The notes under the pieces were generated by a model. It was given only the letters and a program-made list of their open reading frames with translations. It did no database searches and had not been told where the DNA came from. A stretch of 64,000 nt of DNA from Phaeosaccion multiseriatum (taxonomy: Eukaryota > Protista > Ochrophyta, other classes): the NCBI GenBank assembly GCA_965112735.1, contig OZ218963.1:3100001-3164000 (forward strand), in the 5' to 3' direction. Shown here one piece after another: positions 1-64,000 of the stretch; position 1 is the first letter of the stretch, and every line of letters starts with the position of its first letter. The position numbers and the translations under genes were made by a program.

Positions 1-1112
1 TCACTGCCAAGCCGTCGTCTCCGTTCCTATCCTCCCGGTGTCCGTCGCTGCTGGGCAAAACAGTTCGATAAGACCAACCAGGAAATCAAGGATAAGATTG
101 AACGCACACGCAACCCTGGTGACCGCCCCTCCGGAAGAGACGGCCACCGTCGGCCGGAAAGATGAACAGATTTGGGACATGTGCGGTGGGGTAAAGCGCG
201 ACCTACGCACATATAGGCGTTTCAACAAGAGTCAGCCTGAGACCAACATGCTGTTGAGCATGGCTGATGACCTCTTGTTGTGGTCTCTTTCACGAAACAA
301 GATGGGCGCGTCTGCATCCTGATGTCAATGGGGCTGGCTCCTCTCCTCAGGGACTTCTCCTGCCCCACGAAGAGGCTCGAATTGAGGTGTTCCCAGACAC
401 CTGACTTGGACGGCAGCAGCATCTGTGTAGCGGCGCGTTCGCACCAGCAGAAGCCTTAAGAGGAGAGATGTTGAAAAGCCCTCTGGCGTCTCGAGCTCAA
501 CCTTTTGGACGTGCTTGATTGACCTTATGAAGGAGCCCGCCACGGCGACATTGATCGATGCCCAAAGACATCAGGCGATGATGCACGACCGAGTTGATGG
601 CAAGCGAGTAAAGTTTGAACGCGGGGGGTGAGGAGGGTTCCATCCCCAGCTGGCTGGACGAGAAGCACTGCACTTAACCTGCTGTGGCCAACGTTGGAGA
701 GGCAGGAGGCGCTGAGTCACCGGGGGAATACCTCTTGCTGATTTTTGTGTGGACGTGTTGAAGGGCAAGTCAAGGTCTTTCATCGCGCACGGCCCGTACC
801 AGAGTCGCACTGTCTTTGAATCAGGTGCTGGAACTGGCGTGGCCGCTGCTGCAGTCCCTCGCGTCCCCAAGGAACTGAGCTTTGCTGTTCACGAAGATGA
901 CTAAGAAACAGTAGCTGGGGAAATGGTACAGCCGAAGAGCCGTGGCCAAGTCAAAGCAGCACAGCCGGAGGAAGAAAAACACGTGTACTGCTCAGAAACT
1001 AGTATTCTAAATTGATGACATCATGTTGTGATCACATGGACTCACACACAGCCCCGCACACCCCGACCCCGAACTGAGCGAGAGGCAGTGCCGTTAAAAC
1101 TAGCTGAGTGGC

Positions 1113-1807
1113 TCAGTGTTTGAGTTTGTAAGCCAAGCTGCCTGGCGTAGGCACCATTTCAGCAGCCCGTGCTGCTCGCTCGCTGTAGAACCTGGAGTCA
1201 AGCAGGCGCGGCGGAGAGCGAGGGAGCAGCACAGGAGAGTTCAAGCGAAACGAGAGTTCCGAGTTTTGAGGCAGGCAGGGGCAGAGTTTCGCCACGTCGA
1301 TTCATGGAGGGCTTCTCAGAGAGGGAAAGCAACCCCTTACTCCTATTTTTGTGTTTCACTGCTTCATACCTGACTTGTCTCAAGCTGTCGCCTTGATTCT
1401 TCCGGAAGGCGTCATGGATGGCGCTCTCGCTGCTCCGCCTACTCGTACTGCTGCTGCTTGGGGAACTGTAACCGTTACTTGTAGCACTGCTGGAGAGGTA
1501 GGACGCCCGGGGAGTCGCAGACGAGTGGGGTATCCGCCCGTTACCGCTACTCCGGGGAGCGTTGGGCCCTTCGAATCGTGACTTGGCCACACCCGTACTG
1601 TGTCTGCGCCCCGGCCTGAGATGGTCCTCCTCTAACACGGTGGTTGTCTCTCGTGGTCGCCCGGACATTGGCGGCGCGGGACTGCCTGGGCCACCAGCTG
1701 CTGCTGCTACTCCTCTAGAGCTCCTGCTGCTCTCCATGCTAAGACTCGAAGCCTTGCTGCCGTTGCTGCTGCGCCCCCCTCGAGGCACTCCTACTGCTGT
1801 ATCACCA

Positions 1808-1843
<36 letters not shown>

Positions 1844-4167
1844 GGCAGTACCCCCTGACCGCTTCTAGTCCTCTCAGCGCCTCCTCCGCTGCTGTTGTTA
1901 CCCTTGGTCGACAGGGATAATCTACTGAACGCCGTCGCATCGACCTCCGTAGAACAAGACGTCAGCGCCGCAGCAGCAGCCCTTCCTGGCGCTCTCCTCT
2001 CCTCTCGCGCTCTCCTGTAGGCCAAACCTTCTTGGACTAGGGCCTCTTGCATATCTGTTGGCAGGTGGCGGAAGGGTGTACAAGTTGATGATCGTTATCA
2101 GAATCACAGCCAGCAGCACCACAAAGCAAGGATTCGCGCCAAAGCGTTGATAGACTGTAACTGCCTCTAACCTACCTTCTAAATAATGCTGCTGCGGTCC
2201 AATGACGCTGCCCGGCCTGCAAATCCGCATCCACGCGATGCTCTCCACCGCCGTGAACCCAAAGTGCTTGATCATGTATGCCCCTACATGGGCGTGAGAC
2301 AGTGGGGCAGAGGCGCAGAGTGTTCCCACAGGCAGCCAAAGTCTATTAGTACATGTCCGGGCGGGGTACAAGCTTGACTGCAAGAGAGGTCGGGTGCGAA
2401 TGATGTTTCAAGCCACACACACCCGAAGCAAAACATACGAGCTACTCACCAATGCACGTTCCCGTTCTTCCCAAGCCTGCCTTGCAGTGAACAGCGACGG
2501 CTCCCGGTGTGTCCTCGCATGCTTGAAGGAACTTGTGCAGGATGCGTGGAGGGGGCACGCTCCCGTCCAGGTAGTACAGATCAAGGTGGTCGATGCCGGC
2601 GTCGCGGAAGCGCTGTGCGTCGTAGTATTTCTTGTTGAGGCGTATTACCAGTGACACGTTGTTCCTTCGGAGCAGACGAAGGCGGGAGGGGGCAGGGAGT
2701 ATGGTCATTGGCTGAGAGGTGCGGGGGTTATGGGCACAGGCCAAGTCACAAGACGGCAAGGTAGCCAGGCGCGCACAGACACATGCACGCACAGAGACAG
2801 AGGGAGGGAACGAATCAGAGATCGAGGTAGGGAGGCAAGCTTTTCGGATCCTTACTTCTTGAAATATGGAATGTAGTTGTCTGGCGTGAGGGTCCGGTAT
2901 CCGTCGGCAGTCATTTGCGATTTTTGGTGTGGGCCGGCAAAGGCGAGAAATTTGCCGTCGGCCAGCCAATTCATGTCCCCATGCTCCACCTGCCCGTAGT
3001 GCTTCGTACGCAAGAGGGGGGGAGGGTATATGGTTCCGAAGGACAATGGACACGAGGCAGAAGCAGGAAACAGGAAATGGGCATGAGAGCAGCCCTATCG
3101 TGTACTTGCCGGAAGGGCGAATGGCTTTGGCAAAAGCCTTGGGAAGGAACGACGACGAACGTGCGTGCGCCCGGTAGGCAATGGTTTTTGACTGACTGGT
3201 GGTGGTTCTGATGACGCATACAAGTTGCAGTGAGATGGTATACAGAGTCCCAACCCCACCGTACCTCATACTCTTTGGGGTCAAATGTGTCAAAGTTGTA
3301 AAGCTGTAAGGCCGTGGCCTTGCGGATGCCCTGCAGGCAGTGCAAGATGGACAGATTGTACGTGCATGCGCAGGGGCTGGCGTCGTGGAAGGGGACATAC
3401 TTCGTTCGACGAAAGCCCCGGAACGCCTGCTCTGGGGTAAGATCCAGTCGCACCATGGCCCACGCCGCAATGAGGAGGCTTGAATTTGCTCGCCGATGGG
3501 GGTGCATGCTGGAGTAGTAGTAGATGGTCTGGGGGGAAGACAAGACGAGCAAAAGAGAAAAGAAGCAATAATTTATGCCGTGAACCTGTAACAGACTTCA
3601 TGGATGAAAGCAGGGCCTGGACTTCTGCCTGCCTGCCAAGAATATGCGCGGTCCTTGCTTTTGCTGTCTCTCTACCTTGTTCTTGTAGCGCTCGTCCCTC
3701 AGCTTGTCGTCGAGGAGAGCGAAGAAACGGTACATGTGGCTAAGGTTCAGAGGACCAAAGTCGAGGAAGAAGTTCCAGTACACGAGCTCAGTGTCCGTGC
3801 TGGTGGTGAGAGGTGGAGCATACGCGGAACAGCAAGCAGCAGGTCGAAGAAAGTGTGAGGGAGGTGTTGGATTTTTCCGCCTTTCAATTGTACGCCATCA
3901 AGCTCAGCCTCCTACCAGCGTGCCCTCGAACGGGCCTTCATTCAGTACTTAATCCCTCTTCACCTGAAGAAATGGTGGGGCCGACTCCCCGAAGGAACAG
4001 AGCGCAGAGACACGTAGTAGAGACGGGCCTGGAGCAATAAGACGAGAGAGAGAAGGACGGGGGCAACAGAGATGGAGAGGCGCTTTCTTTGAGAACAGCA
4101 TCAGAAGAAGCACCTCCTCTATATCCTCCCTTACCGGGATGATCTCAACGGCCTCTTTCTCCTGCAT
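1113..4167 (-). CDS. CDC14: Dual-specificity protein phosphatase CDC14 (multi-exon)
   Basis: Spliced exons give [19 protein letters not shown] (DSPn A domain), [18 protein letters not shown], catalytic [30 protein letters not shown] and C-terminal QGDSLR. The last exon [10 protein letters not shown]...KLKH* ends at 1113. GT-AG introns. Confidence 0.95.
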
Positions 4168-4607
4168 CGCCGCTATATAATGCTACGCTGCGGCGCCCAA
4201 AAAAATTCCAAAAAAATACAGTTACAGAAAAATGGGGGGGGGGGGGGGGGGGGTGGGGTTGGCAGGCCGATACAAGGTAGCATGCTATCGAGAAGTGAAT
4301 CGAAACACCTCGTTCTTCACTTCAATACTTCACGGATGTGACATTGCTTGGAGTGTCATGCATTCATTTTCTTTTTTTTCTTTCTTTTTGACATGATGCT
4401 TCTGACATAATGTGAAACCTGCAACACCTCTGTAATGTGATGTCTTCTATCGCACCCCTCATGTCTGTGTGGGCTCACGTGATGTGTAGTGCTTCTGCTT
4501 CTGCTTCGACTACGGCGCTGCTATGACTTCGGCGGCAGCGGCGGCGGCGACTACTACTGCTGCTGCTTCAGCGCGGCTCTTCTCTCCACATGCGATGGAG
4601 CAGCAAC

Positions 4608-6725
4608 TTAGATGGTGACTCCCTCAGCAGGCTCAAACACAGCCCCCTGCTCCGACAGCTGCTTGTGTGCCGCTGCGTAGTCCTTGAAGAAGGCCGCCTG
4701 GTCCTCCTTGTACTGCAGGGCGTATTTTCGGAAGCCCTCGTCAATGAAGAGGACGTTGTCGGTCTCGAGCTTCAGCAGCTCGGGGTCCGAACTGTCGTCG
4801 GGGACAGTGGCGTAGTAGCTGTGTGTGTCCATCGCCGGAGGAAATCATACAGCACAGCAACACAACGGATGCACATGGAGCAGTGCGTGGTCGTTAAAAC
4901 AGGGCAGGAAGGCGGGAATTCGAAGTTGTAGATTAACCACTTGACCGAGAATCTTACCTGTTATCGAACTTGAGCCACTTCTCTGTCCATGATGACCCTC
5001 CCTCCTGCCCGTATCCCTCCTTATCATCCCCCCTGGGCTTGACATCACCAGAGGTGAACTTGGTCTTCTCGGCACCGAAGCCGCTGCGGTCCTTGTAGGC
5101 CCGGCCGAGCGTGTGTGCGCCGGACAGAGCGACGATCTGGCGTGGGTGCGCGACAGGGGCAAGTTAGTCGATTGGTTGGTTTCAGCCTTCATACATCGAG
5201 CTGTGGGATTTCAAAAAGAAGCAATGATACAGCAGTAACACGGCAGAAGCAAAGGTATGCTGTGGAACACATGCTCTGGTCTGGGGGCCACAGAAAGTGT
5301 CGACCCTTTTCCCGTCCCAGACAGCGCGAGACCGTCTTCTACCATAGAGGGCACAAACTGCCATGCCTACCCAAATGAATGGAGCTACGCACATGCCCCC
5401 CATGGGTCGGTCCACCACCACGGAATCTTGCTCGCAACTTACCCCCTTATCGTCGTGTCCTTGGCGGTAGAACACGTTCCTCAAGTGTCCCTCGGCGGTG
5501 TCCGAGTCGGGGTACGGGGCACCACCTGTTTGAAGGGGACGAGCAAGAGCACAACAAGTAAAGGGTCTGAGTCTTTGTGGCTCCCGAGCGGAGGGGATCG
5601 GTGAAGAAGGTGGACTACGAAGGGCAGTCGAGAAGGGTATCCCTCAGCCTTCAGGTCCTCGCCTCTTCCTTCAGACCGCAAACTAAGCTCTTTCAGACCG
5701 AAGGAGACTGGCTGCACATTCTCGCGCTTCCTCACCGGCGGGGAGGTTGCCCTCCTTGTGACACTGCTCCGGTCCATCTGCGCTCTTGCGCCCGTACTTC
5801 ATGTCGATCTTGGGCCCCCCCGCGACCTCCACAGCAGCGGCGGAGGCCATCTGCATGACGTCTGCCCAGCCCACGCTAGGGTACTTGTCATGGAAAGGTT
5901 GCAGCATCTCAACTGCGTTGGTCAGGCCGGCGTTGGCGCCGTGGCCGTTCTGTACGCGTTTGCATTCGTTCCAAGACCAGCGAGGTAGAAAGACCGAGTC
6001 CGGGAGCATTGGTTGGGCGAGGAGGCAGGAGGGGGAAAGAAACGGGAAGCTGGTGAGTTAAAGCAGAAGGGGGGGGGGGAGGGGGGGGAGGGTCACTGTC
6101 CGAGTACCCAAAGGGAGGCCAGGATTGCTCCTGTCCCGCTCAGAGAAAGCTAGGCAACGGCGGCCCGAGCCTCACCGCAGAGATACGAGCTTACACGACG
6201 CGAACACGCACCTCAGGGGGGAAGCGAATGGATCCGTTGGCGCCTCCGCACTTGGGCCAGTCGTCGAGGGGGATATCCTTCTCGTACGTCCCTAAAAGAC
6301 ACAGACACATATTAGAGGGTGCGCGGCACCTTGAGTGGTCCAGCAGTGGGAGCTTGGGACGCTCTACTACCGACAAGACCTCCACCCTTCGTCTCCGCCC
6401 ATCATGTTCATGTTCCACGATCATCATGTGTCTTTGTCATGTTCATTTGGAGCCCACCTGAGTCGTGCCACGCCAGGCGGATCATGATGGGATGGCAGTT
6501 GGTCTCGTCGATGAACTTCTCCAGGTCGCTCTTGAGGGCCTTGAGCTCTGCTGGGTCCGGTCCAGCCGCAGCCATCCTGAGGCTGGTGCTGCTGCCCTGC
6601 TGTCGGCCAGAGACGCTAGCTCGAGAGAGCGCGGATCGGCTGGGGAGGGACGAAGAGGGTTGCACGAAAGCCGCAGAGCTTGCAAAGAGAGTGGCGACGA
6701 TCGCGGTGCAGAAAGGAGCTCGCAT
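4608..6725 (-). CDS. APX: Plastid-targeted L-ascorbate peroxidase (multi-exon)
   Basis: [14 protein letters not shown] (distal His), [34 protein letters not shown] (proximal His), [16 protein letters not shown]-terminus [20 protein letters not shown] is a signal peptide plus Phe transit start (ASAFAP-type). Confidence 0.95.
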
Positions 6726-6871
6726 GGTTTACTTAGGAGGGTGGGTTGGATGTGACATACAAAAGAAAGGGAACGTCAACCCCCCGGGGGCAGGGTGGCT
6801 TTTAGTAATCAAAAATCCCATTTTTTTTTTCTCTCTCTCTCTCTCCTCTCTCCATCATTACATCACTCGCA

Positions 6872-7653
6872 ATGTAAGCTCCCCCCCTATGGTGGATGGG
6901 CGCACCGTACTTAGCCTTTGCTCCAGGGACGGTCGAGTCTCGAACCTCCCCTTGCTGCTGCTTACGCTCTCCTTGCCTTTGTCCTCCCTACCTCCTCCCT
7001 GCCACTGCTGCTCTGCTGCTGGTGCTGCTGCTGCTCGTGCCACCCGCAGGGCCTCCATTGACGACAAGAGGGCGGGTGCAGCAACGGAGAAGGAGGAGCC
7101 TTCGAGGGAGGATGAGTTTGCCACGGGCCCCCTTTCGCTACTGATGAACGCTGTAAAAAACAACACACAGGTGTGCCGGCGAGGATGGGGGAATCCTTTC
7201 AGGGTAGAACAGCATGGCTCTCTCTTGGCACGCCTCGAAGCTGGTGCTACTGCTGCTGACCACCACTACCATTACAAAGCACATTGATCACCTTGTGGGT
7301 CCAGTTCCATTCCTCGTGCGGCAAGAGCGAATCTGACCTGCGCACGGAAAAACACAGCCCTTCTCAATGCACATATTCGCTTTCCTTCTTTTCTCTGCAC
7401 ACGTCCCTCTCCACTGTATCAGGTGCTAGTACATGTGCGCAATAACCATAAGCTCCTGGCGCGAGTGAAGGCATTTGACAGGCACTGCAACATGGTTTTG
7501 ACCGACGCCAAGGAGATTTGGACCGAGACACCGAGAACTAGTGGCGGCAAGAAGAAGGCAGCACCAGTCAATAGAGACCGATATATAAGCAAGATGTTTC
7601 TTCGGGGGGACTCGGTGGTGCTGGTCATGAAGAACCCGCAGGCGGCCGCATAG
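6872..7653 (+). CDS. SNRPD2: Small nuclear ribonucleoprotein Sm D2 (exons 6872-6873, 7050-7170, 7423-7653)
   Basis: [10 protein letters not shown]...[31 protein letters not shown]...[18 protein letters not shown] is diagnostic for SmD2. The start codon is inferred to be split AT|G by intron 6874-7049. Confidence 0.93.
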
Positions 7654-8331
7654 CCGGCGGAGTAGGAACACTAGGGGGGGGGGCGCTGTGTAGAGATTGG
7701 CGGGGAGGACGGGGGGTTGTAAAGGCGTGACTAACTTCGAGGAAGGCGTATGGCCCACCGGAGAATCGGCGCTCTTGAGACACGCAAGGAGATGGGGAAG
7801 GGAAAGGCGCGGGGGGGGCGGGGCAACGATGCAAGGCGCAACATTAAAAGAGAAAGGACCCCCATTATCTGGTCATGAAAAGCTGCGGCATCTCGGGAGA
7901 GGGTTTTTCAGCTGTTTTATAGGTTCCCCCCACCCACGCATTGAGCCTAAAGAGAGCAACGAGTTTTGTACATTCAAGTTCGTGCCACCTTCCTGGGTGA
8001 AAGGCCGAAAGCTGTGTCTATCCGCCCTCGTCGCGCTGCTGATTGCCTGCCTCCGCCGCTTTGGCTGCGGTGGTTGCGGGGCGCTCTTCTCGCCACCGTA
8101 CATGTATTGTCTTGCGACAGCAATGGACTCAAAGCTCAAAGAGAGCGACGAACACACATGGGCGATGCGAGCGAAAACTCTCTCTCTCTCCCTCTCTCAT
8201 TGATATCATCTTAAAAATATAAGTAGCCTTCCTAGTCCTAGTCCTTGTCCTCTTACGCGTCCGGAGAAAGCCCCTGCACCCCCTTGGGACTTGCGGGAGG
8301 CAAGGATAACCCTAAACCCCACCACGCCCCC

Positions 8332-10134
8332 TCAAGCCACCGCAAAGTCCTCGGGAACCTCTTCGGCTCCCTCTGCGGACCCCCAACACTTCAACTCTCC
8401 TTCCTGCGTTACGGCGCACGTGTGGAAGTCTCCGGTGCTGATCTCTTCAAACGCAAGCAGATCTTCGCTTTGAAGGCCCCTCGCCCCCCAGCACTGGACA
8501 GAGCCGTCGTCAGAGTGGATGGCGCACGTGTTCCATTGGCCGCACGTCACCTGCGTCCATGGTCCCTCCTTGAAGGCAGATTCTCCCTGGCTATTGCGGC
8601 CCCAGCACTGAATGTCATTGTCTACCGTAATACCACACACGTGCGCAGAGTTGGAGGCCGAGATTTGGCGAAACTGCACCCCTTGGGGAGGGGAAGATTG
8701 ACCCCTCCTGTTGGCCCCCCAGCAAGTCACGAGTCCGTTGGGTCGCAGGCCGCAGCTGGTGTCCCCTCCAGCCACCACCTGCACAAACGTCTGCTCCTGC
8801 GGGGCGTGCACACACCCCTGTATATTGTTGCCCCAACACGTTGCCACGCCCTCGATGCTCAGGGCGCATGTATGGTGCCCCCCCGCGTTGACCTGAAGGC
8901 AGCAGGAGCAGCAACAGAGACAAACAGAGGAAGGGCGCTATCAATGGGTGGCGCCACCTCAAGACGACAAAACAACAGAACAAACACCAACTTGGAAGCC
9001 TGCCTCCTCCATGCACCCTGCTGAGGGGACAGCTAGCCTCCTAGCCTCGTCGTAGGGCCAGGCTTATTCCTGGCCACCTCACCTGTTGGTACAGCCCCTC
9101 GGGTGCGAGGGCCAACGCCCCCCAGCACTCAATGTTCTGATCCTCGCGAACGCCGCAGGAGTGGCCCTGGCCAGCAGTCACCTGCTCGACAGGGAAATGG
9201 AGAAAACGTATGTATGTACCAAAGCGTTGCTTCACAGTTTAGTTGGGCGAGGACTGAGCTGAATGAAACAGCACAGGCCGCAAAAAACTTGGCTTCAGGG
9301 GTGAGAGACGAGCAGAGGTATACTCGGTGAGGAAGGCAGCATACACACACGAAGGGAAGTGGGACACACGAGCAGACACGCACGCACGCACGCACACACA
9401 CACGCACGCACGCACGTAGACAGGCCGAAGGGCAGATGGACTACGACGGGTCAGACAGCTCGTAACTCCCGAAGAGCAATCACACCCCTATACTTCTCCT
9501 TCAAAGTCCCCCACGAGGTCGCCCCTCGAGGCGAAGAGCCCCCCCCCCCCCCCTCATCTTCCCATCTTTGTCTTGTGCCGAAGCAAGCGTGTCGTCCAAA
9601 AAACAGGGAGAGGAAGAAGCTTTCTCACCTGAATAAAGACCCCTTCGGGCGCGTCGCACTGTCCGAAATCGTTTCTTCCCCAGCAGCGCACCGGGCCACC
9701 AAAGGGGGCACTTTCATCGAACTCCAGCGCACACGTGTGATGCGGTCCCATGGCTACTGTGATGCTATCCACATCCGAGTGGAAGCCTTCCGGGAGGTCA
9801 GCAAAGATCGTCCCTGGCTCCGCTTCTTTGCCCGAGAGCATGGAAAGGTTGCGATTGTTTATTGGCTTTGGTGCGGCAGCGGCCTGGCGCCGCGACACTT
9901 CCAGCTTCCTCTCTCGGTCCCGCCGCTGCTGCTCCTTCTCCTTCTCCTCCGCTTCCAGCGCTAGACGCTGTGCTTCTTTTCGCCTGGCCTCCTCCTCTTG
10001 CTGCTTCTGCTGCCGCTGCTTCTCCTCCAACTCCTGCTCTGCTTGCCTTTCGGCGGCTGCCAAGGCCTCCTCTTCCTTCAATGCAGCCGCCGCTGCCGTG
10101 CGCCTGGAGTCCGCTTCCTCCAGCTTGGCCTGCT

Positions 10135-10174
<40 letters not shown>

Positions 10175-10218
10175 CACAGTTTCCTCCCGTTTGGTCTGCT
10201 CTACTTCTACTACTGCTA

Positions 10219-10251
<33 letters not shown>

Positions 10252-10822
10252 TCGCATCTACCCCCAGGTTAGCCTGCTCCGTTGCTGCTGCTTCTACTGC
10301 TGCCACATTTTCCACCAGTATAGCCTGCTCTACAGTCCCTTCCCCCTCTTCCTTTGATCTGACACTCTCCTCTTCCTCCTGGTGTTCCTCTCCCGTCGGC
10401 TCCGGCTCCTCTCCTGTCGAATCCGGCTCCCAGCTATGAAACCCCTCCTCGCCGCCTCCTCTCCTCCCTCCCCGCAGCTGCTGCCTCTCTTCGTGTGGCC
10501 TCCCATCCTCCACTGTCTGTGCCTGCACTATTTCATCCTCCAATTCAGCGTCTTTTTGTATATACAAAGGGAGCTCCTGTGCTTCCAATAGCTCCTCCTC
10601 TTCCGTGGCCGCGCCTGCCTTGACAGCGGCAGCAGCTGCCGCCCCCAAGCCTGGTGCTGCTCCTGCTCGTGCTCCTCCTGCTGCTAGTCCAGAATCCCCC
10701 CCGATGAGATGTGACAAGTGCCCTACAGACTCAATCGCCAGTACAGTGCAGCAGTTGTCGCTCACAGCGAGAGTAGCTGCTACCGCCCCGAAGGCAATTA
10801 CTTTTCTTCTCATGGAGCGCAT
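8332..10822 (-). CDS. Secreted RCC1/BLIP-II-like beta-propeller repeat protein with acidic/coiled-coil N-terminal half
   Basis: Hydrophobic N-terminus (VIAFGAVAATLAVS), E/A/Q-rich coiled region, then ~7 repeats of type 'QVxAGxxHxCxxxxDGxVxCWG' across several exons, ending ...PEDFAVA*. Confidence 0.8.
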
Positions 10823-11204
10823 CGTAATCTGAAGTCACCCGCAGTGCATAGACCCCATAGAGGTCGTCTCAACCTGGCTCTCTCCCTTTCAGCAACCACA
10901 GCGAGTTCCCAGGATGCTGCTAGATAAAAGATTGAAAGGAGGGGGAGAAGAGGGAGTCAGGGCGGCGGCTGCCGCCAGCCGTTTCACCCTATGCCAACGA
11001 ACTTTTTTTTTAATCCCCTCTCTTCCTTCAGGACTGTTACAGAGGTGCGAGCTGGCGTGTAGGAAGCGAAAGGGACTGCTCCTGACTCGAGTGTCGTGTG
11101 AGTACCCCTTCCTGTAGGGGTGCCAGCAGGGCCACTGTCAAGCGGCCGGAGATTGTGAAGGCAGAAGGCACCCGCCCAGGGTCGACCTGGACCGTAGGAG
11201 CAAC

Positions 11205-13598
11205 ATGGCGGCGACTCCAGAGTCGAGTGCCGACTATCTGCTGCGCCTCAACTGCAAAGCTATGATGGAGTGGCTCACTGCTCGGTCCATTCTACATCGA
11301 CCCGACGACCCAATGCAGTTCTTGTTCGACCTGCTCTCAGAAAAGCTCAAGGAGAGGGGTGGTGTGGGGGGCTACGATCCCAACGCGGCCATTACGTACC
11401 TCAAGGTGACTGATCCTTCTTCCTAAAAGCAGCTTGATGACGCACGAGACGCCATACTCCTTCCATGTCTCCCATTCTCCCTCCCTCTCTCACTCAATCC
11501 TTCACTCTTGTCACTCACTCTCAGGAGAGCTATGACGATGCGATGAGCGCCGCGGATGAGCATGGCATCATCCACTCGGCCGCCATGGAGAAGGCGCAGC
11601 AAGACAGAAGAGAGAAGATCGCGCTGCTTGACCAGCAGAGACAGAGCAGGGGAGGAGCCTACCATTTGGACGCAACAGCCGCTTCTTCCTCTGCTGACAC
11701 CGGTGAGGCAGGTGCGATCAAGACGCCCTTGTCCGCCACAGGAGAAGGAGGGGCGAAAGAAGGAGAGGAGGCAGGCCAAGCACCCAGGTCTAACCCTCAG
11801 GACGGTGACGGAGAAACCCAAGCCTCCCAATCGCACATCCTGAGTACCCAAGAGATTGACTTTTTGGCAGAGCTGGAGCTGCCCGACGACGCCGCGGCCC
11901 ACGTGTCACAGATAGCGGCTTCCCTGGTGAACGCCACATTCACCGCCTACTACCACGAGGACCAGACAGACGGGTCGCTGCATCTGTCCACAGGTGCGAG
12001 CAAGACAAGAGCGCACTTTCGCTTCCTCGTACTGTTGCAACGCATAGCCCTCCTCTTGGAGACTCCATGCCAACTTCGCGCGTCGTGTCTTGGTGGTGGT
12101 GGTTGGGGGGGGGAGGTTGACTTGTCACTCACTGCCAAGAAGCCCGTGACTCGCTCTCTGTCTCCGATCGCTCGCGCAGAAACACGCCCGCGAATTGGCC
12201 ACGATTTCACTTTTCCTTTTGCCTGTTCTCGGCTGTGTCTTCCTCTTTCCCCCCACCCCGAAACCTGTCCACAGAGGAGAAGGTCGGGGAGGATAAGCCC
12301 AGGGCGCAGCTTGGCATGGGTTTGGTGGGTATTGCAGCCAAGACGGGAGATGTGGTCATGGTAAGGGACGGACCGTGCGATCCTCGCTTCGTGCCGGAAA
12401 CGGATGCGCCCAACTGTGAGGTAGGGCCGGTGCTTTGCGTGCCCGTTTATCACCAACGCGTGCACCGTGAGGGTAGGGAGGACGGGGAGGACGGGGAGGA
12501 CGGGGAGGGCAAGGCGGCGGCTTTGCAAGGGGTGCTGCTGGTGGGGCGAGGCCCTGCCGCTACACCGTTTACAGAGCGGGACGCGAGATTGTTAAAGCAA
12601 TTCTGTAGCACGGCAGGGGTGGTGATGAAGAACGCCAATCAGTTCCAGCACGAACTGAGAGAGACACACAAGTTCAAGGCCATGATCGAGATTATCGGAG
12701 CCATTAATGACGACCAGGAGCAGGTAGGTCGCGAGTCGGGTCGAAAGTGCGGCGTTGAAGTGTTTGCTGCAGGACCTGACTACTGGACGAGTCAAAGCAA
12801 TGTCTGGTCAGATGAGACGCTGACACGCCGAAATGAATCCCATCTGCCCTTCTCGACTCGCCGGTACATCCTTCCTTGCCACCTTCAATCGTCGAAACTG
12901 TTGCAACTGTCGACAGGTGGACCACCACATGCTGCTGTACACGATCAGCATTAAACTGCCAATGATTTGCGACGCGCACCGCTGCACCGTTTACCTGGTG
13001 AGTAGCGCACCCAGCTTCCGAATCCCTGTCATGCTTTCTCGTTGATACTTTCTATCACAATCCTGAGTGTGTTTGTCCCTTCTCCTCTCTCCCAACGCCT
13101 CAACATTTCTAGGTGGACAGTGGAAAGCAGCAGCTCTGGGCCGTGCAGGTTAGTTGCTACTAGTCTGTGCTGCGCTCGTCATTCCCTGGCTTGTTGCTGA
13201 CTGCAGTACCTGAGGACCCGAGCTCCGAGCCTACCTGTACAGTTACCTCTAACTGTTCCTACCGCTGTCTTTACTCCTCCCAATCTGAGTGATGGGAGGC
13301 TTGTCTGTCCTTCCTTTCTAATCCTTTGTCGACTCATCTGTCCGTTTCTGTAGGGGGGCATGAACCTCAAACTGCCCATGGACAAGGGCATTGCAGGGCA
13401 TGTGGCCACAACCGGGGAGACTGTGAATGTGCAAGATGCCTACAAGAGCGAGCACTTCTTCCAAGACGTGGACAGGGAGAATGGGTACCACTCCAAGGCC
13501 ATTCTAGCAATGCCCATATGGTCCACGGATGCGACGATGGCAGGAGGAGAAGCAGGAGGAGCAGCAGCGGCAGGAGGAGGAGGAGGAGGAGCAGGAGG

Positions 13599-13629
<31 letters not shown>

Positions 13630-14094
13630 GCAGCAGGAGGAGGAGGAGGAGGAGGAGGAGGAGCAGCAGCAGCAGCAGCAGCAGGAGGAGGAGGAGGAGG
13701 AGGAGGAGCGGGCGGCGAGGACGCGGAGGGAGGAGAGGGCACGCAGCAGCAACAGCAACAGACTGTCATCGGGGTGGTGCAACTCATCAACAAGGTGGCC
13801 TTTGGGGACATTCACGGGGGAAGCTTCACCAAGCAGGATGAGGACATTATGAAGACGTATCTCAGTATGGTGGGGCCGATGCTCACCAACAAAATCTTCC
13901 CCAAGAAGAAGGCCAACAGCACGCTGCCCGCCGCCGGAAAAGAGAGTCGTCCGACCGCCACGAGTCCCGCGGGGGGCATGAAACGCATCGCGTCGCACGC
14001 CGCCAACACCAACCTTCAACCCATCGAGTGCGGGGGCGACTTGGAGGACGAGCAGGAGGAGACCATTACAGAGGCGGCGGGAGAGGGAGGGTGA
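11205..14094 (+). CDS. RIIa-like dimerisation/docking domain plus two GAF domains, no catalytic domain (6 exons)
   Basis: N-terminal YLLRLNCKAMMEWLTARSILHRPDDPMQFLFDLL is D/D-like. GAF-A: LGMGLVGIAAKTGDVVMV..DPRF..VLCVPV. GAF-B: RCTVYLVD..QLW..LPMDKGIAGHVATTGETVNVQDAY..ILAMPI..VIGVVQLINK..FTKQDE. Confidence 0.85.
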
Positions 14095-14642
14095 AGGGTG
14101 AGCGACGCAAGGGTCCCTTGCGTGGATTGAGGTGCCGCTTCGACGCTACAGAGACTGTGGTCCTTTTGGAGGAACGGGAAACATCCCATGCGCCATGACA
14201 TATAAGGCACGGGCACTAAAGCCACCGTGCCTATCATCCTGTGGGGCTCTGGGGCGGAGGGGGAGGGGGGTTACTCATCGTATCATCGTGCTCATTTCAC
14301 TCCTTCACTCGCTCGTCTGTGGCCGACTAGGCTGCTATAGGGTTATCATGATAACGTGTATGTATGCAAGTAAGCGCGGAGTGTTTCACAGAGAGGCAGT
14401 GCGTTGCACTCTTGACTTGGGGGCCCATGTTATTCATCGCTCGGCTCTTGCACCGCGTAGTTGCGTTACGGCATGAACAGTACCCACGTGAAACGCTTTG
14501 CTATTACGAAAGGTTACGTAACCAACCGCAAGGAAGGAGACTGACCCCCCAATGCCCCCCAATGTCCTGTAGTAGCAGTGTTTCATTTCCTCGGTCAGGA
14601 GGGAGAGTAAAAAGGGGCCCCTAAGGCCCTAAAGGGCCCTCG

Positions 14643-14674
<32 letters not shown>

Positions 14675-14675
<1 letters not shown>

Positions 14676-15127
14676 TCGACCCCTGACGCGCTATCCGCTG
14701 TCCGCTATCGGATGTCGACCCCTGACACGCTATCGGCGCCGGCGATAGCGGACAGCGGATAGCGTCTCAGGGGTCGACTATCGCCGGCGCCAGGCGGCGC
14801 GCTATCCGCTATCGCCAGCGTCAGCCGGCTTTGGGGGGGGGGGGCGGTTGTGGGGGCATGCTATCCGCTATCGCCGGCGCCAGCCGGTGCGCTATCTGCA
14901 ATCGGGGGGGCCGCTAGCGTGCTATCGAGTCGGCTCCAGACTGGCCTAGAAGCCTATGCTCTAGGCCGGCCATTTTCTCCCTAGGCCGGCGGTTCTAGGC
15001 CTAGGCCTCGACCTATCTGATATAATTACGGCCGGCGGGCGCAGCCGGCCTGATTACTGATTATGCGCCAGCCGGGGGCTGATTACTGATTACGGCCGGC
15101 GCACACCGTAATCTTATCCAGGGTCGA
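14675..15127. repeat. GC-rich composite non-coding repeat block with hairpin and MITE fragment
   Basis: TCGACCCCTGACGCGCTATCCGCTGTCCGCTATCG (14676) has a near-perfect inverted copy at ~14743-14778. 14795-14929 closely matches 29150-29284. The block ends in CAGGGTCGA. Confidence 0.75.
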
Positions 15128-15130
15128 AGA

Positions 15131-15231
15131 GAGGGAGGGAGGGAGGGAGGGAGGAGGGAGGGAGGGAGGGAGGGAGGGAGGGAGGGAGGGAGGGAGGGAG
15201 GGAGGGAGGGAGGGAGGGAGGGAGGGAGGGA
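15131..15231 (+). repeat. (GGGA)n polypurine microsatellite, ~100 bp
   Basis: Directly visible tandem GGGA, ~115 bp upstream of the WKF gene ATG. Confidence 0.95.
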
Positions 15232-15345
15232 ATGTGGTCGTCTCCTGTATAAGTCAGTGAAGTCTAACCTGGCCCGGGCCGGCTGGGGCAGCGCGGAAGC
15301 GCGGAAAGCGGGAAGCGGGGTCTCGGGGGCCTCTTTCATAAAGCC

Positions 15346-16333
15346 ATGGCGCCCCGCATCAGCCCGCATCAACAGAAAGGCAAGAAGCGTGTTGCGCGCC
15401 ACATCCAAAAAGCTGTTGATGCAAAGAGCCAGAGAGCAGAGAAAGAGAAGGAGGCTGGCGAAGTACTACAAGAAGGCCCCTCACTGAAGGGGAAAAAGAG
15501 GCAGCGACGAGAGCGAGGTTAGGCTGCAGTCCATACATCTCTCTCGCTCCCTCAGGCATCAAACATGTGTGGCCCAAGTAGCCCCCTAAATATTTATTCA
15601 AGGAGGCTATCCCTTCAGCCTCTCCGCCCACACCCTTCTCGTTCCCCTCTAAGCCTCCTTCTCCCTTTGTTCCAATACTGTTGCTTGTAGATGCTGCACC
15701 GCCGGAGAAGGAGGGCGAAGAGGAGCCTGTCAAGGTCAAGGATTTGGCCGAAGCGCGTGCTTATCTCATCCAATGGCAGGCCAAGCAAAATGATTCAACC
15801 TCATCTATTTCCTGGAAGTTCAACAAGAACCACCAGAGTTGGCTTGTACGACATGCGTACAACCCTCAAGTGGTAAGGGGCAGGGAAAAGGAGGATATGT
15901 ATACAGGAGGAGATGTGGCGCAGTTTACATGGTTTTTAACATGGTTTTCGGACTACAAGCTTACTTGCACGTCTTCGTCCCGCCCTTCCCTGCTGTGCAC
16001 CCTCCGGCCGCCCATTCCACTGACGGGGGTATTGCCGACTTGGTCGCTGTATGGTAGCTGGACGAGGAGCATTTCGACGTGCTGTGTAGCTACCTCGAAG
16101 GGCTCAAGGGCGGACAGCGGCAGAGACTCCTCGAGAGCGCCAAAGAGCTTATTGACAAGCATGCCCCTCCTGAGGACGAGGGCGAGAGGGGGGTGTCCAG
16201 CGGGCAAGTCGGAGAGGCGGAGGCAGATGCGGCGAAAGAGGGAGACGAGGGGGGAAAGGAAGAGGAGGGGGCGAGCAAGAAGAATTTTTTCATCTACGAC
16301 AGAGCACTGAAACTTGCGGAGGCCCTGACCTAA
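15346..16333 (+). CDS. WKF-domain (C7orf50-like) probable nucleolar protein (3 exons)
   Basis: ARAYLIQW...SWKFNKNHQSWLVRHAY...LDEEHFDVLCSYLEGLKGGQRQRLLESA...YDRALKL matches the WKF domain. Basic N-terminus starts at ATG 15346. Confidence 0.85.
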
Positions 16334-16802
16334 CTCTTGTCACTTGCTCCTCTATATATATATCAGATCGTGGTTACGAAGCAGCGCAGTGTTTCTTCTC
16401 AGCATCTGAAAGAGTCAGAGAGGAGAGGGGTTTTGGGGGGAATTACCCCGATAGCGCATCGCACAGCAGGAAGGAGGAAAGGGTGCGTCTCCGCAGATGC
16501 CATGATGAGTCCTTTCGTCGAGGGCATGAAGCTGCGCAAGGCACCAGTAGTATGGCAGTGGGAAGGAAAGTGCCCCAGCGTGACACGGAGACGAACGGGG
16601 TGCAGGGCAGGATGAATGACGTGAAGGCACCGTCGACAAAGCTGCTAGAGATATCCATCCCTTCAACCTGCTGGGCGAGTATGGTATGGATGGGGGGAGA
16701 GCAACATAAACGCTCCACACACCTGTGTGTTTCGTCGCACTCTTTCAAAGAAGGAGGCAGGAAGAGTGGGGATAAAAAAAGGTTTATATATTATGGCGTA
16801 TA

Positions 16803-19102
16803 TTATGGCGCTATTGATAGCAGGGACTCGCTCCCCTTTTGCGTCACGCGCGCTCTGCCCTCTTCCTCATCCTCCACCGCAACCTTCGGCTCCTCCTTGT
16901 CCTCCTTCTCTGTTCGGCTGTCTCCTCCTGTCGCCTCTAACCCCCTTACTCCCTCCTCTAACTCTGTTGCGCCTACACTGCTGCCACCCACGTCGAGCAC
17001 ATCGATGGTGTACGCGCGCGTACTTGCTCGTTCCTCTTGCTTCTCCTCCCAGTCCTGCCCTGAGCCTTGCCTACCGAGGCTCCCACTGCCATTGCTAAGC
17101 ACTATTGTTGACGTTGCCGCCGTACTGCCGCTCTCCAGCCCACTCCCACCCCCACTCCCGCCCCCTGCGCTGCTGCTGCGGCCCTCCTTCGTAGAAAGCG
17201 AGGCCGCCTCCTCTGCCGTCAGAGAGCTCTCGAAAGTGCTGGTGAGGTCGCTTCGCTGCTGCTCCTCCCGGTACTTGGCACGCACGCGCTTCTCCTCTTC
17301 TTCCTCCTCCTCCAAGGCCGCAAGTGTGTCACTCCCCGCCAGCCCCTTCTCCACCCACATGGCCTCGTTGTCCTCGAGGTTCTCCATGCAGACGGCCGCC
17401 TCCGGAGTGTCCAGGAAAGCGACCCACCCCTTGAACAATGGCTTGACAAGGAAATTGATGAAGCCCTGCAAGAAGCAATGAGATTTCGCGCATTATATGC
17501 GTGAGAAAGCGTGAGAAAGGTAGGCAAGAAGGAGTGGCACAGTGGGCTCAGGAAGAAGACAGACCTCGATACATGATCCCTAACCCCCACTCGATAGAAT
17601 ACTTGAATACGGCATTTGTTACCAGCCGGAGTAGGTACTCTTCCATGTATCCAAGCTCCTCCCCCTCCCTAAGCGTGAGGCGAGAAACCAAAACCGCAAG
17701 AGAGCAAACTCCACTCCCTCCCTCCCTCACTCCCTCCTTCACTCACCCACTCACCCACCCACTCTCAATCACTCACTCACTCACTCACTCACTCACCTGC
17801 TGGCTGTCGGCAATGCCTGTGGTGTTCCTGTCGCACAGCGGACTGAGCTCCAAGCCCATGCGCTGCTCCTCATCCCCCTGCAGGAAGAACTCCTCCACCA
17901 CGGCCTTGGTCCACTTCAGGTGCAAGGCGCGCGTGCGTGTGGGGTGTCCAATGTCGGCGGACTTGATGCACATCTTCATGGCGGACATGTACGTGCGGGT
18001 CTTGTTCTCCTCGCCGAAGTCGGTAACCTGTGGGTGCGCGCGTCCATGCGTTTTTGTTGAGTGCGTGCGTGCGTGCGTGCGTGCGTTAGTTCGTGAGAGT
18101 TAAAAGAAGGGGGATACGGGGGGAGAGCGTCGGTGGCAGCAGCAGTAGGGCGTTGAACGGCTTCGCTTAGTTCAGGAGAGTGCACAAGTGTAAGGGGGGG
18201 TGTTATTTGTATGTGTTTTGACTTGTGCGCCAAGCAAGCGATGGGCTGGATTGAAACAAGGAGGAGGATGATTGGAGTGAATTGAAGTGGAGCGTAACCG
18301 TAACCGATCAACACACCTGAATGTCTGCGAGATGCGCATTGAACTCGCCCAGCAGGTCAAAGTGCAGCTTGAGGTCCGTGGCCAGCACGAGTGGGATCTG
18401 TTTCATGTGTTTCATGCACATACGGGGTGGAGGGGATGGGGCAGACATGGCATCACCACCACAGAGAGGGATGGGTGAGTATACAGTACACAGCTCTTCC
18501 CTTAATACACGTAAGGGACAATCCCTCTACATCCTTTCCCGTCCAAACCCTCTAACTGCCCAGTCTGGTTGACGTGAGCGACTACCATGCCTGCGGACAT
18601 GAGTCATGCTCATGTCCAAGCCTGTCGGTACCGCGTACTGACCATAGTATCCCGGATGTTCTTGACCGTTTCCGCCTCCACGTCTCTGAAGAAGTTACAC
18701 CTGTCATTCCGGAGCACGCGGAAAGCCTCGGCGAGATGATAGTTCTCCAGTACACTGGTTTGTTTGAGATTGGGGTTTCGTTTTGTGTTGTTCGGGGTGG
18801 GTGGGTGGGGGGGGGGGTGGGATAATGTACCCAAACGTGTTGACGCAAAATGGAACGGTCGGTCAGGGGTCAGAGGTCCACGGTATAGAGGGTTAGACTG
18901 AGAAAGAAGGGGAAAGAAGGGGAAGAGTACAGGGGTTCCTGTCTCGATCCATACCGATGGAGTCAGCGACATCACCGCATGCCTATACACTTCTATCCGG
19001 CTTGAGAGCATCTGTGCTTCCCCTCTTGCCTTTCCTCTCCAGGATCGAACAGACACACGCTTGTAGATGAGGGGAAGCTCACCGCGCGCACACACACACA
19101 CA

Positions 19103-19146
<44 letters not shown>

Positions 19147-22100
19147 CACCTGACGTCGTTGTAGATGAGGGCAAGCTCATCGCGCGTCTTGATGAGGAAT
19201 GCGTTGGACCTTCCCGGGTGCTTAAAGTCATGCACGATAGCGGCGAGCAGCAAACTAATGCGCTCGATATCCGTCAAAGACGCCCCGAGATTGCAGCGAC
19301 TACAGAAGAACAAGGGAGGAGAACGATTGCGAGGGGGAAGGGGGGGAAGGGGGACAAGAGGATGGAAGAAGGCTTAGGCGAGTTCTGTTTTACCCGCGTC
19401 GAGAACGCGGGAGGGAGAGTGGAGACAAAAAGAGATACTTGAGGAGAGTGTAGGCGAGTCACATTTGTTCCGCGTCAATTTCCCTCCGTGGTCAACTCTC
19501 CTCTTCAACGCGCGGGCCCGGAGCGATTGTCAAACGCGTGCACACAAGCACAAACACTCACACACACGCACTCTCTCTCTCACGCACACACGCACAGTAT
19601 TCTCTTATATATATATTGGTACTCACTGCATGAAAAAGTGTACCCCTTGGGTGACGTCTGCTGCATGTCTCCTGTTGTGGTAGACATTGAAACAGCCCTG
19701 CTCGTCCCCCGATCCGTAGCCCCTCTCGATTTGGATCATTGCCTCCGTGAAGTGCCGCTTGCTCAGATTGAAGTGGTGGAAGAAGTTGTACTGAGAAGAG
19801 AAGAGAAGAGAAGAGAAGAGAAGAGAAGGGCGGGGGGGGGGTGGAGACAGAGATGAGAGGTACATCCATAGTCGAGGCGGAAAGAAAAGCTTCCTCATCG
19901 TTGTGTCCACCCACCTTTTGGCTGTCGAAGAGATAGTTGCACACGCTCACAAGAGGGTGTCCCAAGCTGACTTCATCAAGTTCGAAGGCGTTGAAGTCCC
20001 AATCATCCACGCTAAGCAGCTGCTCGAGTAGGCCGTCGTGTCCACCGTTCAGCTGTGGGCGATAGCGCGCAAGTGTGAGCAAGGGCGTGTCTTAATAGTA
20101 AGTAGTGAGACACAACACACATACGCATTTAGACCAAAAGTTGGCAAAATGCAATGCAGCAGGGGCGACGCATGTGAGCAGCAGGCAAAGCCAACAGCAG
20201 CCAGCGGCCACAGCAGCACAGCTCTGATTGCACGGGACAAAGAGTACTTGGCCCTGCGCGGCACAGACACAGACCAACAAGAGCGGAGACGAAGGTCGCC
20301 TAAGACAAGCGAGAGCCGTTACAAAGAAACAGAGGGTCGCTCCCTTCCCCTCCCGCACTTACCTCTTCCGAGAGGTCCAGTGGAGAAGAGGACCCAACGC
20401 TGCTGCCATTGCCATGACCGCTGGGGTCTTGGGAGACAGCAGAGTATGCTGCAGCAGCGGCAACAGAAGCAGCAGCAGCTTCAGCAACAGCGGCACTCCC
20501 GCGGCCCCCTCCTCCTCCTTGCACAGCATCATCCTTGGACTCTCCTTCTCCTCCTCCTCCTCCTCCTCCTCCTCCTCCTCCGCGTGCTGATGAGACGGAG
20601 CTGCGAAGTCTGCCGAGTACGCTCTTGCGTACGCTGCTATGCCCTCCATCGGACATGGTGGTGCTAGCATTGTTGCTTTTGGCGTCGAGCGATGCCGCGA
20701 GCATCTGCGCGTGCACCTCTGCGCTCGGGGGAACGCGACTGGCATTGGCTACCATCTCGTTCACACTATAGCGCCGCGTCTGCGGCTGCGAGCCGTACTC
20801 CTTCCAGTAGGCCTCATTTCCACGCTGGGTGTGCGTGCGTGCGTGAGAAGTGGGGGGGGAGGAGCAGGGGGGTGGGGGCGTGAGTGCCTCCTCAGGCGTG
20901 CGACTATGCTGTGTCACATCCGCGTTCGAGAGGAGAATCGGTCTCTCCACCTGTACTACAAGTCAAGGTACCTACAAAGCCAAGGTTCCCTTGCACTTGC
21001 TTGCGACTACGACCAAATACCCCCCCCCCCTCCCCATACCCACACGCAATCGCGAGCGACGAAACGCCCTCTCGAGCGACGAAGTGCTCTCTCTCTTCCT
21101 CGCATTCGCACTCTGTGTACTTCGCAATCCTTACCTGCAGGCCGAGGTGGACGTAAATCTGATTGTGCGCAAGCATGTGCAGGAGGCGCCGCAGCTCCGC
21201 CTTCTCCTGCTGCGAAAAGACGTTACACACGGGGCTCACGGTCCGTGCCACGTACTTGTACAGTTGCACTGCCGGAGCGGCTTCGTACTCCCCCCCCCCC
21301 CCCCCTTCGCCGTTTATCGCGTTCTCCCCGCCAGATCCGGCCCCGTTCCCCTCTCCCCCACCACCGCCGAATGACCCACGCATGGAGGTGGTGCCCCCTT
21401 CTCGCCCCACCCAATAGTGGCCCATAAAGGCTGCGACGACCCCGGCCGTCCTCCCCAGGGATACAAATCCCGCGGCCGGGGTGAGCAGGATGAGACTAAA
21501 CGACGTGACAATGGCATAGCTGTCCATTACGTTCAGCCAGCTGTAGGAGCGAACACACAAACGACAAGGGCAATTTGAGATTCGGTGGGGCATGGAGTAG
21601 AAGTAGAAGGGGGCTTTAAGAAAGGAAGAAGGAGAAAAGAGACAAAAGAGTCTGCCAGCCTCCCTCCCCACCGCGTGGGTGCATCATGCACTGTCTAACT
21701 CTCCTCGCCCTTCCTACCCCACCCCCAACCAGCTCAGCTCGCTCAGGTCCGTTCAGTTCAGTTCTCCTTCCGTACCTCGAAAAGTACGACAAGCCCGATG
21801 CACTGAGCCGTAGTCCGAGCTCCACCATAAAGAGTCCTGCTATAAATGCTTGGGCTACCCTTTCGCTCTGCCCCCAGTTTGAGCCGATGCGGTAAACGCG
21901 TGTGTCTCCTCGGGTATTGTACTTGAGCACGAAGAAAAGCACCACCTCGAGCACCACTCCGCCAGCGACGATGGCCCACGTCACGGGACTATTGAGCCAC
22001 GTCCGCATGTCGTTCTTAAAGCTGTGGGCGTGGCGCGGAGGGGATTGGAGTGGGCGGAGACGCGGGTGGTAAGCGTAAAGGACGGAACACATTCGTAGCG

Positions 22101-23007
22101 TGGAGTCCACCCGTCTGATATCCGCAGCTACAGCACGAACCGACACAATTCCATGTTGCTCCATGGATCTCCGACCGTCGAGCGCTTTCAGAGCCGGTCG
22201 AGCAAGCTGTACATATCGTCTCTTCCCCACGGATGATAGGTAGGAGCAGTAAAAACACACATACACACACACAACTTGTACTCTTTCCCTCACCTCATAT
22301 CCTCCTCCTGCTGGTCCAGCTTCCTGATTTGCGCCTGCATGTCCTCCTTAAAGCGCGTGAAGCTGCTCCGCCTCCTCGTGAAGGGCTGTTGCGAGGTGAA
22401 GCCTAGTGTGCTGTTAATACGCGCCAGAGACGAGCGAGTCGAGTTCTGCACGCTGATGCCGCGGCTGTTCGGACCACCCAACGAGCTGACGCTCTGCGGA
22501 AGGCGCGAAACGAAAGACAGAGACAGGACGCGACAAGACAAGACAAATCAAGACGATGACGGAAGGGGAGAAGGAGGCAGGGAGATTCATGAGGCGAAGA
22601 TCATACACAGTGAAACCTCCTCTCCCCCCAATGTCCCTCTGAGGCAATCGCAGGGAACACCTTCTCATGCCCCCTCCCGCTGGTGCTCCATCTTCACCTC
22701 AGGCTTCCAAGATCATCATCTCTTCCTCTCCCCCCTTCCGTTCCCCCGGCCTATCTCTCTTCGCCACGGTCGGTACCCCTCCCTTCCGTACCTCGCGCTC
22801 TCTCGGGGACCCCTGCCGGCCTGGCGTCGCCCTCCCCCCAATAGAGTCACCCCCCCCGGTCGCCCCCGTGACTAACATCATCGGGGGACCAAAGTCCTTC
22901 AGCGAGAGGCGGTGCGTCGGCGTGGGGTGGTGGTAAGAGGTGTGGCCCCTCTCGTGGTGCCCTCCCCCGCCGCCCCGCTCCAGCCTCTCGTGGTGCGGGC
23001 CCGTCAT
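16803..23007 (-). CDS. Class I 3',5'-cyclic-nucleotide phosphodiesterase with N-terminal voltage-sensor-like 4-TM domain (about 12 exons)
   Basis: Catalytic motifs: WDFNAFEL, YHNRRHAADVTQ, HDFKHPGRSNAF, SVLENYH, LATDL, KSADIGHP, EEFFLQGDEE, SQQGFINFLVKPLF. Upstream in-phase exons encode S1-S4-like helices. The start codon is uncertain. Confidence 0.88.
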
Positions 23008-23539
23008 CGCCTCGAAGCTTCGTAGCCTAGTGCGCCCCCTCCGCCTCCTCCCGAGTAGCCCCCCCCCCCCCCCCCCTTCCTCACTCCCCCCCTCCACCTT
23101 TGATGGAGGGGTTGGCCTGGTACGGCTGCCTTTCTCAAGCACCCGGTGGGATTGTGCAACCAAAGGAGCGCAAGCTTGTTCACATGGGTAGCCCACGCCA
23201 GCAGTCAGCAGAAGAGTGCGAGAGAGTGCGTTCTTGCACCAAAGCCGAGCGTAGAGTGGGGTTGGTCGTCCTACTTCTCGAAGTAAGTTGCTTTGAGTCT
23301 GCTAGGAGGAAAGGACCGAAGTGACGGTTATGGTTTGCAACATGCCCCCGGGGTTATTGACATAATGTCTTTGGCGCATGCGTCCGGCAAGCCTTCTCTT
23401 TGAGCAGATCAAGGAGGGCAGCACAAGACCAGGCCAGCTTGTTCTTTGTGGGGGGGGGGCTCTTTGGTGTGGTAGGTTCTAGAGCAGGGTGCAGGAGGAA
23501 GCAGGAAACCTTTTGCTTTCCATCTATGGCGAGGAGGAG

Positions 23540-26500
23540 ATGAGTGCTGCTGGCAGTGTATCGCGGGGGGGCTTGTGGCTGTGCTTCCTTGCGGCCGTGC
23601 TCTCCGAGGAAGGGACCTTGGGCAGAGTACATGGCTTCTCGCTGACGCACAGCTCCGGGTGGAGCGTTGCGAGTCGGGTAGGGAAGGGCTCGGGAATCGG
23701 CGGCCCAACGCGGAAGGCCAAGACTCTTGCCTTTGGAGCCTTTAGTAGCCCGTCGAGCTTCGGGCGGACGGGGCCAGCGTCCGCCGCGAGGTGAGTAAGA
23801 CACTTTCCTTGCTGGCGAAGGAAGCAAGACGGCCATCTCTTAAGCCGAGCAGTCTGATTTGATTCTTGCCTCTTGCCTGCCTAAGTCGGATCTATCTTGT
23901 CCCCCCCTCCTCCTCTGTTTCAAGTCATGAATGCGAGAGGCCCACGTTGCAGACAACGCCGAGCTGTTGGAGCAATAGCAGGGGCAGCAGCACCAGAAGG
24001 AGGGGCATCAGTAGCAGCAGCAGTCTCTCAAGTAGTCGTAGCAGTAGGAGCAACAGTGTCTTTCACGTGGAAGGGGGTCGGCCTCTCTCCGCCTCGGTGG
24101 CAGGGCGCAGAGCTTTGGGGGAACGCAGAGGGCGGACCGCAGCTCCAATCAGTGCACCTCAGCTGCTACCACCGTTGGAGAATTTCGACCATCTGAAGGT
24201 GAGAACACAGAGAAATGATGGGGTAGAGAAAAGAAGGGAGGCAGAGGGAAGGAAGGAGGGAGGAGCCTTGCGGGCGGGCTGCAGAGAGATGGGGGCATGC
24301 CGGAGGAGGGAGGAGGGAGAGGGGGGAGGTGTTGTCGAGACGGGACTGTGGAGCCAAGTCAGTCCTCACGTCTATGCTCTCTGGTGTTAGGCCCTCTTCC
24401 ACTGTCGGTGGGGTGGCGCACTCTCGTTGCTTGCACGTACCTTCTTGTCCTCTTGTCCTCTTGGGGATCCAACGTTGGTGTCCGCCACGTTTACGTTGTT
24501 CAATCTCCCTCCACAGCGTGTGCTTGGTCGGCGCATGGTGTCCGCGGGAGCTGGCGGTGTCCAAGTAAGTAAGAGTTGCGTCAACAAGTGATTGGGGAGG
24601 ATGTATTTTGACGGCGGCCACTCTGTGACAAGGAGGAGATTGGGTTGGTCTGTCTCTTCACACAGCTGCAGAGAATGCGAAAGCAACACACTGCTCTCCC
24701 TCCCGGGCCCCGCCCTCTCTCCTCTCTCCTCTCTCCCTTCTCCCCCCCCCTCCCCGGAACCAGCGTGAGGTTGTATTGCTCCTCTGTTGCTCTGACCCCA
24801 TCCACTCTCCCCAACGAACGAAATTAAAAAATGTGCAGACCTTGGCTGGCGCAGGGGCAGGTGCCACCGCCATTGTCTCGGAGGCCCCGGCGAAGAAGAA
24901 GGTCATGGTGCTCATGAGCGATACAGGAGGAGGGCACCGGTGCGTTGCTTTACTTGCCATGTGGTGACTACTTAGCAGCAGAGACAGAGACGGGGGGAGG
25001 GGGGAGGAGGGACCAAGCCTCAAAGAAGCATATCTTACACTTTTTTTTGTGTGTGTTTGTGTCTCTGGCGCGGGCCCGTTGTGTCCCCCTCCGAAGAGCC
25101 ATGTACTGTGTGTCCCTCTTCTCTAGTTTTGTTGTGGTCTCGCTGACTCTTTCTTGTCCCTGTTTATCTTCCCCTCTCGTTCGTTTTGCATGATGATGAT
25201 GATGATGATGATGATTCTCCCTTCCTGCACCTTCCTGTAGGGCTTCTGCCGTGGCCATTGGCGAGGCCTTCGAGGCTGACTTCCCCGGGGCGGTGGACGT
25301 GGACATTGTGGATATCTGGACGGACCACTCGGTCTGGCCATTCAACAGGTGACTTGACCAACTGGGCAATAGGGTTAAAGAGGTAGCTCAACTTATGCAG
25401 TGTGCTTGGTAGTGTGCTGGTAGTGTGATTGGTACTCACAGCTGGTACGTAGTACATGAGATGCTCTTATCGTTATGCCTCTCTTCGCTGGAAAGCCCCG
25501 CCTTCTGACTACCTCCCTCTTACGAGTACTGTGTGCTGTCTTTTGCTGCGTGCGTGCGTGCGGGTATGTGTCTGCATGCACGTAGGGCTGTGCCAACGTA
25601 CAAGTACCTGGCCAAACACCCTACTCTGTGGAAGATGTCGTACTACTACGGACGCCTCAAGGCCGCTCGCTTCGTCACCAACCTTTGGACGAGACTGACG
25701 TGTTACGGCAAGATGAAGACAGTCATTGAGGAATGGTAAGTCGCCGCAGCAGTTCATAGACATGGAGGTGTTGAAGTCTCGGGGCTTCGTCGATTTCTCA
25801 AGGCGGAGAGGGAGGGGAGGAGAGAGAGGTACATGCGCCGTGACTTTCGGGATGTAAATCCGTCATAGCTTCACCCCGATCGTCAGGAAGTGGGGGCTGC
25901 GTTAAGAAGCCGACTGTCGGAAGGAAGAAGAACGTCTTGAATAGTCTGCCCTTCACGCAGCGCAGGGGAGACGGTCCACGCATCCCATCCGCCCACTAGC
26001 GGGGATTGCCATCCCCATTTCCGTCTCCACGACATATACCTGCCACCAACCCTCCCACCCTCTCTCCCTGCCTCTCTTCCCTCCGCGCTCTCTGCGGCTG
26101 CTTTCTTCCGTTACTCCTCTCCACCCCTCACCACAGCGCTCCTGACCTGATCATTAGTGTGCATCCGCTCTGTCATCATGTACCAATGAAGGTACAGACG
26201 ATGGCAGCAGAAGGAGGGGCTCTCCGGGGAGACGGGGGGAGGGAATCGAGGAAGGGGCGGACATAGGGTCGGGTACTTGGCAGCACAGCAGTGACGCAAC
26301 ATAAGAGGGGCGTTGATGGGCTACCTAACCCCTTCCTTCGCTGCTCGATTCCGCTACAATTTGTGATTGATTTCCCTACAGGCGGTTCAAAACATCCGCG
26401 AGGAACGAGGTGACGTGGACAGCATCCCCTTCGTCACCGTTGTGACTGACCTGGGCAGTGCCCACCCCACCTGGTTCGACAAGAGGGTGGATGCCCTGTT

Positions 26501-28288
26501 CGTGCCCTCTCCGGTGCTGCAGAAGGAGGCGCTGAAGAGGGGCATCGCGGAGGAGAAGGTGCATATGGAGGGGCTGCCGCTACGCTCCGTCTTCTGGGAG
26601 AAGGTAAAGCAATCTGATGTAACGCAAGTCTTGATGCTTGTGGTAAAGCAATGTGATGTTGCTTGAAGGAAGGGAGGTCTTTTGAACACTGTGAGGAGTG
26701 GTGTAGAGACAAATTGTAGAAGCAACGGGCCACCAGCCGTAACCACCACAACCACCACCATGTGGGAAGAAAGAGGTTCTAAACATTTGCTATCAAATGG
26801 AAGTGCATCATCGCTCAGACGGCTTCTCCTGCCAATGTCGGTTGTCTCACGTCTTGTCGTGCTGCTGTCGTTCGGTCTTTTGTTTCGTCTACCATAGGAC
26901 TCAAAGGATAAGGAGGAGCTACGGGCGACTCTCGGCTTGATGCCGGGCCTGCCCACCGCCCTTGTGGTAAGCCGACGCGATCGGACCTTTCTTCACGTCT
27001 TCCTCGCTCCCACCTTTCGCCTCCCCCACAGCAGGGCCCATTCATTTCCCTCGTGTTTTTTTTTTTACCTGAGAGGAGTGGGGAGTGGCTCGTTGGCCAG
27101 TACCCAAGCTTGTGCCCAAGTTTGACCCCAACCACTTTACTCACACATGTTGAATCTGACCTTTGACCTTGCTGCGGCACACTCTGGCCTTGCGGCTGCA
27201 CAGGTTGGCGGGGGTGACGGCATCGGCCGCATCACAGACATTGCGACTCAGCTTGCAGTGACCATGGAGAAGGATCTGGAGTCGAGGTGAGGGAAAAGAC
27301 ACAAACACGTCACGCACGCACCCGCATACGCACCCACACCCACATACACACCCTACGATACGGGCACCCATCCCTCCACCCACGCTTGCGACAAGAATGT
27401 TCGCAAATAGCGGAGCTGGGGAAGTGAGCCCTAATTAAGCGTGTCCGTGTCCGTGGACAGTATAGGGCATTCTATATATTGCTGGAAACAACCTGTGACA
27501 GTAGGGTGGAGTATCAATCCCCGCTGCGTTTTCCAATTTTTCATTCCTCCCCTTCCTCCGCCGCCCCCCCCCCCTTTATGGCCCACACAGTCAGTTGATC
27601 GTTATCTGCGGAAATAACGACAAAGTCAAGGACGAGTTGGAGGCCCGCACGTGGCCCTCCAACGTCAACGTGGTACGTGCGCATGTTCTGGTTCGGAGTG
27701 TAGGAAGGGAGCTAGGTCTTCCACCCTTCTCGCTTGCAAGTCTGGTGGAGGGGGGGAGGGGGGCGGTTGGAGGAAGGGGCAAGCCCCACACTCTTTTCCT
27801 CCTCTCCTCTTACGCCACCTGCCCGTTCAATTAACACAGGTGGTGAGAGGCTTCTCCACCAACATGGATGAGTGGATGGGAGCTTCTGACCTGCTAGTCA
27901 CCAAGGTGCGAACTTTCCTCGTGGGGAAGGGAAGAAAGGACGACCTAGCACACTATGAGAGGAAGCGAAGCGTAAACACAGGGCCCTTCCCCGCGCGGCG
28001 TGCATTATCTCCATTCGAAATCCCAATCTGCGAATATGTCACCCCCTACGGATCAAAGACGGTCAAACACGGCGTGAGCTTTGCACCATAGAAGACGAAG
28101 AGAACTAACGGTCCATATGAATTGGCCTTTCATGCATCCCCGTGTCCGTTTGCCCCCACCTAACCCCAACAGGCCGGCCCAGGGACCATCGCAGAGGCAA
28201 GCATCAAGGGACTGCCGATCATCCTCAGCTCTTTCCTGCCCGGGCAAGAAAAGGGCAATGTGCCCTACGTGGTCGAGGTGAGCAGTTG

Positions 28289-28330
<42 letters not shown>

Positions 28331-28973
28331 ATTCTGTTTCATCAAAATATACATGCATTCGCGTGCTTTGTAGCAGTGTTTTAAATGCTCTCGGTGGCGA
28401 CTTTGTTGTCTGTCTTGTGGGTGTCGGAGAGAGATTTGAGGCACTCACGACTTCGTTGTCTGTCTTGTGCGTGTTGTCGTGCCCCCATAGGGAGGCTTTG
28501 GTGTTTTCAAGCGCAGACCGCGGGCGATTGCGAAGACGGCAAGTGAGTGGCTACGGGACCCCAAACTGCTGCAGCGCATGAAGGAAGCTGCGCTCAGTCA
28601 CGGCAGGCCCACCGCCACTGAGGTGCGTAGTACGTCTCTTCTCTCTTGTGATTGCGATCGTTGTGTTGTGCTGCAAGCTTGAGCAAACGAAGGACTGCTT
28701 ACTACCTACTCTCTCCCTCCTCCTCGGCCCAGCATTGTTCATTCGCTCTTCTTTTTGGGGTTGAGGTGTAGATTGGTACACTGCAGCAACCTGCCCTGTC
28801 AGTCGGACAGTATTATTCGCTGGTGGCATTGGTCCCCCCCACCAATCCTGTTGCTGTTGAGTCTCACGACCGGCTTCCTCCTCTCCCTGTTTGTCCGCAT
28901 CGCCGCCCTCTGCTCCGTTTTTGCCTTGCAGGACATTGTAAGGCACATTGGGAGTGAAATACTCTTTGTATAG
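23540..28973 (+). CDS. MGD: Monogalactosyldiacylglycerol synthase (GT28), probably plastid-targeted (about 13 exons)
   Basis: [81 protein letters not shown]. Signal-like N-terminus ...GRVHG-F. Ends GSEILFV*. Confidence 0.95.
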
Positions 28974-29102
28974 GAAGGCACCGGTTACATCGTGTACCAA
29001 AGGCTCTCTGAGGAGTCCACCCTACAATAGAATAGAGTTAATCCACTAAGAATTGAGAGGAAGATTTCCCACACACAATCGACCCCTGACGTGCTATCGA
29101 CT

Positions 29103-29289
29103 ACATTCTCGATAGCATACTATCGGGCCCTGAGGTCCGCTATCGCCCCGGCGCGCTATCCGCTGTCGCCAGCGTCAGCCGGCTTTGGGGGGGGGGGTGG
29201 GGTTGTGGGGGCGTGCTATCCGCTATCGCCCGCGCCAGCCGGCGCGCTATCTGCTATCGGGGGGCCCGATAGCGTGCTATCGAGAATGT
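29103..29289. mobile_element. Small MITE-like element (GCTATC family), ~187 bp
   Basis: 28-bp terminal inverted repeats ACATTCTCGATAGCATACTATCGGGCCC / GGGCCCGATAGCGTGCTATCGAGAATGT (2 mismatches). A partial second copy lies at ~14795-14929. Confidence 0.7.
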
Positions 29290-29332
29290 GAAAGAAAGGC
29301 CGCCGGCCCAAAAAGGGAGAAAAAAAACAAAC

Positions 29333-30251
29333 TACTGTGATTTCGCGGTTGAGTGGCACTTTTGACGCCCCATTAATTTTTTTTGACGCCAAATGATGAC
29401 AAATGACGATTTTTTTGACGACGTTTGACGACGTTTGACGACGCTTTAGCCCCCTATTTGACGCCCTTTGACGCCTTTTGACGCTCTTTGACGCTCTTTG
29501 ACGCCCTTAGACGCCCTTTTCCGTGATTTTTTTTTACGTGATTGTTACGACGCTTTAGCCCCCTATTTGACGCCCTTTGACGCCTTTTGACGCTCTTTGA
29601 CGCTCTTTGACGCCCTTAGACGCCCTTTTCCGTGATTTTTTTTACGTGATTTTTTTTAGACGAAATTAAGGCGAATCAAGATAAAAGGGCGTCAAAGTGC
29701 GTCAAAGGGCGTCAAAGGGCGTCAAATAGGGGGCTAAAGCGTCGTCAAACGTCGTCAAACGTCGTCAAACGTCGTCAAAGTAATCGTCATTTGGCGTCGT
29801 CGTCAAACGTCGTCGAAGTAATCGTCATTTGGCGTCAAAAAAAATTCACGGGGCGTCAAAAGTGCCACTCAACCGCGAAATCACAGTAATGACGACTTTT
29901 AAACCCCTTTTTTACCCACTTTAAAGCCCTATTGACGCACTTTAACGCCCTTTGACGGTCTTTGACTCTTTGACGCCCTTTGACGCCCTTTGACGCCTCT
30001 TTCCGTGATTTTTTTTAACGTGATTTTTTTTAGACGAAATTAAGGCGAATTAAGATAAAAGGGCGTCAAAGGGCGTCAAAGTGCGTCAAACAGGGCTTTA
30101 AAGTGGGTAAAAAAATTTTACCCACTTTTTTACTAAAAAAGAAAAAAGGGGTTCAAAAGTCGCCAAACATCGTCAAAGTAAAATAAATTAATAAATCGTC
30201 ATTTGGTGTCAGTGAGAGTCAAAAGTGCCACTCAACCGCGAAATCACAGTA
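29333..30251. mobile_element. Foldback MITE cluster (TA-flanked, Tc1/mariner-like): complete copy 29335-29886 plus a related partial copy ending at 30249
   Basis: TA|CTGTGATTTCGCGGTTGAGTGGCACTTTTGAC...GTCAAAAGTGCCACTCAACCGCGAAATCACAG|TA. Internal TTTGACGCCC / TTTGACGACG 10-mer arrays. A second right end lies at 30218-30251. Confidence 0.88.
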
Positions 30252-30283
30252 GAAAAAGTGATTGAAGACGAGATGAGCGAAGA

Positions 30284-32359
30284 ATGAGGAGAAGACGCCC
30301 TGATGCAGTTTCAGGCTCGGAGCGTGTGGACAAAGGTGGTGATGGAAGCAGCGGTAGTCGACCTGGGGAGGGAAAATCTGCCCTGGGCATGGGGAAAGGG
30401 GTTGCCTACGATTTATGGAATGCCGATCAAGAGCAACGTGACAGCGGTGGTGCTGCACAGTTCTTTATGGGCATTGACTTGGGCACGACAAACTCGTGCG
30501 TGGCGCTGTGGCACCTCGACAAGAACAGGGTGAAGATTGTGCGCGTGGGACTCCGAGATGATGAGATGGAAAGGCTTGCTGAGGAGGAGAGCAAGACGAA
30601 GAAGAACAAGGGCGGCAAGGCGGCTCAGCAGGTGGTAGGGTCAGACGGCAAGGAGGTTCGTACCATGCCGTCTGCGGTTTTCTTTGAGGAGGGACAGACA
30701 AGACCGTGGGTCGGCCATGCCGCGGTGAGGAGAGCAAAGGAGGTGGGGAAGGCGGTCGTCATTTCGTCCAAGCGGCTCATCGGTCTCCAGGCTTCAGACC
30801 CCGTGCTTGACGAGATGATTGGGGACCTCCCCGTGCGAGTGGGCGGCCACACAGGCACTGGAGAAGCGGTAATCGAGCTGCCCAAGGGTTCAGGGCGGGA
30901 CTTCGTCACCCCTGTAGAGGTGGCAACGCTGGTAATCGCAGAGCTCAAGCAGCGGGCTGAGGCTTGGTTGGATGAAGGCAAGGTGAGTGGATTGCATTCC
31001 CCAGTAGAAGGCTGTGTCATTGGTGTGCCAGTGCATTTTGGAGAGGCGAGAAGACGAGCTACTCGAGCCGCAGGGGTGGCGGCAGGCTTCAAGCGTGTTG
31101 TGGTCCTGGGAGAGAGCTCCGCAGCCGCCATGGCTTACGGCTTGTTCGTCGCGGGCTCCAAAGTCGTAGTCACCTTTGACTTTGGTGGAGGCACCCTCGA
31201 TGTCAGCGTGCTGAGGCTGAACGACGGCACAGTTGAGGTACTCAGTACGGCGGGGGACAATCACCTCGGGGGAGACGACATGGACTCACTCCTCTTGCAG
31301 CACTGTCTGCGCGAGTGGGGCGCAGATGGCGACGCCGACGACGAAGAGGGCATGTTGTTGGAAGAGGGTGAACTGCAGGAGCTACGCGGCGCCTGTGCTC
31401 GGCTGAAGGAGACTCTTTCCGTCCAAGAAAGTGCCAGCCTGCAGTTTCTCGTCGGCGGCAGGAAGAGGCAGCTGCACCTTACGAGAGGGGCATTTGAAGA
31501 TCTCATTAGCGGCCTCGTCGCCCGGGCCAAGGCTGTTGTACAGGAGGCGCTTCGGAATTGTAGTCGTAGTGGGAGTAGAAGTAGTAGTGGTAGCAGTCGT
31601 GGTGGTAAAAGTAGCGGTACCAAAGGCCTCCTGCCCAGTCAAGTGCAAGAGGTGGTGCTGGTAGGAGGTTGTAGTCGCATACCGTCTGTTCGCGCCATGC
31701 TCATGGCCGAGTTTGGGCGAAGGGTGGGCGATGATGAAAAGGAGCGAAAGGGAGGCATCCAAGAGCTTTGCTGTGCAGTCAACCCCGACGAAGCCGTGGC
31801 AGAGGGCGCCGCCATTCGGGGGGCCATTTTGTCTGGCGTGGCTCGCGGAGTGTTGGCGGACATGCTCATGCTCGATGTGTTGCCCATGGACATTGGCATT
31901 CTCTCTGCGGATGGGTCTATTCACAAGATCCTGAGGCGAAACAGCCCCCTACCTGTCAGTGGGACGGTGGAGTTCCTGTTGGCTGACAGGGAGCAGAAGG
32001 GGGTGAGCGTAGACGTACTGGAAGACGGGCTGCCCATGCAGGTCTTCAGCTTTCTCCTGAGCCGTGTTCGTCTCGAAGACGTCCCGTTGGAGGAGCAGCA
32101 GCAGCAGCGCAAGGTTAGCGTGACTCTGACCATGACGGAGGAGGGCGTATTCAGGGTAAAAGTGGTGGACAACTGGGAGGCCTACGCGAAGCGATACGAG
32201 CACAGACAGGCGGTCATCCTGGTGTGCTACCTCGCTCTCCTCTGCGTGATTTACGTTGCTTGTCGAGTCGGCTTTGCTACCATGAAGCCCGAGTACGACG
32301 ACCTCTTGAGAAAGGTTGAGGAGAGCTATAGCATCAGCGACGAGAGCGAGTTCGACTAA
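30284..32359 (+). CDS. Atypical intronless Hsp70-family protein with truncated substrate-binding domain and C-terminal transmembrane helix
   Basis: GIDLGTTNS, SKRLIG, DFGGGTLDVS, GDNHLGGDDMD, VLVGGCSRIP, NPDEAVAEGAA, linker MLMLDVLP. Terminal hydrophobic AVILVCYLALLCVIYVAC. Single 691-aa ORF. Confidence 0.9.
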   Translation: MRRRRPDAVSGSERVDKGGDGSSGSRPGEGKSALGMGKGVAYDLWNADQEQRDSGGAAQFFMGIDLGTTNSCVALWHLDKNRVKIVRVGLRDDEMERLAEEESKTKKNKGGKAAQQVVGSDGKEVRTMPSAVFFEEGQTRPWVGHAAVRRAKEVGKAVVISSKRLIGLQASDPVLDEMIGDLPVRVGGHTGTGEAVIELPKGSGRDFVTPVEVATLVIAELKQRAEAWLDEGKVSGLHSPVEGCVIGVPVHFGEARRRATRAAGVAAGFKRVVVLGESSAAAMAYGLFVAGSKVVVTFDFGGGTLDVSVLRLNDGTVEVLSTAGDNHLGGDDMDSLLLQHCLREWGADGDADDEEGMLLEEGELQELRGACARLKETLSVQESASLQFLVGGRKRQLHLTRGAFEDLISGLVARAKAVVQEALRNCSRSGSRSSSGSSRGGKSSGTKGLLPSQVQEVVLVGGCSRIPSVRAMLMAEFGRRVGDDEKERKGGIQELCCAVNPDEAVAEGAAIRGAILSGVARGVLADMLMLDVLPMDIGILSADGSIHKILRRNSPLPVSGTVEFLLADREQKGVSVDVLEDGLPMQVFSFLLSRVRLEDVPLEEQQQQRKVSVTLTMTEEGVFRVKVVDNWEAYAKRYEHRQAVILVCYLALLCVIYVACRVGFATMKPEYDDLLRKVEESYSISDESEFD

Positions 32360-32755
32360 CCCCTTATAACTCTTGTAGATTTCACAGACGGGAGGGGTTG
32401 GATTTGAGCGAGCCCAACTTGGGCAACCCCGACACCCAATGAGGGGAAACGGGTCCTCTTCGTCTCGTCGCCTTACCGTGTTATCGGACTGACTTCGAGG
32501 GTGGATACCCGAGGGGTGGCAGGAGACGTATCCCCCCCCCCCAACCTGGAGGCGTGAGAGTGCACCTTTGGACGCGTGAGAATGGATAATGGCTCACAAT
32601 AACGGGGCTTGTCTTTCTTCCCTTCTTCTATAGAGATAATGGTATATTCGTCTTCGTTGTGTGTACATCTTTGTACCGCTCTCGCACGCAAAAACGACTC
32701 ATCTTGTCGGATGCTACGGTCCCAGATTTGTGGTCCAGGGTTACCGCCAGCTTCG

Positions 32756-34562
32756 TCATTCGACGGACCATTGGAAAACACGTCTTGTCCCTATTGTAGA
32801 TATAGCTAGAAGACTTGGCACGCGGCTTCGTACCCGCCAACGTAGTAGCGCACATTCTCTTGACGATGAGTCACGAAGACGAGGGGACTTCCCATCAAGA
32901 GCACGGAGCAAGAGAGGGAGAAAGAGGGGAAGGAAGAGAGGAGAGGAGGAGTAATGTGAGCCACACACACCAACATCGAACCCTCCCCGTCTCAATTCAC
33001 ACGTCTCGACAGCGTCCAAAAGCAACATTCCACAGACCTGCTTGTGTGGCGGGTGGTGTGGAAGCCTGCTGTCGCCATGGTCTCCACCAGCGCCCTCTTG
33101 AACTTCTTCTTGCTGGACACGGCACAAGAAGGAAGGAACGAGTGCGGGGGGTTGGTATGACAGACAGATAGATAGCCAGAGAGAGAGAGAGAGAACGGCC
33201 CGCGCCAAAGCGCACGCTGCGACGAAGAGAAGCAACCCAAGGACTCGACTCACAAACACACGCACGCACCCATCGTAGACTACCATAGTGAAGTCGTATC
33301 CTCGGCGAGAGAGCCTACATGCTGTAAGCCAGAAGAAGAGGCACTGCTTAAAGCCGTGCAGGACAATGTCCACTTCGCGGGTGGCCACGGCGTCCCCACC
33401 CAGCACCACCACTCCCTTGCGCTTCCTCTTCTCCGGCGTGTGCTGCTGCAGCCACTCCACCACCTGAGAACGAGGGGCAAGAATACACAATACGGAGTGC
33501 TCAACACTCTCCTTCTTTTCCTTTGCAAACATACTTGTAGTTGGTCCTCGCTCCCTCGTTTTTTTCCCTCTTATCTCCCCTCACCTTTCCCCACTCCAAG
33601 ACGCCCTCGCGGTTGTAGAGCTCGGGGCTGACGAGCATGTGCCTTTGTTGTCGTCGTTGGTTCGACAGGAAAGGAAGGAAAGCGGCCGAGAGTCCCACAT
33701 TCACAGCAAGCAGTAGACACAGTATATAAAAAATGAGAACCACGGGCGAACAGAGAAGAGTGAACGGGCCTTGCAAAAGCAAACAAGAGAGTCTCATGAC
33801 ACCACTCACCGCTTCTGCACGCTGCTGAGCACTCGAGAGGTCCGACTCCGCATAAGCTGATGACGAGCGCATGCTAGCATGCCCTTCTTCAATGGGCGGA
33901 CGGGTGCCTGGCACCAGTCGTTCGCCTCCTTGCCCTTGGCGACTGGGTACCCACACACGTAGCCCTCGGATCAGTGACTCACACGGGGACCCTGATCACC
34001 CGTGTGCATCAAGCTGTGAAGCGCCTCGTCTCCATACACCTCTTCTGCGAGAGTGGAGCCCTCCTTGACACCGAGCAGGGAAGGCAGCGAGGAAGACTCC
34101 GAGACAGGACTTCCCAGACCGAAAGACCCCCCACTGCTGCTTCTCCAGTTGCTACCGATACTACTACTACTATTGTTGTGGGCACCCATGGCCGATGATA
34201 GGCGTCGGCGCCTGGCCACACCTTCCAGATTGAGAGCGGAGAGAAGAAAAAAAGGAGGTTTGGCAATGGGTCATATACCCCCACACGTCACGAAGATGCC
34301 ACCTCTACCGCTGTTGCCCCTGTTGCTTCGGCCTGAACTCACCTCTCTTACTGCGCCTCAAACCCTCGTCCCCATCCACTGCCTCCTCCGGTTGCACTTC
34401 ATCTTCGTCTTTCCCCCTTATCCCCGCTCTTGCGAGGGACATCAGTCTTCTCTTCCGTGTGGTGGGCCCAGCATTCCCCTCTCCACCCTGCCCACCCTCC
34501 TCCTCCACCTGCTCTTTACGATCCTCCCCCGCACCCTCCTCCGGCGGGCGATGAAGCGGCAT
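32756..34562 (-). CDS. Hypothetical multi-exon protein, boundaries uncertain
   Basis: Exon-like segments with GT/AG edges: MPLHRPPEEG..LRRSKR|gtgag, ...VYGDEALHSL..., VVEWLQQHTPEK..GYDFTM|gt, SKKKFKRALVETMATAGF. No family recognised and the 3' end is unclear. Confidence 0.4.
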
Positions 34563-34594
34563 TTTTCTTTCTCCTCCTTCCTTTTTTCTTTCCA

Positions 34595-35172
34595 TACTGT
34601 GATTTCGCGGTTGAGTGGCACTTTTTACGCCCAATTACGCCCCATTAATTTTTTTTTACGCCAAATGACGACTTTTTTTACGACGTTTGACGACGTTTGA
34701 CGACGCTTTAGCCCCCTATTTGACGCCCTTTGACGCCCTTTGACGCACTTTGACGCCCATTTATCTTAATTCGCCTTAATTTCGTCTAAAAAAAATCACG
34801 GAAAAAAAAATCACGGAAAAGGGCGTAAAAGGGCGTAAAAGGGCGTCAAAGGGCGTCAAAAAGGCGTCAAAGGGCGTCAAATAGGGGGCTAAAGCGTCGT
34901 CAAACGTCGTCAAACGTCGTAAAAAAAGTCGTCATTTGGCGTAAAAACAAATTAATGGGGCGTAATTGGGCGTAAAAAGTGCCACTCAACCGCGAAATCA
35001 CAGTAATGATTTTTTTTTTTTACTTTGACGACGTTTGACGACTTTTGAACCCCTTTCTTTACCCACTTTTAAAGCCCTGTTTGACGCACTTTGACGCCCT
35101 TTGACGCCCTTTTATCTTAATTCGCCTTAATTTCGTCTAAAAAAAATCACGGAAAAAAAAATCACGGAAAAA
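34595..35172. mobile_element. Second copy of the TA-flanked foldback MITE (34597-35003) followed by a truncated related half-element
   Basis: Same TIR (CTGTGATTTCGCGGTTGAGTGGCACTTTT) with TA on both sides. Inverted arms of ~165 bp surround a ~55-bp spacer that is in the opposite orientation to the 29.3-kb copy. Confidence 0.9.
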
Positions 35173-36315
35173 GGCAGCGAGGGAAAAAGGAGAAGGGGAG
35201 GTTTTAGAAAAAGGTAGTGCGGGAAAGGGAAAGATTACAGCAGGCTAAGCACGGGCCTAGAGGGTGATTTCCGCTTTCTTTTTCATAGGTCTTCTAGTTG
35301 CCTCTACTCTGGGAGGAGAAGGAGAGAGTCGACAGATAGGGGTGTGGCGTGTGTGGCGGCGCCGCAGGCGGAGAAAATTTCTCATTTTTTTATTTATTTT
35401 TTAATTTTTTTCTCTCACTCATCCACTCAACACCCACCCGCACCCACCGCGCACCCCCTCACTCAATCACATACTCACTCATCCAGCCTAACCCTAACCC
35501 TTACCCTCGTGCACCTCACTTAGCCCTAGCCACAACCTCTTTTGAAGCAAGGATTGACCCACAGAAACCTCAGAACCTCAAACCCAAACTCGAACCCTAA
35601 CCCAAAGTCCCAGTGCACGAGATTCTTAGAAGCATTCCGGAATCCGCCCTGCAGAGGCCACCAGAATAGCAGAAAACCGTCAGGGGCCGACCAAAGATAG
35701 AAGGCCTTCCTTCTCTTCTCTCGGTTTCGGTGTGACTAGGTTTCGGGTTGGATTTTTTTTGGGGGTTTTCTCTGCCTCGGGAAGGGTTTTGTTTCATAGA
35801 GTACCGCAAGGACTGTGGTATTGCCCGGACTGCCTTTAATGTAAATTGGGTTTAAAGATTATTTCGTGTTCTCTTTCCGCTTCGCTGCCCTGCGAGGAGT
35901 GCATGCCTACAGAACAGGTGTGCGGCTACCATTGGTCGGCCCCACGCACGCGCCCGCGGTCGCGGGGATGCCACCTAGAGGCCGCCTAGGACTGAAAAGT
36001 CAGCGGCCTAAGGCGGCTCACCGGCCGCCGGCCTAGGCCTAGAGCCCAGGCCGCTAGGCGTGCATGGCTGGGGGCGACACTCTCTTCGTAGCATAACACT
36101 CGCTACGTGTTAGATTGGCTTGTGAGAGGGAGCCTGTCAATGGCCGAATTTTCGGATCTGTGTGTTCCAGCTTCCCACTATAGTGCGGCCAGCGGAGGGC
36201 CGGTAGCATTCTCTAGGTGACGATGTGCCCCAATCAGGGGTCGATTCTACATCTCCTTCCGTGGGCATGAATCGGGAGCTGCACTCTGTGTATATGGTGC
36301 CATGTTATTAGGATG

Positions 36316-36666
36316 TTAGCCTCGCAAGTCGAATACCTCCCCGTGTGTGTGATCCCGTTGGTCCATCGCGTACGCGTGAGTGTGAGACTGCCGATACGCC
36401 TCCACCTCGGCTGTTAGCGTGGCTGGCAGGCGGTGGTAGCCCTCCGTGGTGCATACAGTGGCATACTCCCGAGTGATGAAGGCCAGTACGCTGTGTTTCA
36501 AGGCCGAAATTTGGAGGGCGTCTGAGTAGTGGTAGATCGAGGCAGCATTGTCGTGGTCCAGCACGCCCCAGAGGTAGCCCACGCACAGGGCGACGAGATT
36601 GTCGATGGAGTACTGTACGATAGGTAGACAGGGGGAGCCGAACAACAACAAAACACAGCGATGAGC

Positions 36667-36698
<32 letters not shown>

Positions 36699-39600
36699 CC
36701 GAAGAGGGACGAGGCTTGTTCGCTCTTTCTTAAGGTGGATAGCACTTTGGGGTAATGAATAAAACAACCCGACCCGACCACCTTAGGGGTAATACCCCCT
36801 GGGGACGCGCCCCTGCCCACCCTCACCCTCCCCACCCACCAACCTGATTGGCAGCCACGAGCAGCTCCATGATGTCGTTGGGATGATCCAAGCGGAGAGT
36901 GTCCGTGTAGAGGTAGGTGAGGAGGGAGAGGAAGACGGACCGACGGATCTCCCGAATATACACCACGTCGCTCACACTCTCCTGCCACCCGTTGAGCAGC
37001 ATGGCCCGCAAGGGCGGAGAGCGGAGAGAGAGAATCATGCGATGCACTGACAGTCGGCGCCGAGGATTCCTGCGTCTCGTCCCAGCCTCCTTTTGAACGA
37101 TTCCTGCTCCCCCGCTTCTTCCTCCTCCTCTTCCTTTTCCTCCTCCTCCTCCCGCTGCTGCTGCTGCTGCTGCTTCTGCCGCTGCTCCTGCTGCGGTGGA
37201 GGCGTTGTGCAAGACGGCGGCCCGGTGAGCGGGTGAATCCGAGGCTCCTCCCGGTGGGGAGAGCAAGTCGTCTCGACCCCACATAGGGCTGCTGCCGTCT
37301 CCGCTGCCCCCTCGACCGAGTGGGGGTGGCGTGGATACATTGAGGCGGCCCATAAGGTCCAGAGCAGCGAAAGATCCGCTGGTCTGAGTGGTAGTTCCGC
37401 AGCTTTTGGCAGCCCAACGAGAAGGAGAAGAAGCAGAAGCAAGCAAGCGCTCTTTCGTGTGGTGGTCAGCTACTTGTTGCTGTTCTAGCTGTTGTTGCTG
37501 TTGTTGTCCATGGCTGCTCTCTTTCCTTCCGCCCGGCAGCCGCAGCGGGACGAAGGGCGAGCTCGGGGGAGAAGGCGTGGACGCACACGAGAAGTATTCC
37601 TCCTGCAATGCGTCGCCCTCGGCCTCCTGCCCGCTGCTGCTGCAGCTGTTGCTGCTCAAGGCGTCGCCGCCCGCCGCATGATTATCATCGTCTTGAGGCA
37701 TGTCGGCGATGCAAGAAGAGAGCTTGCTGGGAGCGTGAGCAAAGGGCTCCCGGTACTGAGCGCCCAGGGGAGAAGGGGTGCTCGACCGGAAGTCAGCAGC
37801 AGCAGGAGACGCCATTGGTGAGCCGCCCGCAGAGGAGCCGGTCGGGGAAGACAAGCACGCGTGTTGCGAAGGATCCAGGAAGGAGTAGTGCGCCGTGTTG
37901 GTTGGCGTAGTGGGTTCGATAGAGCTGGTCCAAGGGTCAAAGTCCAAGTGCACATCTGCAAATGTCGGTGTTGTGGCCGCAGCACTAGTGCTTGCGCCTC
38001 CGTTTCCGCTGCCGCTTCCGCTTCCGCTACTCCCCCCCCCGAAACGGTCCCCATCTTCGCCAGTGCTTGTCCTCGCTCTCTTGACACTTCCACCCTTCGT
38101 CTTGGCGATGGACGGCAGCAAGGTCTGCAAATCGCAGTGCAGCCTACCCACGTGGAGCACCACTGGAGGCTCCGGCCCCGCATCGTAGAGACGCACTTGT
38201 GCTTTCGTCCACGTCCACTGGGGGGGGGGGGGAGGAGTGACTGAGGCGGTGGCACCCGGCGCTTGTGCTGCAATCCGCGGGGGGCTGGCGGAGGGCTCAT
38301 CTACCGCTGGAGCCGAATGCGGAGGTGCACAAGGCGGGGCAGCGCCAGCACCCGCACCAGCACCCGCAGCCGCACCCGCAGCAGCACCAGCAGTTGGTGA
38401 TACAGCCGCGGCCCGGCCCGGTATCAAGCCTGCCTCCAGGGCGTAAATGCTGGTATCGACTTCCTTGTTTCTATTCGCATCCCCCGGCCCCGGCGGCACT
38501 TCATCAGAGCCCCCAAACACGAGGAACCGCCGACCGAGCTCCACAAGGCCGCTGCGGCTCCGTGGGCAGGCTTGGATGCCTTGAGTAAGTACAGGAGTCC
38601 AGCAAACGTCCAGAGGGCCGGCGGCAGAGAAGGAGGGGGGAGACTGACAACAGCATCGCAGCGAGACAGGGGGAAGGTGGCGTATAACAAGAAATAGAGA
38701 GGTGGATTAGATGACGGCGTGTTCACTGGGCCTGCTAGCAAAGGAAGGGAGAGGGGAAAGTTCAGTTCTTCACGGGGGCGATTCGGGGTGGGGACTCTGA
38801 AGAGCAAGCCCAAGAGCAGACACCGCCGAAATGAAGCTCCCCACTTGATGTACAATGAAGAATACAACACAGTACAGCACACTCAACACGAACCATGGTC
38901 ATGACGAATACGTCGTTGAATGCCTTGTGTCCAGAGGTCCCTCCGAAGAGCAATACCGTCCGACTTCCTCGAATAGCCGTCATGGAGTGGCCATATCTCG
39001 CACAGGGAGACGTACCATTCACATTCACCTCTTCCCACCGGAGGCTCCCAAGGTTTCCGCAGCACAGCACATGTGTGTCGCTAAAGAGTGAACCCAGCCC
39101 CACACCTCCAAACACCACCATCCGGTCTCCTCCTCGGCTGGCAGGCACGTGTACGAGGGCGGCCGAGTGCGCGAGCCTGGGTCCTGGCCAGGTTCCCCTC
39201 ACCGTCGGCTTGATCCACAAGTATCGATAGCCATGCGCGTTGTTGCCATCGAGTTGCTCGACTTCACCTTCACCGGCAGGGCTGGAGCCCTTGCTGCCCA
39301 CCCTGCTTCCCTCGTCGCGGTGATGACTGTTGTCCTTCGCGCCCCTCCCTCTCCAACTGGCAGCAGGGCCCTCGCTCACGCTGCCGCCCCTCCGCGGACT
39401 GCCCCCCACCCGGCTCACATTGAGTACGCAAACCGTGTTGAAAGGCTCTCTTGCGGCGGGGGAGTAGCCTCCGAAGAGCACAAGGTTCGTATCGCGGGAG
39501 ATGTCGCGCGAATAGAGCTCGCTCGGGCCCTTGACGAAGTACTCGCTCCGCCCCTCACGACGAACACCCTCTTGCTGCCTCCTGGAATATACCGCCCTTC

Positions 39601-42600
39601 CGCTTCGTCCTTGCCCCTCTCCCCTCGGCGCTACTGTCGCCCCCTCTCCTGCTTGACCATAATACCCCTCCTCCTCCATCTCTTCCTCCTCCTCCTGCTC
39701 CATCTCCTCCTCCTCCTCGTTCCTATCGTGGAGTGACACCATCGTGTGTCTGGTTCGAAGTTCCACAGTCTCCCCCTCCACAGTGGGGCGGGACCACGTC
39801 ATGGTCAGGGCGTCGAGTACCCACAGGAAGGACTGCCGGGCCTGGTCATCTTGGGCGACCAGGTTGGTGCCTGTGAGGATACACACAGAGGAGGGAATGT
39901 AAGAAAGAGGCAGCAGGCGAAGCTCTCCATCTCAAAATACAGTGGAGGTGGTTTCTGTCTTGTAACTGAAAGCCGCCGAGACACGACGAATAAAGTCTAA
40001 CGGTGTGAGAGGGGTTAGAGCAAGAGACTCGAGCGTGAAACGGGTGGAGCTTTCGTCTCCAGCAACCAACATGTGTACAACCAACACATGTACAACAAAC
40101 ATGTGCAGTTGTGGGGGGTGGAGGAAAGGTGAGTGCAGCAACAATCACCTCCAATCAGTCAGTGATATGTGGTGCAAGAAAACAGTTCCTTCCCGATCAA
40201 ACCCGACTGTGCTGACTTACTCACCCCCGAAAACGAGAATGCGGCAGCTCTTGGACCGCGGAGGCTCCAGTACAGTGGCGCTGTGATAAATTAATGTACT
40301 TGGGGGCGTGCCTCCGGCCGTGTGCTTGGTCCAAGTCATTTCAGTGGGCTCCAGCACCAGAATGTGTCTGCGAGGGAGCGGCAGGGGAGGAGGGGCCGTA
40401 TCGCAACAATGACGGACGGGAAAAAAAATACAAGTCAGTCCCCTCTCGTGGGGGGAGAAAAACAAGTGAGCAAGCAAAAGGAGTTGCTCCTGCCCACGTC
40501 ATGCCCAGCACCCGCTGTGGGGTGTTCCGTATTCCGTACCTGCAGCTGTGGAACTGCCTTTTGTTGCCTCCACCAAGCACAACCATAAACTTGTCCAGCA
40601 CTGCCGTACACGTGTGTCCCGTCATGGGAGGAATGACGTCATTTCCCCACTCCTCCTCGCTTTCGCTGTCCGACTCGTCATCAACTTCCAGCTCCGCGTT
40701 ACCACCCCCCTCCGTTTCTTCCTCCTCATCGTCTTCCTCGTCCTCCTCGTCCTCCTCGTTTTCCACACCTCCTCCTCCGCCAACCGCAGCTGGCCATGCT
40801 TCGGCTCCGTTGCCCCCTCCCTGCTCTTCCTCTGCTGTGCTCCCTCCCTCTACCGCCCCGGTCGCCGCTTGTATAACCATCGCCTCGCCCTGTTGCCCAG
40901 ACTCAACCAATAAAGAGCTTTGCCTGCGCGTTTCCTCCAGGGTAGCTCGCACCCCCTCGGGCAGGCTGTCCTGCCCGTGGAGAGCCAGTACAACGTCGAG
41001 ATGAGTTGCCAAGTAGTGCATGCAGAACGCCTTGAGCTGGGGAGCGGTCGCCCTCTCCGCCAGTGCCAAGAGAACCACAATCGTCTCGTTGTTGACCATT
41101 CGCCTCGCCTCCCACTCCACCAGTGTTGTCAGTCGGGGCAAGGCAAGCGCCTCGGCGGCTTGAAACAACCGGCTGAGTGTCAATATACTCGTGCCTGGGG
41201 GAAGTCCGAAACGAGAGCCGGCAAAGCTGGAGAGTACCCTCTCTTGTTCTGCCTTTTCGTCCCTCTTCCAGTAGCCCAACGACCCCGCCCATTTGTGCTT
41301 GCCGCTCTCTTGTTCCATTCCTTCATGACGAGATACCTTCTCATCACTTGCCGCTGGGGAGTCAGGGGCCGGCGGCAGTCTCTTGTGGCACGGCGAGCTC
41401 ACAAAAGAGAATGGAGATTCCAAGACGGGGCCACTACTCCGTCTCCGAATGCGTCTTCCATTTCCCCCCGCCCAGGCCCACTCGGTCTTCGTCCAGCCCC
41501 TCATGGTATGGTCGCAGCTTCGATCTGGGCCATTCACAGGGACAATGCCGCCGCTTCCACTACTGCTCTCTCTCTCTACACCGCTACCGCCTCGAAAACA
41601 AGTGGTCACGGGCCCGTTTTCCGCCTCCAAGTTGAGTCGGTCTCCATACAGATACTCCAGCACAAACGGGATGACATCAGGATGCACTGAGCGGGGTAGC
41701 ACGACCATTGTCGGCTCCTCCTCGTGGCTGGCCAGGTAGGCCATGCGACTGCTGCCACCCCTGCTGCCACCCCCCAGCATGTCCTGCTCGTCACCAACAT
41801 CGCCCTCGCCCATCCGGTAAGACTCCTGCTGCTGCATCATTCCATCCAAGCTTCGCCTCTTTGCTCTCCCCCATCGAACACAGTATTGCTCTTCCGTACC
41901 ATGCTGCCGCTGCTGCTGCTGATGCTGTGAAGGCGCCGCTTGGCCTCTCGCCCTTGGAGACGCGGTGGAGCTCTCAGCGATGGCTTCGTCCTGGGCAGCA
42001 AGCACCAGGTCCTTTAGCACGGGGCTTCGGCAAGACAGGACGGCTGCGTGGCCGAGAAAGCGCTGGCCGTTCCTGGCCACCAGGGCAACGTCTGCGTGAT
42101 CTTTGGTATTGCAGATGCTGGTAAAGTCATCAGCCAGACGGTCTGAGCTGATGACGCCCGTACTCTCGCTCAAGTCCTGCTTGTGGCGCATACAAATGGC
42201 AGACAGAGGTGACCACCACCATTGTGGGGTTTCAAAACAAGTTGAGAGTGGTGTCCTCTGCCGTGCTTGTCCGAAAAGCTCAAGCCCTTTACGCCCCCCC
42301 CCCCACGGTACACCCTTGCAGATGTGCTTGCTCCGCTTTCTTCTGAGGCCCTTGCATGTCTCTGTATGTGGGATACGGAACAGGGTAACATGACTCTCCT
42401 TTTCTCTCTCTCCCTCACTCACCTTTCCATCCACACTCTCCAGCATGTCGATATGCACAATCTCGAGGGGGTATGCGCCGTCTCTGTAGTTAACTAGGAC
42501 ACTGAATTGGAAGTCGTGGTGCGGATCCCCCCTGAGGCTTTGAACGTAGAGGGAGTTGTGCTTGCGGCCTGGGTACATGCCGGCCGAGTGGATGTGTCGC

Positions 42601-43618
42601 CCAGTCTGTGTGCAGTGCAGTTTCACCACCTGACACAAGGGAAGACAGTACAGGTTGCGTCGAGAAGAGAGAGTGAGCCAGGTCATGAGAAGGGAGGGGA
42701 GGGAGAGAGGAAGGGAGGGAGACAGACACTACTGACCTGTTCCTCGCTACTGCCGCAGATTATCAACCTCCCACTACTGCTGTAATAGGCGCGGGTGAAA
42801 TTGTCTTCCAGGCCCGTGCGCGGCATATCCAGCTGGAGATGAAGCCTCCCGTCGACGGCCAGGTACTGCTTCACCTCATTGTCCACGGCCGAAGTCAAGA
42901 GAAAGCTGTCGTCTGGGCTGAAGCAGAGCATGACATGACCCTGTGAGGAGTGGCACGTGTAGATGGAGCGATTGTTCTCCGCCGTCCGTGCGTCCCACAT
43001 CTTCACCGTCTTGTCGAAGGACGAGGTCGCAAAGAGGAATGGGCTGAAGTTGGAGAAACGCGATATGTTTATGTGATCAGTGTGGATGCCCTCAAACTCC
43101 CGCACGACTTTGGCAGTTTCAAGGTCGTAGAGGCGCACATTGGAGCTGTACCCACTGGCCAGCATGAGGTCGTCGCTAGCGTTGACGTGCACGGACGTCA
43201 GCTTGTCGAAGCTCTCGTACGAGCGCACAATGGGCTCACACTCGGACACATCCGACCAGGCCCCGCTCCGCACACTGCCGCCGCTGCTGCTGCTGCTGCC
43301 AACGCCAGACCCCGATTCGTCCCCACCCCCTCCCGTATGCCCACCGGTGTCGCACATACGAAGAGAGCCATGGCTGGACCCCACAATGAACCGCCTCGCC
43401 GACTTCCTGAGCCAGCACAGCCCCAAGATTGGGTCATGGCGAGGTTTCGTCGCCTTGTTGCGAAAGTGAGACAGCACCTCGTTTCGACCCACGTCAGCGA
43501 CCACCGTCTCGCCCTTCAGCGTTCCGAAGACGAGAACATTCTCTTCTTGAGGATGATACTCGAACTGCCGGGGGCGATACCCACCCACATGAAGCACCGT
43601 GGTCTTCCAAGGCTGCAT
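36316..43618 (-). CDS. DHU1-like WD40 (WDxR) - BTB/BACK - Kelch repeats - BTB/BACK fusion protein
   Basis: WD40 part: RPRQFEYHP, TSSFDKTVKMWDAR, YVQSLRGDP. BTB1: ADVALV..HAAVLSCRSPVL..VLEYLY. Kelch: GHTC/HSA..LVFGG..W repeats. BTB2: VHRMILSLRSPPLRAML..LLTYLYTD. The WD40 end and BTB1 lie in one open frame (40341-42686). Confidence 0.85.
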
Positions 43619-43915
43619 GATTCGATTCAAGAGGGTGGAGGGTTATTTCCCCATCATTCCCCCCCCTCCTCTACTCCTTGCCCTTCTCCTGAGGAGGAAG
43701 TATCCAGTTTACGGGACGAGTAGGGGTGAGGTAGCAAGGGCGGCTTGATTGACTGCTTCCTTACAGCAGGAGCGGCGCTTTTCTCGATATTTCGATTTTT
43801 TCCGACGACGGCAATTAACGTTACGATTACGATTTCGCCGGGCGGACCTGATTGGCTCCTGTGCTGTGGAGCTCACTCCTCAAAGGGGATTACTTAGGAC
43901 AAGAGAGAGAGAGAG

Positions 43916-44753
43916 ATGGACTCGCTGAAACACCACTCACGCCTCTCGAGCGGCATCGAGAGAGGAGGGCGTAAGGGCGCTCTAAAACGCGGTGCAGTCG
44001 GACAGGCCTCGACAGCCAGAGGCCAATCTGCAGCCGCCGAGCTACGAAAAGGACCCCAGCAAGGGCGAGAGCAGCAGCACCAGGCGCACCACGACCACCG
44101 CAACAGATCTTCCTGGCTGAAAGCAAATGGGGACTTTGTGATTTTCGCCTTCATCTCCTTCATCGCTATGGTGGTCATGCCCGCCCGATCTCTGCTGGCT
44201 GTGGTGCTGGAGCGGTCATCAGCGGCAGCTCCCTTCAGTGGGGCTACTCTAGGCCGACATGAGCCAGCCCTGGTAGTAGGACGTCGTCAACTCCAGCAGG
44301 AGGACCAATCCGTGGACTCTTTTGAGTTTTACACGGCCACTGTTCTGACTATTTGCGCCTGGAGCGGCTCTGCGGTGAGTGAGACAGACCTAGAGAGCGC
44401 CCTACTTGGCCTCCCGGCTTTCGGTCTGAATGAGCACAGCAGTCAAAGCGATTCAGACAATGGAGGCGACGGATGGAGGCTGCGTGCCCCACATGGGTAC
44501 GTGACAAAGGCGAACGGGACCGAAGCCCTCGAGTGCAGCGAGATGAGCAACAACTACACCTTCAACGGGGAGCAGTTTGAGCTCCGCCTGTACAACAACA
44601 AGGCCGACGGAAGTGGCTCCCCGGCTTCGGAGGTTGCTAGTGCACAGGTGGATGCTGTATTCCAGGACTCGGAGACTTTCTTTGTCGAGCTTGCCACTCG
44701 TGCCAATGCGGCGCTGCTGGCCCGTCGAATACTCGAGACAACCTCCCCTGGTC

Positions 44754-44785
<32 letters not shown>

Positions 44786-45523
44786 GCGTCCAATCTCATT
44801 TCAGCCGGTGATGAGATGAAGGCAGAGGAGATGTTTGTGAGCAAGCTAGGCTACATTGTCGGCTTCTTCGAGACGGAGGACGATGGACGCACGGAGAAGG
44901 ATCCCGACTCCAGGCCGTCTGGTGTCATCCACATTGGAAACACCGAGGTTTGGTGGCCCTGGTACATGTGGCTCATCACACTGGCCATCATCTTGCTGTG
45001 CCTCCTGCCCCTCTTCTCCTTTGTGCTGCGCTCGAAGCGCGATCTCCGCCAAGAGGAGGAGGAGGACATGCTCGCAACCAAGCAGAGAGACATGGAAGGG
45101 CTCAACAAAATTTACGGCCCGGAGTATGGTCTCACGGAAGTCGACTTTGACCAGGACTACATGGATTACAACGACGAGGGCATGAGGAGAGAGTACGAAC
45201 ATGTGCACAACAACGTAGTCGACGACCACCCAAGCCGCTCCACGGGGGGGAGAGGGTCCGTGGCGGATTCCGTGTGGCAGCAGCAGAGTCAAAGCACCCA
45301 GAGCAAGTGGGGAGCTAAGGCAGAGAAAAGGGAAGCAGCCGCGGCAGCAGCAGTAGCAGCAGTAGCAGCAGGAGGAGTGGAGCCACTGGGAGGTGCCAAG
45401 ACGGGGGGTGAGGCACCCTCTCGAGGCTTTGACATGGATGACGTGGAGGAGGACGGGAGCGACGACGAAATGACGGGGGATGTTAGGGATGTCCTGGCGG
45501 CGTTCGACGGAGGGCAGAGCTGA
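43916..45523 (+). CDS. Hypothetical intronless membrane protein (N-terminal hydrophobic anchor, ectodomain, TM helix, acidic tail)
   Basis: 535-aa ORF with hydrophobic FVIFAFISFIAMVVM and WWPWYMWLITLAIILLCLLPLFSFVL, plus N-glycosylation sequons (NGT, NYT). Confidence 0.75.
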
Positions 45524-46016
45524 CTCGACTTGACTTGATCGTAAATAGTTCAGATAGGGTGATGGCGGAAAGGGGGGTGAAAATGACCATGGTGCAGAGA
45601 AGTTGAAACTTACAGTAATTTCCTGGTTTCCTTTGGCTTCCGATGACTTCAATCAAGAGATGTGTATATAATCGAATTTCAACCTCTCAAATCTAGGCCA
45701 AGGCGGGCCGGGCCGCAGGCCGCCTTCGGCCCCTTCGGCAGCACAAAGTAAGGTGGAGTTTTATGCCCCCCACCCACCCCCCGGCCACGCTGCGTGCGTG
45801 CGTGGGTGCGTGGGTGCGTTAGGCCGGCCTGTGGGGGACTGGCAACTGAAATTGGAACTGAAGAGAGATCAGATCGCGATCTGTGAGTGCGCTCAGATTC
45901 GAAGTCGCTTTGGTCAGCCCCCCCCCCCTCAGGTGATTCCTCTTAAGTCAATATATGTTCGCCCCCCCCCCCTCTAAAAATCTAAAAATACAACTAGAGC
46001 CGCAGTCAGCCTCGCA

Positions 46017-46562
46017 ATGAAGGTGAATGAGCAGTTCCTGCAGTCCACAATCTCTAATGTGGCCTCTCACAATCGCCGGAATCAGGAAGGCCAGTGCTGG
46101 AGGATACATCGCTTTGAACAGGAAGATGGGCGACGGCAGGAGCTGAGAGACCAAAGAAGGGAGAGTTCCCATGGAGACATGCCGTGGGAACGAGGGGTTG
46201 GTGGGAGGAGCAGTAGGAAGAGAAAGAGGGAGAGAGAGAGCTCCAGCCAAGGCAGAGCGAGTCCAGCGGATGACTCCCGAGAGGGACAACTGGAAAGGGA
46301 GCGGGCGATATGGGCGGAGCGAAAGGCAAGAGCGATGGCGCAGGGGGGAGCAGGGGTGATCAGGGGCGAGGAGCGAGCAACGGAGCCGAAAGTGAAGCAA
46401 GCGCTGCTCGATAGTGATTCGGAGAACAATGTTGGCGGCAAGAGCAAGAAGAGGGTGAAGGAGAGGACGAAGAAGAGCAAGGAAAAAAAGAAGCACAAGA
46501 AGAGCAAAAAGGCCAAGAAGGAAAAAAGAAAGGAGAAGAAGGATAATGAGCGAGTGACTTGA
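46017..46562 (+). CDS. Hypothetical nuclear R/S/K-rich protein
   Basis: 181-aa ORF with an ordered N-terminal motif KVNEQFLQSTISNVASHNRR and a Lys-rich tail, typical of small nuclear or splicing-associated proteins. Confidence 0.65.
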   Translation: MKVNEQFLQSTISNVASHNRRNQEGQCWRIHRFEQEDGRRQELRDQRRESSHGDMPWERGVGGRSSRKRKRERESSSQGRASPADDSREGQLERERAIWAERKARAMAQGGAGVIRGEERATEPKVKQALLDSDSENNVGGKSKKRVKERTKKSKEKKKHKKSKKAKKEKRKEKKDNERVT

Positions 46563-46655
46563 CACGAGATTCTACTACGCCAACCATTGATGAGTTTTCT
46601 TAGTTACATCAACGCTGCGACGAGGGGGGCTTCAGAGCTCTCGCGACTCAAAGGC

Positions 46656-48689
46656 TCACAGCACATCGTATTTTCTTTTTACTGCGTCCATCCAGCTAAG
46701 AGTCTCCACATTGACAGCTCCGGTAGGGGCTGCTACGTGAAGCTCAATGCCACCACTGCGACTACGTGTGTCCGTTTCACAGTCGCGAGCTTGGTCAGCG
46801 TCGCGATCGTCAGGAAGGAAGGAGCGCAGGCTCTGGTCCTTTGCCCCCTGAGAATGCAGAACGAGTTGGAAGGCGCAAGGGGTAAGGTTAAGAGACTGTT
46901 CGCAGCCACGCCCGCCTCGCGTCTGAGTATCTGCCTCACATTCGGAGGCGACAAGGAAGGGAGACACGTATTCCAATGTGACACTGTGTACCTGAAGGTT
47001 GATTTTGCCGAGTGAGCCTCCCTGCTCCCATCCTGCTGCGTCCCACGCCAGATTGGCCTTTCCTACTTCTGTGCTGACGAGCATGCCCTTTGCCCCGCCC
47101 GGCCTCACCTCTCCTTTAAAAGTGGGCACAGTGTCTAGGCAAGAAGGTGTGCACTCCTCGCGGCACTCCACCCGAAGCTCATGGACCCCCACTTCTTCGG
47201 TCAGCGACACGTTCACGTCGCTTTGGCTGGACGTGAGCGTTGTAGCGGTGCCGAGGGCGAGTTTACCAAGATGAACAGTGAGTGGGCCCTCCGCCGTAGC
47301 ACAGACAGAGCCGCTGACGCTGCCAATTGTCACCGGGCGGAGTTGCGAGTGGTGCGCGGACGCAGGAGGATCCGAGGAGCTGCTGTTGGTCCCCTGGTGC
47401 CGCTCCTGTCCGTCCAAGAGCGCTGCGCTTGTTGACGCCACCGTTGCCTGTCCGTGAAGGCTGGCGGGCAGCAAGAGAGGACAGGGGGAAGAGGTGTCAT
47501 GGCACGGGCAATATTGGCACCAATCCCCATTCGGCGTCAAAGGTAACCTAACATGCTTCCGTAAACACACCTGCCAATGTCAATATGCCCGTTGCTGCTC
47601 ACGAAGGAGCGTGTTGCATACATGCCTCCGATGTCGATACCGTTGCGGCCTTCTCCTTCAGACACTTCGCATCCCGCGCCACATACAGTGACCGACGGGC
47701 CGTTCAGTAGCTTGGCCGATATCCCTCCTCCCTCAGCACGTAAATGTATGTTTCCTTCCAGCTCCTTGGCTTCGATACTACCCCCCTGGATATGACCGTG
47801 AAAGCACAAGCGCGACGGACTTGAGAGGGGAGTCAGAACGAGGCCTTGTACCGCAGGGAGGAGGGCGGGGAGGGGGCGAGTGTCGTCTTACCTTGCAGCT
47901 AATCTCTATTTGCGGCCCCCGAATGGTCGGCACGCGGACGCCCCCCTTCCCGGTGCGCAGCGTGGCGTCACCCTTGAGCTTGCTCACAAGGCGGATGTCG
48001 CCCGCACCCGTCTCGGCAGCGACGTTAAAGATGTATGGGACGCTGACCTTGACTAAGACTTCCTGACGCCCCTCCCCCCGACTCTGGTCACTCCCTGCAG
48101 GGTCGCGCAAGCGTAGCCCCGCCCCGCCGGGAAGTACTTCCACACGCAAGCCAGTGAGACGCTCGAGGAGCGAGGTTGCGCCTTGCTCTTCTTCCTCTTC
48201 CCCCTCATCAACTCCTCGGCCGTACACGGCGATGTGGCACTCATCGCTCCAGCTCGTGTCCAGCAAGAGCCTACCTTTTCCCACATGCACCGAGAGACGT
48301 CCCCCTTGCTTGACCCTCACATTCGTCTCCTTCGCCAAGAGCCGCGCAAACACACCATCCTCAGGTTGAGGCGCAATGGCCGCCTCTCCCCCGCCGTCAT
48401 GCCCAGATACGGCGGCGTGTTGTCCGCGCGACTGCTGCCTCCTGCCTTTCATACTCTCCATACTAGTCTCTCGTGCGGCTTGACCTCTGGAAGTCCACCC
48501 GCAGCGGCAGCGATACTGCTGTCGGTGGTGTAGGGTGTTGTGGTGTAGAGGGGAAGGGGGAGAGGCATCTGCGGCAACTGCTGCGACCCTAGCCCTGCCA
48601 TGCGAACTCCTCGCACGGCATCTACTGCTGCTTCCCGTCCTTGCGACAAGCCTACCTTTCAGGCTCCTTGCAGAGGCGCTGGACCACAT
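46656..48689 (-). CDS. FAM185A-like (DUF4097 beta-strand repeat) protein, probably mitochondrial
   Basis: Arg/Ser-rich presequence, repeats such as AETGAGDIRL / LRTGKGGVRV / LRAEGGGISA, C-terminal VETLSWMDAVKRK. Confidence 0.7.
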
Positions 48690-48920
48690 GATATGCAAAT
48701 ATTGCTGTCTCTTTATACCTTTTGTGTCATGGGGTGCCTTCGAAATCCCCCTGGGATCTGGGTCCTCTTTCTACTACTCTTTTCCCTCTCTGTTTATACA
48801 CTACAGCTGTGGTCAGCTTTGACGCTTCTCTTGGGTGTACCCCGATCCCTTCCTCTGTCTTTTTGGGGTCAATACTTACGCTTTTGAGGTGGGTACAAGC
48901 AGAAAAGGCGGAAGGCCGCC

Positions 48921-50765
48921 ATGCCTCCAAAGAAGGCACAAAAGAAGCCGGACAAGAAGAAGCAGGCGAAGGCTATAGAGGATAAGACATTCGGGTTGAA
49001 GGTGAGGTGCAGGTTCTGAAGTGCAAGCCATCGCTGCACCTTGCTAAGTCGCCTCACCCTTCCAAAAATGGGGAAAATATCCCCCCCCTCTCTCTCTGCC
49101 CCCCACCCCCGCCCTACAGAACAAGAACAAGAGCAAGGTTGTGCAGAAGTATGTAAGCCAAGTAGTAGTGGTAAGTGCGAGAGGTCAAGAGCACTACGCT
49201 GTTGAGCTCGACTGTAGGTGAAGGAGAGGGCTGTGTCAGGGGGTGCGACTCCGTCCCTTTTTGTCAATCTCACGGGCTTGTCAATCTCACCACAAACCTT
49301 TGTCTGTGTGCTCTCATCTGCTGCGCTTGTGCGACGAGACAGACCGCGCGAGGGGGAGCGAAGACTGATGAGGAACGGCAAAAGGCAAAGAAGGCGGCCA
49401 AGGCGGTACGTACGGCCTAGATCGTCTGTGCAGCGCGGTTTGTGCTATGCTGTTTGGTCTGCTTATGGGCAGAAGAAAGTCCCGTGGCCTTTCCCGAGTT
49501 CCCGAGCTGTGTCTTGGCGGGATATATGATATTAGCGCTCTGGTCATCCTAATCGTCGCTCCTTTGTGTGGCCCCGATCTTCGTTGTGGCAGGCGAAGCA
49601 GGCAGAGCAGGACCAGCTGAATGCGCTCTTTAGTGATGCGTTAATCACTGGCAATAAGGCTGTATCAGCTAAGAAGGGGGGCAAGGCAAATGAGGCAGTG
49701 GGCACCGGGAAACAAAAGCAGGTATGCTTCCTGGGCACACTTCCGCGCGCGCCGAGTGGCGTTTCTCACTCATACAGGAGCGGAAACCACATGCATGCGT
49801 CGATACCCACAAACCTTAACACCCTTCCTGCCCACAGGTGCAGGAGACATACGAGGTCATCGAGGAAGAGAAGGGCATCGAAGACATCATCGAGGAGCAG
49901 GTACGGGTGGTTGCCTTCGCGTTTTCGTGCAAAATTGTTGTAAATACTGTGGTGACGTTCGTCGCCTTTGAATGATCCCCTGATGCCACCTCTGCCTTTT
50001 CCTTCTCCGTGTTTTCATCCTTTCACGTACACAGCGCGCCAAGCTGGCAGCCGAGGGGAAGAAGGTAATGAGGAGGAGGAGGAGGAGGAGGAGGAGAGGC
50101 CCGGGCGGTAGAGGAAGAGATATTTCCCCTATTTGTTCTTGTTCTCGATCTAGCAAGCAAGTGCACACGTCCTTCAAATCCCTCACGGCAGCACACTGCT
50201 CACCCACGCACCACGCACTGCCCCCACCAGGGCACACCCGTAACCGAGGAATCCCTCGCCATTTGGAAGGCCGACAGAAAGGCCAAGAAACTGGCGGAGG
50301 AGAAGAAACTGCTGCAGAAGGAGCTGGCCAAGAAGAAGGGCGGAAAGGGCCTTTCGGTGCTGTCGGGGAGAGCGCTATACGATTACGACTCGACTTTGTT
50401 CCAGGTGAGGGGCATGGCGGGAGGGAGTGTCAGGCTTGTATCCAGTGAATCGTTCCTCCAGAACGGGTTAGGGAGACGGAACAGGCCCTTTCTGTGTGTG
50501 TGTGTATACCCTCAGCGTTCCTTTTCCCTTCCTCTGTGTGTCATCTTCGCCTCGCCACCCAACCCTGCCACCCTGGCCATAGGATGATGACGGAGCTTTT
50601 GCAGATACTGAGCTTGCGCATCGGGAGGAGGTGGAACAGGATGAAGACGAAGGAGGTGACCGCAAAATGCCACCAGCAGCAGCGGCGGCAGCAGCAGCAT
50701 CACTGGACGTGGGGGATGAGGATGTGTTTGGGGACGATGATGACCTCGACGACTTAGACGACTGA
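48921..50765 (+). CDS. DFRP1/Tma46/ZC3H15-like protein lacking the CCCH zinc fingers (8 exons)
   Basis: MPPKK..IEDKTFGLKNKNKSKVVQKYV, IEDIIEEQRAKL, GTPVTEESLAIWK, LSGRALYDYDSTLF, acidic tail. Confidence 0.85.
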
Positions 50766-51711
50766 CGCGCGACGCTAGGGCTTGGAACGTATGCGGTATC
50801 GAATAAATCGTTGATGAAAACAACCTGAATTCATAATTGACACCCTTTACACGGATTTCCAAAGAATATGCTCCTGGTAGCGGGGGGGTGGAGAGATTAC
50901 GATACCGGATAATGCCTGCAGTAGGTGCTCTTCGATGCTCTGGCCAGTGTGCCGTGCTCTCCCCGCTTGGCATCCAATTCCGCTGGGGCATCCATTTGAC
51001 CACGCATGTGCTGCTGCTGCTGGCCTTGAAGTACTGCCGCAACAACCCCACAACACATGTTGAGGCCTATGTTCTCTTGCTCTCTTGACGCATCCTTCTT
51101 GAATGCTCTGCTCATGTCGGCGGGCGCAACCCTTCCTCCCAACGTAAGCGTCCACGCTGGTGGCCACCCGGCATACTGCTTGCTGCTCCTGCTCTGCTGC
51201 CGCTGCTTCAATGGCGAGGGAAACCATGGGGCTGGCAACACCCGCCTCTGGGTGGGCTTCCCAATTGCTCACATACCCCACCACCCGCTGCGTCTACAGC
51301 AGCCCCTTTCTTGCTCATGCCTTGGCTCTCGTCGAGCGTCGCCTCCTCCTGCTTTCGATGCAAAGATCCTCTTTCCCACCGGCACCTCCACAGCCCCTGA
51401 GTCGACGACCCAGTCAAGACTTTGTTTGTTGCTGTGTTGCGCGTATCCACTCGGCACATACAGCCGCTCAGGATATGAGAAGCTGGATGCAGCAGCAACA
51501 GCAGCAGTAGTAGCAGAAGGGCAGTTGCTGTCCCAAGGACGCATGGTTACAGGAGCAAAGCTCCTCGCGACCACCTCTATTCAGACCCCCCACCACGTCG
51601 TAAGTGTGCGTACTTGCTCTTTCTGCGTGCCGCTCAGCCTTCCTCTGTGTGTGTTGCTCCTTCTATTCCGGCGCGAGTGATTTGCTGTCTACTTGCCTGC
51701 CGCTCGGCCCC

Positions 51712-53610
51712 TCAGCGGAGGTGCGGAGGTGGCCCCCCTTCATAGCCTCTGGTGTACAGCCACAAGGGAGTGGCCTTGGCCGAAAAGTCAATCTCATCCC
51801 CCAACTTGAGGTGGTGGACAGCGTGCTCGCCATCCACATAGAGATGCCCCTTGAGGCTGTTCCATCTGACGTGCACTTTGGTATCCTCATTGACAAGGCC
51901 GTGACCTTCCTTCTCGAGGGCCTCCGCTGTGCCCTCCTCTAAAAGGTGCTCCCGAATCTTGTATTGGAGCTCGCGAGAGCTAACATCTTGTATCTGTGCA
52001 TCAATCAATCAAAAGCAATCCACAGAAGGAACAGGATAGGACCTTCACTTTTAGTACGTTTCAACGTCGAGATGAGAGGAAGAGGGGGTCATCCAGGAGC
52101 TAGGGCAGAGCAAAGAACATGCATCGGAGCTCGTGCCATCGTTGTCGCGAGTATTCAACTTTGTTCCCAGGCATTCGTTTGTTAGTCCCTCGCTCAGACA
52201 CACTTCTGCGCTCACCTCGCCCCCCGCAGAAAGCATGGCCGCGGAGCTTCCTGTGGCTGTGCTGAGCCACATCCCGGATGACCACACGTTGAAGTAGAAG
52301 TGCTCCATCTCCGTGACACCAGTTCCGTCGATGAAGCCTAAGCGAAATCTAAGAGAGAAGGACGGGCCATACATACGAGAGACACGTGTAGCGGCACAGG
52401 CGTACGCTGAGAAGTTCATTCCATGGTAGGTACGGGGTGTCCCCGCCCCCGGGCGTTCACAGTACTCCCCCTCCTCACCCTCCTACTAGACTAACCTGGA
52501 GACCGCTGCTGGGGAGGGATGGGCCATGAGAACGTCATTCAGGGCCGGGGGAAGCTTGGTTTCTGCGAGAGAAAGAAAACACAAGCGAGTGACCATCCAT
52601 CTCTGTGAGGCGAGAACCAACTTTCGCGGAGAGAGGACGGGGGTTCTTGGTGCTGGAAAACCCCCAGAAGCGCCTGCAGCCTCCCTCTTGCCCCTCCCCT
52701 CCTCACCTGTGAAGGTGCTCTTCACCACGGTTTGGATCCGGGTTCGGGGCATGGCGTGGATGTGTCTCTCCAAGATCTTCGGCAGGTACCTTGCGACATC
52801 GGTCGCCGTCAACATGCACAAGGCCCCCTTGCTGCGCCGCTCGTCTGTCTTTTTCTGCGGTCATGGCGAGCGAGCGAGGATGAGTGATTCCGAGGGGGCA
52901 CACCAACCCATCGTGACCGGAAAAAGAAATAAACTGACCAGCTGGGCTCCCTTCTCGTTGCTTTTCGTGGGGTCCGAATTCACTCCCAACAGGGGAGGTC
53001 CTCCAGCGTTGAGCAAAAAGTGGGAGGCAGACAAGACCGTGCCGTCTCCGCCCACGGCTATCACAAGCTCCACGTCCTCAATGTGCTGCTTGCACAGGTC
53101 CTGCGAATAGGGGTGTCAGAACGGGGAGGATTAAGTAGTGAGTGAGGTCAGGGCTCCCGTTATGACCTTTCTGTGCTTGATGAACATGCTCCTTTCCCTC
53201 CCCCCCTCTCCCTCCTCCCCCCCCCCTTCTCTTCCCTCACTCCTCCTACACTCGGGGTACCATTTAGGCCCAATCAGTAAGGACAGTCCTCTACTTCTTT
53301 TCATTGGCAACATTTCCTCTCACCTCACGCCCCACCACGTTGTACGTTAGGTCATGCCTCTCCAAGACGTCTCGTACAGTGGACACGCACTTCTGATGGA
53401 TGTTGTACCTTTCGGTGGAAGAGAGAAAGCAGAGACAGGTAAAAGAAGGTGGGAGGGAGCAGTCCGTTTTCTCCTGAACACCCACCTATTCTCTAAGCGG
53501 CCCCATCGAATGTTGAGGGGTGCCTTTCCGATCTGTTTCAGCTGTCGGTACTGCTCGAAGGGGGTTTGCTTAACGACCACAATCACTTTGCGCAAACGCC
53601 CGCTCATCAT
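51712..53610 (-). CDS. NAD(H) kinase, plant NADK3/NADH-kinase-like (7 exons)
   Basis: VIAVGGDGTVLSASH, LLGVNSDP, RRSKGALC, ALNDVLMAHPSPAAVSRF, SSGMWLSTATGSSAAMLSAGG, LQYKIRE. Confidence 0.92.
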
Positions 53611-53916
53611 GGGTGCGAGAGACGCACGGGAAGCGAGAGGGAGAGGGAGAGGGAGAGGGGGGGAGGGAGAGGGAGAGCGAGAGACAGAGAGGCAGACAGA
53701 GAGAGAGGAAGAGGGAAGAGGAGAGAAAGAGCGAACGGGGAAAAGACCGAGAAATAGAGCCGAGAGGGAGCAGGCAGATACAAAGAAGATCTGCTTTTGT
53801 CTCTCTATTCCTCCTCTCTGTCTTCTCTACCTCGCCAGGTTTTACTTTTAGGTATTTCCCGGGGGATCGGCGCAGGATTCTAATTTGAGGCAGCGAAAGT
53901 TGCAGTGGTAGGAGCG

Positions 53917-56900
53917 ATGGGTTACGAGAAGAGGAAAATGCTTGTGGCCTTGCTGGCCACAGTAGCATTGGGTTCGGCCACCGCCTTCTATGTCCCGGCA
54001 CCGCTTGCAGCAGGAGGAGCGAGGGGCCGGGAGTATGCCAAGCACAGTGGACGAGGGCACCGCCAGCGGCTCCACGCTTCCTACGGTGGCGACAGCCATG
54101 AGTACGACTCGTTGATAAGCAAGCTGGACTTTGGATCGGGGAATGAGATTGACTCAGCAGCTAAGCAGGCGGTAGGCGTCAAAGACGGCCTCGCAGCCAC
54201 AGTGTCGGCGCTTACCGACGGCAACTCCGCTCTGGATACAGCAGCCAAGCAGGCGGCGAGCGTCAAGGACGACCTGGCAGCCACTGTATCGGCTCTTACA
54301 GACGGCGACTCCGCTCTAGATACTGCAGCTAGGCAGGCGGAGAGCGTCAAAGACGGCCTCGCAGCCACGGTGTCGGCTCTTACGGAGGGCAGCACCGCTC
54401 TCCCGCAGCAAATCCAGCAAGGGAAGGAGGCGCTCACTGCGGGGAGTCTTTCCCTTCCCTCCCAGGGTGGGTTCAGTGAAGCGATGCAGGCCTTTCAGGA
54501 TGAGGTCGCCGCGTCGGCGAACACCTTGCTCCCCCAGGTGCAGTCCATGAAGGATTCGGCTGTGCAGCTCCTGGGTGATGTTCAAGACACGGCCTCAGTG
54601 CAGCTCTCTCAGGGTCTGGAACAGGCGCAGCAGGCCTTGGCATCTGTGCAGCTCTCGGAGAGTCTGGAACAGGCGCAGCAGTTGGCATCAGTGCAGCTCT
54701 CTCAGGGCCTGGAGCAAGCGCAGCAGACCCTGGCTTCCGTGCAGGCCTCGGTGCAGGCCTCGGGGCAGCTCTCTGAGGTTCTGCAACAGGCCCAGGTCTT
54801 GGCCGACACGACGCTCGCGCAAGTGTACAGCATGCTGGCTCCCCTGGAAGGCACGCCTTTCTCCCCCCTGGATGCCAATGGCGGGTTGAGCCCCACGGGT
54901 ATGCTGGAGGGTGCGGTTGTAGTGGCTGCAGTCCAATTGGCCGTCCAAGCCGGTGAGAACAACATGGGGCACAGGCTTTTCGTGCGTTTAGTTTGTGTCT
55001 CTCGTTCTCTGCCTGTCTTCTGTCTCTCTGTCTTTCTCTCACCCTCCCCATCTGTCCGTCTCTCCACCTGTCTGCCGATCTGTCTCTATACGGTGGGCAT
55101 CGTCCCCGCCAGTCTCGCGCCAGCGCGGAATGGCCATCTCTGGGGTGGCCTCCAGCCCCACCGCTCTGGGAATGACCCCTAATTCGGTCACCAGCGAGGG
55201 GCAGCGACAAGGCGATTCTACTCTTGTGACTTTCAGCGCCCAGAGTAGACAGGCTTCCGACCAAAGAGTGGCAAGCGGCTCAAGTCTCTCTATGACGTTG
55301 GCCTCGGAGGGAGATGGCAACGACGACGATGATGCTGAAGCAGATTTGGAGGCCTTTAGAAAAGCGACAGAGGCTGCTACTCGGGCGTGGAAGGAGGATT
55401 TCGAGCAGAGAGGTGTGGAGATGAAGAAACAGGCGGAGAAGAGAAGAATCGCGAATGAGAACCGTAAGAATGAGGTTGTTGCCAACTTGCTGGCGTCGCT
55501 CAAAGGAGCGGATGCGCCTAAATTGGAGGTTGAGACTATTCCATCTCCCATCGAGAAGCTGGATGAGGCGAAGGACCAGGTCGCGGAGAAGGCAGAGGAG
55601 GTGAAGCAGCAGCTCAAGGAGAAGGCACAAGAGATGGAGAAGGACGCAGCTGCTGAGGCCGCAAAGCTTAAGGTGGAGGAGGCGGCGAAGCTTGCGAAGG
55701 AGAAGGTGGAAGCGGCGGAGAGACTGGCTGCAGAGAAGGCAGATGAAGCCAAGAAGCAAGCCGCTTTGAAGATGGAGGAGGAGAAGAAGGCGCTGGAAGC
55801 AGCAGTAAAGCAGAAAGCGGAGGCTGCTGCGATAAAGGCCAAGGAATTGAAGGCACAGAAGGACGCAGCTGCCGAGGCCGCAAAGCTTAAGCTGGAGGAG
55901 GCGGCGAAGCTTGCAGAAGAAGCACAGAAGCAAGCCGCTCTGAAGATGGAGGAGGAGAAGAAGGCGCTGGAAGCAGCAGTGAAGCAGAAAGCGGAGGCTG
56001 CTGCGATAAAGGCGAAGGAATTGAAGGCACAGAAGGACGCAGCTGCCGAGGCCGCAAAGCTTAAGCTGGAGGAGGCGGCGAAGCTTGCAGAAGAAGCACA
56101 GAAGCAAGCCGCTCTGAAGATGGAAGAGGAGAAGAAGGCGCTGGAAGCAGCAGTGAAGCAGAAAGCGGAGGCTGCTGCGATAAAGGCGAAGGAATTGAAG
56201 GCACAGAAGGACGCAGCTGCCGAGGCCGCAAAGCTTAAGCTGGAGGAGGCGGCGAAGCTTGCAGAAGAAGCACAGAAGCAAGCCGCTCTGAAGATGGAAG
56301 AGGAGAAGAAGGCGCTGGAAGCAGCAGTGAAGCAGAAAGCGGAGGCTGCTGCGATAAAGGCCAAGGAATTGAAGGCACAGAAGGACGCAGCTGCCGAGGC
56401 CGCAAAGCTTAAGCTGGAGGAGGCGGCGAAGCTTGCAGAAGAAGCAAAGAAGCAAGCCGCTCTGAAGATGGAGGAGGAGAAGAAGGCGCTGGAAGCAGCA
56501 GTGAAGCAGAAAGCGGAGGCTGCTGCGATAAAGGCGAAGGAATTGAAGGCACAGAAGGACGCAGCTGCCGAGGCCGCAAAGCTTAAGCTGGATGAGGCGG
56601 CGAAGCTTGCAGAAGAAGCAAAGAAGCAAGCCGCTTTGAAGATGGAAGAGGAGAAGAAGGCGCTGGACGCAGCAGTGAAGCAGAAAGCGGAAGCTGCTGC
56701 GATAAAGGCCAAGGAATTGAAGGCACAGAAGGACGCAGTTGCCGAGGCCGCAAGGCTTAAGCTGGAGGAGGCGGCGAAGCTTGCGGAAGAAGCAAAGAAG
56801 CAAGCCGCTCTGAAGATGGAAGAGGAAAAGAAGGCGCTGGAAGCGGCAGTGAAGCAGAAAGCGGAGGCTGCTGCGATAAAGGCGAAGGAATTGAAGGCAC

Positions 56901-57745
56901 AGAAGGACGCAGCTGCCGAGGCCGCAAGGCTTAAGCTGGAGGAGGCGGCGAAGCTTGCGGATGAAGCAAAGAAGCAAGCCGCTCTGAAGATGGAGGTGGA
57001 GAAGAAGGCGCTGGAAGCAGCAGTGAAGCAGAAAGCGGAAGCTGCTGCGATAAAGGCCAAGGAATTGAAGGCACAGAAGGACGCAGCTGCCGAGGCCGCA
57101 AAGCTTGAGCTGGAGGAGGCGGCGAAGCTTGTGAAAGAGAAGGCGGGAGAAGCAAAGAAGCAAGCCGCTCTGAAGATGGAGGTGGAGAAGGCGCTGGACG
57201 CAACAGTAAAGCAGAAAGTGGAGGCTGTCGCAACAAGCGCAAAGGAATTGAAGACAAAGATGGACACAGCTGGCGAGGTCGCAGGAGGCAAGGTGGAGGC
57301 GGCGGCGAAGCTTGTGAAAGAGAAGAAGCAAGAGGCGGAGAAATTGGCTGCAGACAAGGTAGGAGAAGCCAAGAAGCGAGTCACTCTGAAGAAGGAGGGG
57401 GAGAAGAAGGCGCTGGAAGCAAAGGCAGCGGAACTGCAGGCGCAGAAGATCGCAGCTATCGAGGTCGCAAAACGCAAGCAGCAAGAGGCGGCGAAGCTTG
57501 CGAAGGAGAAGCAGCAAGAGGCGGAGAAGTTGGCTGCAGAGAAGGCGAAGCAGCTACAAGCAAAGAAGGAGCAGGCCCTGGCTGACGCAGTTGACCTCCT
57601 CACGGCGCACGAAGGTGGGGTGCGGAAGGTGGGCGCGGCCAAGAAGAAGCGAGGGTCAAAGCGCATGAGGGCAGCAGCGATGGCTGGTGGGGGAAGATCG
57701 CCGCCGGGTGGCGGGGGCAGATCGGTAGGGGGTAGGACGGGATAA
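53917..57745 (+). CDS. Plastid-targeted helical tandem-repeat protein (exons 53917-54952, 55113-57745)
   Basis: MLVALLATVALGSATA-FYVP bipartite presequence. A phase-1 GT-AG intron 54953-55112 joins the two long ORFs in frame. 28-aa and 58-aa repeats. Confidence 0.8.
54151..54390 (+). repeat. Coding tandem repeat, 84 bp (28 aa) x ~3
   Basis: DTAAKQAASVKDDLAATVSALTDGDSAL-type units. Confidence 0.85.
55748..57260 (+). repeat. Coding minisatellite, 174 bp (58 aa) x ~8.5, near-identical units
   Basis: GGACGCAG recurs at 55861, 56035, 56209 ... 57079 (174-bp period). Confidence 0.95.
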
Positions 57746-58427
57746 TGGATAATGGGTAGGACCGCAGCGGCCAAGGCAGAGCAACGAAGAAGGGCAGGGC
57801 CAGCAAGAAAGGAAGGAAGGGTGAGCGTGAGGGGAAATGTGTTTTCCGCATACAGTACCATAGGGGTTTGGGGCGCGCCAGATAGGGGGATACGGGATTA
57901 AGCTTGGGCTTTATATATTTTGCAGCTGACTCCCCTCCCACCAACTGCAGCCGTGGAGGGGGTCATTTACATATTTTTCGGGGGGGTTTTACCACTCGAT
58001 TTGCGTAAGAATCGCCCAAATGGCCCGTTTTTTGGGGGTCGGGCGGCAAGGGGGAGTGCTCTTGCAGAAATGCTGACAAGTACGGAAGGGAAAAAGCGAT
58101 GAAGCCGAGAGATTATGGATCGATAGGCATCTCAAAGAGCTACACGAAGAGCTTTAGCGCTTCTCCCAACCCTTTTTTTTTTTTCTCTTCTTTATGATTT
58201 TGTTATTACTTACACTAAAAACAGTATATAATCTTCTTTTGATGAAGACAAGGTACTTACGTACAGAGAAGGGAAGGTGACTTTTCGGCACCTTTGTGTA
58301 CCTCTTGTGTAACATCCATTCACCAGAGTGGTATGTGATACCGTCCACGGTTTCTCGTGTCTAAACAGTGTCACGACATGACTTTGTCCGTTCTGGCAAC
58401 AGGTATTCGATGCATGTGGCCGCCTCC

Positions 58428-59497
58428 TCATGCTTGGGCGTCCCTGGGCGAATGAAGCGGAGAGGAGGTATCAGGTCTGTCAGCCTCGCTCTCTTCCCCA
58501 TGGTCAAGTTCCTCGGACCGGCGCTCGAGGAGTGGCTTCCAGCGGCTCGCCTCCTTTTCTTCCTCCTCTTGCTCAAGCTCCTGCCGAAGCCGATCCCCCT
58601 GCAGCTCCACCACTTTCGCTTCCTCCTCCACGCCCATACCAGCAGCACCCCCTCCTTCGTACGGAGACCCCTTTCGCTCCTGCTCCTCCCCGCCCTCCGT
58701 GCTACCCCGCTGCGTCCCCGAAAGACCGGCACCACCACCCCGCACCCCTTCATGCTCTGCTTTCGCTGCCTTCGCTTTTGCTTGCAGAAATTCGGCTCGT
58801 TCCACTGCCCGGTTGATTCGGGCGGAGTGTGTATAGTTGCGCCTAGTGGCGCGATCTTTGTAGTTCTCTCCCTCGATCTCCATGAGCAAGCGTTCGCGAA
58901 GTCGGGCAACATCACTCACACCGAGACCACATGTACAGTAGATGAGGCCTATCAGTAAGAACAGGGACGAGAGAGTTAAAGAGGGGGTGGCAGCGACGGC
59001 GGAGGGGGGGGATGCTCTGCGTACGATCAAAAGCGAAGGTCCGCCCCAATTTGATGGGGGAGAAAGGGTTTGGTGCGTTCCATTCGTCAGCATCAGTACC
59101 TCCCCTCTTACTCCCCCTGCTAGACCCGGTCAGTAGTACGCACCCGACACGAGGAGTAGCAGCGCATGGACCAAGAATAGACCCGCCAAATCGCCGCCAC
59201 TGAGGCGTGCCGTGTCACTTAGCTCTGAGTTCGACCGCTGCGCCTCGCAGTCCGCATTGTTAATGTCTGCGATATACGAGCGGTAGATGCGGCGAAGGTC
59301 GCCGGACTCTTGAAGAGAGTGCATGACGAAGGCTAGGGCCGTTGAAACGATGGATGTGCAAGTTCCCGTGATATCATTCTGGACAACAAAGCTCTGCTCG
59401 ACAAGGGAGAAAGAGGGCATGCCAGAGGAACAAAGTTGAGCGTCAGTCACATAGCCAGCCTTGCTGACCTCTCAGGTCCGCAGTAAGGTGGGGGGAT

Positions 59498-59536
<39 letters not shown>

Positions 59537-59801
59537 TGTGTATGCGTGTAAGAGACGGATGGTAGCTGGAGTACTTGCACCAGCCCAAAGTGAATTGTTC
59601 TACTGCCCTCCCCACGAACGAATGCAAAGTGCCCACACGTCCGCATGCTCTCACTTACACCTCCAAACTCCTGAATGAGGCTCCCAGCGACCTCCATGTC
59701 GCAATATTCATTGGTTGCGTTGCTCGCCTGCCACGAGGCAATCTTGAACGTCGTCGCTACGAGCCCAACGCAGGTCCCGTCGCGGACGCTCTGGAACATC
59801 T

Positions 59802-59833
<32 letters not shown>

Positions 59834-62363
59834 GATAAACATCGATTTGAGCACCGTGCAACAGCATGGGAGGTGGGCAGTGGGACAGGTGGGGTTAGGA
59901 CCTTGGGGGGTAAAAGTCGTGTGCAAGAGATGAAAGTATATGTGTACAAGCATCAGAGGGATTTCCACAAAAGGCTTCCCCGGATGGGATATATTCGTTG
60001 CACCCCACCTTCCACCCCACACCCCGCCACATCCACATCCATGTGTGTACCAATACTCACAAGCGCACCACACTTACTTCCTCTCCCGCTGTGGACACAA
60101 ACTTGTCGTAGGTGGGGTAGATGGTCCTCGCTTGTGCGGCAGGGGCTGAACCCTCCCTCACACACACGGGCAAGTCCTTCACCACAGCTTCGGTCATGCT
60201 GCTGACAGCGCAGTAGGTAGTGCCGGAGGTCGTGAGCAAAAACGAGGTAAGGTTGGCTGTGCACATGCCGAGGATATGCGGAGAGAGGTGCGTCCAAGGC
60301 AAGGAAGAAAAGGGGGGAAGAGGGAGAGGGGGGAGGGGAAGAAGGTGAGCAATCAAAGCAAGTACCACACAGATGAATGAGAAGCTATGTGGGACGGGCA
60401 TGGTATAGCAAATAGTAAAGACCGCACTATCTCTCGCCCTCTCTCATACACCTGACACCTGTGTATGTCGCGATGAGCACGAGAACCAGGAAGGACCAGC
60501 TCCAAGCCAGGAGCTTTCCCCACTTGGTCTTGGGTAGGTACGAGCCTGAGTACGTAAGGACCTGTGCGCCCTTGTACAACGAATACCCCAGTCCTTTGAG
60601 GAAGGCCCGGGGTGTGAAGCCAAACACGTAGCCTCGGTATCGGCTGTAGTGATCAAGCGCGAAGTCCGTCCCGCCCCTCTCCTTCTCTGCTCGCTGGCGC
60701 CCTCTCCCTGCCGCCGCCTGAGCTGGGTAAGGGTCGATGGGGCAGAAGCGAGCAGCCCTGGTGAATGTAGTTGAGAAAGAGGGGGAGAGGGGAAATACGA
60801 GGCTCTCCCACGCACCTCTCTCTCAATCTTCTCGAGCTCCCTGGTTCTCTTCTTGGAAAGGACCATTCCGGCGGCGGCAGAGGAAGCGGTGTAACGAAAC
60901 TTGCCCTTGCCCTTTCCACGAGGAGAAGAGGAAAGGCCCGCGGCTCCATCGCCAACACCAGTAGTAGCACTGTTGGCCAAGTTTCTAGCCGTGAGCGGGG
61001 GAACGACAAGGGCGTTGGACTGGATGCCATCTCCTATTGCCACCATCGTCATCTTCTTCATGTATTTGAGGTTGCGCTCCTCCTCCTTTCTCTGATAGTC
61101 CATGAAACGCGCACCCTCGAAAATGAGGATGAGAAGGGCCGTGCCCAAAAGCGCGAGGCCACTTAGTAGCCATACCCCGCTAGAGAAGGGCCGGGAGAAC
61201 GACATGAACGCCACGCCGCCATTCGCCTCGCAGACCGAGGTAGCGAAGTACAGACTGAGACTCGAAGGCGAGGGTGGGGCGGAGAGAGAGCGAAGAGAGT
61301 GGAGGGAGTCATACGGACATTCGGACGCGAGGGTTGGGGGCAGAGCAAGACAAGAGAGTTTGGGGCTCATGAGGAGGCAGGTACCATGCTGATGCCAGCT
61401 AATGGCAGCTGATGGGAGCTGGTAGCACGTTCGATCGTACCTCGAGTCCATGAAGTGGAAGGGAAAGAGAGTCCCGGATTGCCTCCGCTTGGCGGTGTCG
61501 AGGAACCAAATGCCCACCACGTCCGCCGAGTACTTGGTGGCCGTCAGCCAAGTGTCCCACGTGTCGCCCTACCGCGGAAGACGGGGGCAGAGGGAGAAGG
61601 GAGTGTAGAGGGAGAGAGAGAGGGAGAGAAGTGAAAGAGGGAGAGCAGGAGAAGGAGGAGAAAGAGACGCTCTGCTCGATCAGATATCTCTTCGGGAGAA
61701 AGGAGGCAGGGGGTACGGGGGCAGAAGATAGGGAGGCCATCCATGCACAGTCTTTACTGCTCTCACCGCCTCGAAGTCTGGATGATCGACGGTAATGGGC
61801 AGTATTTCGAAGCCGGCAGACTTGGCTACGAGTTGCATCACGTCGACCATATAGCCGCCCGTAAAGTTTCCCGAAGCTTCATCATACTCCACCTTCGAAG
61901 GGCAGGTGGGTCAAAGATGCAGCAGCACAAGCAGAAGGCGTGCAGCCGAGGGAGCGACAACAAGTGAATGAGGGGACAAGGCAGAGTAGGGCGACAATAT
62001 GCACCAGAAATGACTGCCCTCCCCTTCCCTTCCCGACCTCGTGCTCTCTTCTCTCTCTTTCTCTCTCCGCACCATAGGGTGGTCCTTGTCGAAGGCCACG
62101 CTGATCCGCCTTCCCTTTAGAACGTTGCCCAAGTTGATCGAAGTGTTGGTGAAGCCATGAGACACATTGCACCATGTCTGCCCATCAAGGCCCGCCGCCA
62201 CGAAGCTGTTGTTGCTAGTTTTGTAGTACCACTTATCATACTCGTGCATCTGGTAAGCCGCTCCCGACTGTTGAAGCGTTGCCAGGAGAAGGAGCAGCAA
62301 AAGGGAGCCCTTGCCGCCTACTGCTGCTGCCGGTGTAGCCCATGGCCGTCGGCGCTTTCTCAT
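58428..62363 (-). CDS. Ionotropic glutamate receptor-like channel without amino-terminal domain (multi-exon)
   Basis: Signal peptide, S1 (FTGGYMVDVMQLVAKSAGF), M1 (FSRPFSSGVWLL), M3 (PKTKWGKLLAWSWSFLVLVLIATYT|ANLTSFL, the SYTANL gate), S2 (LQESGDLRRIY), M4 (LAGLFLVHALLLLV). Confidence 0.88.
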
Positions 62364-62953
62364 GTACTCCTGCTGCTGCCGCTGCTGCTGCTGTGGCGGA
62401 CCTTTCTTACTGTATGTATTACGTATTACACATTCCACCCCCCCCCAGAATAAGCGAACTGTAATCCCACGTCGTCGCCCGCTGTACCCCCTCCCCCCCG
62501 GGTTTCTCTATACGCCTCCCGATGACGCCCCCCCCCCCCTCCCTTTGAAGCTCACAAGACCTGAAAGGTGAGAAAGAGAGACGCGAAGAGAGGAAGACGA
62601 GGAAGGATGGATGCTTGTGTGGTTGTGCTCTTACGCTGCTTGTGCTGAGTGGCGGCAAACCCATACGTTTTGTTCCGGTGTTGCATTGGATGAATCTTTT
62701 TCTCCTCCCTCCCCCGATCATCCTCCCCCCTCTTCCCTTCCCCCTCCCATTCACTTCTTCCACTCAGAGGAAGGATTGTATTGGGCTGTATGGGGTATGG
62801 GCTGGAAATGGGTGGGGAGCACCCTAGAGTTCTTTCCCCCTGACTTTCTTTTCGCTGGTCCTTTCGCTGCTCCGCGCCTGCCCTTTTTTACTATATTCCG
62901 AACTCCGCCACGCGACTCCAGCAAGCACCGGCGAAAGAGAGATCATATCAATC

Positions 62954-63888
62954 ATGCCTACCCTCAAGGAAGAGATCGGCACCGGAGTCATCACCGGTGA
63001 CAAGGTGATGAAGTTGTTCAAGCACGCCAAGGACAACAAGTACGCCATCCCCGCTGTCAACGTGACGAGCAGCAGCACGGCCAACGCGGTGATGGAGGCG
63101 GCCGCGGCCATCGGCAGTCCCATCATCATTCAGGTGTCCAACGGGGGTGCTGCTTTCTTCGCCGGCAAGTCCGTCAACAACAAGGAGCCGAGCAACCAGG
63201 TGATTATTTGTGCGAGCAGTTCCGAATGGAGGGCCCTTTGGATGGAAGAATGAGTGCTCTTCTCCGATCTCTTCACTCGCAAAGAGACTCAATCACTAAC
63301 TATCCGCTGTCTGAAATGGATGATGGTGTCTTTCCACACCCCGCTTGCTTACAGGCTTCCATCGCCGGGTCCGTGGCCATGGCTCTCCACGTGCGCCAAA
63401 TGGCAAAGTACTACGACATCCCTGTGGTGATCCACAGCGACCACTGTGCCAAGAAGCTTCTGCCCTGGTTCGACGGCATGCTGGTCGCAAACGAGGAGTA
63501 CTTCGAAAAGAACGGAGAGCCCCTCTTCTCGTCCCACATGCTGGACCTCAGCGAGGAGACGGACGAGGAGAACATTAGCACCTGCAAGGAGTACTTCGAG
63601 CGAATGACCAAGATCAAGGTGGGCCGGAGAGGAGGGGATCAAAGGCGTCGGAGGGTGGGTCTAGCTTGAGACATGTCTGTTTTGTGTTGCTGACGTCCAG
63701 TCATGTGTTGTCATCCTTCTCCTCTGCCACACCAGTGCTTCTTGGAGATGGAGATTGGCATCACCGGCGGAGAGGAGGACGGTGTGGACAACAGCGACGC
63801 TGACGTCAGCAAGCTGTACACGCAGCCCGAGCAGATCATGGCAGTGTACACTGCGCTGTCCAGTGTCGCCGATACCTTCTCCATTGCG
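62954..63888 (+). CDS. FBA: Fructose-bisphosphate aldolase class II (type A), probably cytosolic; 5' part only, continues beyond the window
   Basis: YAIPAVNV, IIQVSNGGAAFFAGK, HSDHCAKKLLPWFDG, PLFSSHMLDLSEE, LEMEIGITGGEEDGVDN. No presequence. Confidence 0.96.
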
Positions 63889-64000
63889 GTGAGTGAGACT
63901 TGCATAGGCTTGGGGGGATGCTGTCTGTGAGATCCATACAAGTCTAGCGTTTCCATTACCTTGTCTTTATTATGCCATTTAAAGTGGCCAGCAGCAGCAT

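Follow-up and report, generated by a model that had tools for sequence, protein, structure and literature searches.

A predicted membrane phosphodiesterase with a degenerate voltage-sensor-like module in Phaeosaccion multiseriatum

Gene structure

The DNA analyzed here (the window) is a stretch of 64,000 nt from Phaeosaccion multiseriatum, positions 3,100,001 to 3,164,000 of contig OZ218963.1 in assembly GCA_965112735.1. Its minus strand contains 12 exons between positions 23007 and 16803, as shown in Table 1. They have canonical GT..AG borders and in-phase joins, no stop codon interrupts them, and the predicted product has about 1022 amino acids. An earlier note, made from the sequence alone, had proposed that exons 3 and 4 splice in phase to give four membrane segments, S1 to S4, and that later in-phase exons lead to a complete class I phosphodiesterase (PDE). 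As far as the exons are concerned, both proposals hold.

Table 1. Features of the predicted phosphodiesterase gene (positions in the window)
Feature	Position	Strand	Description
Exon 1 (tentative)	22792..23007	-	Start ATG at 23007, GTACGG donor, phase 0; aa 1-72; no recognised domain
Exon 2	22294..22493	-	CAG acceptor, GTGAGG donor, in phase; aa 73-139; codon score 0.35 in frame
Exon 3	21776..22021	-	Borders CAG/GTACGG; pre-S1 helix, S1, S2
S1	21984-21925	-	Exon 3; carries Glu164
S2	21861-21799	-	Exon 3; Phe203-x-x-Glu206-x-x-x-Arg210
Exon 4	21135..21540	-	Borders CAG/GTAAGG; S3, S4, Gly-rich stretch, predicted helical segment
S3	21539-21483	-	Exon 4; Asn224, Asp227
S4	21470-21408	-	Exon 4; single Arg251
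Predicted helical segment after S4	21260-21135	-	Exon 4
Exon 5	20363..20824	-	In-phase GT..AG borders; 154-aa low-complexity linker; codon score 0.32 in frame
Exons 6-11	20052-19915, 19790-19627, 19299-19150, 18754-18643, 18397-18317, 18027-17797	-	GT..AG, in phase, no stop
Class I PDE catalytic domain	17433..20052	-	Exons 6-11 and start of exon 12
Exon 12	17465-16803	-	AG acceptor of a GT..AG intron, in phase; end of the PDE domain, then C-terminal tail
C-terminal tail, acidic/Gly-Ser-rich	16803..17432	-	Open frame to TAA stop (16805-16803); codon score 0.40

Codon usage was scored after training on other genes within the window. The score is highest for the proposed frame in all 12 exons (by a narrow margin only in exon 1) and negative in all introns. 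Introns are the background of this score, so only the result for the exons is independent. The N-terminus of the predicted protein, corresponding to exon 1, is uncertain. Exon 2 would code for a basic, Ser-rich N-terminal region, predicted to be cytosolic. A Pfam scan finds no match for exons 1 and 2 and no family for the C-terminal tail. Past the donor of exon 4 the frame remains open for 76 more codons, with a neutral codon score and a GC3 of 0.51, as compared to 0.55-0.90 in the exons.

The four sequencing runs found for the locus are DNA-like, with no RNA run among those listed: depth is flat across introns and no splice joints are seen. We infer from the exon structure a single transcript joining the membrane and PDE exons. 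Exon 4 contains a G16 run (21305-21290) at which DNA contigs break, and the contig of one run over 20594-22600 contains a gap. The continuity of the reading frame from S4 onward hinges on the exact length of the G16 run, a dependence which we count against our preferred explanation.

An Hsp70-like gene is found next to the PDE gene, with its closest relatives in Chrysoparadoxa and oomycetes. The Chrysoparadoxa contig around the Hsp70-like gene, which was examined for synteny, has no PDE.

The membrane module

The spliced N-terminus was compared with a profile (HMM) of voltage sensors from 79 non-redundant bacterial sodium channels (BacNav). The channels had been selected through their pore motif, with the sensor itself playing no part in the choice; Pfam confirmed two of them as Ion_trans. 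The score is 22.2 bits (E 5.9e-9 as a single test). Out of 15,000 shuffled sequences, among them block shuffles which keep the hydropathy profile, the best reaches 15.5 bits, and the reversed sequence gives -0.9 bits: The sensor motifs in S2 and S3, which had been recognized by eye, are above chance. Exon 3 alone gives 12.9 bits, to be compared with the full score once it is spliced to exon 4, and the S2-S3 alignment runs ungapped across the junction between both exons.

Comparison of profiles leads to the same identification. hhalign assigns a probability of 93-95% to an alignment of the spliced N-terminus with BacNav that covers 114-122 columns and extends from pre-S1 through S4. The exons taken one by one are also colinear: Exon 3 lines up with the BacNav alignment (A1) across 70 columns, pre-S1, S1 and S2 all staying in register (P 7e-4), and the match of exon 4 (S3-S4) by itself is weak (P 0.068). 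When the sensor HMM is run against all six frames of the window, the S1-S2 exon is the sole match. According to features from a protein language model, exon 3 is nearest to clusters of Ion_trans fragments (66 of 100 matches, score 0.94); the same search with the S3-S4 piece is uninformative (a plant PGG domain, score 0.76).

Other searches were carried out with separate exons. The Pfam Ion_trans model does not match either membrane exon, and only a spurious Gly-rich match is found in exon 5. A phmmer search of all PDB sequences with either membrane exon finds Gly-rich linker matches only and no voltage-sensor protein; the PDB set should hold any deposited Hv1 and VSP chains, but the exons were searched separately, so this test is weak. 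The specific likeness to human Hv1 which had been suggested finds no backing in this search. Among 1.84 billion representative proteins, an exhaustive HMMER search with the S1-S2 exon finds only a spurious tandem-repeat protein (P0001); this exon has no candidates in a word-indexed protein database and nothing in the JGI metagenomes. The profile comparisons support the homology of the membrane part with S1-S4 voltage-sensor domains.

The charge-transfer centre is kept: Phe203, Glu206 and Asp227 align with the invariant Phe79, Glu82 and Asp103 of BacNav. Arg251 aligns with R1 (Arg122), and the positions of R2, R3 and R4 are occupied by Gly254, Ala257 and Met260. The S4 segment is indeed depleted of charges, as had been noted, with one Arg where at least three Arg/Lys at every third position would characterize a voltage sensor. 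Because S4 keeps Arg251 alone, the module is classed as sensor-like and not as a canonical voltage sensor. The absence of pore helices is also confirmed: Past S4 there is no hydrophobic helix, except for an Ala-rich low-complexity stretch. To judge from these residues, the module is a degenerate voltage-sensor-like domain, more likely to serve as an anchor or as an ion- or ligand-sensing module than as a steep voltage sensor. Two features of the predicted membrane topology are points against the explanation we favor: S4 is only moderately hydrophobic, and the S1-S2 loop, which is expected to face outward, is net positive.

The phosphodiesterase domain and the linker

Five consecutive exons (19790-17797) match colinearly positions 1-209 of the Pfam PDEase_I profile (PF00233), three of them above the gathering score (E 3e-18, 7e-15 and 6e-6). 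The PDB matches of the catalytic exons are PDE1B (2.6e-17), PDE5 and PDE4 (3e-11), and also PDE3; PDE1B is the best match of the largest one. The catalytic motifs YHNRRH, HDFKHPGRSNAFL, LENYH, ATD, SADIGHP, QGDEE and SQQGF are all found. The HD signature, H-D-x-x-H-x-[AG]-x-x-[NQ]-x-[LIVMFY], is present in HDFKHPGRSNAFL; the other metal ligands and the purine-clamp Gln are found in YHNRRH, ATD, SADIGHP and SQQGF, with the expected order and spacing. As far as these motifs indicate, the PDE domain is complete, with intact metal-binding motifs, and the enzyme most likely hydrolyzes cAMP and/or cGMP at a membrane. A catalytic exon finds nothing in metagenomes or in the word-indexed database, with a length filter that leaves out full-length relatives of a single exon. 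A language-model search with a PDE exon finds PDE fragments only and no combined architecture.

Between S4 and the PDE domain there are 263 residues, mostly of low complexity, in which Gly, Ser and Ala are the commonest. Runs of these amino acids make up exon 5, which is in phase 0 on both sides, so skipping it would keep the frame. What defines voltage-sensing phosphatases (VSP) is a PTEN-like phosphatase coupled to S4 by a short structured linker; the long linker and the PDEase_I domain found here correspond to neither feature. A shorter linker, obtained through in-frame mini-introns in exon 4 (57-156 bases), was considered and rejected: Their acceptors are purine-rich, and most of them are shorter than the other introns of the gene.

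Interpretation

We believe that the locus is probably one gene, coding for a membrane-bound class I PDE whose degenerate S1-S4 module does not switch steeply with voltage. The N-terminal four-helix module would descend from the S1-S4 domain of voltage-gated cation channels. It would have retained the charge-transfer centre (Phe, Glu and Arg in S2, Asn and Asp in S3, Glu in S1) together with R1, the outermost S4 arginine, and would have lost R2-R4, with no pore; the long, mostly low-complexity linker would connect it to the catalytic domain. Its role is most likely targeting, oligomerization, or ion or ligand binding, with a voltage dependence that would be weak at most, unlike that of Ci-VSP.

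The same exons might belong to two adjacent genes: a sensor-only protein, with exons up to 21135 and its end in the next intron, and a soluble PDE starting from a Met in 20824-20363, in which case the in-phase joins would be coincidental. Sensor-only proteins such as Hv1 do exist, the sequencing runs are DNA-like and show no splice joints, and the frame stays open past the donor of exon 4. In the linker exon, an in-frame ATG is first met just 24 codons from the acceptor, and the statistical case for the join is modest. We consider this arrangement rather unlikely: The read-through past the donor lacks the codon score and the GC3 of the exons, while all 154 codons of the linker exon are open and, in the joining frame, have a coding score. 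A 3' end and a promoter would have to fit into just 310 bases, and the same pair of domains is annotated as one polypeptide in the Toxoplasma descriptions cited below. A generic membrane anchor made of these four helices, resembling voltage sensors by chance or composition, is very improbable. Such an anchor would account for the lack of Pfam and PDB sequence matches of the separate membrane exons, for the lack of homologues of the S1-S2 exon in the protein databases searched, and for an S4 without its defining arginine ladder. It would not account for an HMM E value of 6e-9, beyond the reach of all 15,000 shuffles, block shuffles included, and of the reversed sequence, nor for the 95% probability which hhalign gives to an alignment with all four helices in their proper order, nor for a score which climbs only once both exons are spliced in register.

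Accepting one gene with a true sensor homologue, the PDE might still be regulated by voltage, with the movement of S4 relayed to the catalytic domain as a counterpart of the voltage-sensing phosphatases. Phe203, Glu206, Asp227 and R1 are kept, the six polar or charged residues which remain inside the membrane helices suggest more than an anchor, and a helical segment comes after S4. But of the four canonical gating charges a single one is left, and S4 leads directly into a Gly-rich stretch, with about 260 mostly low-complexity residues before the PDE, whereas in Ci-VSP the coupling runs through a structured linker that is short, with fewer than 20 residues. The coupling of voltage to catalysis put forward in the earlier note is for these reasons unlikely in the classical sense. 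We also find it doubtful that the domain, far from being a relic, still works as a sensor and tunes the PDE1-like domain, either through a Ca2+ or proton pocket (Glu206, Asn224 and Asp227) or through a shallow voltage dependence given by R1. In such a sensor the intact charge-transfer centre would have no R2-R4 to receive.

To our knowledge, enzymes controlled by S1-S4 domains are very rare, and they have been studied well only in the form of the voltage-sensing phosphatases. A PDE with such a module would tie the electrical or ionic state of the membrane directly to the breakdown of cAMP and cGMP in a flagellated algal lineage. A module which has lost nearly all its S4 charges and kept the charge-transfer centre is a natural test case for the fate of this scaffold once steep voltage sensing ends: It may become an anchor, an ion or ligand pocket, or a weak sensor. 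If it is merely an anchor, the result is a modest point of annotation.

Comparison with known systems

In VSP (Ci-VSP/TPTE), a pore-less N-terminal S1-S4 domain with a full S4 arginine ladder is attached through a short structured linker to a cytosolic hydrolase, a PTEN-like phosphoinositide phosphatase. The Phaeosaccion protein follows the same topology logic, but its S4 holds a single Arg, its linker runs to about 260 residues, and its enzyme is a cyclic-nucleotide PDE. Hv1 has a pore-less membrane part with only a sensor, an acidic S1 residue, three S4 arginines and a C-terminal coiled coil, with no enzyme domain. Both proteins are pore-less and have an acidic S1 residue; the Phaeosaccion protein differs in its single S4 Arg and its C-terminal PDE, and no voltage-sensor chain of the PDB matched its exons, a weak test with separate exons. 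The invariant BacNav residues in S2 (Phe79, Glu82) and S3 (Asp103), as well as R1 (Arg122), have counterparts in the Phaeosaccion module. On the other hand, R1-R4 are invariant in BacNav and are followed by an S5-S6 pore, while the Phaeosaccion module has neither R2-R4 nor a pore; its outer S2 Asp is replaced by Ala, and its S3 Trp lies one residue off.

TRP channels contain S1-S4 domains without an arginine ladder, attached to a pore. In some TRPM channels, Glu/Gln in S2 and Asn/Asp in S3 form a cytosol-facing Ca2+ site. The Phaeosaccion module also lacks the ladder and has Glu206 in S2 and Asn224 and Asp227 in S3, but no pore, unlike TRP. That it might bind an ion is, by this analogy, pure conjecture.

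A transmembrane sensor also controls a class I PDE fold in the choanoflagellate Rh-PDE, where it is reported to do so via a 76-residue linker (bioRxiv 10.1101/2020.04.14.040642). The membrane sensor is N-terminal to the PDE in both cases, but in Rh-PDE it is a light-driven rhodopsin and not an S1-S4 domain, and the Phaeosaccion linker is of low complexity and far exceeds that length.

The closest parallel is found in Toxoplasma gondii. TgPDE4 and TgPDE16 (TGGT1_258508) are described with transmembrane helices of (portions of) Pfam Ion_trans (PF00520) ahead of a C-terminal PDEase_I domain (PMC7720076, PMC8809380), and they are reported to be expressed in cat stages only. Both are placed in "clade B" of the PDEs, together with human PDE1 and the PDEs of free-living alveolates; PDE1B, the best PDB match of the largest Phaeosaccion catalytic exon, fits a PDE1-like clade (PMC10865986). 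The domain order in these descriptions would be like that of the predicted Phaeosaccion protein, provided that the exons of the latter share a single transcript. The Toxoplasma proteins come from an alveolate, and the one described here from a stramenopile. The earlier note knew of no characterized fusion of this kind and regarded a previously described architecture as an argument against its own reading. It still stands that none has been characterized as a voltage sensor, but the architecture is not new, which goes part of the way toward that argument: The combination of Ion_trans and PDEase_I is annotated, though uncharacterized, in TgPDE4 and TgPDE16. A functional study of their membrane domain did not turn up in the literature searched, nor did the terms "voltage-sensing", "voltage-sensitive" or "voltage-gated phosphodiesterase", or "VSD-PDE". 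A PDE with such a module in Phaeosaccion would make sense of the unexplained "ion transport domain" which TgPDE4 and TgPDE16 carry. Should the domain turn out to work as a sensor after all, these proteins would form, after the voltage-sensing phosphatases, a second class of enzymes controlled by S1-S4 domains, extending across stramenopiles and alveolates.

Gene Model and Catalytic Domain

The window (about 57% G+C, eukaryotic DNA) contains on its minus strand, at 23007–16803, a gene which we have rebuilt from the raw sequence. It has 12 exons, all of them with canonical AG and GT borders, which join in phase up to a first stop, TAA, at 16805–16803. The predicted product has 1022 amino acids, counting a tentative exon 1 with its ATG at 23007. 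The two membrane exons, 22021–21776 (exon 3, S1–S2) and 21540–21135 (exon 4, S3–S4), splice in phase exactly as the earlier note had described. We scored codon usage as log-odds, taking four other open frames of the window for training and the introns of the gene as background; the score is highest for the proposed frame in all 12 exons. It is negative in every frame of the 11 introns, which are the score's own background. Reading through the exon 4 donor gives 76 open codons with a neutral codon score and a GC3 of 0.51, compared with 0.55–0.90 in the exons.

Translated singly, five exons match the Pfam PDEase_I profile (PF00233) in perfect colinearity, with E values down to 3e-18 (see the table). 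In PDB sequences the largest catalytic exon is nearest to human PDE1B (2.6e-17), followed by PDE3, PDE4 and PDE7, while the exon with the HD motif is nearest to PDE5 and PDE4. The motifs YHNRRH, HDFKHPGRSNAFL, LENYH, ATD, SADIGHP and QGDEE are found, also the purine-clamp Gln in SQQGF. By eye, the upstream exon 20052–19915 resembles the N-terminal helices of PDE4's catalytic fold. The complete class I phosphodiesterase (PDE) domain proposed by the earlier note is borne out by the colinear match and the full motif set, and it is probably active.

Features of the PDE gene, in window coordinates
Feature	Position	Strand	Description
G16 homopolymer	21290–21305		Coding part of exon 4; frame depends on exact run length
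Exon	19790–19627	-	PF00233 profile positions 1–18
Exon	19299–19150	-	PF00233 profile positions 21–67
Exon	18754–18643	-	PF00233 profile positions 70–106
Exon	18397–18317	-	PF00233 profile positions 108–130
Exon	18027–17797	-	PF00233 profile positions 142–209
Microsatellites (GT)n, (GAGT)n-like, (CACG)n	19085–19149, 17715–17795, 18040–18085		PDE-gene introns; Logan contigs of DNA runs break there

Homology of the Membrane Module

Searched singly, the membrane exons have no match in Pfam or among PDB sequences, and the specific likeness to human Hv1 which had been proposed is not detectable in these searches. As an independent reference we fetched 120 bacterial loci with a degenerate DNA pattern for the selectivity filter of bacterial voltage-gated sodium channels (BacNav). 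They gave 87 complete open frames of 220–330 amino acids with a typical BacNav consensus, two of which were verified as Pfam Ion_trans (E 1e-42 and 1e-45). The S1–S4 part of 79 non-redundant sequences gave a sensor HMM of 121 positions. Since the sequences were picked for their pore, the profile of the sensor carries no bias toward the query.

Against the spliced N-terminus (amino acids 131–275), this HMM scores 22.2 bits (E 5.9e-9, single test). The alignment covers 56 residues without gaps, from S2 through the S2–S3 turn to S3, straight over the exon junction. None of 15,000 shuffles, whole-sequence or in blocks of 12 or 6 residues, which keep the hydropathy profile, reached this score (maximum 15.5), and the reversed sequence gives -0.9. 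With hhalign the probability is 93–95% (P 2e-8) over 114–122 columns, from an amphipathic pre-S1 helix through S4. The S1–S2 exon alone matches columns 14–83 (P 7e-4); the S3–S4 piece alone, colinear with it, matches columns 96–112 (P 0.068). Scanning all six frames of the whole window gives a single match, the frame of the S1–S2 exon, with 12.9 bits (next best 4.1), so correct splicing gains about 9 bits. In protein-language-model features of this exon, fragment clusters of Ion_trans are nearest (66 of 100 hits, score 0.94, 190–203 shared features). From all these results we conclude, at the sequence level, that the module is homologous to S1–S4 voltage-sensor domains. That four helices should resemble voltage sensors by chance is very improbable.

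Phe203, Glu206 and Arg210 in S2 and Asp227 in S3 fall on invariant BacNav positions (Phe79, Glu82, Asp103), so the charge-transfer centre is intact. Glu164 in S1 aligns with a nearly invariant BacNav Asn, and Ala takes the place of the outer S2 Asp. The earlier note was right in calling S4 charge-depleted: a lone Arg251 aligns with the first gating arginine, R1, and where the reference set invariably has R2, R3 and R4 the protein has Gly254, Ala257 and Met260. The arginine ladder which defines voltage sensors is thus lacking, and we class the module as voltage-sensor-like. The overall reading of the earlier note is supported in part, for S1–S4 homology, PDE and depleted S4.

S4 passes directly into a Gly-rich stretch which contains the G16 run. 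A helical-looking segment of 42 residues follows, then a low-complexity exon of 154 residues. The distance from S4 to the catalytic fold is 263 residues, the commonest being Gly, Ser and Ala. The predicted protein has no hydrophobic helix after S1–S4 and therefore no pore, in agreement with the earlier note.

Transcript Structure and Proposed Role

The only sequencing runs found, four from one sample, cover introns and exons at equal flat depth with no splice joints, so they are DNA; no RNA run was among them. Their contigs all break or fray around 21286–21310, at the G16 run; in one run a contig covers 20594–22600 with a single gap. Only the proposed frame is open on both sides of the G16 run, which supports the assembled length. 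Other poly-G/poly-C runs are found nearby, for example at 23063–23078. The linker exon (20824–20363) has phase 0 at both ends, and skipping it would keep the frame. Membrane module and PDE might be two separate genes: the join 21135/20824 has by itself modest statistical weight, since 24 codons of the linker exon precede its first in-frame ATG. However, this would leave merely 310 bases for any intergenic region, the linker exon bears a coding signature, and the canonical splice sites are phase-consistent. There is also a precedent for the fusion, in PDEs annotated with portions of Ion_trans. We therefore infer a single transcript, and consider two genes unlikely.

An intact PDE domain and a degenerate S1–S4 module in one frame would make a membrane-resident cAMP and/or cGMP phosphodiesterase. 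The module would most likely serve in targeting or oligomerisation, or in regulation by ion or ligand binding, with a shallow voltage dependence at most; we regard this reading as rather probable. Six polar or charged residues kept within the membrane helices argue against a mere anchor. A classical voltage-gated PDE is improbable: the S1–S4 homology is there, but the single gating charge and the long flexible tether speak against electromechanical coupling like that of voltage-sensing phosphatases. It is similarly doubtful that the module senses voltage, Ca2+ or pH, and only if it did would the interest of this PDE be high.

Genomic Neighbourhood and Relatives

The upstream neighbour, on the opposite strand, begins past about 26 kb, and the sequence preceding the PDE gene shows no additional channel-like exons. 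By eye, the open frame 26367–26666 (+), which would be this divergent neighbour, is like the N-terminal portion of a glycosyltransferase of the monogalactosyldiacylglycerol-synthase type. The convergent neighbour, 11205–14094 (+), has a GAF domain (PF01590, E 9.7e-7, frame 13360–14091), so a cyclic-nucleotide-binding protein may adjoin the PDE gene. Several long open frames at 36300–43630 (-) have BTB/POZ and BACK domains (Pfam E 1e-10 and 9e-9). Very long overlapping open frames fill both strands at 54995–57861; the extreme strand skew (GC 0.34, AT 0.48 at 56–58 kb) hints at repeats or at low-complexity sequence rich in purines.

Searched exhaustively with HMMER, 1.84 billion representative proteins yield no homologue of the S1–S2 exon, only a spurious repeat protein, and neither a word-indexed protein search nor JGI metagenomes give a match. 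The catalytic exon has no relatives in these last two, within the allowed length range. A single-exon gene at 30284–32356 (+) codes for a 691 amino acid protein of the Hsp70 family. It is nearest to a protein of Chrysoparadoxa australica, with 44% identity, to an MMETSP transcript and to "Hsp70-like" proteins of oomycetes, all ahead of bacterial DnaK. This places the genome among stramenopiles, and the empty searches are explained by the lack of close relatives among the sequences of the database. A Chrysoparadoxa contig shows no synteny.

Comparison with Known Systems

In the papers searched we have found no use of "voltage-sensing", "voltage-sensitive" or "voltage-gated phosphodiesterase". 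An Ion_trans-type domain with PDE has nevertheless been noted by Vo et al. (PMC7720076), and portions of Ion_trans ahead of PDEase_I are annotated in TgPDE4 and TgPDE16 of Toxoplasma gondii by Moss et al. 2022 (PMC8809380). In the available text of both papers, the membrane domain is neither named a voltage sensor nor tested. According to a 2023 review (PMC10865986), TgPDE4 and TgPDE16 group in one clade with PDEs from free-living alveolates and with human PDE1, and their expression is limited to cat stages. Our best match to PDE1B fits this clade loosely.

Unlike Ci-VSP, a phosphatase that senses voltage, the protein carries another enzyme, its linker is long and it lacks the arginine ladder. 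In the rhodopsin-phosphodiesterase Rh-PDE (bioRxiv 10.1101/2020.04.14.040642), a membrane sensor can drive the class I PDE fold via a 76-residue linker. The broader S1–S4–PDE kind is known, if uncharacterised; what is new here is a predicted stramenopile PDE bearing an S1–S4 module whose S4 is reduced to R1.
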